Assembly: GCA_051362555.1 (NCBI GenBank)
Contig: CM120648.1
Coordinates: 17,666,587-17,730,586, forward strand
Direction: 5' to 3'
DNA from: Lingula anatina
Lineage: Eukaryota; Animalia; Brachiopoda
DNA length: 64,000 nt
The first letter of the stretch is position 1. Each line of letters starts with the position of its first letter. Under the pieces are notes generated by a model. It made no database searches, was not told the origin of the DNA, and worked only from the letters and a program-made list of their open reading frames with translations. Below are positions 1 through 64,000 of this stretch, piece by piece. A program made the translations under genes and the position numbers.

Positions 1-439
1 TCGGTAAGAAGGAATTCTTGTTTTCTTCCAGTTGACAGCATTAGGCTGTTAGGCCGACTACTCGTTTGTTGGGTATATGTATGTCCGCGAGCCAGCACCA
101 GGTCTATTCGATGTATGTTGTGCATACTAGCAGACTTATAACAAATAAGGAACAGATGTTAAATCCCACTGAATGGTTTATAGCCAATATAAACATGCTA
201 TATTTCACGTCTCAGTAGACATCGATAACACAGCATCAGGCACTAATGTTGACATACTATCAGAAAAACCCCCCCTTTTGTGTTAGACGGCTATGAATAG
301 TATTTCCAAACGCACAGCTGACTTAGGTGCATTAAGCCTGTGTACCAATTACGTGTTGGACGCACGGTTTTTTAGGTTCCTTGCATCCGGTGTGAACGGA
401 ATGCAGGTCCGCTTGGAACCTACGGACCACCGTTCCTTA

Positions 440-663
440 AGCCCCCTTTACACTGGACGGCGTCATTTCTACGTCCTTTGGTACGGGCCCGTTTGAGAGT
501 AAAAAAAATAAGAAAAATTTACGTGCCGAGAACTGGCCGATTATTAAGTATTTATTCTGCAACCAAAGCAATGCTTGTTCCTCCTTATTACGACCACAGC
601 GATGCCAGTTTCATCTATATCACAAAGGACGCAGAAAGGACGTCGTCCAGTGTAAAGGGGGTT
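440..663. mobile_element. PIF/Harbinger-like MITE nested in the Ginger left end
   Basis: TIR AGCCCCCTTTACACTGGACG / CGTCCAGTGTAAAGGGGGTT; TTA TSD at 437-439 and 664-666. Confidence 0.75.
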
Positions 664-1133
664 TTAGGAACAGTAGTCCTAATGGGACCTGTATTCCTGA
701 TATAAATATGGATAGGACTTCTATTCCTGGCAAACCTGCATTCCGTTTACTGGAGGTCCGCCCTATATTTATGTTCGTCCCTTTATATTACTACTAGGTG
801 AAGACCATTGACATGAATAGTATGCTTAAGTGAGCATATACAATTACTCCGTAAAATCGTTGGTTTGCAGGTTCATCTCCCTGGCGTAGTGATTAGGCAG
901 TGTAACAATGTGCGTCCATAACAGTATCTTAGAGTAATCTGATGGGAGTTCGAATCCCTCTAAAACTGAAGTTGCGTTTTTAACTTTTGCGTGATTTTTA
1001 TGCCTTTGTCATGTTTGCTGGTCATTTTACTTTGCCACGTCGGATAATTTTGATTGGTTACAGATGTCACGCGCTTTCTTGCACTACTTTACATACGCTC
1101 ACATTCTTTTTCCACACCCTCACTTGACATTGG

Positions 1134-2600
1134 ATATGGAAGGGACGAGCAGCACCCGTGCTAGACCCAACATAGAGGTTATATTTCAGTATCTCCAAGA
1201 GGGCACATACCCGATAGGCACAACACCGACCCAGAAAAGAGTAAATCGAAGAACTAGCAAGTCGAATTATAAAGTAAGCTTTCATTTACAGTTAATTTTC
1301 ATAATGTTCAAAATAAAAATTATTTTCGTTGACAGAGGCCATTTTAGCTTACACACAGACATTCATTCCCGGGAATGACCTATGCTCCTGGAATAAGTGC
1401 CCGGGGGACTACAACTTCTGGTATTTAAGGTCCGGGGGGCTACAATTTTTGGGATTTTAGGTCCGGGGGAGTACTATCTCTAGGATTTTGAGTCCGAAAT
1501 TATTGATTTATATAAATAACTAGCATAATACTAACTTCATGTCATATGTCATTGAAAAGTAATATTTCCGCTGAAGCTCATACAGAGTGAGTTGTTAACT
1601 AAACAATCATGATCAAGTGTTCTTTTTTTTCAGTTTTGGATTTCCCAGGGAAATGTTAACTGACCAGGGAAGGGAGTTTAACAACAATTTGTTACATTCC
1701 ATAACCACACCCCTCCAAATTTAAACACAAGAGAACCACAGCTTACCATCCCCAATGCAATGGTATAGGCCTACATGTATGTAATGCCGTATATTGTCAC
1801 TCATTTTATCCCACAGTTTAGTTAAGGATTAGATTGGCTATTTAATATAATATATATACTATATCATATTATACAACTTATCAGTTTGGTGAAATGAGTA
1901 CATATTATTCTTTAATATTTATATATTGGATGAATTTTACGATTAATCCTTTTTTCTAGAACGTTTTAACAAACCCTTAAGGACATACTGTTAAAGTACC
2001 AGGATGATCACCACTGGGACGGAGTTTTTGGGGGATGTTGTCTTTGCGTATAATACGGCCTTCCATGCATCGTCTGGGTGTTTTCCTTTTTATCTGATGT
2101 TTGGAAGGTAAAGAGGAATATAAACTTTCTTCACCATTAAATATTGAATTCTTTGACGTTTTATTTCAAAATTTTAAATATTATTTTCCACTCATTTTCT
2201 TTAGAGTAATGTTGAACAATGTCGTGTTTTTATTATAGGTTATCTCGGATGGATATAATAAATAAAATTTAAGGAATGGGTAACTGTACATAAAATTAAA
2301 TTTTATTTTGTCTTTAAAGAACCTGTGCTACCAACAGACGTGTGTATTAGTGATGGAGAAGAGTGTGACGAAGGCGTGCCAGGGCCCAGTAGCATAAATA
2401 TGCCGACTGTATCTGAGTGCCAAAAAGAAGTGGAAACAAGAGTAAAGACGATGAACAAAACAGTGGGAGAGGCAGCATTAAGAAACATCAGAAAGGCACA
2501 ACAAGAGCAAAAAAAGCGATATGATGCTCACCATTCGACAGATGAGGTAATACATTTCAATGAGTCATCACTGCTTTTATTATTATTTTTTTTTTTGAAA

Positions 2601-2646
<46 letters not shown>

Positions 2647-2990
2647 ATCAATAATACGATCGTTGTAAGTACACCGTTTGCCTGAGGTTATTTTTATTGT
2701 TGTTGTTGCTTATTTCATACATAATTTCCAATCATATAAATGTAATTTAATTATGATTAATCATTTCAAAAACACTTATCATAACTAAATATATTTTACA
2801 GGTGCTTACCATAGGTACAAAGGTTCTAAAACGCAATCTAAGAATATCAGACAGAAAAGGTGGAAAGCAGGAAGATCCCTGGCTAGGGCCTTATGTATTG
2901 AAAATAAATATCAAAATCGGGAGCGTACATCCTACAAATTGAAGGGTGATGCACCCTTAAAGGTGCCGTCAACGGCTCCAATTTGAAATT
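1134..2990 (+). pseudogene. Ginger/GIN integrase, spliced and frameshifted
   Basis: Exon pieces: IFQYLQEGTYP...KRVNRR (~1134-1273), FGFPREMLTDQGREFNN...RTTAYHPQCN (~1633-1762), ERFN...FAYNTAFHASSGCFPFYLMFGR (~1955-2107), EAALRNIRKAQQEQKKRYD (~2319-2546), GTKVLKRN...RKGGKQEDPWLGPY (~2802 onward; GPY/F domain). No exon with the first catalytic Asp was found. Confidence 0.8.
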
Positions 2991-3673
2991 TTATCTGACA
3001 AATAAATAGGTCTACTAAAATGAAAATAAATTTATTACAACTTCATTTGTGTTATTTTTCATTATTAATTTTTTCATTCAGTTTGTGAATATCAAAATAA
3101 TAAAGGTAACGACACAGGTCATTTTAATACACACATATTATTATTTATTATATGTAACTTCCATTTAAGTGTGAGAGAAAATTAAAGCCTAATCGGACAT
3201 ATAGTCCTAGTATAAATAAGAAAAACAGGTCCCATCCGTACTTGCGCTCCTTGCAATGGGACTTACATTTCTTGGTAACTGTTGTCCCACGGACGTTAAA
3301 TCCTAGTAAAGCATGTCCCAGGACATCCATTCCTAGACACGCTAGACCTAGGACTTTCATTCCCAGGACTTAGTGTCCGGTCAGACTTGTGTTACTAGAA
3401 CTACCATTCCGTTCACACCGGCTAGGACGTAGCTAGATCGCAGGGAATGAATCAAGTGATTGGTGATTGCGAGGAGTGCGCAAGGAGAAAGTGCGTGAAA
3501 AGTACGTGATGACCACAGCCTCCGCACGGCAGAATTACCTGCTGCGCTCTACGGGCTTTCGCACGTGTTCCACGCGTTCCGTGCATGCAAAGTACTAGCA
3601 TCATGCACCACGTACGTTATCCGTACTAAGAGTACGGGTAACGCAAGGACAACGTAAGTGGACGTAAAGCCTA

Positions 3674-5054
3674 CACACACTTGACAATAGAAGTGTCACC
3701 CCCTAACTCAGAGTAATAAAAGTAGGCAGATCTTGGGTAGTTATAATGCCTGGTCTACTTATAATGTGACTAATAAGTATAAAACCGCTATACCATGGAA
3801 TTGTATTGTTGGTCTTGTACATGTACAGCAAATGTTAATTCTGTCTTCCTCCAATATGGCAAGATACAGGCAATTATGTAACGGTTACAGGTGCAAGTTA
3901 TTAACCTGAAGAGGCGGAATATAAGCAATGTCAGAATATCGATACAATTGAATTGTTCAGTCAGAACCGTGCAGAGGGTCTGGTCTCGGTATAGAAACAC
4001 TGGATCAAGAGACAAATTGCGTCTGATGGGTCGTCCAAGAAAAACTACTGGCCGTGAAGACCGACGACTGAATTTGATGTCCAGGTTATCAACAAACGAC
4101 ACTGCATGTCAGTTGACAACACAGTGGAACAATTTCACACATAAGAATGTGTCTGTGAAAATTGCTAGGCGTCGGTTACATGCTCATAGAGTGTACAGCA
4201 GGGTAGCAAGACTGAAACCTCTTATATCGTTACAAAACAGGCAACGTAGAGTGAACTAGGGTCAACAGGATCTGGAACTGGACAGTCCATGACAATAAGT
4301 CCTATATATTTTTTTTTCTGATGAGTGTCGCTTTGGTCTGACCTCTGATGACAGACGGGTACGATGCTGGCGAACTGCTGGTAAAGCATTTGAACCACAT
4401 GCACTGAATTTTTGAACCCGGAGCAGCATATTCATCATGGTGTGGGGCTGCATCAGCATCCATGGCATGGGCGAATTGATAGTGGTTGATGGAAACATAG
4501 AAATATATCGATATTTTGGAGTCAGGCTTGCTACCATCTATCACTAACATGTTTGGTTACAGGAATTATCCATTTGTTCACCAGGATGACAATGCTCCTT
4601 GTCACAGGCCCAGAGCAGTTGATGATTGGTTTGACCAACAGGACATTGGCAGGGTGACGTGGCCTGCCCAGAGTCCGGATGCAAACATAATAGAAAATGT
4701 GTGGAATGATATGTCAAAACTTTTGACAAATACCCGTCTAACCAGCAGAGAAACTCTATTATATTCAGTGTTTCATGCTCGGGCCAGCGTAAGCCCTGAA
4801 CGCATCAGACAATTATATGAATCCTTGCCTCGTAGACTGGCACCTGTTATTAGGTCACATGGCTATGCCACTAAGTACTAATTTTTGACTTGAAACTGCA
4901 TATTTTGGTAGAATGTATATTTTGTTCTCATTTTGTGATTTTTTGTGAAATTTGATGTTAATAAAATGATACCAGGAGCATATCATTACACAGTCATTTA
5001 TCTCCCCCATAGTATTGGTTCAGTAGGGGTGACACTTCTATTGTCCAGTGTGTG
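3674..5054 (+). mobile_element. Tc1 (DD34E) transposon, defective copy 1
   Basis: TIR CACACACT(T/G)GACAATAGAAGTGTCACCCC; TA TSD (3672-73, 5055-56); HTH with GRPRKTT, FSDE, MVWGCI, QDDNAPCH...SPDANIIE (34 aa between D and E); internal stops and frameshifts. Confidence 0.93.
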
Positions 5055-5841
5055 TAGGTCCCAATTACGTTTTGGACGCACGTTTTTTTTTTTTTTTTTT
5101 TTTTTTTTTTGGTTCCTTGCGTCCAGCTAGGACGTAGCTAGATCGCATGTAGCGGCTGTTGATCATGTCGAAAAGTTTCTACGTGCTGTTTGCGTCCTCC
5201 AAAAGTCGCACGATGGACGTGCTCCTCACGCACGAACTCCCACGTTTCCTCATTTTTTTGGCCGTAGACCACACGTAGCAGCTCGTACGTTCGGTTGGGA
5301 CCTAGGCTTTACTTGATTCCTTCCCTGCGATCTAGCTACGTCCTAGACGGACGTTAGGAACATAAAAACCGTGCGTCCATAACGTAGTTGGGAACTAGGC
5401 TTTAGGCAGCTTACTAGGGTCAACGAGAGACAAAGACTGTATTAACAAAACGGTTATGCATAATAACCTCTACTGGGGACCCAAATATTAATTATATACA
5501 CTTTTTGAAAACGAAGTATACACCCCAGCGCAGTGGACTTACTGTGATCACACTGAAACCATACCTCAAATCTGCCCCAATTTAAGGTAAACATGGTGTA
5601 TACTCTACAGAAGTACAGCTGAGCTAAGGGAATGGGACGTTACCACTTTTAACAACTTAACTGGTTACTTTTTTATAACACCCCTCCTCTTTTATGAAAG
5701 GATTGTGTTACTTGAACATAACACTCTGTCTTATCAACAGACAATAGTTTGGTAATTTATTGCAGCATGGGGTGTTATCTCTTAATTGTCTAAAAATTGT
5801 GAACACAGACATGTCAACTCTAATACCCTACAACTATCACC

Positions 5842-5842
<1 letters not shown>

Positions 5843-5875
<33 letters not shown>
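5843..5875. repeat. (GTTA)n microsatellite
   Basis: About 8 direct GTTA units. Confidence 0.9.
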
Positions 5876-5877
<2 letters not shown>

Positions 5878-6440
5878 TGGTGACATGAATAACAAACATA
5901 TAACAATTTAGAACTTTCTGAGCTCAACTGTAGCATTGTACTGTAACCACGCTTTACAAAAATCTCAGTAGAAATGAGGCAAAATGCTTCACTGCAGTAG
6001 TACATAATTACCACGTTTCTACTCTGACACGCTCTACGATTCAGTTACGATACAGGTGCCAAAGAGTTACGAATATTCGTGGGATTCGGCTGGAATCGCA
6101 CGAATATTGTCCAGAAATTCACTACGATTTCGTGGCCAAAATTTTGAACAGCTCAAAAATTTTGCCACGAATTCCCGATTGGTCAAGAATTGCAAGAACT
6201 GACTACGATTATATACGAATCTGTTAAGACCTTCACGAACTGATTACGATCCAACCACGAATGCTGAAATTTGTCAATCCCTGGCCATTCGTGGGATTCG
6301 TGGTCTGTGTGAAATAGGGGCATAAAGCGAATAAACATGTGTGTGAACTATAGCATTACCTTTCATTTCAGTCCAACCAATAGAGGTGGCACGCGAATCA
6401 CAAATAAAATTAACTCTGCACATCGAATGCTGAACTGGTC

Positions 6441-9400
6441 ATGGGCACCGAATTTTTCTCTTTACGCTCCGTTCCCCCGGAAATAGAGGGAGCAATGTGC
6501 GATTCACACGAGCTTAACAGAGAACCTGTTCGTTTGCATACCTTTAAGGAATGGCCTGACTGGGTGCCTGTGCCTGGGAACGAACTAGCTAGCGCAGGTT
6601 TCCATTATTTTGGAATCGAAGATGCTGTGGCTTGTTATTCTTGTCAGTGCACTATTAAGGACTGGCGTGAAGGAGATGATATAAACATGCGACATGTTGA
6701 AGCATCGCCTTTCTGCAGCTTCCTCAACAACATAGCTCCGAAGCAAGGCACCACAATATTCACTGACATGAAGCTCGAGGAAAACCGTCTCCATACATTC
6801 GGACGGTGGCCCCCATACACCTCTCCCAACCCCAGGGAGCTAGCAAAAGCTGGGTTTTGTGATATTGGCGAGGCACGCCAGGTTCAGTGCCCTTTTTGTG
6901 GTTGCACCCTTCAGCTTACAGATTTTGCAATTAGTAAGTATGATTTTTACGGTAAATGCATGTATATATGTAGTTTACATTTATTCCATTTCATTCATGG
7001 CAATTATGTATTTATGTGATTTGGAAAAGAATCGAATTGAATTGAAAAGTTATTTCACTGGCACATGTTCCACTTTGCCGAAAGATTCTGATATGTTAGT
7101 GCAGACGTAATATTTTGTTTGGTGCTAAATTATGTAAACATTGAATTATATTTGTGTCTGAAATTTAGACTATCTGGGATAACGCATAACTAAAGAAAAT
7201 ACTTGAAATTTAAGTCAATCAACGTCCTTTTAATACTTCTTCAAATAAGCCAAATAAATCACTTTTTGAGTGTTAAGAATATTAAGAATGATAATGATAA
7301 TTTATAATATATTTTGTTTATTTTCCATATTTTTGTATAAATATCCATAAATTCTCCTTAGCACTCTGAACCCATAAGATGTTCAATACACATTTCACTA
7401 CTATTGTAGGTCCCTTCCTTCCATTCAACCTGCATGCGCAACAGAGCCCTTCCTGCCCCTTTGTGAGAGAAAAGGAGAAACACAACATTCCACTTGATAT
7501 CGATGATAAGCGTGGGTGTGCTGTGATCAAACCAGGTATAAATGTCTGAGTGTTTTATTTGTTCCTATACTATCCGTCCCCTCCCTTCCACTCAAGGCAC
7601 CACAAGTATCGTGCAGCGCTTGAGGCAACTGTAACCTAGCCTTTACTAATTGGATATGGATCAGAATAACATTTGTTTTTTATAAACTGAATATGTGTTT
7701 GATGTAGGTTCACCACCCATAAGAGATAAATTGCATCATCTATCAAATATTGTAGCTTTTGTCTTTCTTTTTTCTACGTTTCAAGATCAACGTTGATAAT
7801 ACATGCACAGTCTTTGCCTTGTCATTTAGGCCGTTTGCTTGCTGGTCCAGTCTATCCTAGATTCAGTGATATTGATAGTCGTCAGGAAACTTTTGAGACA
7901 TGGCCGTTCCATCTTCCCACACTACCTAATAAGTTACAAACAGCGGGCTTCTTTTACAGAGGTGAGACACCTGTTTTAACGGCAGTTCTTTCATGTTTAA
8001 TGAAAAGCTAGTTAAGATATCAATCGTAATTCAAATTTATTGTATGGTATTTATGTTCATTAATTGCGTCGCTGAATAAGCATTATGTTTGGTTTTGTCG
8101 CACTTTTAAAAAAATTTGAAGAAACTGATGGCAATAGGTACCAATACAATGGCAAATATACTAGTAACAACAACAAAGTATGAGAGCTTTATCTAAAGCG
8201 ATGTTAAAAAGACAGCATCTCATAAAAGTATTATATTATATTATATGCTAAATTCTCAAACCAAATCTTATTTACTTGAGAAAAAAATTTAAAAAAAAAA
8301 CATCTTAGTTTAAAACTTACATCATTGCTGATTTTACCGTTACCTTATGGCCTGAATTTTGAAAGAAAGATAAATAGTTTTATCGGATATTTTGACATTT
8401 CTAAAAGTTATAGAATGCTGGTTATAAAGTGGAGAAAAAATCAATATTAATATTGTGGTTTTGCAGGTTTTTCGGACAACGTCACATGTTTTTATTGCGG
8501 TGGACAACTTCGAAACTGGGAAAACAACGGCGGTTCACTGACAAATATAGCATGGATAGAGCACGCGCGGTGGCTTCCGAGATGTCCATTTTTGTTGCTT
8601 AAAAAGGGACCAGAGTTTGTTGATATGGTGCAGACAATATACCCACCTAAGGTGTGCTAAATAATGTACTTTGGGTTGATATCATAAACATATTAAGCAA
8701 TGTCTTTTCCAGGTTATCGTATTAAACTTACCAGTCACCAAGTCTGATTTATTTTCTCACAAATAATATGACAACCGAGAGCAAATAACCACTATTTTAT
8801 TTATTTATTTAACTATTTATTCATTTATTTATTTGTTTGTTTATTTTGTTTTCCGGACAATATTTATATTATTGCTTACTAACATGTTAATGTTCTATTT
8901 CCATTCAAAAAGATACCAGAAGACAACTCTAGATGTAATGAAGCCTATACAGCAGTTACAAGTGATGATTCATTGTTTGACATGGCAAGGCTACAATACG
9001 AAATAGAGCAGATCGGTAAGTTTGTGCTGTTTCCTGTGAGCAAATATTTCCCCTCCCATATTAACTGTAAGTATTGTATTGGGCGTGTACTTTACATGTT
9101 GTATATGGTATCTATAATTATGTTCCCAATCATTAAGCATAAGCTTAGTTTTCTTTATCGTTTCTCCTCTGAGACCAAATGGCATATTTGACTTTCATAT
9201 TTGACTGCGTCAGTTTTGATTATTTTTCTGATGCATTGACATTAAGGGTCAATTAATCAGTACATCATCAATCTCAACCTGCATTGGTATACATCTTCGT
9301 CAATTTTGTTAAGGCGCCTTCTGCTGGTATATTTCATCTCTCACATTGTTACAGGAAAAATTACAAAATTACAGAACGAAATTGCAGAAATGGCAGGATC

Positions 9401-9593
9401 AATAAGCAGTCTTCAGATCCAACACGACGAAGCTTTGAGAAAAGTGAGGTGTCCAGTATGCATTGACCGGGAAGTCAATACTCTACTCAAACGTTGCAAC
9501 CACGTCGTGTGCGAGTCATGTGCGCCAAATTTATCTACATGCCCTATATGTCGCAGTGTCGTCGATAATAAGGAACGATTTTATTTCGGATAA
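6441..9593 (+). CDS. Inhibitor of apoptosis protein (3 BIR domains + coiled segment + C-terminal RING), ~425 aa; exons 6441-6933, 7410-7535, 7830-7961, 8467-8651, 8913-9015, 9355-9593
   Basis: BIR1 RLHTF..W...LASAGF...CYSC...W...H...SPFC; BIR2 RLHTF...LAKAGF...CPFC | HAQQSPSCPFV; BIR3 RQETF...AGFFYRG | DNVTCFYCGG...EHARWLPRCPFL; RING CPVCID...CNHVVCESC...CPICR. The GT-AG junctions are phase-compatible (1278 nt). The start could be 6495. Confidence 0.9.
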
Positions 9594-9633
9594 ACGTGTT
9601 AATATATAATATTATAGTCAGGTCAGGTCTCGC

Positions 9634-10301
9634 CACCCTGAGCTTCAGAGCTAACTTGACACTAACCTATTCACTGTAGCCTATCTTCATCGTGTCAAGT
9701 AACCTCTGACCAGATTCGATTGCCTCCGCCGCCCGCCAATCAAATTTAAAAGCCCGCACTCAATGACTCATTAAACGATCTAGCCAATGAACGCGAACGA
9801 GTCAAAGCGCCCTTTGTTCAAATCCGGACCAATCAAAGATAAGGCTGAATATCAGTGTCTTGCCGTAACCTGTGGGCAGCACGCAAATAACATCGTCTCT
9901 CAGTAGATAATGATGCAGGGCCTCAAACTGCTAGACCCTATGGTTTCAATTCCGATTTACTCATATTTCGCAAAGAATCAAGAGATAACTTAACACATTC
10001 TTTTTCGTAGTCACTCGCCTTGCTTTCTTTGTGTACGGTAATACACTCGGAACTACTCGGATGTCTCCGCACTCGACAATAACTTTGTTGTTAGTATGGA
10101 GCTTGCGGAATCAGCCGAGGATTGCCGATTGACGGTCAACCAATCAGCGTTTTCACCAAACTTTGGTGAAAAATTTTGAAACATGGATTTGATTGGCTTA
10201 TATAAACTAGGTCAAACTATTTTCGTCAGAGGTTACTTGACACGATGAAGATAGGCTACAGTGAAGAGGTTAGTGTCAAGTTAGCTCTGAAGCTCAGGGT
10301 G
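9634..10301. mobile_element. Non-autonomous TIR element (hAT/P-like, 8-bp TSD) just downstream of the IAP stop
   Basis: ~76-bp near-perfect TIR CACCCTGAGCTTCAGAGCTAACTTGACACTAACC...; TSD GGTCTCGC at 9626-9633 and 10302-10309. Confidence 0.85.
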
Positions 10302-12484
10302 GGTCTCGCCTGCTACTGGTAACATGTAAACCAGTACTACCTGTCCCATGGTTGGATTGTCGGCGACTAAACCGGCTCCCCCACTGGGCTTACCCAGTAG
10401 GGATGGTGCGTAAACACCCAGCAGCAATAAAAACAAACCTGTCAAAGGGCGGATGAGCTCCTTTGCGAGTTATTGGGCCATTCCATCAGAAAAAGAGGGA
10501 TTGGAGAATCTTAGCCTTAGTAGTAGAATAGCTGGCAAAAGTACCCGAGGCAGAAAACGAATGACCTTACTTGACAGTTTTGAATTACCAACTAAACACC
10601 TTTAGTCATGGGCGAGAAACAAAAACCTTCCGGATAATATCAACGTTCGTCAAACACCGCATGGGTGATGGCATATGAAGAAGAACCAAAGTTTAGTGAT
10701 TTAATTTATCACTGGGTAACCTTGTTATAAATGTATCAAGAACAAAGTGTAATTTGTAACTGATATCAGATTTATTGAAACTATGTTACAATCTGTTGTG
10801 TTTATTCATTTATTCTTATTAAAACATTTTACAGCAATCCTTTTTTATTTGTTTTATGATCCAAATGCGTCAAATACGTCCACTTTTGTTTGTTATGCTT
10901 TCCTAGCATTAGTTAATTTACTGAATACTTTTTTAAAAGAACATCTCCAAAGCTACTTGGCAACCTGCCATAGTTAAACACTGTGGCATGTGACTCTCGA
11001 CTTTTTGTTCCATTTAATGTGTATCAAATATTCTATATATAAAAACTTTATTAACCTATCAGCATCGATCACGCCAATTCTGTTACAAGTTTTCCTATAG
11101 TAAAACAATCAAATAAGTACCTGGAGCCTCGTCTTCAAAATCCGTAAAACTGTTTTGTATAAGTCTTCCAACTTCCGCTGCCGATGGCCGTTGAGAGACA
11201 CTTATTCGACATAATTTACACTGAGATCATTGCATCCTGGCCTCTTTATAGTAGAACATGTGTGTCTTTAACAGTCTTTAATTCCCCCCCCCCCCCCGCC
11301 TCCTTCTTACTAAATAAAATACAACAAAAATCTATGAAACTGATTTTGCATTACGCTCAAATAATTTACGTTACTAATCAATTAAATTGACATTATTCAA
11401 TAATTTCATTTGGGTAACCTTAAAAACACGTCATTTGTGAAGCAGTATATTAAATTGGACATGCTGTAAATAAACATTGAAAATTCGGCCTGCATTTTAG
11501 GCTTTAGCTAAAGTAGTTGCTATTGTCCCCCTCTATTCTTCTCTCTGCCTGTCCAAGTGCATAACTTTAGGTCATGTCTGTTATTTCTAATTGTTTCTAC
11601 AGTGTAGGCGAGTTTACTTTAGCTATATTGTAAGGGGATTACCTTTGTATTAAGTGATAGCCTAAATAACACTCCATGGGAATCCCAGACCCCTCCCCAA
11701 CTATATAAAACAAAACACTACATGTGCGATAGTGAAAATGTTATTGCAAAATGCGTTTAAAATCGAAGGAATGTTAATCTTAGGTAATCCAATAAAGTCA
11801 ATTTCTTTTAAAGTGTGAATCTAATCTCCAAAACAGCCCATCATTTTAGCAAAAGCGTACTTGAACCACAAAAGAGGCACTTCATCATCCAATATTAAGA
11901 GTCCTGGTTGAGAAAAAAAAACGACCCAGAGACTGATTTATTTCATTGAACCCCCTTGTATACCTTACCATGACTGTCAAAGTTACACAAAAATGTAAAG
12001 CTCCAACCCGATTAGATCAACCAACCTTACAACAAATATCATAGAGCTCGCTTTGTATAATAGCGACATCTATACGTGAAATTGATCTCAACAAACGCAA
12101 TGTTGCTTCCTTATATTTACCTATGCCATGTTTCTGATGCACATTGTACGCCTCTGTTGTCTCTTACTCAAGCACTGGTCGTGTGCATGCTAATATGGTG
12201 TCCTTTATCATATGACTGCTTTTCTAGATACGCCAGTCAGAAAAATAGCGTCATTTACAAACATAGCTGCAATTATCATATTATATAATATTTTGATTGT
12301 GGAAAGCTGCAGACAAACAAGCTCTGACCCACAAGCATTTAATAGGTTTATAGCATGAGGTAAAGGATCGGGGCAAACAAGATTATTTGCAAAAAAATTG
12401 CGAAATGCAGGTGGCCTTTGCATGTCTTTCCGAAATAGTTAGTTCGGACAACTTAAAATAAGGGACTATTCCCACAGATATTTG

Positions 12485-12672
12485 GATCGATCTTTCTCCC
12501 TGGGTAGTCTCACTAAATTGCTATAAACGTAATCGGCTTAAATGCCTATCACGCCCAGAATAGCTGTTAGGGTGTAATTATTTTTACCCCCAAGCTGATT
12601 CGGTAGGCGTGACACACGGCCGATTTAGTTGATAGCAATTTAGTGAGACACCCCAGGGAGTTAAACCGATCC
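12485..12672. mobile_element. Fold-back palindromic MITE (family also at 58568, 61276, 61655)
   Basis: GATCG...CTCCCTGGG...TCTCACTAAATTGCTAT pairs with ATAGCAATTTAGTGAGA...CCCAGGGAG...CGATC; centre GGGTGTAAT...TTACCCC. Confidence 0.75.
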
Positions 12673-13012
12673 AGATGAATCGATCTAGGCATTCATTAGT
12701 CTAAGAAAGAGCCATGTACTAACCCACGCATATGTCACTTCTCCCTTAACGTATGTGAATCTAACGGAGAACGGATCTTATTTACAAAGAGGGAAAAGGT
12801 TATCTGCATTAAATGTATGTGCAGTATTTCGAGCATTAAGAAAATGATTAATGGTCGGACAGGTATGCAAAACACTCAACCCCGCACGGTAACGTATCAG
12901 CAATTTCCTATTCTATAACCCTATAAACTGTTCAGTTCTTGGGCAGTACATTGACTTGTAAATGTATAGATTTACACTGACACTGTGCCATGTATTATAG
13001 GCTTTGGTGAAA

Positions 13013-14308
13013 CTATTTTTCTTCTTTTTCCTGGATAGTATTTGGCGTGCCTATCCAAGTGGCCGACTTCAGGTCGTCTCTGAGATTTTTCATTGTTTCA
13101 ACGGTGTAGGCGAGTTTTTCTGGGGTCAAATATTGGTTGATAACAAATCTCACCATGGCTCCCTCATTTGGGGTCGCCGGATAAAAGAAAACCCAAGGGT
13201 ATATCCCCTTAGAGCACAGATAGTGGTGTATTTCTACCGCCCTCTCCATCTCACCGACAACAACAGATACTATGGGGTGGTCGATGTCGGTCCTAACTGG
13301 GAACCCAGCTTCTATAAGCTGTTGTCGAAATGATTTAGACAGGTTTCGCAAATTCTCTCTCTGTTCAGTTGCCTCCATTGCCAACTCCATTGCTTTTTTC
13401 ACTCTGACGGCGCCCGAAATTTGAATAGTGTTGCTGAATATGCCTAACGTTGTAGCGTGGTTGAAACATTCAGTGACGTTACGGGTGCTGGCAATGATGC
13501 CGTTTTCACAGGTAAGGCTTATATATAAGGATGTGGTTCTTACATGAACGCCGTCTTCGAGACCAAGATGGGCGACTAAACCTTCACCTTGCTCCCCTAT
13601 TATGCCAAGTGCATGGCTCTCGTCTACGACGAGGATGCAACCAAGGTCGTGGCACAAGTCTACCAAGTCGGCCATCGGTGCTTCTTCCCCGTTAGTGCTG
13701 TAAATCGAGTCCACGACTACCACTCCGCTCCCTGTTTTTGTTATCAGTGATCGGAGGTGATCCAGATCATTGTGTTGAAACACCTGCAATCTCGACGCAG
13801 CACCAGCAACGGTCACCCCGAGTTTTAATGTTGCATGAGCAAAGTGATCAACAAAGACTGGTCGCTTGTTTCCTTTGAGCAATATCTCCATGGCTCCAAT
13901 GTTTGCTGCTGTGCAGGAGTAGGTGAGGGCAGCACTTTTGCTCTTCAGCCACCGTGCCAAGGCCCTCTCTGTATCCTTAACGGGAGAATCGACTGGATGT
14001 GAGACAACGCAGGAACAGATTCGGTCCATACCGTGACGGAGAATCGCGTCGGCGTGCACCCGGTTAAGTTCCTCGTTTTGACCAAGTCCAAGATAGTCCA
14101 AGGAAAACATATCCACGTGGTTCTCGTATTTGTTTAATGTTTCAAACGGAGAGTAAGCCGCCTTGGTCCTTGCGGCTAACTCCTGGGAGTGTTGCCCTGG
14201 TACCTGGCCTCCCATCCATCTGTTAACTGTCGTAGTAAGAGACAGGGGTCGTCGGTGGACATGGATAGATTGGTGGAACACGGAACGAAGAGATGATATG
14301 GCCTTCAT
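13013..14308 (-). CDS. CqsA/LqsA-like PLP-dependent alpha-oxoamine synthase, paralog 1 (431 aa; Schiff-base Lys replaced by Ile)
   Basis: Motifs S.DYLGL, VFVDHFAH, FQHNDLDHL...GSGVVVVDSIYSTNG, GCILVVDESHALG, TTSLYISL, IFS, VFFYPATP...VRF; start at MKAISS by homology with the paralogs; the upstream ORF extension runs into an intron and microsatellite. Confidence 0.88.
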   Translation of the reverse strand: MKAISSLRSVFHQSIHVHRRPLSLTTTVNRWMGGQVPGQHSQELAARTKAAYSPFETLNKYENHVDMFSLDYLGLGQNEELNRVHADAILRHGMDRICSCVVSHPVDSPVKDTERALARWLKSKSAALTYSCTAANIGAMEILLKGNKRPVFVDHFAHATLKLGVTVAGAASRLQVFQHNDLDHLRSLITKTGSGVVVVDSIYSTNGEEAPMADLVDLCHDLGCILVVDESHALGIIGEQGEGLVAHLGLEDGVHVRTTSLYISLTCENGIIASTRNVTECFNHATTLGIFSNTIQISGAVRVKKAMELAMEATEQRENLRNLSKSFRQQLIEAGFPVRTDIDHPIVSVVVGEMERAVEIHHYLCSKGIYPWVFFYPATPNEGAMVRFVINQYLTPEKLAYTVETMKNLRDDLKSATWIGTPNTIQEKEEK

Positions 14309-14359
14309 GACAATGTCAACAGCGTATCCCTGATTCATGAGAAAAATGAAGTTTAACTT

Positions 14360-14454
<95 letters not shown>
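14360..14454. repeat. Compound (CA)n(TA)n(TG)n microsatellite in the 5'UTR intron
   Basis: Directly visible. Confidence 0.9.
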
Positions 14455-14458
<4 letters not shown>

Positions 14459-15015
14459 AAATAGATAGAAATTTTCGAATGAATTATCAAATACACATTC
14501 GGGATATGTTGTTATGACATGTTTAAATTTTTATTTTTCATATTCATTCAACAATCTGATGGTTTGTATCGCATAAAATTCAGAATGAGCATGTTTTACG
14601 GGGTCACCGTAGACCGCCAAATGCTTCACCAAGGGGATGTCACTACTTTTATCGAATAGCATTGATTTATTGAAAGCAAGATTAATTTTGGTATTTTTCC
14701 TATAAGGTGTTTTGATAGATTTTTTAGGTATATGAATAAGTAAAACATTATATATACTCGTATTTCCCCCTCTCTAGCTCGCTGTTATAAATCTTGAAAA
14801 GAGATATCTGTATCTGCAAGTTAAATCTACCGTATGTCTCCACAGGTCAGCTATATGGACACATTTTTGGATAACTCTCATATGTAAATTTTTAATGCAA
14901 ACAATAACAATGCCTTAAAACAGATCCATTCTGTTTTTCTTCTAAAACTAAGTTGCTAGTATCTGGAAAATCTTAAAAAACAAGTTTACACATGACTATT
15001 GAGAATAAAACATAC

Positions 15016-15089
15016 CTGAGGCGTGGCTCGTCCTCATAGGAAGTTCACGTCACTTAGTCGTCTCGTGTGTGGCTGATATGTAGCTGCTC
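15016..15089 (-). other. Putative non-coding 5'UTR exon of synthase paralog 1
   Basis: Acceptor tttgttttcag|, donor ctcag|gtatgt; the intron ends at tcatgaatcag| (14330) 21 nt before ATG; shares AAGTGAC..GAAC..CTCAG with the equivalent exons of paralogs 2 and 3. Confidence 0.6.
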
Positions 15090-16694
15090 CTGAAAACAAA
15101 CGTTTTTATTTGGTCCACCAAGGAACTTATAGTACTGCTTTGCATAAAGAATAAGGAAGCGTTATCAAAAGACACATTCTTCTTGGAAAGGATTGATTAA
15201 CATGGTCATTTCAATCATTGACCAGAGATAAAATATTCATTCATTCAAGATTAATTGCTGCTTCGTGTTCTTGGTGTCTAAATACATCTTTTATGTATGA
15301 GGGTGTTCAAATAGCTACAGGTATAATGGTGCTCAGTGGGCTGACAGAAAACAGTAGAGATCAGCTAAAACGGAAAAAGCCAAAGTGATAGAGGGTATCT
15401 GACTGAGTCTGTGACTCTTCTGTTCAAAGGTCAGTCGCTGTATGGATGCTCTCTACTTTTTATCAATTCATTTGATACCACACAGTTAAGATTTAGTAAG
15501 TCAAGGTCTTGCTTTGACAAACCATTTGACATACAATTACACCTATATTTAAGGAACCATAGTAACCAAGTAAACTAAACTCAAATGAATAAGTTGAACA
15601 AGAGTAAAAATGTGTAATGTTGGCACAAATTAGTACTTAAACTCTGAGACAGTAAGCAGCAGTTAGTTAAAGGCACCATGCAACTGTCCATAACACGATT
15701 TCTATCTTTATTGAATAATCACTTCAGGCAATTTGAAATACGATAATTTGACATAATACAAGTGGCTATCTTCATAAGAGGTTTCTTTACCAACCAAACA
15801 CACCAAAGACAGAACGTTTTATAACTTTACCATAACGTTTCCACATATTTATGGTACGGTTACAGTAACGTGTTGTGCTTTTGAGTATCTCATTTGAATT
15901 TGATATAACGCAAAATAATCTATGGATCAATTTTATGCCAGAGGCGCCAGAAAATCAAACCCTGATACCATTCGATACCAATTAAAAGAGGGAAATCTCA
16001 GGAAAAGGTAACAAACTTAAATAAAAGACGGAGTCATGCTTTCAAACGGTGTTAAAGGACTGTGATTTTCAGGAAGGAATTTAATCTTTATAAATTTTCT
16101 AACAGCTCCCAGTGACGAGTTAAATCCCATTTACATCCCTCGTGCGACCTTTGTGCGATCATGAAATTGACCAGGTCGTCGTTGGACGCCCAACGGAAGC
16201 CCGATGATTGCTAAAGACACTTTCACACCATGCACAAAAGAGGTACGTAAGTGTAGCCTAAAACTGTGAAAATAGCACTTTATTTATTCTGCAGATGCTA
16301 AAGCGCAGGGATATGTTGCTCGTTCGCGGTCACCCTATCGTATGCCAAACGTATGAGTAACGTACGACTCAAACGCTCGTGTAATTTTAAAATTTTGAAC
16401 ATTCTCAAAATATTCTTTCAGCCTCTGCGATTGCGAACGTACACCAGTGTTACTTGGGTACGCGGAAGGTATGCGACGTAAGACGAACATACCCCTTACG
16501 TTTGTCTGCATACGTGTAATTTTTCCCATACGTTGGCGCTATATGCTATAGTGGGACAGGGCCTTTGATTAAGATGGCTTATGGAATTTACTCCACATTA
16601 ATATTCCAACATTTTAATAAAGAAATAAAACGTCATACTGAGGATACTTGCATGTGGAATTCTGTAAACAGTCTTGTTTTAAAACTAGACCATG

Positions 16695-16985
16695 CGCATT
16701 AAATTGCGAAATTATACAATTATTTACACAAATAACACTGTGTCACCCCATTTGTCACGGTTCATGGTCCATCTTCCAAGATCATCCTAGACTACACTGA
16801 CCCGCTCTTCCTTTATTTATCTTTCACACGTCAGGGTCAGCACGCTTATCGGACGCTCCATAGACGACTGGCATTTTATATTGTGACATCGCCAAATTGT
16901 TTTGGCTAGGTAATGTCCTTTTTAACGAAATTATTCTAACCAACGCGCCAAAGCTGCCAGTTCTAGACGGTCAAACCATCTGTGT
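16695..16985 (+). promoter_or_regulatory. Conserved non-coding block upstream of paralog 2 (duplicated at ~21934-22175 upstream of paralog 3)
   Basis: Shared CCCCATTTGTCACGGTTCATG...TATTTATCTTTCACACG...GGACGCTCCATAGACGACTG; function inferred. Confidence 0.5.
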
Positions 16986-18476
16986 TCCTCGCCTTGCCTG
17001 CTTTCCAGGGATTATCATCGTGCATTTACATTTTAGATTTTGTCGATTTTTATATGGCATTTAAAGTCATACACCTCTTTGCTAATATTTATGAGCATTT
17101 CCTTCTTCGTCTTATGGTTATTATTATTATTACAAAAATAATAATGTTGAACTCCAAAGGCACATTTTCTGAGTAGTTTTAGCGTAACTGACCAAGATAA
17201 CAAACGATCGTCTCTTGAGATTAAAAATTAAAACAATACCCAAAGTCTGGTATAGTAGAACATTTTGCACACTGACTGCTAGGCACATTTCTGATTAAAA
17301 TCTCGTTCAATAATATTCAGAAAGAAATATTTGTTCTACATTATTAACTTGAAATTAAAGAATGTCGCCAATACTCATATTTCCGAAACTATTTTTAGCG
17401 TTTGCGCAACTATCTAAACAATCCCTACCCTTTCGCAAACTGTTAGATTAATGATCATAATTTTGCAATAGTACGTCTTTTCATTCTTTTCTAATTTGAC
17501 GTCACTATGTCACACCTACAGCTTAAAATTTATTACAGTTACGTTACTCATTTTCCCAGTCAATCTACGTCACTTGTTGACAGGACATGGCGACCATCGA
17601 CCATATCAAGGTGACCACAAGCTACAGCGTAACCAGGTATATGTAGGCCAGATAAATTAGATACAGTAGCTCTTTATATTTATAGCCTTTATGAAACGCC
17701 TCAAAGATTACGAATAAACAGAACTTGAATTGTTATTCATAGTAGGTGAAAGCATGTCAAGAAACGTTTATATCTTATGAACGCCCACGGAAACCCCACT
17801 GGCCCCGATCCTGATACCCACGTGTAGTTAAATAGCAACATGTTAGCACTGGTCATGCCGTGCCATTGTGCCCCAAACTGTTGTTTACTTAGGATAGGTC
17901 TAATCTCTGCACGACCTCTCAATTATTTTGCTAAAATTAGACTATTTTTTAACTGTGTGGGCCCACTTGTCACGGTTCACCTGGTATGAACGGTATAAAA
18001 GAAGATAATATCCATACAATGACAGATTTTAAAACAGAAGATTCACAGTATAGTCGACAGGTGCACCTTTTAGCGTTTTCGTGTTCTTCGAATTTTTAAT
18101 CCTCACTGCTGCCACCGCCAATTTTGCCCGTTACAAACTTGACTCTGTCGACCATCATAAAAGCGATTTTTATTTTTCCTGCTGCTATTAAGTGACCCTT
18201 TGTGAACTCTGCGGACGATCTGCAACTCAGGTAGGTTTAATTTAACATAAAACTTGAAATGGAAATACCCGACATATACTCGTGCGCTGGTTGCTCCGGT
18301 CATGTGTAGATGAAAGGAATTTTCAGAAAGGAAATTATACATTTGATGGTGACAATTATATGTTGTTTATCAATTGTAGTTCGTTTTTCATCTTATTGTT
18401 TGAAGATATAAATATTTCTTAATTTATGTTTTTAAATTGATTTATTTTATAATCAGGAATCTTTGCTAAAGCCGTC

Positions 18477-19775
18477 ATGAAGGCTATTTCAACTATTCGT
18501 ACCGTGTTCCACCAAACTATCCATGCCAACCGACGACCCCTGTCTCTTACTACGACAGTTAAGAGATGGATGGGAGGCCAGTTACCAGGGCAACACTCCC
18601 AGGAGTTAGCCGCAAGGACCACGATGGCTTACTCCCCGTTTGAAACATTAAACAAATACGAGAGCCACGTGGATTTGTTCTCTTGCGACTATCTTGGCCT
18701 TGGTCAAAACGAGGAGCTTAACTGGGTACACGCCTATTCGATTCTCCGTCACGGAATGGACAGAATCTGTTCCTGCGTTGTCTCACACCCAGGCGATTCT
18801 CCTGTTAGGGATACTGAGAGGGCCTTGGCGCGGTGGTTGAAGAGCGAAAGTGCTGCCCTCACCTATTCCTGCACAGCAGCAAACATTGGAGCTATGGAGA
18901 TATTGCTCAAAGGAAACCAGCGACCAGTCTACGTGGACCGTTTTGCTCATGCGACACTTCAAGTTGGAGTGACTTTTGCCGGTGCTGCGGGGAGATTGCA
19001 TGTGTTTCAACACAATGATCTGGATCACCTCCGATCACTGATAACAAAAACAGGGAGCGGAGTGGTAGTCGTGGACTCGATTTACAGCACTAACGGAGAG
19101 GAAGCACCGATGGCCGACTTGGTGGACTTGTGCCACGACCTTGGTTGCATCCTCGTCGTAGATGAAAGCCACGCACTTGGCGTAATAGGGGAGCAAGGTG
19201 AAGGTTTAGTCGCCCATCTTGGTCTCGAAGACGGCGTTCATGTAAGAACCACATCATTACATAAAAGCCTTACATGCGATAATGGTGTCATTGCCAGTAG
19301 CCGTGACGTCACAGACTGCTTCAACCACGCCACAACGTTAGGCATATTCAGCAATGCCATGCAAATCTCTGGCGCAATGAGAGTGAAAAAAGCAATGGAG
19401 TTGGCAATGCAGGCAACTGAACAGAGAGAGAACTTGCGAAAAATGTCTAAATCATTCCGACAACAGCTTAAAGAAGCTGGCTTCCCGGTTAGGACCGACA
19501 TCGACCACCCCATAGTATCTGTAGTTGTCGGTCAGTCTGCTAGGGCGGTAGAAATACATCACTATCTGTGCTCTAAGGGGATATACCCTTGGGTTTTCTT
19601 TTATCCGGCGACCCCAAAAGACGGAGCCATGGTGAGATTTGTGATCAACCAATATTTGACCCCAGAGAAACTCGCCTACACCGTTGAAACAATGAAGAAT
19701 CTCAGAGATGATCTAAAGCCATCCACTGGTATGGGTAGAGAGGAGAGAAGTGTAATCAGTCAAGCTATCATATAA
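18477..19775 (+). CDS. CqsA/LqsA-like PLP-dependent alpha-oxoamine synthase, paralog 2 (432 aa)
   Basis: VYVDRFAH, HNDLDHL, VVDSIYSTNG, VDESHALG, TTSLHKSL (Lys at 19263-65), PATPK...VRF; 5'UTR intron 18231-18456 (gtaggt...ataatcag). Confidence 0.92.
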   Translation: MKAISTIRTVFHQTIHANRRPLSLTTTVKRWMGGQLPGQHSQELAARTTMAYSPFETLNKYESHVDLFSCDYLGLGQNEELNWVHAYSILRHGMDRICSCVVSHPGDSPVRDTERALARWLKSESAALTYSCTAANIGAMEILLKGNQRPVYVDRFAHATLQVGVTFAGAAGRLHVFQHNDLDHLRSLITKTGSGVVVVDSIYSTNGEEAPMADLVDLCHDLGCILVVDESHALGVIGEQGEGLVAHLGLEDGVHVRTTSLHKSLTCDNGVIASSRDVTDCFNHATTLGIFSNAMQISGAMRVKKAMELAMQATEQRENLRKMSKSFRQQLKEAGFPVRTDIDHPIVSVVVGQSARAVEIHHYLCSKGIYPWVFFYPATPKDGAMVRFVINQYLTPEKLAYTVETMKNLRDDLKPSTGMGREERSVISQAII

Positions 19776-20345
19776 TCAAGATCATAGATCAACGCATATA
19801 ACCTTTATTTAGCATTGTCAGCCTAGAAGAAGACATTGTTGGGTTCAAGATAAACAGAAGATCGAATGTATTCAGTATGTGGTATTCTGCATTTAGACAT
19901 TACTAACCCATCGTGTCTCCAGCCAGGGACTACAAGCACAACATAATTTATATACACGTATACAAAACACTCTTTTGAATTATTTATAGACTGAACACAA
20001 GTTAACGGATACGCGTTACTGGCAGATTCAATAAATTTTAATTACTAGGGCAATAAGATCATAAATATTTAACAATACAGATGAACAATATTGCTGTAAT
20101 GAATAGGGATGGACATTTTGCTTAGTTAATTTTTGGTTTTAAATTGATTCTACGCCATTGCTTTCCCTCCCGGGGACAGCCATAACATTTTTCTTATATG
20201 GCCCCCTTACCTTATACACCATGTCATTTTCTATTCATATTCTCTATTTTAAAAGACAATTTTAAAAGACAATCTTATTCGTTATCCTCCATATAGAGAC
20301 AAGGGAAGATAAATGGGACACTAAAAAGTAGAATTGACAGCCACA

Positions 20346-20347
<2 letters not shown>

Positions 20348-20434
<87 letters not shown>
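20348..20434. repeat. (TA)n + poly-T simple repeat
   Basis: Directly visible. Confidence 0.9.
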
Positions 20435-20435
<1 letters not shown>

Positions 20436-21933
20436 GTAAGGAACCACAAGTACAACTTCCTAAGTACATGTATGTAAATATATCACCTCTTAAAGTACAA
20501 TCCATTGGTCATTGCAGAGAGATAATAATAACGAGAGGCGTGTACGACATACCGAGGTTCCCATGTGAATATATTTAACGGTTTACATTAGGACACTGTA
20601 ATATGCCGCAAGCATTTAACGTTAAGAGCAATAATATATTTACCGGTAAAGCTAATTCATATATTTAACTTCTTTCAGGGATGTTTAAACATTTGGATTA
20701 GGTTCCGAACGGAGCAAACTATTAATTGTTATTATAGTTTTAATTCTTCTACATTAACATATTCTTCTTATGCGTTTTTTTTTTATTTCTTTCATTCCTT
20801 TATACCATTCCTTGATATTTTGAAGTTTTAATGAGCTGATAACAAATTTATCATGATTTAAGCATTTTACTTAATGTTTACTGGATCAAAGGGCTGTCGA
20901 TAAAATACAACACTATTGTGAAACTAAGAATAGAATGTTTTAAACATGTATATCTTATAATTGATATACGTATTTGAAGTATAGTAATAGGGGCAAACCT
21001 TTCATACAAAGTGTTAAAATAGTTTTGCCCCACAGTAATTACAACTAACTTACAACAGTTATTCAATAAGGACATCAAAAGTCAAACTAAGTCTACGCAT
21101 GGTGGTTTTTGTAAAATATCTTGTTAAATATTACCCTAGGTTCTAGATTCCGGTATTGCCAGCTCGATCTTGATTTCATATATAACCCATGTCGCAATAC
21201 CAGGCTCTAGTGCACAGCGGCCATGTTAGGCTCCCGTCAATCAAATAGAACGGCTCCGCAGTGAATCTGCAGTTGAATGTCATCAGACCAAAATGAAACG
21301 TAAAACAGATTTAATTCTGCTTTATTTAATTTCATTTGCTGTATTTAAGATATGTTAAGTGAGAAATAAATAATATGTTTCTAAAAGAAAAAGGTAGATT
21401 CAATGTTTTTGTATTTTTCACCTATCAAAGAACATTTAGTCCTGAGATAATAGACACAATACACGTGCTTGCCGTGTGCCAAGTTTGACAGCTACACTGG
21501 ATGCCCGATACCACTATAAGGGCTGCGCAGTGGCAACACCAAAATCAATTTTTAAAGCAGAATGTTGCTTGTATTGTGGCACTGACCTTCGACTGCAAGA
21601 TATTTTCAATTCAAACTTCTAAAACCGCGCCAGACACTTTGATTCTTGTCTCGTCTGCACGAGATTATGTCAGCGCAAGGCGGGAAAGGCAGCTCCAGGC
21701 GGTTAAACCTGTGACGTACGAGACTTATGACTTCCAAATATGGATCCAGGCGGACACAGCTGCGACGTGTGACTTCCAAGTATGGAAGCGCCCCAGGCAA
21801 AATTTTGAAGAAGAACGCCCTCAGATTGTCGCTGTTCGTCAGAGCTAGTGAAAGTGACTCCAAGGTATATTAGATACTAAACAAACTAACTTTCACGTTG
21901 CTCTGACACTCAGGGTAGTTAAATATACGTTGT

Positions 21934-22175
21934 GCATTAAATTGCTTTAAGTATACAATTATTTACATAAACAATGGTGTGCGGCCCCATTTGTCACGGT
22001 TCATGTCCATCTACTTAAAACATCCCAGGCTACATTGACCCGCCCTTCCTCTATTTATCTTTCACACGGTAACCACAGCCGCTGGTCACCACGCTTGTTG
22101 GACGCTCCATAGACGACTGTCATTTTCCCTTTAGCGGAAATAGAGATAGCCAGTTTAAGACGGCCAAATAATCCG
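21934..22175 (+). promoter_or_regulatory. Second copy of the conserved upstream non-coding block
   Basis: Paralogous to 16695-16985. Confidence 0.5.
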
Positions 22176-24383
22176 CACTTCTTTTCGACTCGATGAGCAT
22201 GCAAATGTCCAAAACAATTTTTTTTTCATTTTTTTTTTTTTTTTGGGGGGGGGGTAAATAAAACTGCAAGGGAAGACTCGGTCTCCGCTAAATTATGTCT
22301 GTAGATTTAAGAAGACCCCCAGGGCATGATCCACGCAGTTAAGATTAGATATCTGTCACAAAAACACCTTATATCATCGGGCGGTAATATGTCATATTCA
22401 TCTACATATATCGCATCACATCTCTGCGAGCAAGTAATCATTATCTGTTGATCTTTTGTTAAATATAAATTGAGAATAATTTTATTGAAAAGCATTTGCT
22501 TTAACCATTTTTTTTTACCTTTATAATGAATATAAATATAATAATAATACAAAATATTCACTATCGTGTATTGCCATGTACATCGTAAGCACATGCTGCT
22601 GACGCGTTGCGTAACAAAAAGATTCGCGACGTTGATGTGCAGTGTAGCATAAGAACACTGCCTAAAGGGAGATAATATAGATAGAAGGACATACTTTAAC
22701 ACAGAAGAGTCACTTGGTCAACAAAACACCCTTTATAGTCTTCGAGTTATTCAATTTCTTAGTCCTCTCTACTGAGATAGCTGATGGTCAAGACACGCCA
22801 TTTGGGCCAATAGCTGCTAACAAGTGACATTTGAACATTCTACGGCTCAGGTATGACTCATTTCTCAATACATTTATAATAGAAATGACATTATACTGTA
22901 TGCCCAGTATGAAGGTAGCTCCAGTAATGTGTACATTAATAATTTGAGACCTTCATGATATTTTGATAAAAGATATTAAAACAAAAGAGTTAAAAATTTT
23001 AATGATCCCGTTTTAGACATTGTCACCATGTGCAATATTTGGCATGTGTGGAATATACAGGAATATATGCTAACGATATTGGCCAGAAGAAAAGATGAAA
23101 CTAGCAGATTATTTAGTTGAGCATACAGTTTGCTCTTTTTCTTGAAGAATTTCTGATAACAAATTTAATTTATGTAAACTTACATGTTTGTTGCCCTTGA
23201 CCACCATGCGTCATTTACTGTTCACAGTATTAAACAGAAAGGGGAAATCTGCCAGGATGTGTACCTTTAATGGCAACAAATGTCTTTTGTTTATTTACTT
23301 TTGTCCATTTGCTTTCTTTTTAATTATTTGAATATACATTTACTTATATTAAGTGTATAGAAAATCACATCGTTTCCTCCACGTTGTCCGACGACCGTTT
23401 TCCCCTAAGTCTCTTCAGGGGTGTAGGGGAAGGCGGGGACCGACTGACACCCTATTGTAATAAAAACTGAGATGTCAGGGAAATTATTACCCTCGGGTAT
23501 TCAGTAATTTTTCTTTTCAGAAGGAAGCTTATTTATGTACCTTGTGGTGTAAGTTTGAGAAATCCCCTGTGATTGTTTATAAAGTAAATTCAGTTTTACC
23601 ATATGGGACACACATACTAAAATCTTAAAGAAAAATATATATTTATCCATTGCTATGCATTGTAACACCAAGTTGTAGCTGGCATTGAATTATGTGCACT
23701 GCACTGTTGTTCACCTCTGATAACTTCTTAAAATTTAACCGTGCTTAACAACAAAAAATCACCAAAAGCATATATTATTTGACCGAAATAATACAAGATT
23801 TATTTAAAACATTTCTATTTTGTCAATAAATAACACATCATCCACCTCTATTTTTTTCTGACAGAGGTTTAGTAATTACATTAAAGTGTCGTTTTACGTT
23901 AAAGTGTCGTTTTCTCCAGTCTCCATCAGTGTGCCATATATACATGCCCAGGGGCGAACTAACCGGGGGGTAGATTGGGCGGACCTGCCCCTGACTTCCT
24001 TTTCAAGCATACGATTGCATAATATCTGTAAGATTTATCCAAAGAATCTGTCACAGTAAGGCCATATATCCTGCGTAATACACGCTATACTCAAGTCACT
24101 AAAATAGGCACCTAATAGAGACTTTAAATTATTTTCCAGTGTAAAATAAATTGCGAGATCCTGCTTGCGCGTCACGTTACGTCAACCAGTCTTTTAATGA
24201 TTTCACGTGTCACGTGCCCATTCAAAAAGTTACGTTTCACTTTCGACATAAGAGGGTGTCCAGACTTGCAAAGGGGGTAAACTAGCTCCGCCCTACCTAT
24301 ACAGATTTCAAATTACATTATAATAATTGTCCTTGCCGCCCATCTATCTCCTGTTTCATATCGTAATTTTGAAATCTTTGTAC

Positions 24384-24420
24384 GCCCCTGAAGAACCTTC
24401 GGGCAAAACGGCCGTCGGGC
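24384..24420 (+). ncRNA. Type I hammerhead ribozyme-like motif (GAAA core altered to AAAA); degenerate inverted copy at ~23386-23422
   Basis: GCCC-CTGAAGA-aCCttcgGGc-AAAAC-GGCC-GTC-GGGC: stem I GCCC/GGGC, UUCG-capped stem II, palindromic stem III. Confidence 0.55.
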
Positions 24421-24544
24421 AAAAAAGGACGGAGGAAACAGTCAAATTTTGTTCATTTTTTTAAATCTATTGAATCTATTGATTGGATCCAAACAATGGA
24501 TAGAAAATGATTTGTGGTAAAAAGACAATATTGGCTTTATTTCG

Positions 24545-24582
<38 letters not shown>

Positions 24583-24864
24583 AAAACGTTTTTCCTGTAC
24601 GAGTAATATTATATATAATAAAAGAAAAAGAAGAACAGCAACTTTCTTGCCCCGACCGGTTTCTTTCTTTCTTCAGGGGGTTTTGTTTATTTGTTACTAG
24701 GTGATGTCATAAAGGCTTAAATGTGACGTCTTTAACAATGAGTGTTTAATTGTTACTTTTACCAATGCTTTTATCTATTCAATGTAGGTTTATACTTATT
24801 AATGAATAGATTTTCTTTTATTTCCCTTTCTGTTTGGGTTGTTTCCCTGGTGAATTTATAAAAT

Positions 24865-25438
24865 TAAAATTAAAAAGGAAGCCATACCGTACATATCAAC
24901 ATATAATCCAAAAAATCCGGAAATACATAAGGTCATTATAAAGAGTAAGAGACAAAGTCCATCACTAAAGCAAATTTTAACAAAAGCAAAATTTGAAAAC
25001 AATTCCAGGACATATGTGGAAACCTCAACAATACGAGTACAGAAATGTGAGGTACCCAGGTGTGGCACCTGTCCACTAATTAAAGAGGGGAGCCATATAA
25101 CATTTAAAAATGGACTTACATTCAGAATCAAACACCCATTCACCTGCACCAGCTCAAATTTAATCTATGTATTAACTTGCAGTGGATGCGGTGAGAACTA
25201 TATAGGACAAACTGGAGACACTCTCCGACATAGAATGACCGTTCACAGACAACAAATAAGACAACCTAAATATCAGTGCACGTCTGTGAGTGGGCACATT
25301 AGGGAATGCTCTATGAACAAAAACAAGGATTTTACGGTATTCCCATTTTATAAATTCACCAGGGAAACAACCCAAACAGAAAGGGAAATAAAAGAAAATC
25401 TATTCATTAATAAGTATAAACCTACATTGAATAGATAA
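24865..25438 (+). pseudogene. Penelope-type GIY-YIG endonuclease domain (C-terminal fragment)
   Basis: C...RCGTC linker, FTCTSSNLIYVLTCSGCGENYIGQTG...RMTVHR...H...E...I....P.LN; RT domain absent. Confidence 0.88.
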
Positions 25439-25528
25439 AAGCATTGGTAAAAGTAACAATTAAACACTCATTGTTAAAGACGTCACATTTAAGCCTTTAT
25501 GACATCACCTAGTAACAAATAAATAAAA

Positions 25529-25559
25529 CCCCCTGAAGAAAGAAAGAAACCGGTCGGGG
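25529..25559 (+). ncRNA. Minimal type I hammerhead ribozyme in the pLTR (inverted copy 24650-24680, minus strand)
   Basis: CCCC-CTGAAGA-aagaaa-GAAAC-CG-GTC-GGGG: stem I CCCC/GGGG, intact core, palindromic ACCGGT stem III, GUC cleavage triplet. Confidence 0.75.
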
Positions 25560-25588
25560 CAAGAAAGTTGCTGTTCTTCTTTTTCTTT

Positions 25589-25646
<58 letters not shown>

Positions 25647-25693
25647 TAATGATAGATCAATTATTTTATAATCAGGAATACACCACTGATATC

Positions 25694-26992
25694 ATGAAAG
25701 CCATCTCAATGCTTCGTTCCGTGTTCCACCAATCTATCCAAGTTCATCCACCAGTCCTGCATCTTACTATGACAATAAAGAGATGGAAGGGAGGCCAGTT
25801 ACCAGGGCAACACTCCCAGGAGCTAGCCGCAAGGACCAAGGCGGCTTACTCTCCATTTGAAACATTAAACAAATACGAGAGCCACGTGGATTTGTTCTCT
25901 TGCGACTATCTTGGACTTGGTCAAAACGAAGAGCTTAACCGGGTACACGCCGACGCGATTCTCCGTCACGGTATGGATCGAATCTGTTCCTGCGTTGTCT
26001 CACATCCAGTCGATTCTCCCGTTAAGGATACAGAGAGGGCCTTGGCGCGGTGGCTGAAGAGCGAAAGTGCTGCCCTCACCTACTCCTGCACAGCAGCAAA
26101 CATTGGAGCCATGGAGATATTGCTCAAAGGAAACCAGCGACCAGTCTACGTGGACCGTTTTGCTCATGCGACACTTCAAGTTGGGGTGACTTTTGCCGGT
26201 GCTGCGGGGAGATTGCATGTGTTTCAACACAATGATCTGGATCACCTCCGATCACTGATAATAAAATCAGGGAGCGGAGTGGTAGTCGTGGACTCGATTT
26301 ACAGCACCAACGGAGAAGAGGCACCGATGGCTGATTTGGTAGACTTGTGCCACGACCTTGGTTGCATCCTCGTCGTAGACGAGAGCCACGCACTTGGCGT
26401 AATAGGGGAGCAAGGTGAAGGTTTAGTCGCCCATCTTGGTCTCGAAGACGGCGTTCATGTAAGAACCACATCATTACATAAAAGCCTTACCTGTGATAAT
26501 GGCGTCATTGCCAGTAGCCGTGACATCACTGACTGCTTCAACCACGCCACAACGTTAGGCATATTCAGCAATGCCATGCAAATCTCGGGCGCCGTTAGAG
26601 TGAAAAAGGCAATGGAGTTGGCAATGCAGGCAACTGAACAGAGAGAGAACTTGCAAAACCTGTCTAAATCATTTCGACGACAGCTTAAAGAAGCCGGTTT
26701 CTCTGTAAGGGAAGACTTCGAACACCCCATAGTATCGGTTGTTGTCGGTCAGACTGAAAAGGCGATTGGCATACACCACTATCTTTGCTCTAACGGAATA
26801 TATCCATGGATTTTTGGTTACCCGGCAACCCCAAAAGACGGAGCCATGGTGAGATTTGTGATCAACCATTATTTGACGCCAGAGAAACTCGCCTACACCG
26901 TTGAAACAATGAGAAATCTCAAAGATGATCTAAAGACATGTTCTGGCATGGGAAGAGGGGACGAAAGTGCCAGCAGTCAAGATGTCGTATAA
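25694..26992 (+). CDS. CqsA/LqsA-like PLP-dependent alpha-oxoamine synthase, paralog 3 (432 aa)
   Basis: Same motifs, Lys at 26480-82; acceptor ataatcag| at 25675, putative donor ctcag|gtatga at 22851. Confidence 0.92.
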   Translation: MKAISMLRSVFHQSIQVHPPVLHLTMTIKRWKGGQLPGQHSQELAARTKAAYSPFETLNKYESHVDLFSCDYLGLGQNEELNRVHADAILRHGMDRICSCVVSHPVDSPVKDTERALARWLKSESAALTYSCTAANIGAMEILLKGNQRPVYVDRFAHATLQVGVTFAGAAGRLHVFQHNDLDHLRSLIIKSGSGVVVVDSIYSTNGEEAPMADLVDLCHDLGCILVVDESHALGVIGEQGEGLVAHLGLEDGVHVRTTSLHKSLTCDNGVIASSRDITDCFNHATTLGIFSNAMQISGAVRVKKAMELAMQATEQRENLQNLSKSFRRQLKEAGFSVREDFEHPIVSVVVGQTEKAIGIHHYLCSNGIYPWIFGYPATPKDGAMVRFVINHYLTPEKLAYTVETMRNLKDDLKTCSGMGRGDESASSQDVV

Positions 26993-28832
26993 TCTAGATG
27001 AAAAAATGCATAAACAACTTATTTAGCACTTTCAACCTAGACGAACACGGTGCTACAATTAAACATAACTATAATGGCTGTAACCAAGGCCTTCAAGCAC
27101 GATAGAATTTATATATCACAATTACAATATAATGATTCAAATCATTGGTAAACTGGACCAAGTTAAGTTGAACATGCATTGTATATGTACGTGTCACTGG
27201 TGTATCCGGTGTTTTGATAGCGGAGAGGCAGAAATACCAAAGACATTTATCAATACACATGGCCAATATTGCTGTAGTGAGAAAGGGTGGACTTATTGCT
27301 TGGTTGGTCACGTTATGTTTTTGGAGGAAAACGGATTCTACGCCACTGCATCTCCTCCCCGAAACTGCCATTACTAGAACATTCTTATTGGTTGGACATC
27401 AGCTGACGTCATTCGATATGTCATATTCTCACCTATTCAGTTATTCTTGTATATGTTGCAAAGAAATAATAAATCTTACAAAAGGGTCACTCAAAAATAA
27501 TATTGACAACCACTGCGTGTTTTTTTTGTAACAGTTTATGTCCGTCCTGTCTTCCATTCATGCAATCGTACGCTCCAATGTTGACCGTACTTTCCTTCTC
27601 TGCAGTTATCAACCTTTCTTCACATATTCAGTTATTGAATAGACAACACACCTAATAGCGTTTCTTTATAACGTAATAGACAGATGGCCATTGATGACAC
27701 TAACCGTAGCAGGTCGGGTTGTATTCTGTCCGGAAAGACGAGAAAGTTAAATAATGACCATGTATACCTTAGAAACAAGCAATGTGTGACATTTATGATA
27801 TAAGCAGTGCATTACTGGAGCGGATCCAGGATTACTTAAAGGGGGTCGTTTTTTTTTTTTTTTTTTTTTTTTTTTGAAAGACAGGTCTGGAAAGCGAAGC
27901 CCGCCCTTGCCCCTTGACGGACCGTGGCGTGCTATTGGTATAGAGCTATAATTCAGCAAGTCAAAATTCTAACTTCTAGAGGGGAATATTGGTGCGTTTT
28001 TTTTTTTTTTTTCAGAAACCGAAAGAGGGCATCAGGACACCACGTACGCTCTTACGACCGCCACTTCCTTTACATTCTGATCCCTTTTTATACCCTCAAT
28101 CAATCCCTTGGTTTTAACATCGTTTACAATAAGGTGATTTCTCTTTCGTCTCCTTACAACCGCCCCAGTAGATTCTCTGCATGTGCTCTCCTCGCTGTCA
28201 GTAACTCGCTCCACAATTAGCGAAGTATGATTCGCATATCCGCATATTTCGCAAGAAAAGTTCCGGCATTCACACTAGTACAATCAAAGGCAAAAAGAAA
28301 TAAACACAAGGAGAAAGAACGCATCCCTGTGATGTACTGTTATTTAAAACTATTGCTTTTGAAATAACAGAACCAACTTGAACAGGTAGTTTAGTATCAA
28401 AACTACCCCAATTTTGGGAAACAATAAGATAATACAAACGAAGTTTTTCCTTGGCAAAAATCAAGGCAATTAATTCCAATTTCATGTAGTAAGCATGAGC
28501 TCTTCCAAAGTTGCGATGTTTTTCTTATCGAATAAGAAAATAACTTTTGGCAACTGCCATTGTTTACGCGAGTTGATTTCAGAAAATTTGGATCGATCGC
28601 TGTGAAATTAAATCTAAATATTTCCCACCATTCAGTATAAGTAGTCAGTGAAAAGTGGGTTAAATACCATTTATTGGAGCTTAATGTACAACTGCTTCCT
28701 GTGTGCAACAAGATTGAAATAACTATTGAGGAAACTATAATAAAAGCAAAATTATAACACAATTACTGCTGGGAAATGATAGAGTATTTTAAATTAACTT
28801 CTGACATAGGACGACTTGAATTAGTACAAATT

Positions 28833-31800
28833 ATGCCAACTGCAGTCAACATTAAGTCTCTTAAAGCGGTGGTGTCGGCATCCTTGGTTTTCTCCATCTT
28901 GGCACTGGTATGTGGCACGGGTCACCATTATTACAACCCAGAGGGCTGCAAGGCACACGTCTCTCACTCTTCTGTGTTCAAGTCTCTAGCTGTAAGGGGT
29001 GTGGCTTGGTGTGCGTCTCATTGCTCCCTTGAGGAGGCATGTAAGGGGTTTAACTTGGATTTCGTTGATGCCGAATTTATATCGTGCGAACTGGTGAATG
29101 TCACATCAGATATAAATGGAACAGATCTCATTTGGCGACCTGGATACTCTTACTATGAAAAGGTGAGAAAACTGGAATCTGTATTTGTTCTCGTGAAGCT
29201 ATGTATCTTAATCGAGCACGTTGGAATGCTTCTTAACAAAGATGTATAACTGTTATGAAAAAGCACTATTACCAGGAAAATTAAGAAAATACCGGCAAAA
29301 ATGAAATCTCTGAAAAGAAAGTAGTGGTTGCTTTTTCAATCAACGGCTAATATTGAAATCGATGTATACCTTCAATATTTTTATATCTATCTAGAACACC
29401 TTCTCAGGGAATGAGATTTCACCCTTTTCTATACATAACATCGCTTTTTTCAATGTTCTATTACTCCTCTTCTATCTGTTTCTTTATTTATTTATCTAAA
29501 CATTTTCTTTTTCTTTTTCTTTTCTTTTGCTGGCATATTTGTTTCACAAATTCTAACATGTTATGGCAGTATATATTAAAACCTGTCAAAACGAGCCCAA
29601 ACATGTGATTTGTATCACATATATTTTACCATTTCCAGGTATCCGCTGGCTTCGTGACCGATACTTGCGAGCTGTTCAATTTTACAGGTACGTTTTTAAT
29701 TGTAAACTTGATAAACTTTATTTCGATTACAATACAGATGCAGTTAACGTTATTACGATTACAATACAGATGGAGTTAATGTTATTACGATTACAATACA
29801 GATGGAGTTAACGTTATTACGATTACAATACAGATGGAGTTAACGTTATTACGATTACAATACAGATGGAGTTAACGTTATTACGATTACAATACAGATG
29901 CAGTTAACGTTATTACGATTACAATACAGATGGAGTTAACGTTATTATGATTACAATACAGATGGAGTTAACGTTATTAAGATTACAATACAGATGGAGT
30001 TAACGTTATTACGATTACAATACAGATGCAGTTAACGTTATTACGATTACAATACAGATGGAGTTAACGTTATTACAATTACAATACAGATGGAGTTAAC
30101 GTTATTACGATTACAATACAGATGGAGTTAACGTTATTACGATTACAATACAGATGGAGTTAACGTTATTACGATTACAATACAGATGCAGTTAACGTTA
30201 TTACGATTACAGTACAGATGGAGTTAACGTTATGAAACAATGGCCACTGGGCAATGCTTTTTCAAAAGGTCGTATTTGGAGTGAGGCCCTCAAACGTTTT
30301 TATTGTTAGTTTATCATTTTCCTTATAACTAGCCACAGAACAACAAAATATCAAACAATTTTAATTCAAAATCGGAACCATCGTAATCAAAGCAGAGCCA
30401 GGTGCGTCAAGAATCCTGGGATAAGAATTGACACTACACTTTCCAGGAATAAGATTATTTCCAAGAAACGGTTTTGAGGAAAAAAAGACGTTCCCAAAAT
30501 GGCCACAAGATTGTTAATTCGTACGACTTTGAACAGTTACTTCACACAGACACTGGCTGCCACTCCAAGCCGAGATTGTATTCTAATAGTTAATTATATT
30601 CCATGGTGCATTTTTTTTCAAGTAGCAACAACGTGTCAGATCAATCAACTGGTTTATCTATTTTCTAACCATAATTTTGTCATCACAAGATTTCTTTTTT
30701 TGAAACATCTAATTCTTAGAGCCAACCGGAGCATTTCTTAGAACCCAACTGGTCCAGTTGAATGGAACATGATACCAATTGAAATCCCCTAAATTGAGCC
30801 AACTGCTTACATAAAGAACAAAGTTAATTCATGACAATTAAAAATTTGAATAATTAGTTTACTTGAAATTAATAATATATGAAAAAAGGTTTTTTCTAGA
30901 ATCACCACATTTCAGATTTTATATATTTTGTAAACGGCAACATTTGTTTCTTAAGTATCGAAATATGAATTACTGAATGTCAAATGTATTTTAGACTTTA
31001 GTTTAATGTATTGTTATTACACACAAAATCGTTGACACGATAACGCTCACTTAAAATAAGTTAAAACTTGAGTCTTAATATCTTATTTGAGTCATTACTT
31101 AAAAGAAGTTGGATATTCAAGGATTCCCCTCTTAACGCCACAATAAATACAGTGGAACTCGAAACGTGTATACATCCTAGTTTTCAACAGTAAGTGATGC
31201 GCCTTGGAGATCAATTAAGAAAAACCCGGCAGGTGAAATCTATAAAGATCTTTTATGCATTGTGTGCCTTCATAAACATGTACTATATAATTATCTCCAG
31301 CACTGCCTTCAGTCCCAGAGGGGTTTGTACAGCTGGGAAATCCTTCAGCGTGGTATTACCACGGGACAAACAAAGTGTGGGAAGAAGCCAGGTCTTACTG
31401 TCGGTCTCTGGGCTCTTCCATCTTCCTGACGACAATTAAGGACGCCGAAGAGAACGCTGTGCTTGTTGATTATGTACACGCCAATGGCGGAAGTAAGAGG
31501 CTCAATTTTATGCTATTGAAAAGTGATTTATGATGAAAAGATCGCGTACCACTTTTAACGGGATTGTTGTTTTGTTGCTATTGTATTTATAATATTATAG
31601 TATTTAATCCGTATTATCATTTTCGCTGGTGGATTCATCATTATTTTAATGTTTCAATGTCAGTATCCTTTCTTAGCTATAAAACTCTTTTTGTTGGATA
31701 TATAATATTCAGTCAGAAACCTCTCAAAATGAATAAATAAACGTTTCCCCACATATAATCCGCTATGTATTTATAATATTGCGATATGTTCCAGCACATT

Positions 31801-32018
31801 TTTGGACTGATGGAATCAATGGCGGCGCCCACTGGGTCTGGAACCGTACTGGCGAGAACATAACGTATACCGACTGGGCAAGCGTTTCCAGCGGCACCGG
31901 ATGTTTGGTCATTGCTGTAAGACCGGACACCAGTGACCCTACTCATGGACAATGGTACAAAAACGCTTGTAATCACCCTTTTGATTTCGTCTGTAAACTA
32001 TATCACTCTTTTACCTGA
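28833..32018 (+). CDS. Secreted PAN/apple + C-type lectin-like protein A (260 aa); exons 28833-29162, 29639-29687, 31313-31492, 31795-32018
   Basis: Signal peptide; PAN CASHC....CKGFN......CEL; CTLD WEEARSYC..LG..L..I...EEN, FWTDG...WVW...TYTDW...C...GQW...C....FVCK; phase-compatible junctions. Confidence 0.85.
29725..30232. repeat. 32-bp minisatellite, ~16 copies, in intron 2 of lectin A
   Basis: Unit GATTACAATACAGATG(G/C)AGTTAACGTTATTAC, head-to-tail with no spacers. Confidence 0.95.
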
Positions 32019-33327
32019 AAAGCAGGTGTCATGTCTGTGAAATTTATTCAATGACACAATAAAGACACCGAGCAGAGGTAATCTGTACATATATTAGTAG
32101 ACGAGTTTTGATATATATGGTAAATGATATTCACGGAAATTTGCTCGTTTTATTATTTTTTTTTTTTTTTATCGTTATCTATGAAAAATGAAAAAGCCAA
32201 TGTCAATAATACGTAACCCATTGTTTAACGTGTCCAACCATAGAGGTGATCGTCAGAGTACAATAACGTAGAAATATCCATTGTTACATCAACAAGGGTG
32301 AACGTTTATTATGAGATGACAATAGCTGAATACAGATTATTGCTGGGTCACCACAACAATTAGATTTGGTTTCTTACTTTTATTAAGTAATGGTGTTCTA
32401 TTTTCTTTTAAGTCACGGAATAAAAAAAATTGTCGAGTAGTCAGCTTGATGTAGCTTACCGTTTCCAACTTTTCTCCAACTTTTGTAAAAAGAATGCCAA
32501 AGTGTACCTACCAAGGTGTTACATATACATTAGTTTTCATGTGTTGTTTATAAACGACGCGTTTTAAATATATAATACAGTTTTAATTAATAATATTTAT
32601 GACCACTAGAAAGAATCCTATGAGTTAAAGTCATAATAACTCTTCGTTTTGGCCAAAAAATGGATTTTCCTGGAAAAAACGGCAATTTTCCCGTACTTAC
32701 CAATGGTCAAAGACCCCATTCCTGCATACAAAGTTAATCCAGGGTTTTTTTCCTAAACGTACGGATTTTTGTTAAATATCTTAAGAGATTTTAACTGACG
32801 GAGCCCTCTTTGACATTGCATAGTCATTGGTGACCTACTTAAAACCGCGGGAAAAGCAGACAACAACAACACTATATAACAATAATATAAGATTCATGAG
32901 ATGTATTTGTCTTTTTGATAAAAATGCATTTATATCCACAATGTGTGCCATTCTGGGGTTTTCGTTATCCGACACACTGTACAAAAACTTGCAACTTACG
33001 TCTGCGTCTGCATCAATACGTTTCGCGCCATGTTATTTTGGTCTCGAATGAACACGAGAATCCGCGTGACACCCTTACGTCATTAGCAACGGATGCCTTG
33101 ATGACCAGGAATAAAGGCATCGTAAGCCCTATTGACAAGCACAGATTTTAGTTTTACTACAATAACGGCCGTTTTAGTGGTAAAATACAATAGAATATAT
33201 TTCCATGCGTTGTCTATAATGTATTTCTTGCGGAATATTGAATCTCAAATGAAGAGTTATTATTGCTTTACGAATAGCTGTAGGAAACTGATAAGTAATA
33301 AAAATGTATCATATTATTGAACAGTGC

Positions 33328-33359
<32 letters not shown>

Positions 33360-34008
33360 GTTTTGTTTTACCGTCATTGGTACAAACCCTTACATTGTAA
33401 CATGATAATGTAAGATAATTTCAATGTTTTAATTTCTACCTTACAAAGGAGTTTGAACGATAAACTACAGCGTATTGTGTACCCGTTTAAAAATGTTCCA
33501 AAGCCCAAAACAGACAAGTTCAGAGACAGGTCAAGCAATTATTTGTGAGGAAGATATTGACATTTTCCCAAAAAGAAATTAAATTACACTCAAATAATCT
33601 TCCAGGGAGTTTGCCGCGGGCGGGATAGTTGGGGCTCTAAATATACCTGCCAACACTACGCTTTTATCGAATATAAGACTAACAAATGACGAATGCCATT
33701 GTTTAAGTAAGTTGAAAGCAGGAAGTTTTGATCAATCATTGTAAAATAAAATTTAAATATTTCATTTCATTCCTTATAAGTAGAGAGTGAAGTGGGATAA
33801 AATATCATTTATTGCAGCTGCTGGTGCTGGAACTTGATTCGTATTAAGCCACGGAACGTGCAACCCAGAAACCACATTTATATTTAAACAAAATTTTAAT
33901 TACTATTGAGAAAAGACATCGTATTAACAAACTGATAAGTATCAAGACAACTCCAAGGTAGAGAACAGAGAATTTAAATTTACAAAATTGCCTAGGAAAA
34001 CGAAACGG

Positions 34009-36166
34009 ATGATGCCAACTGCAGTCAACATGAAGTCTCTCAATGTGGCGTTGTCTATGGCATTATCCATCTTGGCGCTGGTGTTTGGCTCGGGTCACCA
34101 TTATTACAACCCAGAGGGGTGCAAGACCCACATCTCTCACTCCTCTGTATTCATGTCTCTCGCCGTAAGGGGTGTGGCTTGGTGTGCGTCTCATTGCTCC
34201 CTGGATGAGGCATGTAAGGGGTTTAACTTGGAGCTCGCTTACTCCGAATTCAAATTGTGCGAACTGGTGAATGTCACATCAGATATATATGGAACAGATC
34301 TCATTTGGAGACCTGGATACTCCTTTTACGAAAAGGTGAGAAAGCTGGGAATGTCCTCCGTAATTGATGTCGAAGGTTAATCAATGTAAATTAATTTGGA
34401 ATGGCTTCAAACAAGTATGTTTAAGTTAATTGTACCTAAAATACTTTTTGGGAAAATTCTTGGATTTTATTCTGTGATTTCAATATTATTTGATTTCATG
34501 ATTTTAAATCCCTTGTTATTTCTGAATTAATTAGCTCATATTACATAATAAATAACTAAATTACAAAAGAAAACGTGAAGATCTATTTTGTAAAAGCCCT
34601 TGTTGCTGGAGCCAACGTCCTTTAAATAACGTCTAAGAGAACGGCTATATTTAACCCCTGTGCCATGAAATCATTTATTTGTCAATGAATCAAGTAATGA
34701 ATAAATCGATTTCGTTTTTTTTTTTTTTTTTTTTTTTTTGCTTTGATTATATTGGCCCTCATTTTGAATGAAAATGTATTTGATATTTTGTTCTTTAGTG
34801 GCTGGCTAGAACATAAATGATATACATGTACCTTTTTGCATTTAAAAAACTTGTGACGGCCTTACATCAATAGCACCTTTTGAAAAAGCATTGCCTAGTA
34901 ACTTTATAGTTTCATAACGTTAACTACAGCATAAGATTTTTTTATGATTCCATGCGTATCTTTATCGACTAAGAAGAATATCAATAAATATAATAGTTCA
35001 TTAATTTTTTTTTCATTTAATCGTGTCATTTAGCAGTACATTTAAAATCTGAACCACCTGGTACAACCAATCGCGAACGCGACAAGTGTCATACATATTT
35101 TACCATTTCCAGGTATCCACTGGCTTTGTGTCCAGCACTTGTGACCTGTTCAATTTAACAAGTATGTTGTTATCCTTTTTATTTTGCTTCTTCTTTAATA
35201 CATTTTGGACCACGTCAATGCACAATCAAACTATGGCGATGCCCGTCTTATATAGGTTCATGATCATTGACGTTATTTGTGTTTTGGATTAGTAAATGAT
35301 ACTGATAATTTCAAAAGCAGATAATGTTATATTGTTGTCACGATTGGAAAGATTGTTACTGCCGTTTTATTCCTTTTACGCTCTCCGCTTTACCGTCTAT
35401 CACCAGAAAGGAGAGAGAGGGAGAGAGAGAGAGAGATAGAGACCAGTCACATCATATGCATACTGCACGCACTTTTATTTACAAAATTACCAATAAAACA
35501 TGTTCTGCATTATTGCCTTCAGCCCCAGAGGGGTTTGTACAGCTGGGAAATCCTTCAGCGTGGTATTACCACGGGACTAACAAAGTGTGGGAAGAAGCCA
35601 GGTCCTTCTGTCAGTCTCTTGGCTCTTCGGTCTTCCTGACAACAATTGAGGACGCGGAAGAGAACGCTGTGCTTGTTGACTATGTTCACACCAATGGTGG
35701 AAGTAAGGAGTTAATATCACTTTTCCACATTAATGTTTTATTATCATCTAATTCTCGTGTAATTGCTATTACTATGCTATTACTATGTCGTTTTGTAGTT
35801 CTTTATTTTACTTTATACCATTAATATCAATATTGTGAGGATGATTTTTTTATGTAATGTAGGCCTATGTTTTAAGTAACAGTTCTACAGCAATTAGAGA
35901 AATAATTCTCTTTGATTGTGTGTTTTATTCCAGGACATTTTTGGACCGATGGTATCAATGGCGGCGGCTATTGGGTCTGGAATCACACAGGACACAACGT
36001 GACGTACACTAACTGGGCAGGCATTTCGTCTCGTCAAATCTCGACCAGATGCCTTATTGTTATGGTTCGGTGGAACACCACTTACCCCACTCACGGACAA
36101 TGGTTCAGACCGTCTTGTGACTTAAGCGTCGATTTTATTTGTAAAATCTATCCCTTTTTCTCCTAA
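34009..36166 (+). CDS. PAN/apple + C-type lectin-like protein B (262 aa); exons 34009-34335, 35113-35161, 35523-35702, 35934-36166
   Basis: Paralog of A with the same exon structure (49- and 180-nt internal exons). Confidence 0.85.
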
Positions 36167-36612
36167 TAAGCTTGTGTTGTACCTGCTATAATAATGAGAA
36201 TGACACAAGGAAAAATACCTAGGAAAAGCAAATTCGATATGAAACAGGAGACGAGGTTACAATATACATGGCTTAGGAATGAAAACTTGTTTTTGTCTCT
36301 TTTCAGTGTAGATTTTACCTGTGTTACATGTTACCCATCTTTCTTCACTTACCCGACTCATGGACAATGGTTCAGACCGTCTTGTGACTTAAGCGTCGAT
36401 TTTATTTGTAAAATCTATCCCTTTTTCTCCTAATAAGCTTGTGTTGTACCTGCTATAACAATGAGAATGACACAAGGAAAAATACCTAGGAAAAGCAAAT
36501 TCGATATGAAACAGGAGACGAGGTTACAATATACATGGCATAGGAATGGAAACTTGTTTTTGTCTCTTTTTGAACAGTGTAGATTTTACCTGTGTTACAT
36601 GTTACCCATCTT
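36079..36612 (+). repeat. 267-bp tandem duplication of the lectin B C-terminus and 3'UTR
   Basis: CACTTACCC...GGACAATGGTTCAGACCG...TGTTACCCATCTTTCTT at ~36079 and ~36346. Confidence 0.9.
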
Positions 36613-37220
36613 TCTTCAAGTGGAGACTTATTTAACAACGTTTTAAATGATTGTGGTTGTATGTGCGTTCCACTTTCTTTGGGCATCTTGATATGGGTTA
36701 ACAAGTCCTGACAGCCTTTAGAAACTTCTCTTTGAAACTTAAATTTATTTTTTGTGACACTTTTTCTGTTGGACCAACGAAACCTCACACAAAAGCACAT
36801 TTGTTGACTTTGTGTTTGTTTATTGTTCATTTCAATATTAGTTTTCAATCTCAAATACTTGTCAGATTTCCCGTGGCTTTGTCAAATTATCACGTAGCGT
36901 TAAGTGATAACACCTCAAGGCCAATCAGTATCTCTCTTGGAATATAGTAGGATCTGGACTTGTGTTTTCGACTCCTTTTTGCTTCAAGATAAAGCCAATA
37001 CTCTCTGAACAAACAACCATAGGTTTACCTTTAAAAAGTGGCATTTAAGAATATATTTGAGAATATCTACCCGTCTATGTATGGTTGTTTGTGAGAAAAA
37101 AATCTGAATAAACACAGATGTTATTTACTCACGCCCAAGTTTTATCTCCTTACCTTAAATGTCTATATGTGTTTCAAGAGACTGATAGAGAGGATGGATT
37201 TCTATTTCTTCTTTCCATCC

Positions 37221-37280
<60 letters not shown>

Positions 37281-38836
37281 TGATTTCCTGATTTTAAATC
37301 CCTCGTTGTTTCTTTCCATTCAGGCCAATTACATGTAGTGCGTTGAAGCACTGTTGATGCAGTTCAATTTAATATTTCCTCGGTTTTATGATACGGAAAA
37401 CATGATATGAAATAAACCAAAGATTATCCGGCTTATAAAATTATTTTGTGGAATTAGTAAAGTACAATGAAAATCGGCAACTGGTCAGAAATGGCCCAAG
37501 AACATAAAACCCAATCAGTGATCGTAGTTAAATATTGATTAATGGTTTGTTATCTTCTTTAAAGTTACGGAATAAAACGTTGTGTCAAGTGGTCAACTTA
37601 ATGTAGCTTACCGTTTCCAATGTTTCTCCAACTTTTGTAAAAAGAATGCGAGATACTTTTCTCCACTTCAATCCAAGTGTACCGACCAAGATGTGTTACA
37701 TATAGTTTTTAATGTGTTGTCTATATACGGCACGCCTTAATGTATTATACAATTTTAATTACTGATATTTATGACCACTGGAAGAAATTGTATGAGTTAT
37801 CATTGAATTTTATATATTAAGAAATTATAAATGCGAAGTCGTTCAAAATAAAAGCATGATTCATCTTTATATCACTTTGGCCATATAAAAATCTGGAATT
37901 GTACAGGCATACATTCTCCAGGAGCATTTTTATTTTCCATGGTATTTCCAATGGTATCTTATAAATTCGACATTTTGAAGACAAAGACAAAAGAGCGTAT
38001 TTCTAATCAGAACAATATTCATTGTATATATACAACTTTGTTATCATCAGTAAAAATTGCTGTAGGTAACTAATAAGTAATAAATATGTATCATATTATT
38101 GAACAGTGCGTTTTTTTGTTTTTTTTTTGTCTTTCCGTCATTATTTCAACCCAATTCCTTCCTGTATTGGCACAAACCGTTACATTGTACATGTAATATG
38201 ACAATGCAAGATAATTTCAATGATATTATTTCTACCTTACAGAAAACAGGGATTTGAACGATAGTCAACAGCGTATTGTATACCCGTTTGAAAATGTTCC
38301 AAAGTCAATAAATAAGAACGTGTATCTTACAAAACCCAAAACATACAAGTGCACAGACAGGTCAAGCAATTATTTGTGAGGAAGATATTGACATTTTCCC
38401 AAAAAGAAATTAAATTACACTCAAATAACCTTCCGTGGAGTTTGCCGCGGGCGGGACAGTTGTGTCTGTAAATGTGCGTGTCAAAACTTCGTTTTTTATC
38501 GAATGTAAAACTAACAGACGACGAATGCCATTGTTAAAGTAAGTTGACAGGAGAAAGTTTGGATCAATCAGTGTGAAATAAATTTTAAATATTTCATTCA
38601 TTCCGTATAAGTAGAGAGTGAAGAGGGATAAAACACCATTTATTGCAGCTAGCGCTGGAACTTGGTTCGTATTAAGCCACGGAACATGAACCTTAGACAC
38701 CATATCTATATTTGAACAGGATTTTATTGACTGTTGAGAGAAAACATCGCGTTAACAAATCGATGAGTATCGAGACAAATCCAAGGCAGAGAACAGAGAA
38801 TTTAAATTTACAAATTTACCTAGGAAAACAAAACGG

Positions 38837-39526
38837 ATGATGCCAACTGCAGTAAACAAGAAGTCTCTCAAAGTGGCGGTGTTGACACCCTTGGTGTTCT
38901 CCATCATGGCGCTGGTCTATGGCTCGGGTCACCATTATTACAACCCAGAGGGGTGCAAGACACACGTCTCTCACTCCTCTGTGTTCATGTCTCTAGTCGT
39001 AAGGGGAGTGGCTTGGTGTGCGTCTCACTGCTCCCTGGAGGAGGAATGTAAGGGGTTTAACTTGGAGCTCGCTAACTCCGAATTCATATCGTGCGAACTG
39101 GTGAATGCCACATCCGATATACATGGAACAGATCTCATTTTGCGAATTGGATATTCTTACTATGAAAAGGTGAGTAAACTGGAATCTGTCCTCTTTTTTT
39201 TCCTCGTGTGGCAATTCATTTTTATCAAGCAGGTTGGAATTTTTACAAGCACATTAATTGTATCAAAAAAGCACCAGATATAGGCAAGATAATGAAAATA
39301 GTGCCGAAATAAATCTTTAATCAACAACCAATATTGAAATCGTCGAATACCTTTACTATTTTGATGTCTATCCGATATCTATCTCTGAAAAGGCGAGAAG
39401 TGCGGATATGCCCTTCGTTATTGCTTTCGATAGGCATTGTAATCTAAGTTGGAATTGCCTTTAACAACTATGTTTTAGTTCATTGTACTTAAAATGCTTT
39501 TTGGGAATTTTTCGAATTTTATTCTG

Positions 39527-39578
<52 letters not shown>

Positions 39579-41001
39579 TGATTTCCTGATTTTAAATCCC
39601 TCGTTGTTTCTGAATTAATAGCTCACACTACATAATAAATAACTAAATTACAATAAAGCTGTGACAATCCATTTGGTAAAAACCCTTTTTGCTGGAGCAA
39701 ACGTCTTCTAAAATAAGAGAACGGCAATATTTGCACATCACCTGTGCCGATGAAAGGCTGTTTTATCATATTTATTAAAATTGTTAATTTATCAGAGAAT
39801 CAAGTAAAGAATAAATTAATTTAATGTTTGTGCCTTGGTGTACTTAGTTATAACATGTTTTGTTTTTGTTTTGGGTTGTTTATTCATTTAATTGTGTTAT
39901 TAAGCACTACATTGAAAATCTGAACCACAACCAATCACGAACGTGACACGTGTCATAGTATACATGTACATATTTTGTCCAGGTACCCTCTGGCTTCGTG
40001 ACTGACACGTGCGAGCTGTTAAATCTAACAAGTATGTTGTTATCTTTTTTTAATTTTCTTTTTCTTTAATATAATACAGTCAAATACAATCAAACGATGG
40101 TGATGTTCGTCTTGTATAGGGTCATGATCATTATCGTTGTATTGGATTGGTAGATTATACCGATAATTTCAAAAACAGATGTTGTTTTCACGATTGTGAA
40201 GATTGTTGCTGCCATTTTGTCATTTTTACACTTCTCACTTTATGAAAAACACCGTCTCTTCAGAGAGAAAAAGAGAGACCTGTCACAAAATGTGCATAGA
40301 GCAAACACCAATTAACTAGCATCATTACCTATTAAACATGTTCTGTATTATTGCCTTCAGTCCCAGAGGGGTTTGTACAGTTGGGAAATCCTTCAGCATG
40401 GTATTACCACGGGACGAACAAAGTGTGGGAAAAAGCCAGATCTTACTGTCAGTCTCTTGGTTCTTCCATCTTCCTGACGACAATTGAGGACGCCGAAGAG
40501 AATGCCGTGCTCGTGGATTATGTGCATACAAATGGTGGAAGTAAGGAGTTAAATATTATTTTTCCACAGTAATGTTTTATTATCGTCTAATTAATTGTCT
40601 ATAAGTGCCTGTCTTTTTGTAGTTCTTATTTCACTTTTACAGCCATTAATATGAATATTGTTAGGATATTTATTTATTTATTTAATGTATACTTGAAGTC
40701 ACAGTTCTTGTAAAACGTGCTTGTGCTGCAGCAATTAGAAAAAAAATTGATTTTGCGATGTATTCCAGCACATTTTTGGACCGACGGGGTCTATGGAAGC
40801 GGCTATTGGGTCTGGAACCACACCGGCCGCAATGTGACGTACAGCAACTGGGCAAGCGTTTCGTCTGGTAAAACCTCGACCGGATGTCTTGTTGCTATTG
40901 TTTGGTCGAACACCACAGACCCCACTCACGGACAATTGCGCAAAGCCTCTTGTGGCTTAAACTTCGATTTCATTTGTAAACTCTACCCCTATTTCTCCTA
41001 A
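38837..41001 (+). CDS. PAN/apple + C-type lectin-like protein C (264 aa); exons 38837-39169, 39983-40031, 40361-40540, 40769-41001
   Basis: Paralog with the same exon structure and an open frame. Confidence 0.85.
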
Positions 41002-41056
41002 TAAACCCATGTCGTACCTGCTATAATGAGGAGAATGACACAAGGACAAATACCTA

Positions 41057-42441
41057 CACACACTGGACAAAAGAAGTGTCACCCCTACTGAGCCAATACT
41101 ATGGGAGAGATAAATGACTGTGGAATGATATGCTCCTGGTATCATTTTATTAACATCAAATTTCACAAAAAATCACAAAATGAGAACAAAATATACATTC
41201 TACCAAAATATGCAGTTTCAAGTCCAAAATTAGTACTTAGTGGCATAGCCACGTGACCTAATAATAGGTGCCAGTCTACGAAGCAAGGTTTCATATAATT
41301 GTCTGATGCGTTCAGGGCTTATGCTGGCGCAAGCATGAAACACTGAATATAATAGAGTTTCTCTGCTGGTTAGACGGGCATTTGTCAAAAGTTTTAACAT
41401 ATCATTCCACACATTTTCTATTATGTTTGCATCCGGACTCTGGGCAGGCCACATCACCCTGCGAATGTCCTGTTGGTCAAACCAATCATCAACTGCTCTG
41501 GGCCTGTGACAAGGAGCATTGTCATCCTGGTGAACAAATGGATAATTCCTGTCACCAAACATGTTAGTAATACATGGTAGCAAGCCTGACTCCAAAACAT
41601 CGATATATTTCTAGTGATTCATGTTTCCAATAACCACTATCAATTCGCCCAAGCCATGGATGCTGATGCAGCCCCACACCATGATGAATATGCTGCTCCG
41701 GGTTCGAAAATTCAGTGCATGTGGTTCAAATGCTTTACCATCAGTTTGCCAGCATAGTACCCGTCTGTCATCAGAGGTCAGACCAAAGCGACACTCATCA
41801 GAAAAATATATAGGACCAATTGTCATGAACTGTCCAGTTCCAGATCCTGTTGACCCTAGTTTACTCTACGTTGCCTGTTTTGTAACGATATAAGAGGTTT
41901 CAGTCTTGCTACCCTGCTGTACACTCTCTGAGCATGTAACCGACGCCTAGCAATTTTCACAGACACATTCTTATGTGTGAAATTGTTCCACTGTGTTGTC
42001 AACTGACAAGCAGTGTCGAATTTTGACAACCTGGGCATCAAAATCAGTCGTCGGTCTTCACGGCCAGTATTTTTTCTTGGACGACCCATCAGAGGCAATT
42101 TGTCTCTTGATCCAGTGTTTCTATACCGAGACCAGACCCTCTGCACGGTTCTGACTGAAAAATTCAATTGTATCGATATTCTGACATTGTTTATATTCCG
42201 CCTCTTCAGGTAAATAACTTGCACCTATAACCGTTAGATAATTGCCTGTATCTTGCCATATTGGAGGAAGACAGGAATAACATTTGCTGTACATGTACAA
42301 GACCAACAATACAATTCAATGGTATAGCGGTTTTATACTCATTAGTCACATTATAAGTAGACCAGGCATTATAAATACCCAAGATCTGCCTACTTTTATT
42401 ACTCTGAGTTAGGGGGTGACACTTCTTTTGTCCAGTGTGTG
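41057..42441 (-). mobile_element. Tc1 (DD34E) transposon, defective copy 2, in the lectin C 3'UTR
   Basis: Same TIR as copy 1; TA TSD 41055-56 / 42442-43; empty site AAATACCTAGGAAAAGC seen in paralog B (~36213). Confidence 0.95.
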
Positions 42442-44041
42442 TAGGAAAAGCAAATTCGATATGAAACAGGAGACGAGGTTACAATATACATGGCATAGGA
42501 ATGGAAACTTGTTTTTGTCTCTTTTCAGTGTAGATTTTACCTGTGTTACATGTTACCCATCTTTCTTCAAGTGGAGACTTATTCAACAACGTTTTAAATG
42601 ATTGTGGTTGTATGTGCGTTCCACTTCCTTCGGGCATCTTGATATGGGTTAATAAGTCCTGACAGCCTTTACAAACTTTTCTATGAAACATTTAATTTAT
42701 TTATGTGACACTTTTTCTGTTGGACCAACGAAATCACACACAAAAGCACATTTGTTAACTTCGTGTTTGTTTATTGTTCATTTCAATATTAGTTTTCAAT
42801 CTCAAATACTTGTCAGATTTCCCGTGGCTTTGTCAAATTATCACGTAGCGTTAAGTGATAACACCTCACTGCCATTACGGCAAGGCCAATCAGTATCTCT
42901 CTTGGAATATAGTGGGATCTGGACTTGTGTTTTCGACTCCTTTTTGCTTCAAGATAAAGCCAATACTCTCTGAACAAACAACCATAGGTTTACCTTTAAT
43001 GAGTGGTATTTAAGAATATATTTGAGAATATCTACCCGTCTATGTATGGTTGTTTGTGAGAAAAAAATCTGAATAAACACAGATGTTATTTACTCACGCC
43101 CAAGTTATTTCTCCTTACTTTAAATGTCAGTATGTGTTTTTACAGACAGATAGAGAGGATGGATTTCTATTTCTTCTTTCCGTCCTTGATCTTAAAGAGC
43201 AGGTTTCCCATAGAATCATTGGCTCGAAGATTGGTGTATGCTGTTGGACCTTATTCTTCTCTGGCCTAAGGCCTTATACATTGCAGTGCGTTGGAACACG
43301 GTCAATAAAGTTCATTTTAATATGATATTACCTCGGTTTTATTATACCGAAGACATGATATGAAATAGACCAAATTTTTTCCGGCTTATAAAATTACTTT
43401 GTGGAATTAGAAAAGTACAATGAAAAGCTAAAAAATCGGCAACTGGTCAGAAATGGCCGAAGAACATAAAACCAAATCAGTGATCGTAGTTAAATATTGA
43501 TGAATGGGTTGTTATCTTCTTTAAAGTTAAGGAATAAAACGTTGTGTCAAGTAGTCAACTTAATGTAGCTTACCGTTTCCAATTTTTCTCCAATGTTTCT
43601 TCGTAAAAAGAATGCGAGATACTTTTCTCCACTTTAGTTAGTTCAAGTGACCAAGGTGTGTTACATGTAGTTTTTAATGTGTTGTTTATATACGGCACGC
43701 TTAAATGTATTATACAATTTTTATTAATAATATTTATGACAACTGAAAGGAATCGTGTGAGTTATTATTGACTTGTATGCATTAAGAAATCATTAGTACT
43801 TAGTCGTTCAAAATAAGATAATGGTTAATCTTTATATTACTTTGGCCACATAAAAATCTAGAATTGTACAGGCATTCATTTTCCACGAGCATTTTTATTT
43901 TCAAAGGTATTTTCAAGGGCATCTTATAAATTTGACATTTTGAAGACAAAGACAAAGGGGCGTATTTCTAATCAGAACAATATGCATTGTATATATACAT
44001 CATCAGAAAAATAGCTGTAGGTAACTAATAAGTTATTGAAC

Positions 44042-44109
<68 letters not shown>

Positions 44110-45115
44110 TTGTTTTGTTTTGTGTCTTTCCGTCATTAATTCAACTCAATTCCTTCCTGTATTGGTACAAAACCCTACATTTTAAAATGATAATGATAAA
44201 ATTTCTAACTTACAAAAAGGGGGTTTGAACGATAATCTACAGCGTATTGTATACCCGTTTGAAAATGTTCCAAAGTCAATATACAAGAACGTGTATCTTA
44301 CAAGTGCAAAACATACAAGTGCACAGATAGGTCAAGCAAATATTTGTGAGGAAGATATTGACATTTTCCGAAAAAGAAATTACTCTCAAATAATCTTCCA
44401 GGGAGTTTGCCGCGGGAGGGGACAGTTGCGTTTGTAAATGTGCGTGTCAAAACTACGTTTTTTATCGAACATAAAACTAACAGACGACGAATGCTATTGT
44501 TAAAGTAAGTTCACAGGAGGAAGTTTGGATCAATCAGTGTAAAATAAAATTTAAATATTTCATTCATTTCGTATAAGTAGAGAGTAAAGAGGTATCAATT
44601 ACCATTTATTGCAGCTAGCGCTGGAACTTGGTTCGTATTAAGCCACGGAACGTGAACCTTAGACACCATATCTTTATTTGAACGGGATTTTAATACCTGT
44701 TGAGAGAAAACATCACGTTAACAAACTGATGAGTATCGAGACAAATCCAATGTAGAGAACAGATAATTTAAATTAACAAATTTACCTAGGAAAACAAAAC
44801 GGATGATGCCAACTGCAGTAAACAAGAAGTCTCTCAAAGTGGCGGTGTCAACATCCTTGGTGTTCTCCATCATGGCGCTGGTCTATGGCTCGGGTCACCA
44901 TTATTACAACCCAGAGGGCTGCAAGACCCACATCTCTCACTCTTCTGTGTTCAAGTCTCTAGCTGTAAGGGGTGTGGCTTGGTGTGCGTCCCACTGCTCC
45001 CTGGATGAGGCATGTAAGGGGTTTAACTTGGAACTCGTTGACGCCGAATTCATATCGTGTGAACTGGTGAATGTCACATCAGATATATATGGAACAGATC
45101 TCATCTGGCGACCTG

Positions 45116-46042
45116 GGGCCAATTCCATAAAAGCATTCTAACTTAGCATGATACTAGGCCTTAGAATGATTCTAAATCCCTAGTTGTATACTTGTTAGCA
45201 ATCAACTAATTTCTATTCCATAAAACCAAACTAAGAATCATTCTTACTAGTTGCTTGCTAAGATTTGGCTAGAATGGTGTATTCATAGGAAAACCACAAA
45301 ACCACAGGGTCAGTTACGCCAAACAAAAGGCAGTGACAGTGAAAGTTGAGCTGATTGCAGGCTGAGGGAAGTACTGGTCAAGGCATTACCATGTATTCTA
45401 TAAAAGCCCTATACAGAAAGGGGTCAAAATGGCAACTTCAGGGAAGAGACAACAAAAGCCCAATTATTCAACACAAGAAAATCTCTTTATTGTGTTATTT
45501 ATTTATTATTTATTTTGTGCATTTGGAAATTCCACATAATCCCCAATCCTTGCTGCAAGAGCATTTGATACATGATGAATTGCACGCCAAGCGGTTTGCT
45601 GGGACACTTGCAAAGGGTCCCCAACAACATACTGGAATGTGCCTGTTGCATAGTATTGCAGGGCTATCATTACCTGCTGGCATGGTAATAAGGCATTATT
45701 GACAATGTCAGTTATCGATATCTTTTTACAAGTTCCACATCATCAAAAATGTCCAACGGATTCCTTCTATCCCGAAACACTCGTTCCCGCCGCATTGCTC
45801 TGCAGAGTTCCACTATTTATAAAATTCTCCTGGCCATCCTTACACCTCGGAGGTGTGGGTAGAAATGAATTAGAATGATACTAGTGATTTAGAAAAGACC
45901 CAGACCTACTCTAACTTTAGCATGAAACTTAGAACTATACTAGGCTTAGAATGGTTTTATGGAATAGAGTTAGTAGGTAACTAGAGAAAGAATGAAGTTT
46001 AGCAACCAACTAGGGCTTAGAATGGTTTTATGGAATTGGCCC
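45116..46042 (-). mobile_element. Internally deleted PIF/Harbinger element
   Basis: TIR GGGCCAATTCCATAAAA / TTTTATGGAATTGGCCC; CTG TSD (or CCTGG); minus-strand HARBI1-like remnants RVFRDRRNPLDIFDDVELVKRYR (~45715-45783) and ATGTFQYVVGD (~45616-45650). Confidence 0.85.
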
Positions 46043-46445
46043 CTGGATACTCTTACTATGAAAAGGTGAGAAAACTGGAATCCGTCCTCTGTTTTTTTTT
46101 TTTTTTTCTTCGTGTGGCAATTCATTTTAATCAAGCAAGTTGGAATTTTAACAAGCACGTTAATTGTATCAAAAAAGCACCATATACAGGCAAGATAATG
46201 AAAATAGCGCCCAAATAAATCTTTAATCAACAACCAATATTAAAATCGTCGAATACCTCTAATATTTTTATGTCTATCCGATATCTGTCTCTGAAAAGGC
46301 GAGAAGTCCGGATATGCCCTATGCCCTACGTTATTGCTGTTGAAGGGCAGTGTAATCTAAGTTGTTATGTCCTTTAACAAGTATGTTTAAGTTTATTGTA
46401 CTTAAAAATGCTTTTTTGGGAAAATTATTCGATTTTATTATGTGC

Positions 46446-46478
<33 letters not shown>

Positions 46479-46944
46479 CATTATTTAATTTACTTATTTA
46501 AAATCCCTGGTTATTACTGAATTAATGAGCTTACATTACAAAATAAATAACTAAATTATAATAAAACTGTGAAAATCAATTTGTAAAACCCCTTGTTCCT
46601 GGAGCCAACGTCCATTAAATAATATCTAAGAGAACGGCTATATTTGAACATCCCCTGTGCCAAAGATCAACTGGTCTATTACATTACATGAAATTGTTTA
46701 TTTATCAATGGATCAAGTAATGAATTAATTAATTTCATTTTTGTTTCTTTATTTACTTATTTATAATATATTTTCTGTTGTGGGTTTTTTTTTCATTTAA
46801 TCATGTCATTTAGCAGTACATTTAAAATTTGAACCACCTGGTACAACCGATCACGAATGTGACATGTGTCATACATATTTTACTATTTCCAGGTATCCGC
46901 AGGCTTCGTGACCGATACTTGTGACCTGTTCAATTTAACAGGTA

Positions 46945-49900
46945 CCGTATAGCTAAAAAAAAACACGACTATTGGTACGCGTATGATCGATAACTGATTT
47001 AATTCTCGTAAGATTACCATCCGCCCCCTTCCTTATGAATAGGTATTACTTTATTAATACAATGCAACCGTCGTGTAGCCGCATGTTAGAAGACAATGTT
47101 TGATTACGCACAGCAGTAGGAGGCCGCTACCCCTTCCCAGCAAGGAGTCAACACAGCAGCGCGTAACCCGGGGTTAATTAGGGGTTATTAGGTGTCCACT
47201 TATGATCGGTATTGTTCGTCTTGATTGCAGCACACTTCCTACTCACTATTGGTTCGACCGCCTCTTCTTTAAATGCTCTCTCAAACCTTTCCTCAGTCAG
47301 CCGAGAATGGAAACACGTTTATCTGCCGATAAACTACGTCGTTGATGCATTATTCGGCATCATTCTACAGTGGGTCATAAGGCTCTATCTATCATTTTTT
47401 TCGTCTCGCATTTTACCAGATTAAGCTGACGCTCGAAAACTAAATTTAATGAATAATTTTCTCACGTGCACCGTATCCAGCTAATTTTACGACAATAACT
47501 ACCACGGCACCTCCGCCATTTGCAATTGTAGACGAACCACGTGTTTCCAACTGATAGGCCAATACAACTATACCAGACCCATTGTACGAGAAAAGACCGT
47601 TTATATTTAATGAATTAAAAAATATTTGAGGATTGCGATTTTCTATTGATATACTATCGATGGTATCCCTGTATTAAATCATCCACTGCTACCCCCTCTT
47701 TTGTAGTGTAGCATGACTCGTATCACAAGATGGCCTTAGAAATGAAGTAAGACAGGCCTATACTCTGATAGTTTTTAGTCTATTATTAACCCTAATGTCG
47801 TTGCTTGTCATTCATTCTAGAACTCTCTGAGCCATCGCAAAATTATTTGCCAGGACATTTAAAGGCTACTTCTTAACGGATTTTTTTTTATTTGCACTGA
47901 GTCCAAAATGTTCGAGGACGTCTCTGTCGTTATCGCCGTTTCTCGGACGCAGTCCCAGACAAAGGATCGGAAAGTTTCTAAATAAAAGAACTTATAAATG
48001 CTGCCACTAGTCATCCTTATTGTTCCTAAGTAAAGAGAGGCGATAATGATCTTTTCTTTCTTCTAGCTTAGTCTGTCGACTAAAATGAACAAGGTTAGGC
48101 CTACAATGCAACCACCTATTATTACGACCATTAATGAGGTTCTTTGCTACACTCCCTTTCTTCATGATCGCGAAACCAGTGGGGTGCTGTGTTTTAAATA
48201 TATAAAAAAGGGTCTCGCGAGCTGAAGCTATAATAATGAAATAAAAAAAATCCAATGAATAGGCCTATCTAATAAACCATGAAGCACGTAGTCTAGGCCT
48301 CTTCTTTGACCGACATCACATTTTTAAATTCTTTGTTTTAATAAGAGGACGAACGTGGTCTAATTTGTCTTTTGGTGGTGTGTGATTTTGCTCGAAGTAG
48401 CGGAGTCAAGTAAATCGGTGATTTACCGTTGGTAAGAGTAGCGATCATCGCTCCTGCGTCCTCATAGATTACTTTCTAATCACCCGTAATTACCGCAGTC
48501 AGGAATAAGCGCTCAAATAGGGTTTTTTGTATCAGGGAAAATTTTAGTATTAATCTTATGTTATTATGTATCTGTATTATGTAATCATGTAACTCATTTT
48601 CCCAAGGCAACCACCAATTATGACGACCATTAATGAAGTTCTCTGCTACACTCTCTCCTCATGATCACTTGCTCGATCGTGAAACCCTGGAGGTATTGTA
48701 TATATATTTGGGGTAGTTTACTATAGCATGCTACACTCTCCTCATGATCAGCTGCTCGATCGTGAAATCTGGAGTGAAACCCATGGTTTATCTACCAATG
48801 GTTTAAATAAATAAAAAGGGTGTCATGGAGGTGAAGCTGCTTAACTCATAAGAAAAACGAACGAAAAAATACGATGAACATTTAATAAACCACGAAGCAC
48901 GTATGTTTTGACCGTTATCGCCTTTTTTACATAAGATGTCTCAACAAGAAGGCAGATGTAGTCCAATTTGTCTTTTGTTGGTGATTCTGCTTCAGGTGGC
49001 TGAGATTAGTTGATCGGTGATGCACCGTTGGTAAGAGTAGCAATCATCACTCCTGCGTTCTAACGGATTACTTTCCAACCCCCCATAATTAACGCAGCCA
49101 GGAATAGGCGCTGAAATAGGGAGTATTAAATCAGGAATTAATTTTTGTAATTATGTATCCGTAAAATAAGAATCGTAACATTATCACGTATTTTTCCTGA
49201 TGGAAAATATCATAATTTATGCACACTGATCGAATTATAAAGAAAATCTCCAGATGTAAACAAAGGTCAGTCAAGTATCACTCATCCCAGGCTGCAGGGC
49301 AGATATAGAGAATTGAATGAAGCGCCCGTGATCTGGCAACCCTACAAATTTGTCATAATGATTCATGGGCAAACAATAGAAGCATGATATTAACACCTTT
49401 TACAGTGTGAATGACGACACCTTATGAGGCTTTTGTTTCTTCCCCTGGGTTGGTATTACAAAGTAAGTATGTTGACGTAAGTGTGTTGACTTTTGCATGT
49501 TCAAAGGAACAATGGAAATGTCATTTCAAAACAAAGAGCCACATTTCCCTACTTAGGTGGCCAAAATATTGTCAATGAAACGCAAAAAAGACAAAATCAC
49601 CAGCTGTTACTGACTGAGTCTAACTCAAATGCAAAAAGGTACGCACAGCGACAAAGCGCTATTGTAAACAATGACCCGACGATGAGATCAATAAGATGTA
49701 TAAAATGACTATTTGTACTATAAAACTGTACCCCTGCCCCTACTTGTATATGATTACACACACAAGGCCACCTTATACCAGAGTTACAGATTGATTTTTC
49801 ATTACACAGTCTCTTGCACTGAAGAAAAATACTCATAATTAATTTGCGGTCCTAGTAGAGGGTCTTCTCTCGCTTTCTCTCAAATCAAAATAAACTAGCA

Positions 49901-51120
49901 AACATGTAAATTGGCAAAATGTATTGGAATGTAAAGTGTTGCGAACCCTTTAAACAAGGTGAATGGTAATATGCACGTTTAGACAAATTTTAATTTTAAT
50001 TTCAATTAAATTTAATTTTAATTAAAATTGATATTACCAAAATTAGTAAATGTCGTTTGCGTCATGTATCAATATTTTTGCGCATAATAGTACCTACGCT
50101 ATAAACATTCAGCAAAGATATTTGGAAGGCCGCTCTTTTGTTGTTTATATCAAAGGAAAACTATTTGATACCCATCGTATCAATCATTATACCATGATAA
50201 GAGATTAGCATACTAATTTATGTCCCCAGTAATAATAACTTTAACAATAACAACAAACCTTCCTACTGTGCTTTCCGTTGCAAAAACAATTAGCCACAAT
50301 TAGCCCGCTGTTTTATATATTAATAGATATTTATAATAATGACAATTTCAAAATCTTCAAAAGTACCGACAGGGACACGAACTCCCGTCGGGTAGGTTGC
50401 AGACGACTCAACGACGTTAACCGTTGTTCCACCAATTCTATTGTTCACACATGCAGATATCGACAGCTCTGTATTGCCGCGCATGCCGAAGCTTTGCGGA
50501 AATTGCCGAAGGCTAGGAAAATTCTTCAAAATATACTTTTATTACATTTAATCAAATCCAGACTTTAATCAAATCCAGAATTTAATCCAAATCTCCCACT
50601 GCCCTGAGGTATGGCTAAAGGCTTTCAGTTGTCATCAGACTTTGTAATTTGGGAGAAAAAAGTGAAACAGTAACTTCTGGTGATGAATAATAGGTAATAG
50701 TGCTGCAAGGTGTTGTTTTTTATCCCTGATGTACGAGTAGCTTTTTCTACAGTTTCTATAATTCTCTTAACGTATGAAAATATGCAGGTTTTCTGATATA
50801 ATAAGACTTTGATAAAATCAAAACCAATAATACTTTTAAAGTCGAGAGTCGGGATAAACATCGGCAAGGTGGAGATATGTCCCGCCGGCGCTTTCGCAAC
50901 AGCAAGACTGAAGGACGCAAGTTACAAAGCAAAACATGTTTAGTCAAGTTAAAGACTTAATTACCGGTTTAACTTCGGCGGCAGTGCCTACTGCTGTGAG
51001 CAACATGCGCTGTCCATCGTAATCCCCCTATCATTAACACTGTCGGGGACGTGCGCATTAGCGCGTCTGATGTAGACAGCGTGTGCTATTAAAGTGACCG
51101 GGGACTTATTAGCTATAGTG
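46945..51120. mobile_element. 4.2-kb non-coding TA-targeting TIR insertion (Tc1/mariner/pogo-like)
   Basis: TA|CCGTATAGCTAA ... TTAGCTATAGTG|TA; removing it restores the GTATGTGGTTATCC donor matching paralogs; internal diverged ~500-bp duplication (~48110-48530 vs ~48610-49130). Confidence 0.75.
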
Positions 51121-54100
51121 TATGTGGTTATCCTGTTTTTTTTATTTTATTTATTTTTCTTCTTCTTTCATATATTTTGGACTTCGTAAATACGCAATCA
51201 AACTATGGCGATGCTTGTCTTACATAGGTTCCTTGATCAATGACGTTATTTGTGTGTTCGATAAGTAGATTATACTGATAATTTCAAAAGAAAATATTGT
51301 TTTCACGATTGGAAAGATTGTTACTGCCATTTTATTCTTTGTACGCTCTCCGCTTTACCAGAAAGGAGAGAGAGAGAGAGACCAGTCACATCATATGCAT
51401 ACTTTGTGCACTTTTTACTTACATTATTACCTATAAAACATGTTCTGTATGATTGCCTTCAGTCCCAGAGGGGTTTGTACAGCTGGGAAATCCTTCAGCG
51501 TGGTATTACCACGGGACAAACAAAGTGTGGGAAGAAGCCAGGTCTTACTGTCGGTCTCTTGGCTCTTCGGTCTTCCTGACGACAATTGACGACGCCGAAG
51601 AGAACGCTGTGCTTGTTGATTATGTGCACGCCAATGGTGGAAGTAAGTACTCTCATATTACCATCTCACAATAATTACGCTATTCTGTTTTATTGTCGTC
51701 ATATTGTTTATCGGAGTCTTGAGTATTAAGATTTTTATTGTTGTTATTGTTTATGTCAATTTGTAGTTCTGATTGCTTAATCTACTTCTTGTTGTTACCC
51801 TTTTTGCCTCAATCTCATTTATACATCAATGACATTTCATACTTTTCTTGTAAGGTCACAATTATTTCAAAACGTACTTGTGCTACAGTTATTTTTAAAA
51901 ATATGTTATATTTTGTAGCCCATTTTTACACCGATGGGATCAATACCGGCGGCTATTGGGTTTGGGACCACACCGGGGAGAACCTGACGTACACCAACTG
52001 GGCAAGCGTTCTGGAGGGTACCGCATGTTTTATCATTCTAGTTATGTCGGATACCGCTGACCCGCTCTATGGGCAATGGTACAGAGGACCTTCTGATCAC
52101 CCCTTTGATTTTGTCTGTAAACTTTATCCCTCTTTCAACTAATGGTCGTAATAAAATATGCTGAGAGACTGTACACGAGAAAGGATGTTTATTGATTGGG
52201 TATTGGTTATTCATTGGTTGTTGTACTGAATTTTCTGATTTATAAATGCCAGCCTATAGATAATTATCAGTGGATCATTTTTCATTCGCGGAAATTTAAT
52301 TTATTGGACCTTACGCGCGTTACGTCCTACGAACATGTGACAGAATTGGCTCATATGTTGCCCTTCTGACATGGGCTACTAAAAATGGTTTGGTTGGTAG
52401 TTGGTGTTGAAGACCTACAATATCTGTACATACAAGCAGGTTGTTTGTGCAGGGCATCACCATGTGTTTTCATCTTCTAATGGATATTTTGACATTTAAA
52501 GATTGGAGTAACTTTAAACAAGTACTGAAAGCTTTCAGAATCTTTTTAAAGAAACGTTTGTCTATTGATGAGACTATTTCCCTGCTGGACCAAGGAAACC
52601 ACACACAAAAAATTGCATCTGTTTACTTCGCGTCTGTTGATTGTTCATTTCAATATTAGTTTCCAATCTGTAATATTTGTCAGAATTTTAGTTACTTTGT
52701 CTAATTATAATGTACCGTTACGTTAAGTCATACCTCCCTGTTTTAATGACAAAGCAATCAATAGATCTTAAACAATATCATGAGATGTGCATTTGTGTTT
52801 TCGACTATTTCAAGCTTGAAGATAATATCAATACTCCTAGAATAAACAAGCATTACCATATGCATTCCTCTAAAAAGTGGTATTTAAGAATATATTTGAG
52901 AATATCTACCCGTCTATGTATAAATGTTTGTGAAAGAATCTGAATAAACACAGATGCTTTTTTTCTCACGCTGGGGTTTTCCTCCTTTTGTAAAACACTA
53001 AAATGCCCTTTTTTCTGTCTGGAAACAGACAAAGAGGATGGATGCATTTCTTTTTCTTCTTTCCTCCCTTTGTCTTCAAGGGTGTTAACTGTTGCACTTA
53101 TATTTTACTCTACATAAGCCCAAGGTGAATTACATTGCAGTCCAATCTAATGAATTATTGCGAATTCACTTTTATACAAAGGGCAAAGCTCTAAATAATG
53201 TTTCAAACAAATAGTTACGTTTTATTTTGACTGGCACAAGTCTATACAAACTCATGTAGCTTGATATGTAATGGACCAATGTCTAAGCAAATTTCCAAAA
53301 TAAAAAATATTATGTAACTGGACCCAGTGAAGGTGGCGATACATGGAAAAATTCCAAAGTTGACAGTTAGCCAGAACCGCTTCCAGAACGTTACACTATG
53401 TCAGTGGTCCTACTCGAAATCTGGTATTTTAACTTTTCAAATCTGTATAATAAAAACATACAGAAATACTTGTTGTGAATTTTTGCGAAATAATCCCTGT
53501 GTTATTAATGAAGTTTATTCGACCCGCACCGTCAGATCTTGCAGTATTCATGAAAACATCCACATCCAATCTCTACACATTCACGTGTATTCTACCCATT
53601 ATTTAGGACATACTATCATTTTAGGTATGCTTCCGTTGTTAATTAGCTGAGACAGTAAATTTAAGATTTCAAGCACTGTCTGTCTCTCGCTAGAATAAAG
53701 GCCTTATTTTGGAATATCGAATTTCTCGTCTTTCTCAGTCATAGTAGACTACTACCCATGTGCCGCGAAGCACAAAGACCTCGACAGGTCAACATCCGTT
53801 TGTGTGACACCAATTTAGGATAATCTAACAGACAACAGTGATTTTCTTTGTCCCTATTGAATCAATGCAAACACCCAACCAGCAGATGGCGCCATCGTTT
53901 CAGAGAAAAAAATCAATAGAAACGTCACATGCTGTCCAAGGTAGGACACCTTTTATTAGCTTCTAGCGTTTCGTCATCAGCACCTACTGTTCAAGTTCAT
54001 AGGACTTTCGAGCAATGGAGGCACTTGTCACTACACCTGGATACAGTCCCCGTGACAATATAAGAAAATGGGGTAACAGAGTCCGTTCTCCATTAGATTC

Positions 54101-54152
54101 AGACAGGTTAGGGTTATTGTGACGCAAGTGGGGTACAGTTTATTGGGACAGC

Positions 54153-54309
54153 TGTAACAGGAATGGTATTTCGCGAGGAACCGTATTCCCTATTACTTTG
54201 TACAGGTGACTTTCGTCCCATATTCTAATCCCAATACCAACTAACTCTAACCCGTACTTATCATATGGGATCCCGGACTTCCATTCCTAGGACTACCATT
54301 CCTGTTACA
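54153..54309. mobile_element. Short Ginger-derived MITE
   Basis: TGTAACAGGAATGGTA...TACCATTCCTGTTACA followed by CCGG; the ends resemble those of the 391-3417 element. Confidence 0.65.
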
Positions 54310-55352
54310 CCGGACCGTGTATCATAGTGGGCAATCTATACTACCTCTAGGCGAGCAGTGTGTTAGTTGTGCTATTCAGTGGTTGTGCCAAATGCGCCGC
54401 AATGCACACTTGAACATTCGCTTTGCAAAATTTTAAATAAAGATATTAAACAAAGCTAATTTCTATAATCTCTTTACCTGCTACGACGTAAAAACAGGAT
54501 AAGTTCTTAGGCAACAAATACGAATATGTCTCACTAATGAAGTATTGCTGTACCTAAAACATGCTTTTAAATAACAAAATCAATATTTACCGCATCCCTC
54601 GCATCTTAAAGTCCTATGGACTGACCGGGATAAAGAGGAATTGCAGTTATTTATTTATTAAGACATTTTTTAAAAATTAAACTTGCATTTTATTTTTTCA
54701 TTTTACGATCACGATCATTGTTGAAAGAGAGCAGCCTGTTTTCAAATATAGCCTGTATTTGTGAACCTGTTCAACCCGGCATGCATTTCACCTCAAAGAG
54801 AAAACGGACCGTCAGAATGCGTCCTCGGCCAACAAAGTTGTTTTCACCGATGAAGTATGAAAGCACTCGTAACGAACCTAATAACAATATTTATTTTTTC
54901 TCACTTAAATCAGTTGGATTAAACAAATGATTGAACAAATGACATAAAATAAACCATCCTTGATTATCACAAAAAAATGTGCATACAAATAATTAATAAA
55001 TCGTCCGGTATAAAGATAGTCATGGCCAGTTCCCAATGAAACTGTCGGTGTTCGTAGATCGATCCACCTCCACAGATACTTCTGGCTGAATGCAATCAGA
55101 TTAATATGTCTCCTTTTATTTCGCTAGTTTTTCTGTATTTTACTCAGCGCCAGGAGGCATGTTAATTTGCTAACTTACTTGCATTCAGCGAGTGCCCGCG
55201 CAGTTGGATCGATCTATGTAGCAAGATACTTTTGTTGTCAAGGAGCCCAAAAATTCTTACAGCCGACTTGATGAGTGCATTTGGCTGGAGAGCAATGTTT
55301 ATTAAATCTTCTCTTCTACCGATACAGTGGTGGCAATGGTGGCATTCACAAC

Positions 55353-55499
55353 AGGGGACTAACTAGTCCGAGGGTCAAATACATGGAGACCCGCCACCAA
55401 GCTTGTCGTCTAATCCGCTAATAGACACTGAATAGATATCCCATGGGGAAGTATTCAAGTGGTTCGGCCATATTTGACCCTCGGACTAGTTAGTTCCTT
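55353..55499. mobile_element. Small inverted-repeat element
   Basis: ACTAACTAGTCCGAGGGTCAAATA / TATTTGACCCTCGGACTAGTTAGT. Confidence 0.7.
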
Positions 55500-55587
55500 G
55501 TTCTGAATGGGGCCAATTATACCTGGCTACTGCACAAAGGGTATCTACTGGTAAGCACAATGGAAAAATGTGACCAAAAACGTATTC

Positions 55588-58058
55588 TCAACTCCTATTT
55601 TTGTTCTTAACAAGATCCTTGCAGAAGCAAAATTTCTTCAGTATATTTAACTTAATACAATCTCCGTGAGATCCGAAGGCATTCAATCTGCTCACATCTG
55701 ACGTCACATTAAACGTATTTCTGGTGACGTCATAGCGCACTGTAGCCTCAAACTTCCCGCCGCCGGGACGAGTGGAAAGAGTTATCATGTAGTCCTGAAA
55801 AGGTTCTTTTGTGGCCTTGTCGTTGTATTCTGGGTTGCCGTACCACGTGGAAGTTCTAAACCGTAACACTTTGGCATTCACCCCAATCTTAAACAGTTCG
55901 TGGATTTCGCTCAGCTTCAATAAACTGCACGCTGATAGGTTGTTCGATGTCAGCAGACCATTAATGTAACCAATCACCGCCTTTGACACATTTGGAGCTA
56001 ATGCAGAGTCGGGAGAGACGGCGGTCCTCCGCGAGCACGTGCACCAGTGCGTCTCCACACCGGCCTGAGAGCATGTCCTGGATTTTGGAATTTTCTTAAA
56101 CAGGGACATTCCTCTGCTTACAGCATTCTTGTAGATGTCAGCATAGGCTGTGCGTATGTTGTCTGGGTCAAGCACCTCAGCGATTGTCGCATGAACGTCA
56201 AAGGGGGTCGTAAGCACCTCAGCGTTGTGTTTCAAATTCCTGAGAATTTCAGGATAGGAATGAGTTAATGATTCCGGTATAACAATGGACATCAGTGGCA
56301 GCCTGTCCTCCAGTTTTCCTACGAATGTTTCCCGCACTTTACCCCAACGGATGCCGTGGTCGCTAAACAGGACGACCAACGTGTCATTAAGGTAACCACC
56401 GTTTGATAAAAAATCTAAAAATGACTCCATTCCGGCGTCCAACATCCTCGCGTCGTTGTGATCGTTGTGAGAGATTTCGCTTAAGAAAGAAAAACTGAAG
56501 AATGGTTCTTTGTTCCTTTGTTTAAAAGCAAGGAAATCTTTCAGCCACTCAATGAGAAGAAGATAACGAGGTTTGCCACCCAGGCAATACGTTCTACTGG
56601 TATTAAATAGCTCGGTGTTCCACAGAGAAATCCAATATGGCTGCATGTAGTAGTCTGTAGGGGGCGAGATAAAACCTATTCTTCCAGTAGTAAAAGTGCT
56701 TCCCGGGAAATCTTCCGCATAAAATGTCTGAAATCCCTTTTCTGCAAAGTGTTTCCATATAAACGGGAAGTTATCAAAATGATAAAACTGATCTAAATAT
56801 TTTCCGAAGGTCCAAGTTAGCTCCTCGTACGTTTTTCCTGTGAGAAGTGCTATAATGTTTGGAAGGGTGTTGTCGGCAACTTTATTGTAGCCATTAAAAG
56901 TTACTGAATTGGGGAAGCTAAGAAGACGTTGGCGAGATCGTGGAAATTGTCGAATGAAATTTGAATGCGACATGGAATCCATGCCAAATAATATAACGTT
57001 CGTTTTAGCAGTTTTGCCGCCATAATTCGAATATAAGTTCCGTTTTTCATAAGTCCTCTTAGACCCACTTTCATTTATCCCTTCAAACCCGAGTTTTCCA
57101 CTTTCCCGAGTTCCACTGTTATTAGTCCTAACAGACCTGCCACTATCAGTCATCTGGGACCTGTCCGACTCATCTGTGATGTAAGCATGGTAGTTAGTGT
57201 AGGTGACGTCATTTTTCTTCTCGCCATAACACGTGACTTTCACAAAGGTGTCGTCGCTCTTTAACCGGTGGCATTTCTTTAAATTAAATTTGATGTCAGC
57301 CTCGAAGTGAACCTTGAAGTCAGAATTGTCGACTCGTTTGATATACTGGAAGCTGCAAGTCTCGGTTCGTGAAAACCACGAAGCCTGGAAAAAGATTCAC
57401 ATTAGCTTTTAATTTACCTGGTAAATGAATTACTAAAGGAAAAAGGACGACTACAAAATATTGGGAAGGCCAATAAACAAGCAAATATTCCGCACTTAGT
57501 AGAACCTACAGCGGGCTGTATTGACCTCAGTTTTAAAATGTTAGAACAATATAACGAAAAAGATGATGAATCCTACCATCGATAAAGCCGCTTTGCAGAG
57601 CCGTAGGAAAAATGGTTAAATTTGAGAAACATGACAGTTATAAGCCTTTAAACTATTTAACTTGGTTAAATAATTACTACTAAAAAAATAAATATTAGCA
57701 TTATTATTATTATTACACATTTCTCACATATACCTTCTATCTACCATACCTTCATCTCCGTGGTATTAACATAGAGACATCCATCTTTGATATAAGTCAG
57801 AGGACGCGACCATGGCACGTCACACACTAGAGGGGCACTTTGCCTAAGTAAGTGTTTAATACTAGGATGATAGGGGTCTAAACGGGGGACGTCACACTCG
57901 CCATCTTGGTCCTCAAATACTGAAAATTGTAGGTCGTGCAAAATGGCCGGGATTATGTCGGAGAAAATCTCTTTGCGAAAATGAAATGCGAACGTGGCAC
58001 AGAGAACGTAGACCAGGAGCGCAAGAAGTATTTTTCTATAGCGTCTCTTCATGGTCAT
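55588..58058 (-). CDS. DUF229-family protein (alkaline phosphatase/sulfatase superfamily), type II membrane, ~701 aa; exons 58058-57750, 57384-55588
   Basis: N-terminal TM; C..P.LDPYHPSI; NVILFGMDSMS..NFIRQFP; GYNKVADNTLPN...LLTG; SDHGIRWG; LEDRLP; TPFDVHAT; SRLN..G...C......CFC; phase-0 intron. Confidence 0.9.
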
Positions 58059-58567
58059 AGAGGGAAATGGTTTGTGATGGCCTTAGTTAAAATACGTGGG
58101 AAATCCGCCGTGGTCTTGGGGTGTCAGAGATGGACGCCACTTCCATTTGAAAGCGACCTGTAATAGCAATAGAGCAATAAATATCAAGAACTACTATTTT
58201 ATCTTTAAAAACACGGTATTTTCAGTAGATATTAAAATATAAAATTTTCAAAATATTTAGCATTTATCCGTCTATATTTACAGATAAAAATATTAAGACC
58301 CACAAAATAATTCTTGGTGGTAGCAATAGACCAAGAACTATTGATTGGTGCAAAATTCTAGCCAAAAATCTACACATTTCAATGCATATTTGACAATACT
58401 TGAAGAATCCTCCCGTTATGTCCGGTATCTCGGAGTGTTCCGAGCAGTTCCTATTAGAGCGCAGTCAGAACACATAATCCGCGGAATTACTGATCCTCGG
58501 ACTAAGTATGGCCGACCCCACTCAAAAGCAAACCGCTTAAGCTACTGATGGTGTCACCACCACCTCA

Positions 58568-58755
58568 CCATCTCCGAGGGGTTTCTCGCTAAATTGCTTT
58601 ATGCTTAAGCGGCTAAGATGTCTGGCACGCCTACTGAAGCTGAAGCTGATAAACGATAATTAATTACCCCCTCGCAGCTTCGGTAGGCGTGCCAGACATC
58701 TAAGCTGCTTAAGTTGACTGCAATTTAGCAAGAATCCTCTCGGAGATAGATCGAT
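58568..58755. mobile_element. Fold-back palindromic MITE
   Basis: ATCTCCGAG...GCTAAATTGC...GATGTCTGGCACGCCTAC / GTAGGCGTGCCAGACATC...GCAATTTAGC...CTCGGAGAT. Confidence 0.75.
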
Positions 58756-59006
58756 CACAGTTAGTGCGATAGGGTCTGGGAATGGTCCCTATGCCAAAGA
58801 AGAATTAAGATAGGCCTAGAACTGTCAACAATCAATTTTACTCAGATTAATTGAATGATTTACATAAATCCTCCACAACTCCACTGCCTTCTGACGCATA
58901 CTTCACAACGTGACACCCCTACCTGTATTAAGACTGCAGATTAATTCTGTGCACTTTTCACCTGCAGAGATGAATTAGCCAGACTGAGAGCTCTGGTAGA
59001 ATGCCC

Positions 59007-59037
<31 letters not shown>

Positions 59038-59099
59038 ACACCGACAATCTTCAATCATAAGATCTGGTAGAGGGTAGGCCTACCCCCACCCCTCCCCCA

Positions 59100-59147
<48 letters not shown>

Positions 59148-59901
59148 CTTATCCACCAGACCCGTACCAGTTGTGATAGACTAGTACGGCAGTCGAAGGT
59201 CGTTTTATGTGGTTTCTACGTCTGTGCACCTGTCTATTAATCGTACGGCGATTTTACGACCATCGTTAACAAACCAAGCGACTTTACGACCGACCGCGTG
59301 CTAATACAGTGTCTCTCTCTGCTATCCACCCCACACCCCCCACCCAACCCCATTCATTTAAATACCCCTATTGTGGTACATCGCCTTCACTTGATAAGAC
59401 ACATTTATGTGAGATATAAAAGGGAGCCTCTGTAATTCAGTCACAGAAAATATGGGCTGCATATAGCTCTCGTTGTACGAGTTTTTCTTGCATATTCCCA
59501 TAGTATGTCATAGTATGGTGCTACCGCCTTCACGTGATATATGTAGCCTACTCAGTACATAGGCATGTGTATGTATACACGGTGATGATAATACGTCCTC
59601 AGAGTTTTAATTTTATATGCTGAGATACATAATTATAATATGATAATCTGACCTACAACAGATAGCGGTTCACACGTTGAATCCACTGCGCATTCCTAAT
59701 TGCCTTCATATGAGATCATATTATCATATTAAACTATACTACAAGCAGAGATGATGAAGCTCCAATAAGACAAATGCCTAAGGCAGAGGAAGTGATGAAC
59801 TATCTCTAGACTAGCAAACCTAAAGGACACGATGATCTAATAATATTTGACCGCCTTCTATTTTCAGTATCTGCCATGTTCATGCATTGTCGTTCCTCGC
59901 A

Positions 59902-59945
<44 letters not shown>

Positions 59946-60646
59946 AACCCTTTAACGTAACCTACCGGATGGAATACAGGCGCTCTGTTATTCTTCCAAT
60001 CATGGCTGTCTTTCTCTATACTAGACTATAGCACACTGTTTGCCACAGCGTTAGACATATCCTCGGCTTATTATTTTCTGTACCATCAACCCTCCATCTG
60101 CGCATGTGCCAAGAACTAGGCAAGGTGGATCTATGTCAACTATATATGTAGGCCAAATAAAACCACTGGCTAACCCTGATAAACTGACCTGGTGCATATT
60201 AAATCGGTGCTGTTTAATAATGTAAGTCATGCCAGGCCTGTACGTACTGATGCGACGGTCAGCTGCGTTTTATAATATAGCCAGTAAGTCTGCATGAAAT
60301 GGGTCATATTACACAGCTTGCATAGCTGATAACTGGACTAGAACAGCTTGCGTCATCAGCTGACGACTTTAGCCTCGTGACCCAGCTGTGATCGAATGCT
60401 GTGCCCCGGAAACGCCACAAAATCACAGCCGAAAACAGCCCTTGTAGGGCATGACTAGACCTTTATAATTGTGAAGGTCTATGATAAAAAATGAAATTGA
60501 AATGAATTGGATAAAAAAAAAGATATAATTATGATTGGTCAAATGACTGAATTAAACTGCCCTAATTTTATTCCTGCAGTCACATTGTGGCCTGATCAGT
60601 TTAATAAAGCACTCAATTATCCGGATTTCTTTTTTTCTTTTTTTTT

Positions 60647-60686
<40 letters not shown>

Positions 60687-60734
60687 AGTTTTTAAGATGA
60701 AATGAAGGCCTATATTGCCCCCATTATAAGTCTC

Positions 60735-60777
<43 letters not shown>

Positions 60778-61275
60778 TAACGAGTGATGAACTTCAAATA
60801 AAACCATCGTAAAATTAACAGAATTAGCCAAGCAAGCCAAAAACTCTATTTCCTATGATGAAAAAAAAATCGCACGGCGTGTTTTTCACTTGATATTCCA
60901 GTTAGGTCATATGCAGCTGTTTGCTGGTTGTTTGGAATTTGTTAGGCTATGTATTCCGGATCTTAAGGTAACGGGCCTTTAAATATCTGGCAACGCTGTT
61001 CTCTGACATAGTGCTGCATAAGTTTATGTGAGCGATGGAGGGGAAACACTGTACCAGGATTATATGTCTGGTGATATTGATTTTATGTTGTAAGTACAAA
61101 CGCTCCTCTGGAATTTACGGAAATCCAAATAAGATTAAGATACATTTATCTGATTAGATATGCTTCGGAATCGCAATTATCAGCAGAAGAATTAACTGAT
61201 TTTCAGATCATTTTTGCTGAACAGCTGGCCGTATAATACCATTCAGTAAAACTTAGGCTGTATTCCCAGAGCTTT

Positions 61276-61455
61276 TAGATCGATCTATCCCCGCGGGGAG
61301 TCTCACTAGATTACTGTCAGATAATCCGGCTTAAATGCCCGTCCCGCCTACTACAAGCTGTTTTGGGGTAATTAACTTACGTGTCCGCTCAGCTGACAGC
61401 TATTTAGCGTGAACCCCCAGGGAGTTAGGTCGATCTAAAGTAGATCGATCTAATC
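61276..61455. mobile_element. Fold-back palindromic MITE (same family as 12485)
   Basis: TAGATCGATCTA ends; GGGGAGTCTCACTA...GGCTTAAATGCC core. Confidence 0.65.
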
Positions 61456-61654
61456 TCGAGCTCTGGAAATGGGGTCTTAGATTCATCTCAAAACGCAAAA
61501 ACAGCAAGCAAGATATAGATCCAAAATAGCTGAGACAGACGACAGATACTGAACTTATAGAGTAAAAACAACGTAACTGCATTCGTGTTTCCAAGTGCAG
61601 TGCGCTGTGTTGCCCTGTAGGGACTATTTCCAGACCCTAATATCATACTAACTG

Positions 61655-61873
61655 TGAATCGATCTATCTCCAAGGGGACTCTCGCTAAATTGCAATCAAC
61701 TTAAGCTGCTTAGATGTCTGCCAAGCCTGCTAAAGCTGTTAGGGGGTAATACAATTAACTATCGTTTAGCAGCTTCAGTAGGAGTGCCAGACATCAAAGT
61801 CCCTTAAACTGCATGAAAGCAATTTAGCGTGTAACACCTTGGAGATGGATCGATATCCTGTTAGATCGATCTA
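61655..61873. mobile_element. Fold-back palindromic MITE (same family as 58568)
   Basis: ATCGATCTATCTCCAAGG...GCTAAATTGC / GCAATTTAGCG...CCTTGGAGATGGATCGAT. Confidence 0.7.
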
Positions 61874-62578
61874 GGTATGGGAACCCAGTCATATATTGCG
61901 CAATTCAGGAACACCGCAGTTGGGTTGGATTTATATTTCACATATCATTTACAGTTGACTGTTACTTTTTTAGGTAGCGTTCTTGCATCTGAGAATGAAT
62001 TGCAGGATAAAGTGCAAGTAGACGAGTCGAAAGGTAACATATTCCTTTTTTTCTTCATATTTGTGCCGTATTGATTCAACATTTGAACCCTTCTAATACT
62101 CACACACATAGTCCATAATACGTTTGCTGATTTAAACGTAATCCACCCGGTCAAAGGATGACTGTTAGGCCAAAAGAAAATTGGCGGAGACCTTTGTAAA
62201 CAGGGTCGGTAGACGAATTTCAAATCTTCTTTCTGTTTTTATTTTATTTTCAACTTTTGATGTGTGTACTAGCATATTTCAAGTTTACACTGCAGGCGAT
62301 TTTTAACATAAAAAAACAACTGAACTGAACTGTGACATTAAGTTTTTTTTTACTAAACTCATCAATTTTGTCTCACCCAAAGCGCATATAAGTAATTCAT
62401 CTTAGACTGAACGCTAAAGGACAGTGTATTGTAACGACATAATTCTAGGTGTTCTCACCTTATAAAATTAAATGTAAAATTGAAACCGAAGTCACAAATG
62501 CAATATATTGCAATTTCAATTCAAAACCCATTTCTAATGCTAGTTGTGTTTTTTGTCAAATGAGATGCTTATTTTATT

Positions 62579-62609
<31 letters not shown>

Positions 62610-63832
62610 TTTTTTTTATTTTTTTTTTTTACAGAACGCCGAGCGGTAAATTCGTTTATCGCCCAGAATCGCGCCAAAAGTTTCGTGGCAGACGATACAG
62701 TCAAGCGCCGCGTGAGGCGAGGATGGCCGTGGGAGGAGAGAGAGGAGAGAGAAGAAAGAGAAGAGAACCACAGAGAGTGGATTATCGGAAGAAGTGGCTA
62801 AAAACACGCCAAACTTGAACCAAATATTTATTTCAAAGAAACAATCATCAATCACTAGTCGAAAATCCTGACACTCACGAATGACTGGGTATAATATTGA
62901 CTTTTTGACGAAAACCAAGAAAAACGCCTCTAAAACGACCGATTCACTAAATATAATTTCAAACTTTCATCAAATTTCACAGCAGTTAATTAGGATATCA
63001 CCAAAACTGTTGAAAATTATTGAAAAATTAAGGTTTAGTTTAGTTTAGTTTATTTTACTGTAACATATGCATCCACTTGTGTGGATGAAAATGGCAATAT
63101 GAATAGGCCTACCATTTTTGTGAATATGCTATTAAACAATCACAATGAGTAAGACTAAATGTGTTATTCTCCATTAGTCGGTTTGGAGTAATCTCCACAA
63201 ATTCTGGACAATAAAAAGCTTTCAATATCGTAAAAGGAATTTCAATCATTTTGGTGGTAGAATTTTCGGGCCATTTGTAATATCGGTATGGTTCTCATTA
63301 TTTGCGTTAATGCTGCCGAGATTTAAGTACGTCCTGGTTTCTTTTCCAATTAGGGTCTATTTTAAGGTGATACAATTTAACCAAGCAAGAACAACAGTTT
63401 ATTTTTCAAGGTCAGTAAAACTTTAGATCTGGGTCGTATACATGGGTTATTATCCTCTTTGTTTTCAATTAGGATTACATTTTTTCACCGTAAACTCTTA
63501 AATTTTATCTAGGATTGATTATTTCTTATTGTATCTCGAGAATTAACTCCTTTTTCCATGTTGCAATACTGCGTCAAATATTTCCCAATGTCAAGGGTCG
63601 CAAGTGCGATATCAAGCAAATGTTTTACTAATCAAATATTTTTTTTAATAAATAAATAAATAAATGCTATTGAACAATGGTTCCTGTTACATAAATGGTA
63701 GATAGTGATTAACTCGAACATTCAGGATCTCTTCAATTATCAACGCAATGTGGCCTATTTACAAACATAATTTATTTCGCTTCAATCTATCACTCGGCGA
63801 TGGTTCGACGCATGCAAGAGTCTCAAAAGTGT

Positions 63833-64000
63833 TCGTGCGTATGTGTACTAAGTGTGTGCGTGCGTGCGTGTGTGTGTGTGTGTATGTGTACTAATTGTGT
63901 GTGTGAATGTGTGTGTGTTTGTGTAAGTGTAGGCCTGTGTGTGTGTGTGCGTGCGTGCGTGTGTGTGTGCGTATGTGTGTATGTGTGTGTATGTATGTGC
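63833..64000. repeat. Degenerate (TG)n/(TGCG)n microsatellite
   Basis: Directly visible. Confidence 0.9.

Follow-up and report, generated by a model that had tools for sequence, protein, structure and literature searches.

Organization of the locus

The window, a stretch of 64,000 nucleotides from the brachiopod Lingula anatina, carries three copies of a gene for a CqsA-like PLP enzyme and the decayed remnant of a fourth (Table 1). The coding sequences had been described beforehand as bacterial in type and intronless, and this is how they stand: all three are CqsA-like open reading frames without a coding intron. The neighbours of the copies are an IAP gene and DUF229. The insertion in the predicted intron of copy 3, with its GIY-YIG fragment, is presumably Penelope-like. 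A search for shorter homologs led to a single unrelated fragment, and a viral scan gave one distant locus, at 31%.

Table 1. Features of the CqsA-like copies in the window
Feature	Position	Strand	Remarks
Fourth copy	11537..11615	-	Decayed 3' fragment
Copy 1, CDS	13013..14308	-	431 aa, intronless; CqsA-like PLP enzyme
Copy 1, codon 263	13520-13522	-	Ile in place of the PLP lysine
Copy 1, leader	14309..14329	-	21 nt, predicted acceptor to ATG
Copy 1, predicted 5' UTR intron	14330..15015	-	686 nt, GT..AG
Copy 1, upstream exon region	15016..15460	-	Non-coding; 5' end inferred
Copy 1, AAGTGAC..GAAC block	at 15055	-	
Copy 1, candidate internal acceptor	15090	-	
Copy 1, promoter-like block	15409-15460	-	Common to copy 2
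Copy 2, predicted 5' non-coding exon and promoter-like block	17996..18230	+	Homologous to 22663-22850
Copy 2, predicted 5' UTR intron	18231..18456	+	226 nt
Copy 2, leader	18457..18476	+	20 nt
Copy 2, CDS	18477..19775	+	432 aa
Copy 2, predicted mitochondrial presequence			About codons 1-32
Copy 3, predicted 5' non-coding exon and promoter-like block	22663..22850	+	
Copy 3, predicted 5' UTR intron	22851..25675	+	2825 nt
Copy 3, insertion within predicted intron	24546..25645	+	
Copy 3, GIY-YIG ORF fragment of the insertion	24854-25438	+	Flanked by 321-bp inverted repeats
Copy 3, leader	25676..25693	+	18 nt
Copy 3, CDS	25694..26992	+	432 aa, intact catalytic core

The predicted 5' UTR intron

The preliminary description had placed a spliced 5' UTR exon before each copy, and the signals it named are all present. 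AATCAG acceptors end at 14330 (-), 18456 (+) and 25675 (+), and the ATGs at 14308, 18477 and 25694 follow them at 21, 20 and 18 nt. The CTCAG/GTA donors have their G at 15015 (-), 18231 and 22851, and the pattern AAGTGAC-(2 to 12 nt)-GAAC occurs three times in the window, each time 29-41 nt 5' of a donor. The 8-mer CTCAGGTA has three occurrences on both strands of the window, every one at these donors; AATCAG by itself is frequent, with 37 sites. The donors match the 9-nt U1 consensus at 8, 8 and 7 positions, a score of 8 or more being reached by just 14 of the 7524 GT sites in the window, and each ranks first among the GT sites within 4 kb 5' of its acceptor (259, 223 and 204 sites). T-rich tracts accompany the acceptors, whose AG-free zones measure 25, 49 and 18 nt; four apparent acceptors of the nearby IAP gene, used as the reference, have zones of 18-40 nt. 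The predicted introns of copies 1, 2 and 3 contain 30, 27 and 33% GC and 15, 6 and 43 ATGs, respectively, that of copy 1 also (TA)n/(TG)n tracts. Upstream of the copy 2 donor, ATG is absent throughout 18020-18230.

Homology of the upstream blocks was scored against dinucleotide shuffles. Copies 2 and 3 give z=16.2 over 250 nt. Copies 1 and 2 give z=6.1 over the last 60 nt (4.4 minus the donor bases) and z=-0.2 over 250 nt, and the similarity of copies 1 and 3 is weak (z=2.0-2.6; -0.1 over 250 nt). Judged from these sequence signals, a 5' UTR intron is likely to be common to all three copies. What the copies share in donor, AAGTGAC block and acceptor is homology left over from the duplication of the unit, and no separate element.

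Two other interpretations of the shared motifs were rejected. AAGTGAC..GAAC is not a dedicated cis-element but belongs to a broader, decayed homology, and the AGG, located 18-21 nt ahead of each ATG, is no Shine-Dalgarno relic but the splice acceptor.

The 5' structure of copy 1 may include a second intron that uses the candidate internal acceptor, because some 400 nt separate its promoter-like block from the donor, a distance that is about 180-230 nt in the other two copies. The RefSeq model of the copy 1 counterpart, P0121, starts at an ATG within the predicted intron, and the splice is therefore absent from the annotation there. Two Lingula loci have two RefSeq accessions apiece for one protein, which implies annotated UTR variants. 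Taken alone, a UTR intron is nothing unusual in an animal gene.

Transcription

Nine raw-read runs labelled by species were the source of RNA, and seven of them (X1-X4, X7-X9) were mapped. Mapping to 14460-20340 at 95% identity placed 29, 0, 0 and 2 reads from X1, X4, X7 and X9, with zero joints and zero reads on the upstream exon of copy 1. Sense reads near 17.9-18.0 kb number three, which is too few, and could stem from a repeat. When X1, X2, X3 and X8 were mapped to 11310-14360 at 85% identity, the coding sequence was covered on a single strand by the polyA runs X1-X3, the loose ends being dominated by a repeat at 12460-12692. Reads beyond 14360 were absent in this second mapping and the depth stops near the ATG; such an end fits a paralog with a different leader and is therefore uninformative on splicing.

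None of the reads listed for the two regions at these identities spans a junction, and none in either region is 99% or more identical to a window copy. Expression of the window copies was below detection over these regions in the seven mapped runs. Variants in the polyA reads match the Lingula paralog P0123, and the sense-strand polyA transcription belongs to this close paralog.

Host gene status and selection

Copy 2 is 99% identical to L. anatina LOC106174632, and the species has at least nine CqsA-like proteins, located on three scaffolds of another assembly. The copies are under purifying selection, with dN/dS of 0.24, 0.30 and 0.25 and every 95% interval below 0.46; dS among them is 0.23-0.25.

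Contaminating bacterial DNA, or a symbiont contig wrongly assembled into the host genome, would be in keeping with the intronless coding sequences, with their GC content (49% vs 33-44% in 2-kb windows) and with bacterial proteins as the best named non-animal matches. However, the copies are interspersed with microsatellites, a transposon fragment and multi-exon animal genes, nine paralogs occupy three long scaffolds of a different assembly, the polyA reads are stranded, GC3 (0.50-0.52) is near that of neighbouring host exons (0.48), and among the 116 non-Lingula matches listed no bacterial protein exceeds 40% identity. Contamination had been denied from the outset, rightly in view of the purifying selection, the stranded polyA reads of a paralog and the paralogs on three scaffolds; it is effectively refuted already, and its probability is negligible.

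It had also been proposed that an intronless coding sequence was captured downstream of a eukaryotic promoter with a UTR intron before the triplication. The part of this that stands is that the copies are host genes likely sharing a UTR intron. The order and date of capture are not readable, since the intron was inherited with the duplicated unit, at the dS given above, and therefore cannot date or order the event. Probably the capture long preceded the triplication, because the at least nine Lingula proteins are spread over three scaffolds, two annelids share the family, and some relatives have coding introns. A fresh capture as the reason for the intronless state is thus unsupported; the Lingula coding sequences may have become intronless through intron loss in the Lingula line.

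Enzyme family and catalytic core

The copies are fold type I PLP enzymes of the alpha-oxoamine synthase (AOS) family, copy 1 with Ile263. The best NCBIfam model for copies 1-3 is NF005526 (CqsA-type synthase), at 272.6, 283.2 and 280.2 bits, with BioF at 180-192 and ALAS at 130-139 bits; the three copies, like their relatives (197-277 bits), miss the curated cut-off of 428 bits. The CqsA-type model is also the best in six of six animal-clade relatives scanned. CqsA takes all three of the three best rows among PDB sequence matches, and human ALAS2 scores 119 bits vs 182 bits for CqsA. The predicted structure (pTM 0.79) agrees with AOS structures, and in a Foldseek search with this model CqsA fills the best six rows (TM 0.74-0.79). 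The animal copies are closer to CqsA than to BioF, KBL, ALAS or SPT.

The AOS set is present in copies 2 and 3 as H158, D229, H232, K263 and the C-terminal R387, which in copy 2 correspond to H133, D202, H205, K236 and R358 of CqsA. The RefSeq counterpart of copy 1 (P0121) retains the PLP lysine, and copy 1 of the sequenced haplotype is likely to be catalytically dead. At positions 47, 109, 137 and 241 in CqsA numbering, six of six bacterial rows have N, W/F/Y, W and R. These residues are replaced in all 27 animal-clade rows covering each site: N47 has become Cys or Ser, and W109, W137 and R241 are lost across the members. With positions altered that bacterial CqsA keeps constant, the animal enzymes probably make something other than CAI-1 itself.

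The N-terminal extension

The first 36 residues are free of D and E, with a net charge of +4 to +6, in nine of nine full-length Lingula proteins, and an acid-free N-terminus with a net charge of at least 3 occurs in 0 of the 113 other matches. In the first 25 residues, five of nine full-length relatives have no acid and four have one; in controls, 3 of 107 are acid-free and 23 of 107 have at most one acid. Mitochondrial import of the Lingula CqsA-like proteins is predicted from this residue composition only.

Phylogeny and origin

Proteins of Lingula and of the annelids Owenia fusiformis and Dimorphilus gyrociliatus form a clade of 28 of 70 rows with SH-aLRT 99. The same grouping, 14 of 36 rows, has a support of 100/99 under a mixture model and appears in all of the 200 bootstrap trees (100%). 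Besides these species the clade contains 19 sequences without a species label (2 of the 21 non-Lingula members are labelled). Its members have a C-terminal KPW-type motif in common. Together with the bacterial CqsA-like rows the animal clade is split from the KBL, ALAS, SPT and BioF rows at 100/100. It is placed next to the bacterial CqsA-like rows of the sample and not among them; monophyly of these bacterial rows has a support of 51/18. Branch lengths are large, at 1-1.5 substitutions per site. An earlier quick tree without the animal relatives, with a Lingula branch length of 2.8, is superseded.

With such branches the animal clade might be an artefact of long-branch attraction, Lingula and the annelids each having captured a gene and Lingula having acquired its own intronless one downstream of a host promoter with a UTR intron. 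The AU test does not reject grouping Lingula with the bacterial rows (p=0.054), Lingula is just 30-36% identical to the other members, and its coding sequences lack the coding intron of the relatives. Nevertheless, a tree constrained to a separate Lingula origin is 20.8 log-likelihood units worse, the clade persists under the mixture model and in every bootstrap tree, and its members share the derived residues at N47, W109, W137 and R241, presequence-type N-termini and the KPW-type motif. We regard separate transfers as improbable.

A gene of long standing in eukaryotes, derived for instance from the mitochondrial endosymbiont, could have been kept patchily without any transfer into animals, the Lingula copies being intronless through intron loss or retroposition. 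This agrees with the position of the clade outside the bacterial CqsA-like sequences, with the mitochondrial type of the presequences, with the spliceosomal coding introns of relatives and with the 19 of 21 non-Lingula members that are unlabelled and could be non-animal. On the other hand, every labelled member is lophotrochozoan, the alphaproteobacterial ALAS, KBL and SPT rows, which stand for the AOS enzymes of animals, lie apart from the clade, bacteria make up 93-100% of the nearest Atlas clusters (figures that do not give the range of the family), and many independent losses would be required. A third homolog search left out the Lingula, Owenia and Dimorphilus proteins of its own query, so that absence from other taxa is weak evidence. 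An old eukaryotic gene appears unlikely, and a single old acquisition by animals from bacteria is likely.

Proposed pathway and significance

The explanation that we favour, and hold to be fairly probable, is that the copies are tandem Lingula paralogs of a CqsA-like family shared with annelids, acquired once from bacteria, mitochondrial and aminoketone-forming. The acquisition would have preceded the split of brachiopods and annelids, and the family would have expanded in Lingula by duplication, the three window copies being recent. Removal of the 5' UTR intron would allow the scanning ribosome to reach the presequence ATG and not the 6-43 intronic ATGs. The protein would be imported into mitochondria, where a decarboxylative Claisen-type condensation of an amino acid or SAM with an acyl-CoA would give an aminoketone.

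It is conceivable, though we think it doubtful, that brachiopods and annelids use an anciently acquired quorum-sensing synthase, with mitochondrial acyl-CoA and SAM as substrates, to produce amino- or hydroxy-ketones of the CAI-1/LAI-1 kind; these would manipulate the surrounding Vibrio-type bacteria or serve as a signal of the animals' own, and the at least nine Lingula paralogs would tune chain length. LAI-1 is reported as active on eukaryotic cells in an excerpt of PMC4669118.

The significance of the locus rests on the enzyme family and not on the UTR intron. Three AOS enzymes are usually ascribed to animals, namely ALAS, GCAT and SPT; the present family, if correctly interpreted, would be a fourth, CqsA-derived, apparently mitochondrial and occurring in two or more phyla. 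Its presence suggests that lophotrochozoans make an unknown aminoketone metabolite, and enzymatic production of alpha-hydroxyketone-type quorum signals by animals becomes directly testable, the intronless ORFs permitting direct expression and assay. A literature search, with subscription papers and bioRxiv supplements outside its scope, found no report of an animal CqsA-like gene; the word 'autoinducer' is absent from the main text and supplements of the Lingula genome papers and from the main text of tubeworm papers with HGT analyses.

Comparison with known systems

ALAS and GCAT are nuclear-encoded and have a mitochondrial presequence. Animal mitochondrial ALAS and GCAT/KBL have the same fold and reaction class as the Lingula copies but are not their orthologs, the bacterial ALAS and KBL rows falling in the outgroup.

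Excerpts of the respective papers describe old transfers of enzymes from bacteria to animals, such as PADI (PMC8826395), msp130 (PMC11878542) and the cyanoalanine synthase of mites and lepidopterans (PMC4011162). As far as these excerpts go, a bacterial-type enzyme was likewise fixed in animals, is patchily distributed and was duplicated later. The present case differs in the family concerned, whose nearest bacterial relatives make quorum-sensing signals, and in that the Lingula protein appears to be retargeted to mitochondria.

CqsA joins SAM and decanoyl-CoA with PLP bound at K236, according to partial texts of PMC3376566 and PMC9516700. Unlike in CqsA systems, no sensor-kinase partner was found among the long ORFs of the window. 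With CqsA/LqsA/JqsA (NF005526; PDB 2WK8, 3HQT) the Lingula copies have the AOS fold in common, at the TM values given above, and copies 2 and 3 keep the PLP lysine and the H/D/H/S/R core. They differ in having about 30-37% identity and scores at least 145 bits under the curated cut-off. The animal proteins also have N47, G108, W109, W137 and R241 of CqsA replaced, and are distinguished by an acid-free N-terminal extension and an animal gene structure.

The three copies and their setting

For all three copies the best-scoring model is that of the CqsA-type autoinducer synthase, a bacterial quorum-sensing enzyme, with scores of 273-283 bits that lie below its curated cut-off of 428 bits. The closest solved structures, both by sequence and by fold, are those of CqsA. 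A protein of Lingula anatina shares 99% identity with copy 2; of the 120 matches listed, the 116 from outside Lingula have at most 40% identity. Contamination of the window by bacterial DNA, already doubted in the preliminary description, is excluded in practice: the nine Lingula proteins of the family are spread over three scaffolds, the adjoining genes of the window (IAP and DUF229) are of animal type, and the copies, with a dS of 0.23-0.25 between them, have a dN/dS of 0.24-0.30.

Positions of the copies and other features in the window
Feature	Position	Strand	Remarks
Copy 1 ORF	14308-13013	-	Long; intronless
Copy 2 ORF	18477-19775	+	Long; intronless
Copy 3 ORF	25694-26992	+	Long; intronless
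Decayed fourth copy	11537-11615		
GIY-YIG ORF between inverted repeats	24546-25645 (ORF 24854-25438)		Pfam E 3.7e-6
IAP gene	6441-9595	+	Multi-exon; BIR repeats; RING-like C-terminus
DUF229 ORF	55588-57153	-	521 aa; single long exon

Elsewhere in the window, on the plus strand of 28500-45100, a small cysteine-rich exon with a signal peptide recurs as at least four tandem paralogs (85-91% identical as DNA), which have upstream blocks in common and alternate with lectin-like exons; the two ORFs of this array that were scanned gave no Pfam match. Hundreds of RNA reads, from both strands and in four of four runs, map to a short dispersed repeat with inverted ends (12460-12692; further copies near 58.6 and 61.3-61.7 kb).

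Predicted introns of the 5' UTR

The preliminary description placed each ATG 18-21 nt past the acceptor of a UTR intron. The leaders measure 21, 20 and 18 nt (copies 1, 2 and 3, as throughout this section), and all of its coordinates proved exact. The proposed common donor sequence, CTCAGGTA, was found three times in all when the two strands of the window are taken together, and always at one of the predicted donors. Agreement with the donor consensus is 8, 8 and 7 out of nine positions. Among the 259, 223 and 204 GT sites that lie within 4 kb upstream of the respective acceptors, these donors rank first; in the window as a whole, a score of 8 is reached by only 14 of 7524 GT sites. The predicted introns, 686, 226 and 2825 nt long, have a GC content of 27-33% versus 40-42% in the upstream exon regions, and contain 15, 6 and 43 ATGs. 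In the predicted spliced leaders there are one (last exon piece only), zero and one short upstream ORFs.

The longest predicted intron, that of copy 3, harbors the GIY-YIG fragment, which we take to be Penelope-like. It is flanked by inverted repeats of 321 bp (92% identity, TA microsatellites at the ends), and the whole insertion lies 30 nt upstream of the acceptor. Its location is as expected if that sequence is spliced out.

The blocks upstream of the donors are strongly homologous in copies 2 and 3 (z=16.2 over 250 nt), clearly homologous near the donor in copies 1 and 2 (z=6.1) and weakly homologous in copies 1 and 3 (z=2.0-2.6). The AAGTGAC..GAAC motif described as shared by the three is indeed present, as a part of this decayed homology. 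A second upstream block common to copies 2 and 3 (16693-16877 and 21931-22126, 80% over 197 nt), to which a short stretch near 17950-17980 is related, is a promoter remnant or a repeat.

Transcription

Reads came from seven of nine Lingula RNA runs (6-30% of each run), and the alignments listed included no splice junction; no read was 99% identical to any window copy. In the polyA runs X1-X3, coverage of the coding sequence is confined to one strand, and the read variants (His312 with the EMERA segment) agree with P0123, a paralog from Lingula, and with no copy in the window. The family is therefore transcribed as host mRNA, and the splicing of the window copies is a prediction. Two Lingula loci have one protein each under two RefSeq accessions, which implies UTR variants and indirectly supports UTR splicing; the RefSeq model for the counterpart of copy 1, P0121, begins at an ATG within the predicted intron, which speaks indirectly against it.

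Relatives and age of the family

The family predates the triplication. Among the best 150 of 10,686 HMMER matches, ten proteins were placed with Lingula by profile comparison, and a further homolog search added eleven to give 21 non-Lingula relatives. Species names cover two of them, both from annelids (Owenia fusiformis CAH1779745.1 and Dimorphilus gyrociliatus CAD5126774.1). In a quick tree of 70 rows all 21 join the seven Lingula rows (SH-aLRT 99). In a careful tree of 36 rows, with nine of the 21 relatives and five Lingula rows, the animal clade has a support of 100/99 and, together with 14 bacterial CqsA-like rows, is separated from the KBL, ALAS, SPT and BioF rows (100/100); it adjoins the bacterial CqsA-like rows and is not nested within them. 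A separate origin for Lingula had p=0.054 in an AU test, so that one origin for the genes of Lingula and the relatives is favored, not proven.

AT-rich metagenome contigs of some relatives carry spliceosomal introns within the coding sequence. In one locus (L099, 980-1529) a coding exon of 137 nt is accompanied by a complete GT-AG intron of 413 nt, and the acceptor lies at the same codon in all five loci examined, a set outside which L098, L100 and L131 fall. The Lingula copies are without this intron, which could reflect either a gain in that subclade or a loss from the Lingula line. The divergent paralogs L095-L101 and L131 come from two assembly prefixes, which indicates that the family expanded in another eukaryote too. 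Protein P0274 is extended at the N-terminus, and a Phe-rich run closes the extension directly before the Met of relative P0130; this resembles translation through a UTR acceptor. P0136 and P0127 are fusions of CqsA-like domains with an MMPL transporter (bacterial, 18 cluster members) or with a second alpha-oxoamine synthase (AOS) domain.

Catalytic residues and the N-terminus

The residues equivalent to H133, D202, H205, K236 and R358 of CqsA are kept in copies 2 and 3. In copy 1 the PLP lysine is replaced by Ile (13520-13522, minus strand), a second Lys-to-Ile change lies near residue 331, and the ORF extends beyond the end of P0121, which retains both lysines; this allele may be in decay, or the assembly may be at fault. 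In some relatives (P0169, P0245 and P0153) the lysine for PLP or another part of the catalytic core is missing, so that inactive members recur in the family. Copies 2 and 3 have 1-8 differences per 100 nt in nt 400-900 of the coding sequence versus 22-23 at the ends; this low central divergence and the mosaic RefSeq paralogs suggest gene conversion within the array.

In all nine full-length Lingula proteins the first 36 residues lack acidic residues and have a net charge of +4 to +6, and the first 30 include 5-9 Ser/Thr. An acid-free N-terminus with a net charge of at least +3 occurs in none of 113 other matches; in the nine relatives of full length, the first 25 residues include at most one acidic residue. 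The N-terminal codons evolve faster (dN/dS 0.74-1.23, from few sites), and residues 1-61 of the structure model have a pLDDT below 50. By composition, the sole test applied, the N-terminus fits a mitochondrial presequence.

Relation to CqsA

Domesticated bacterial enzymes are known in animals. Searches of the non-subscription literature found no report of an animal CqsA-like gene, and term look-ups gave no mention of the family in the text and supplements of two genome papers on Lingula or in the main text of two papers on tubeworms. A family derived from CqsA, probably mitochondrial and spanning two phyla, appears to be unreported.

In established AOS chemistry an amino acid, bound to PLP as an aldimine, reacts with an acyl-CoA and CO2 is lost; acyl-CoAs are abundant in the mitochondrial matrix, where the animal enzyme would catalyze a reaction of the same type as CqsA. 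CqsA joins SAM and decanoyl-CoA in this way (PMC3376566, PMC9516700, PMC10491745). N47, aromatic 109, W137 and R241 (CqsA numbering) are fixed in six of six bacterial rows and altered throughout the animal clade, so the substrates may have shifted. The animal enzyme resembles CqsA in its fold and catalytic core, but by the curated score and by these four residues it falls outside the CqsA type.
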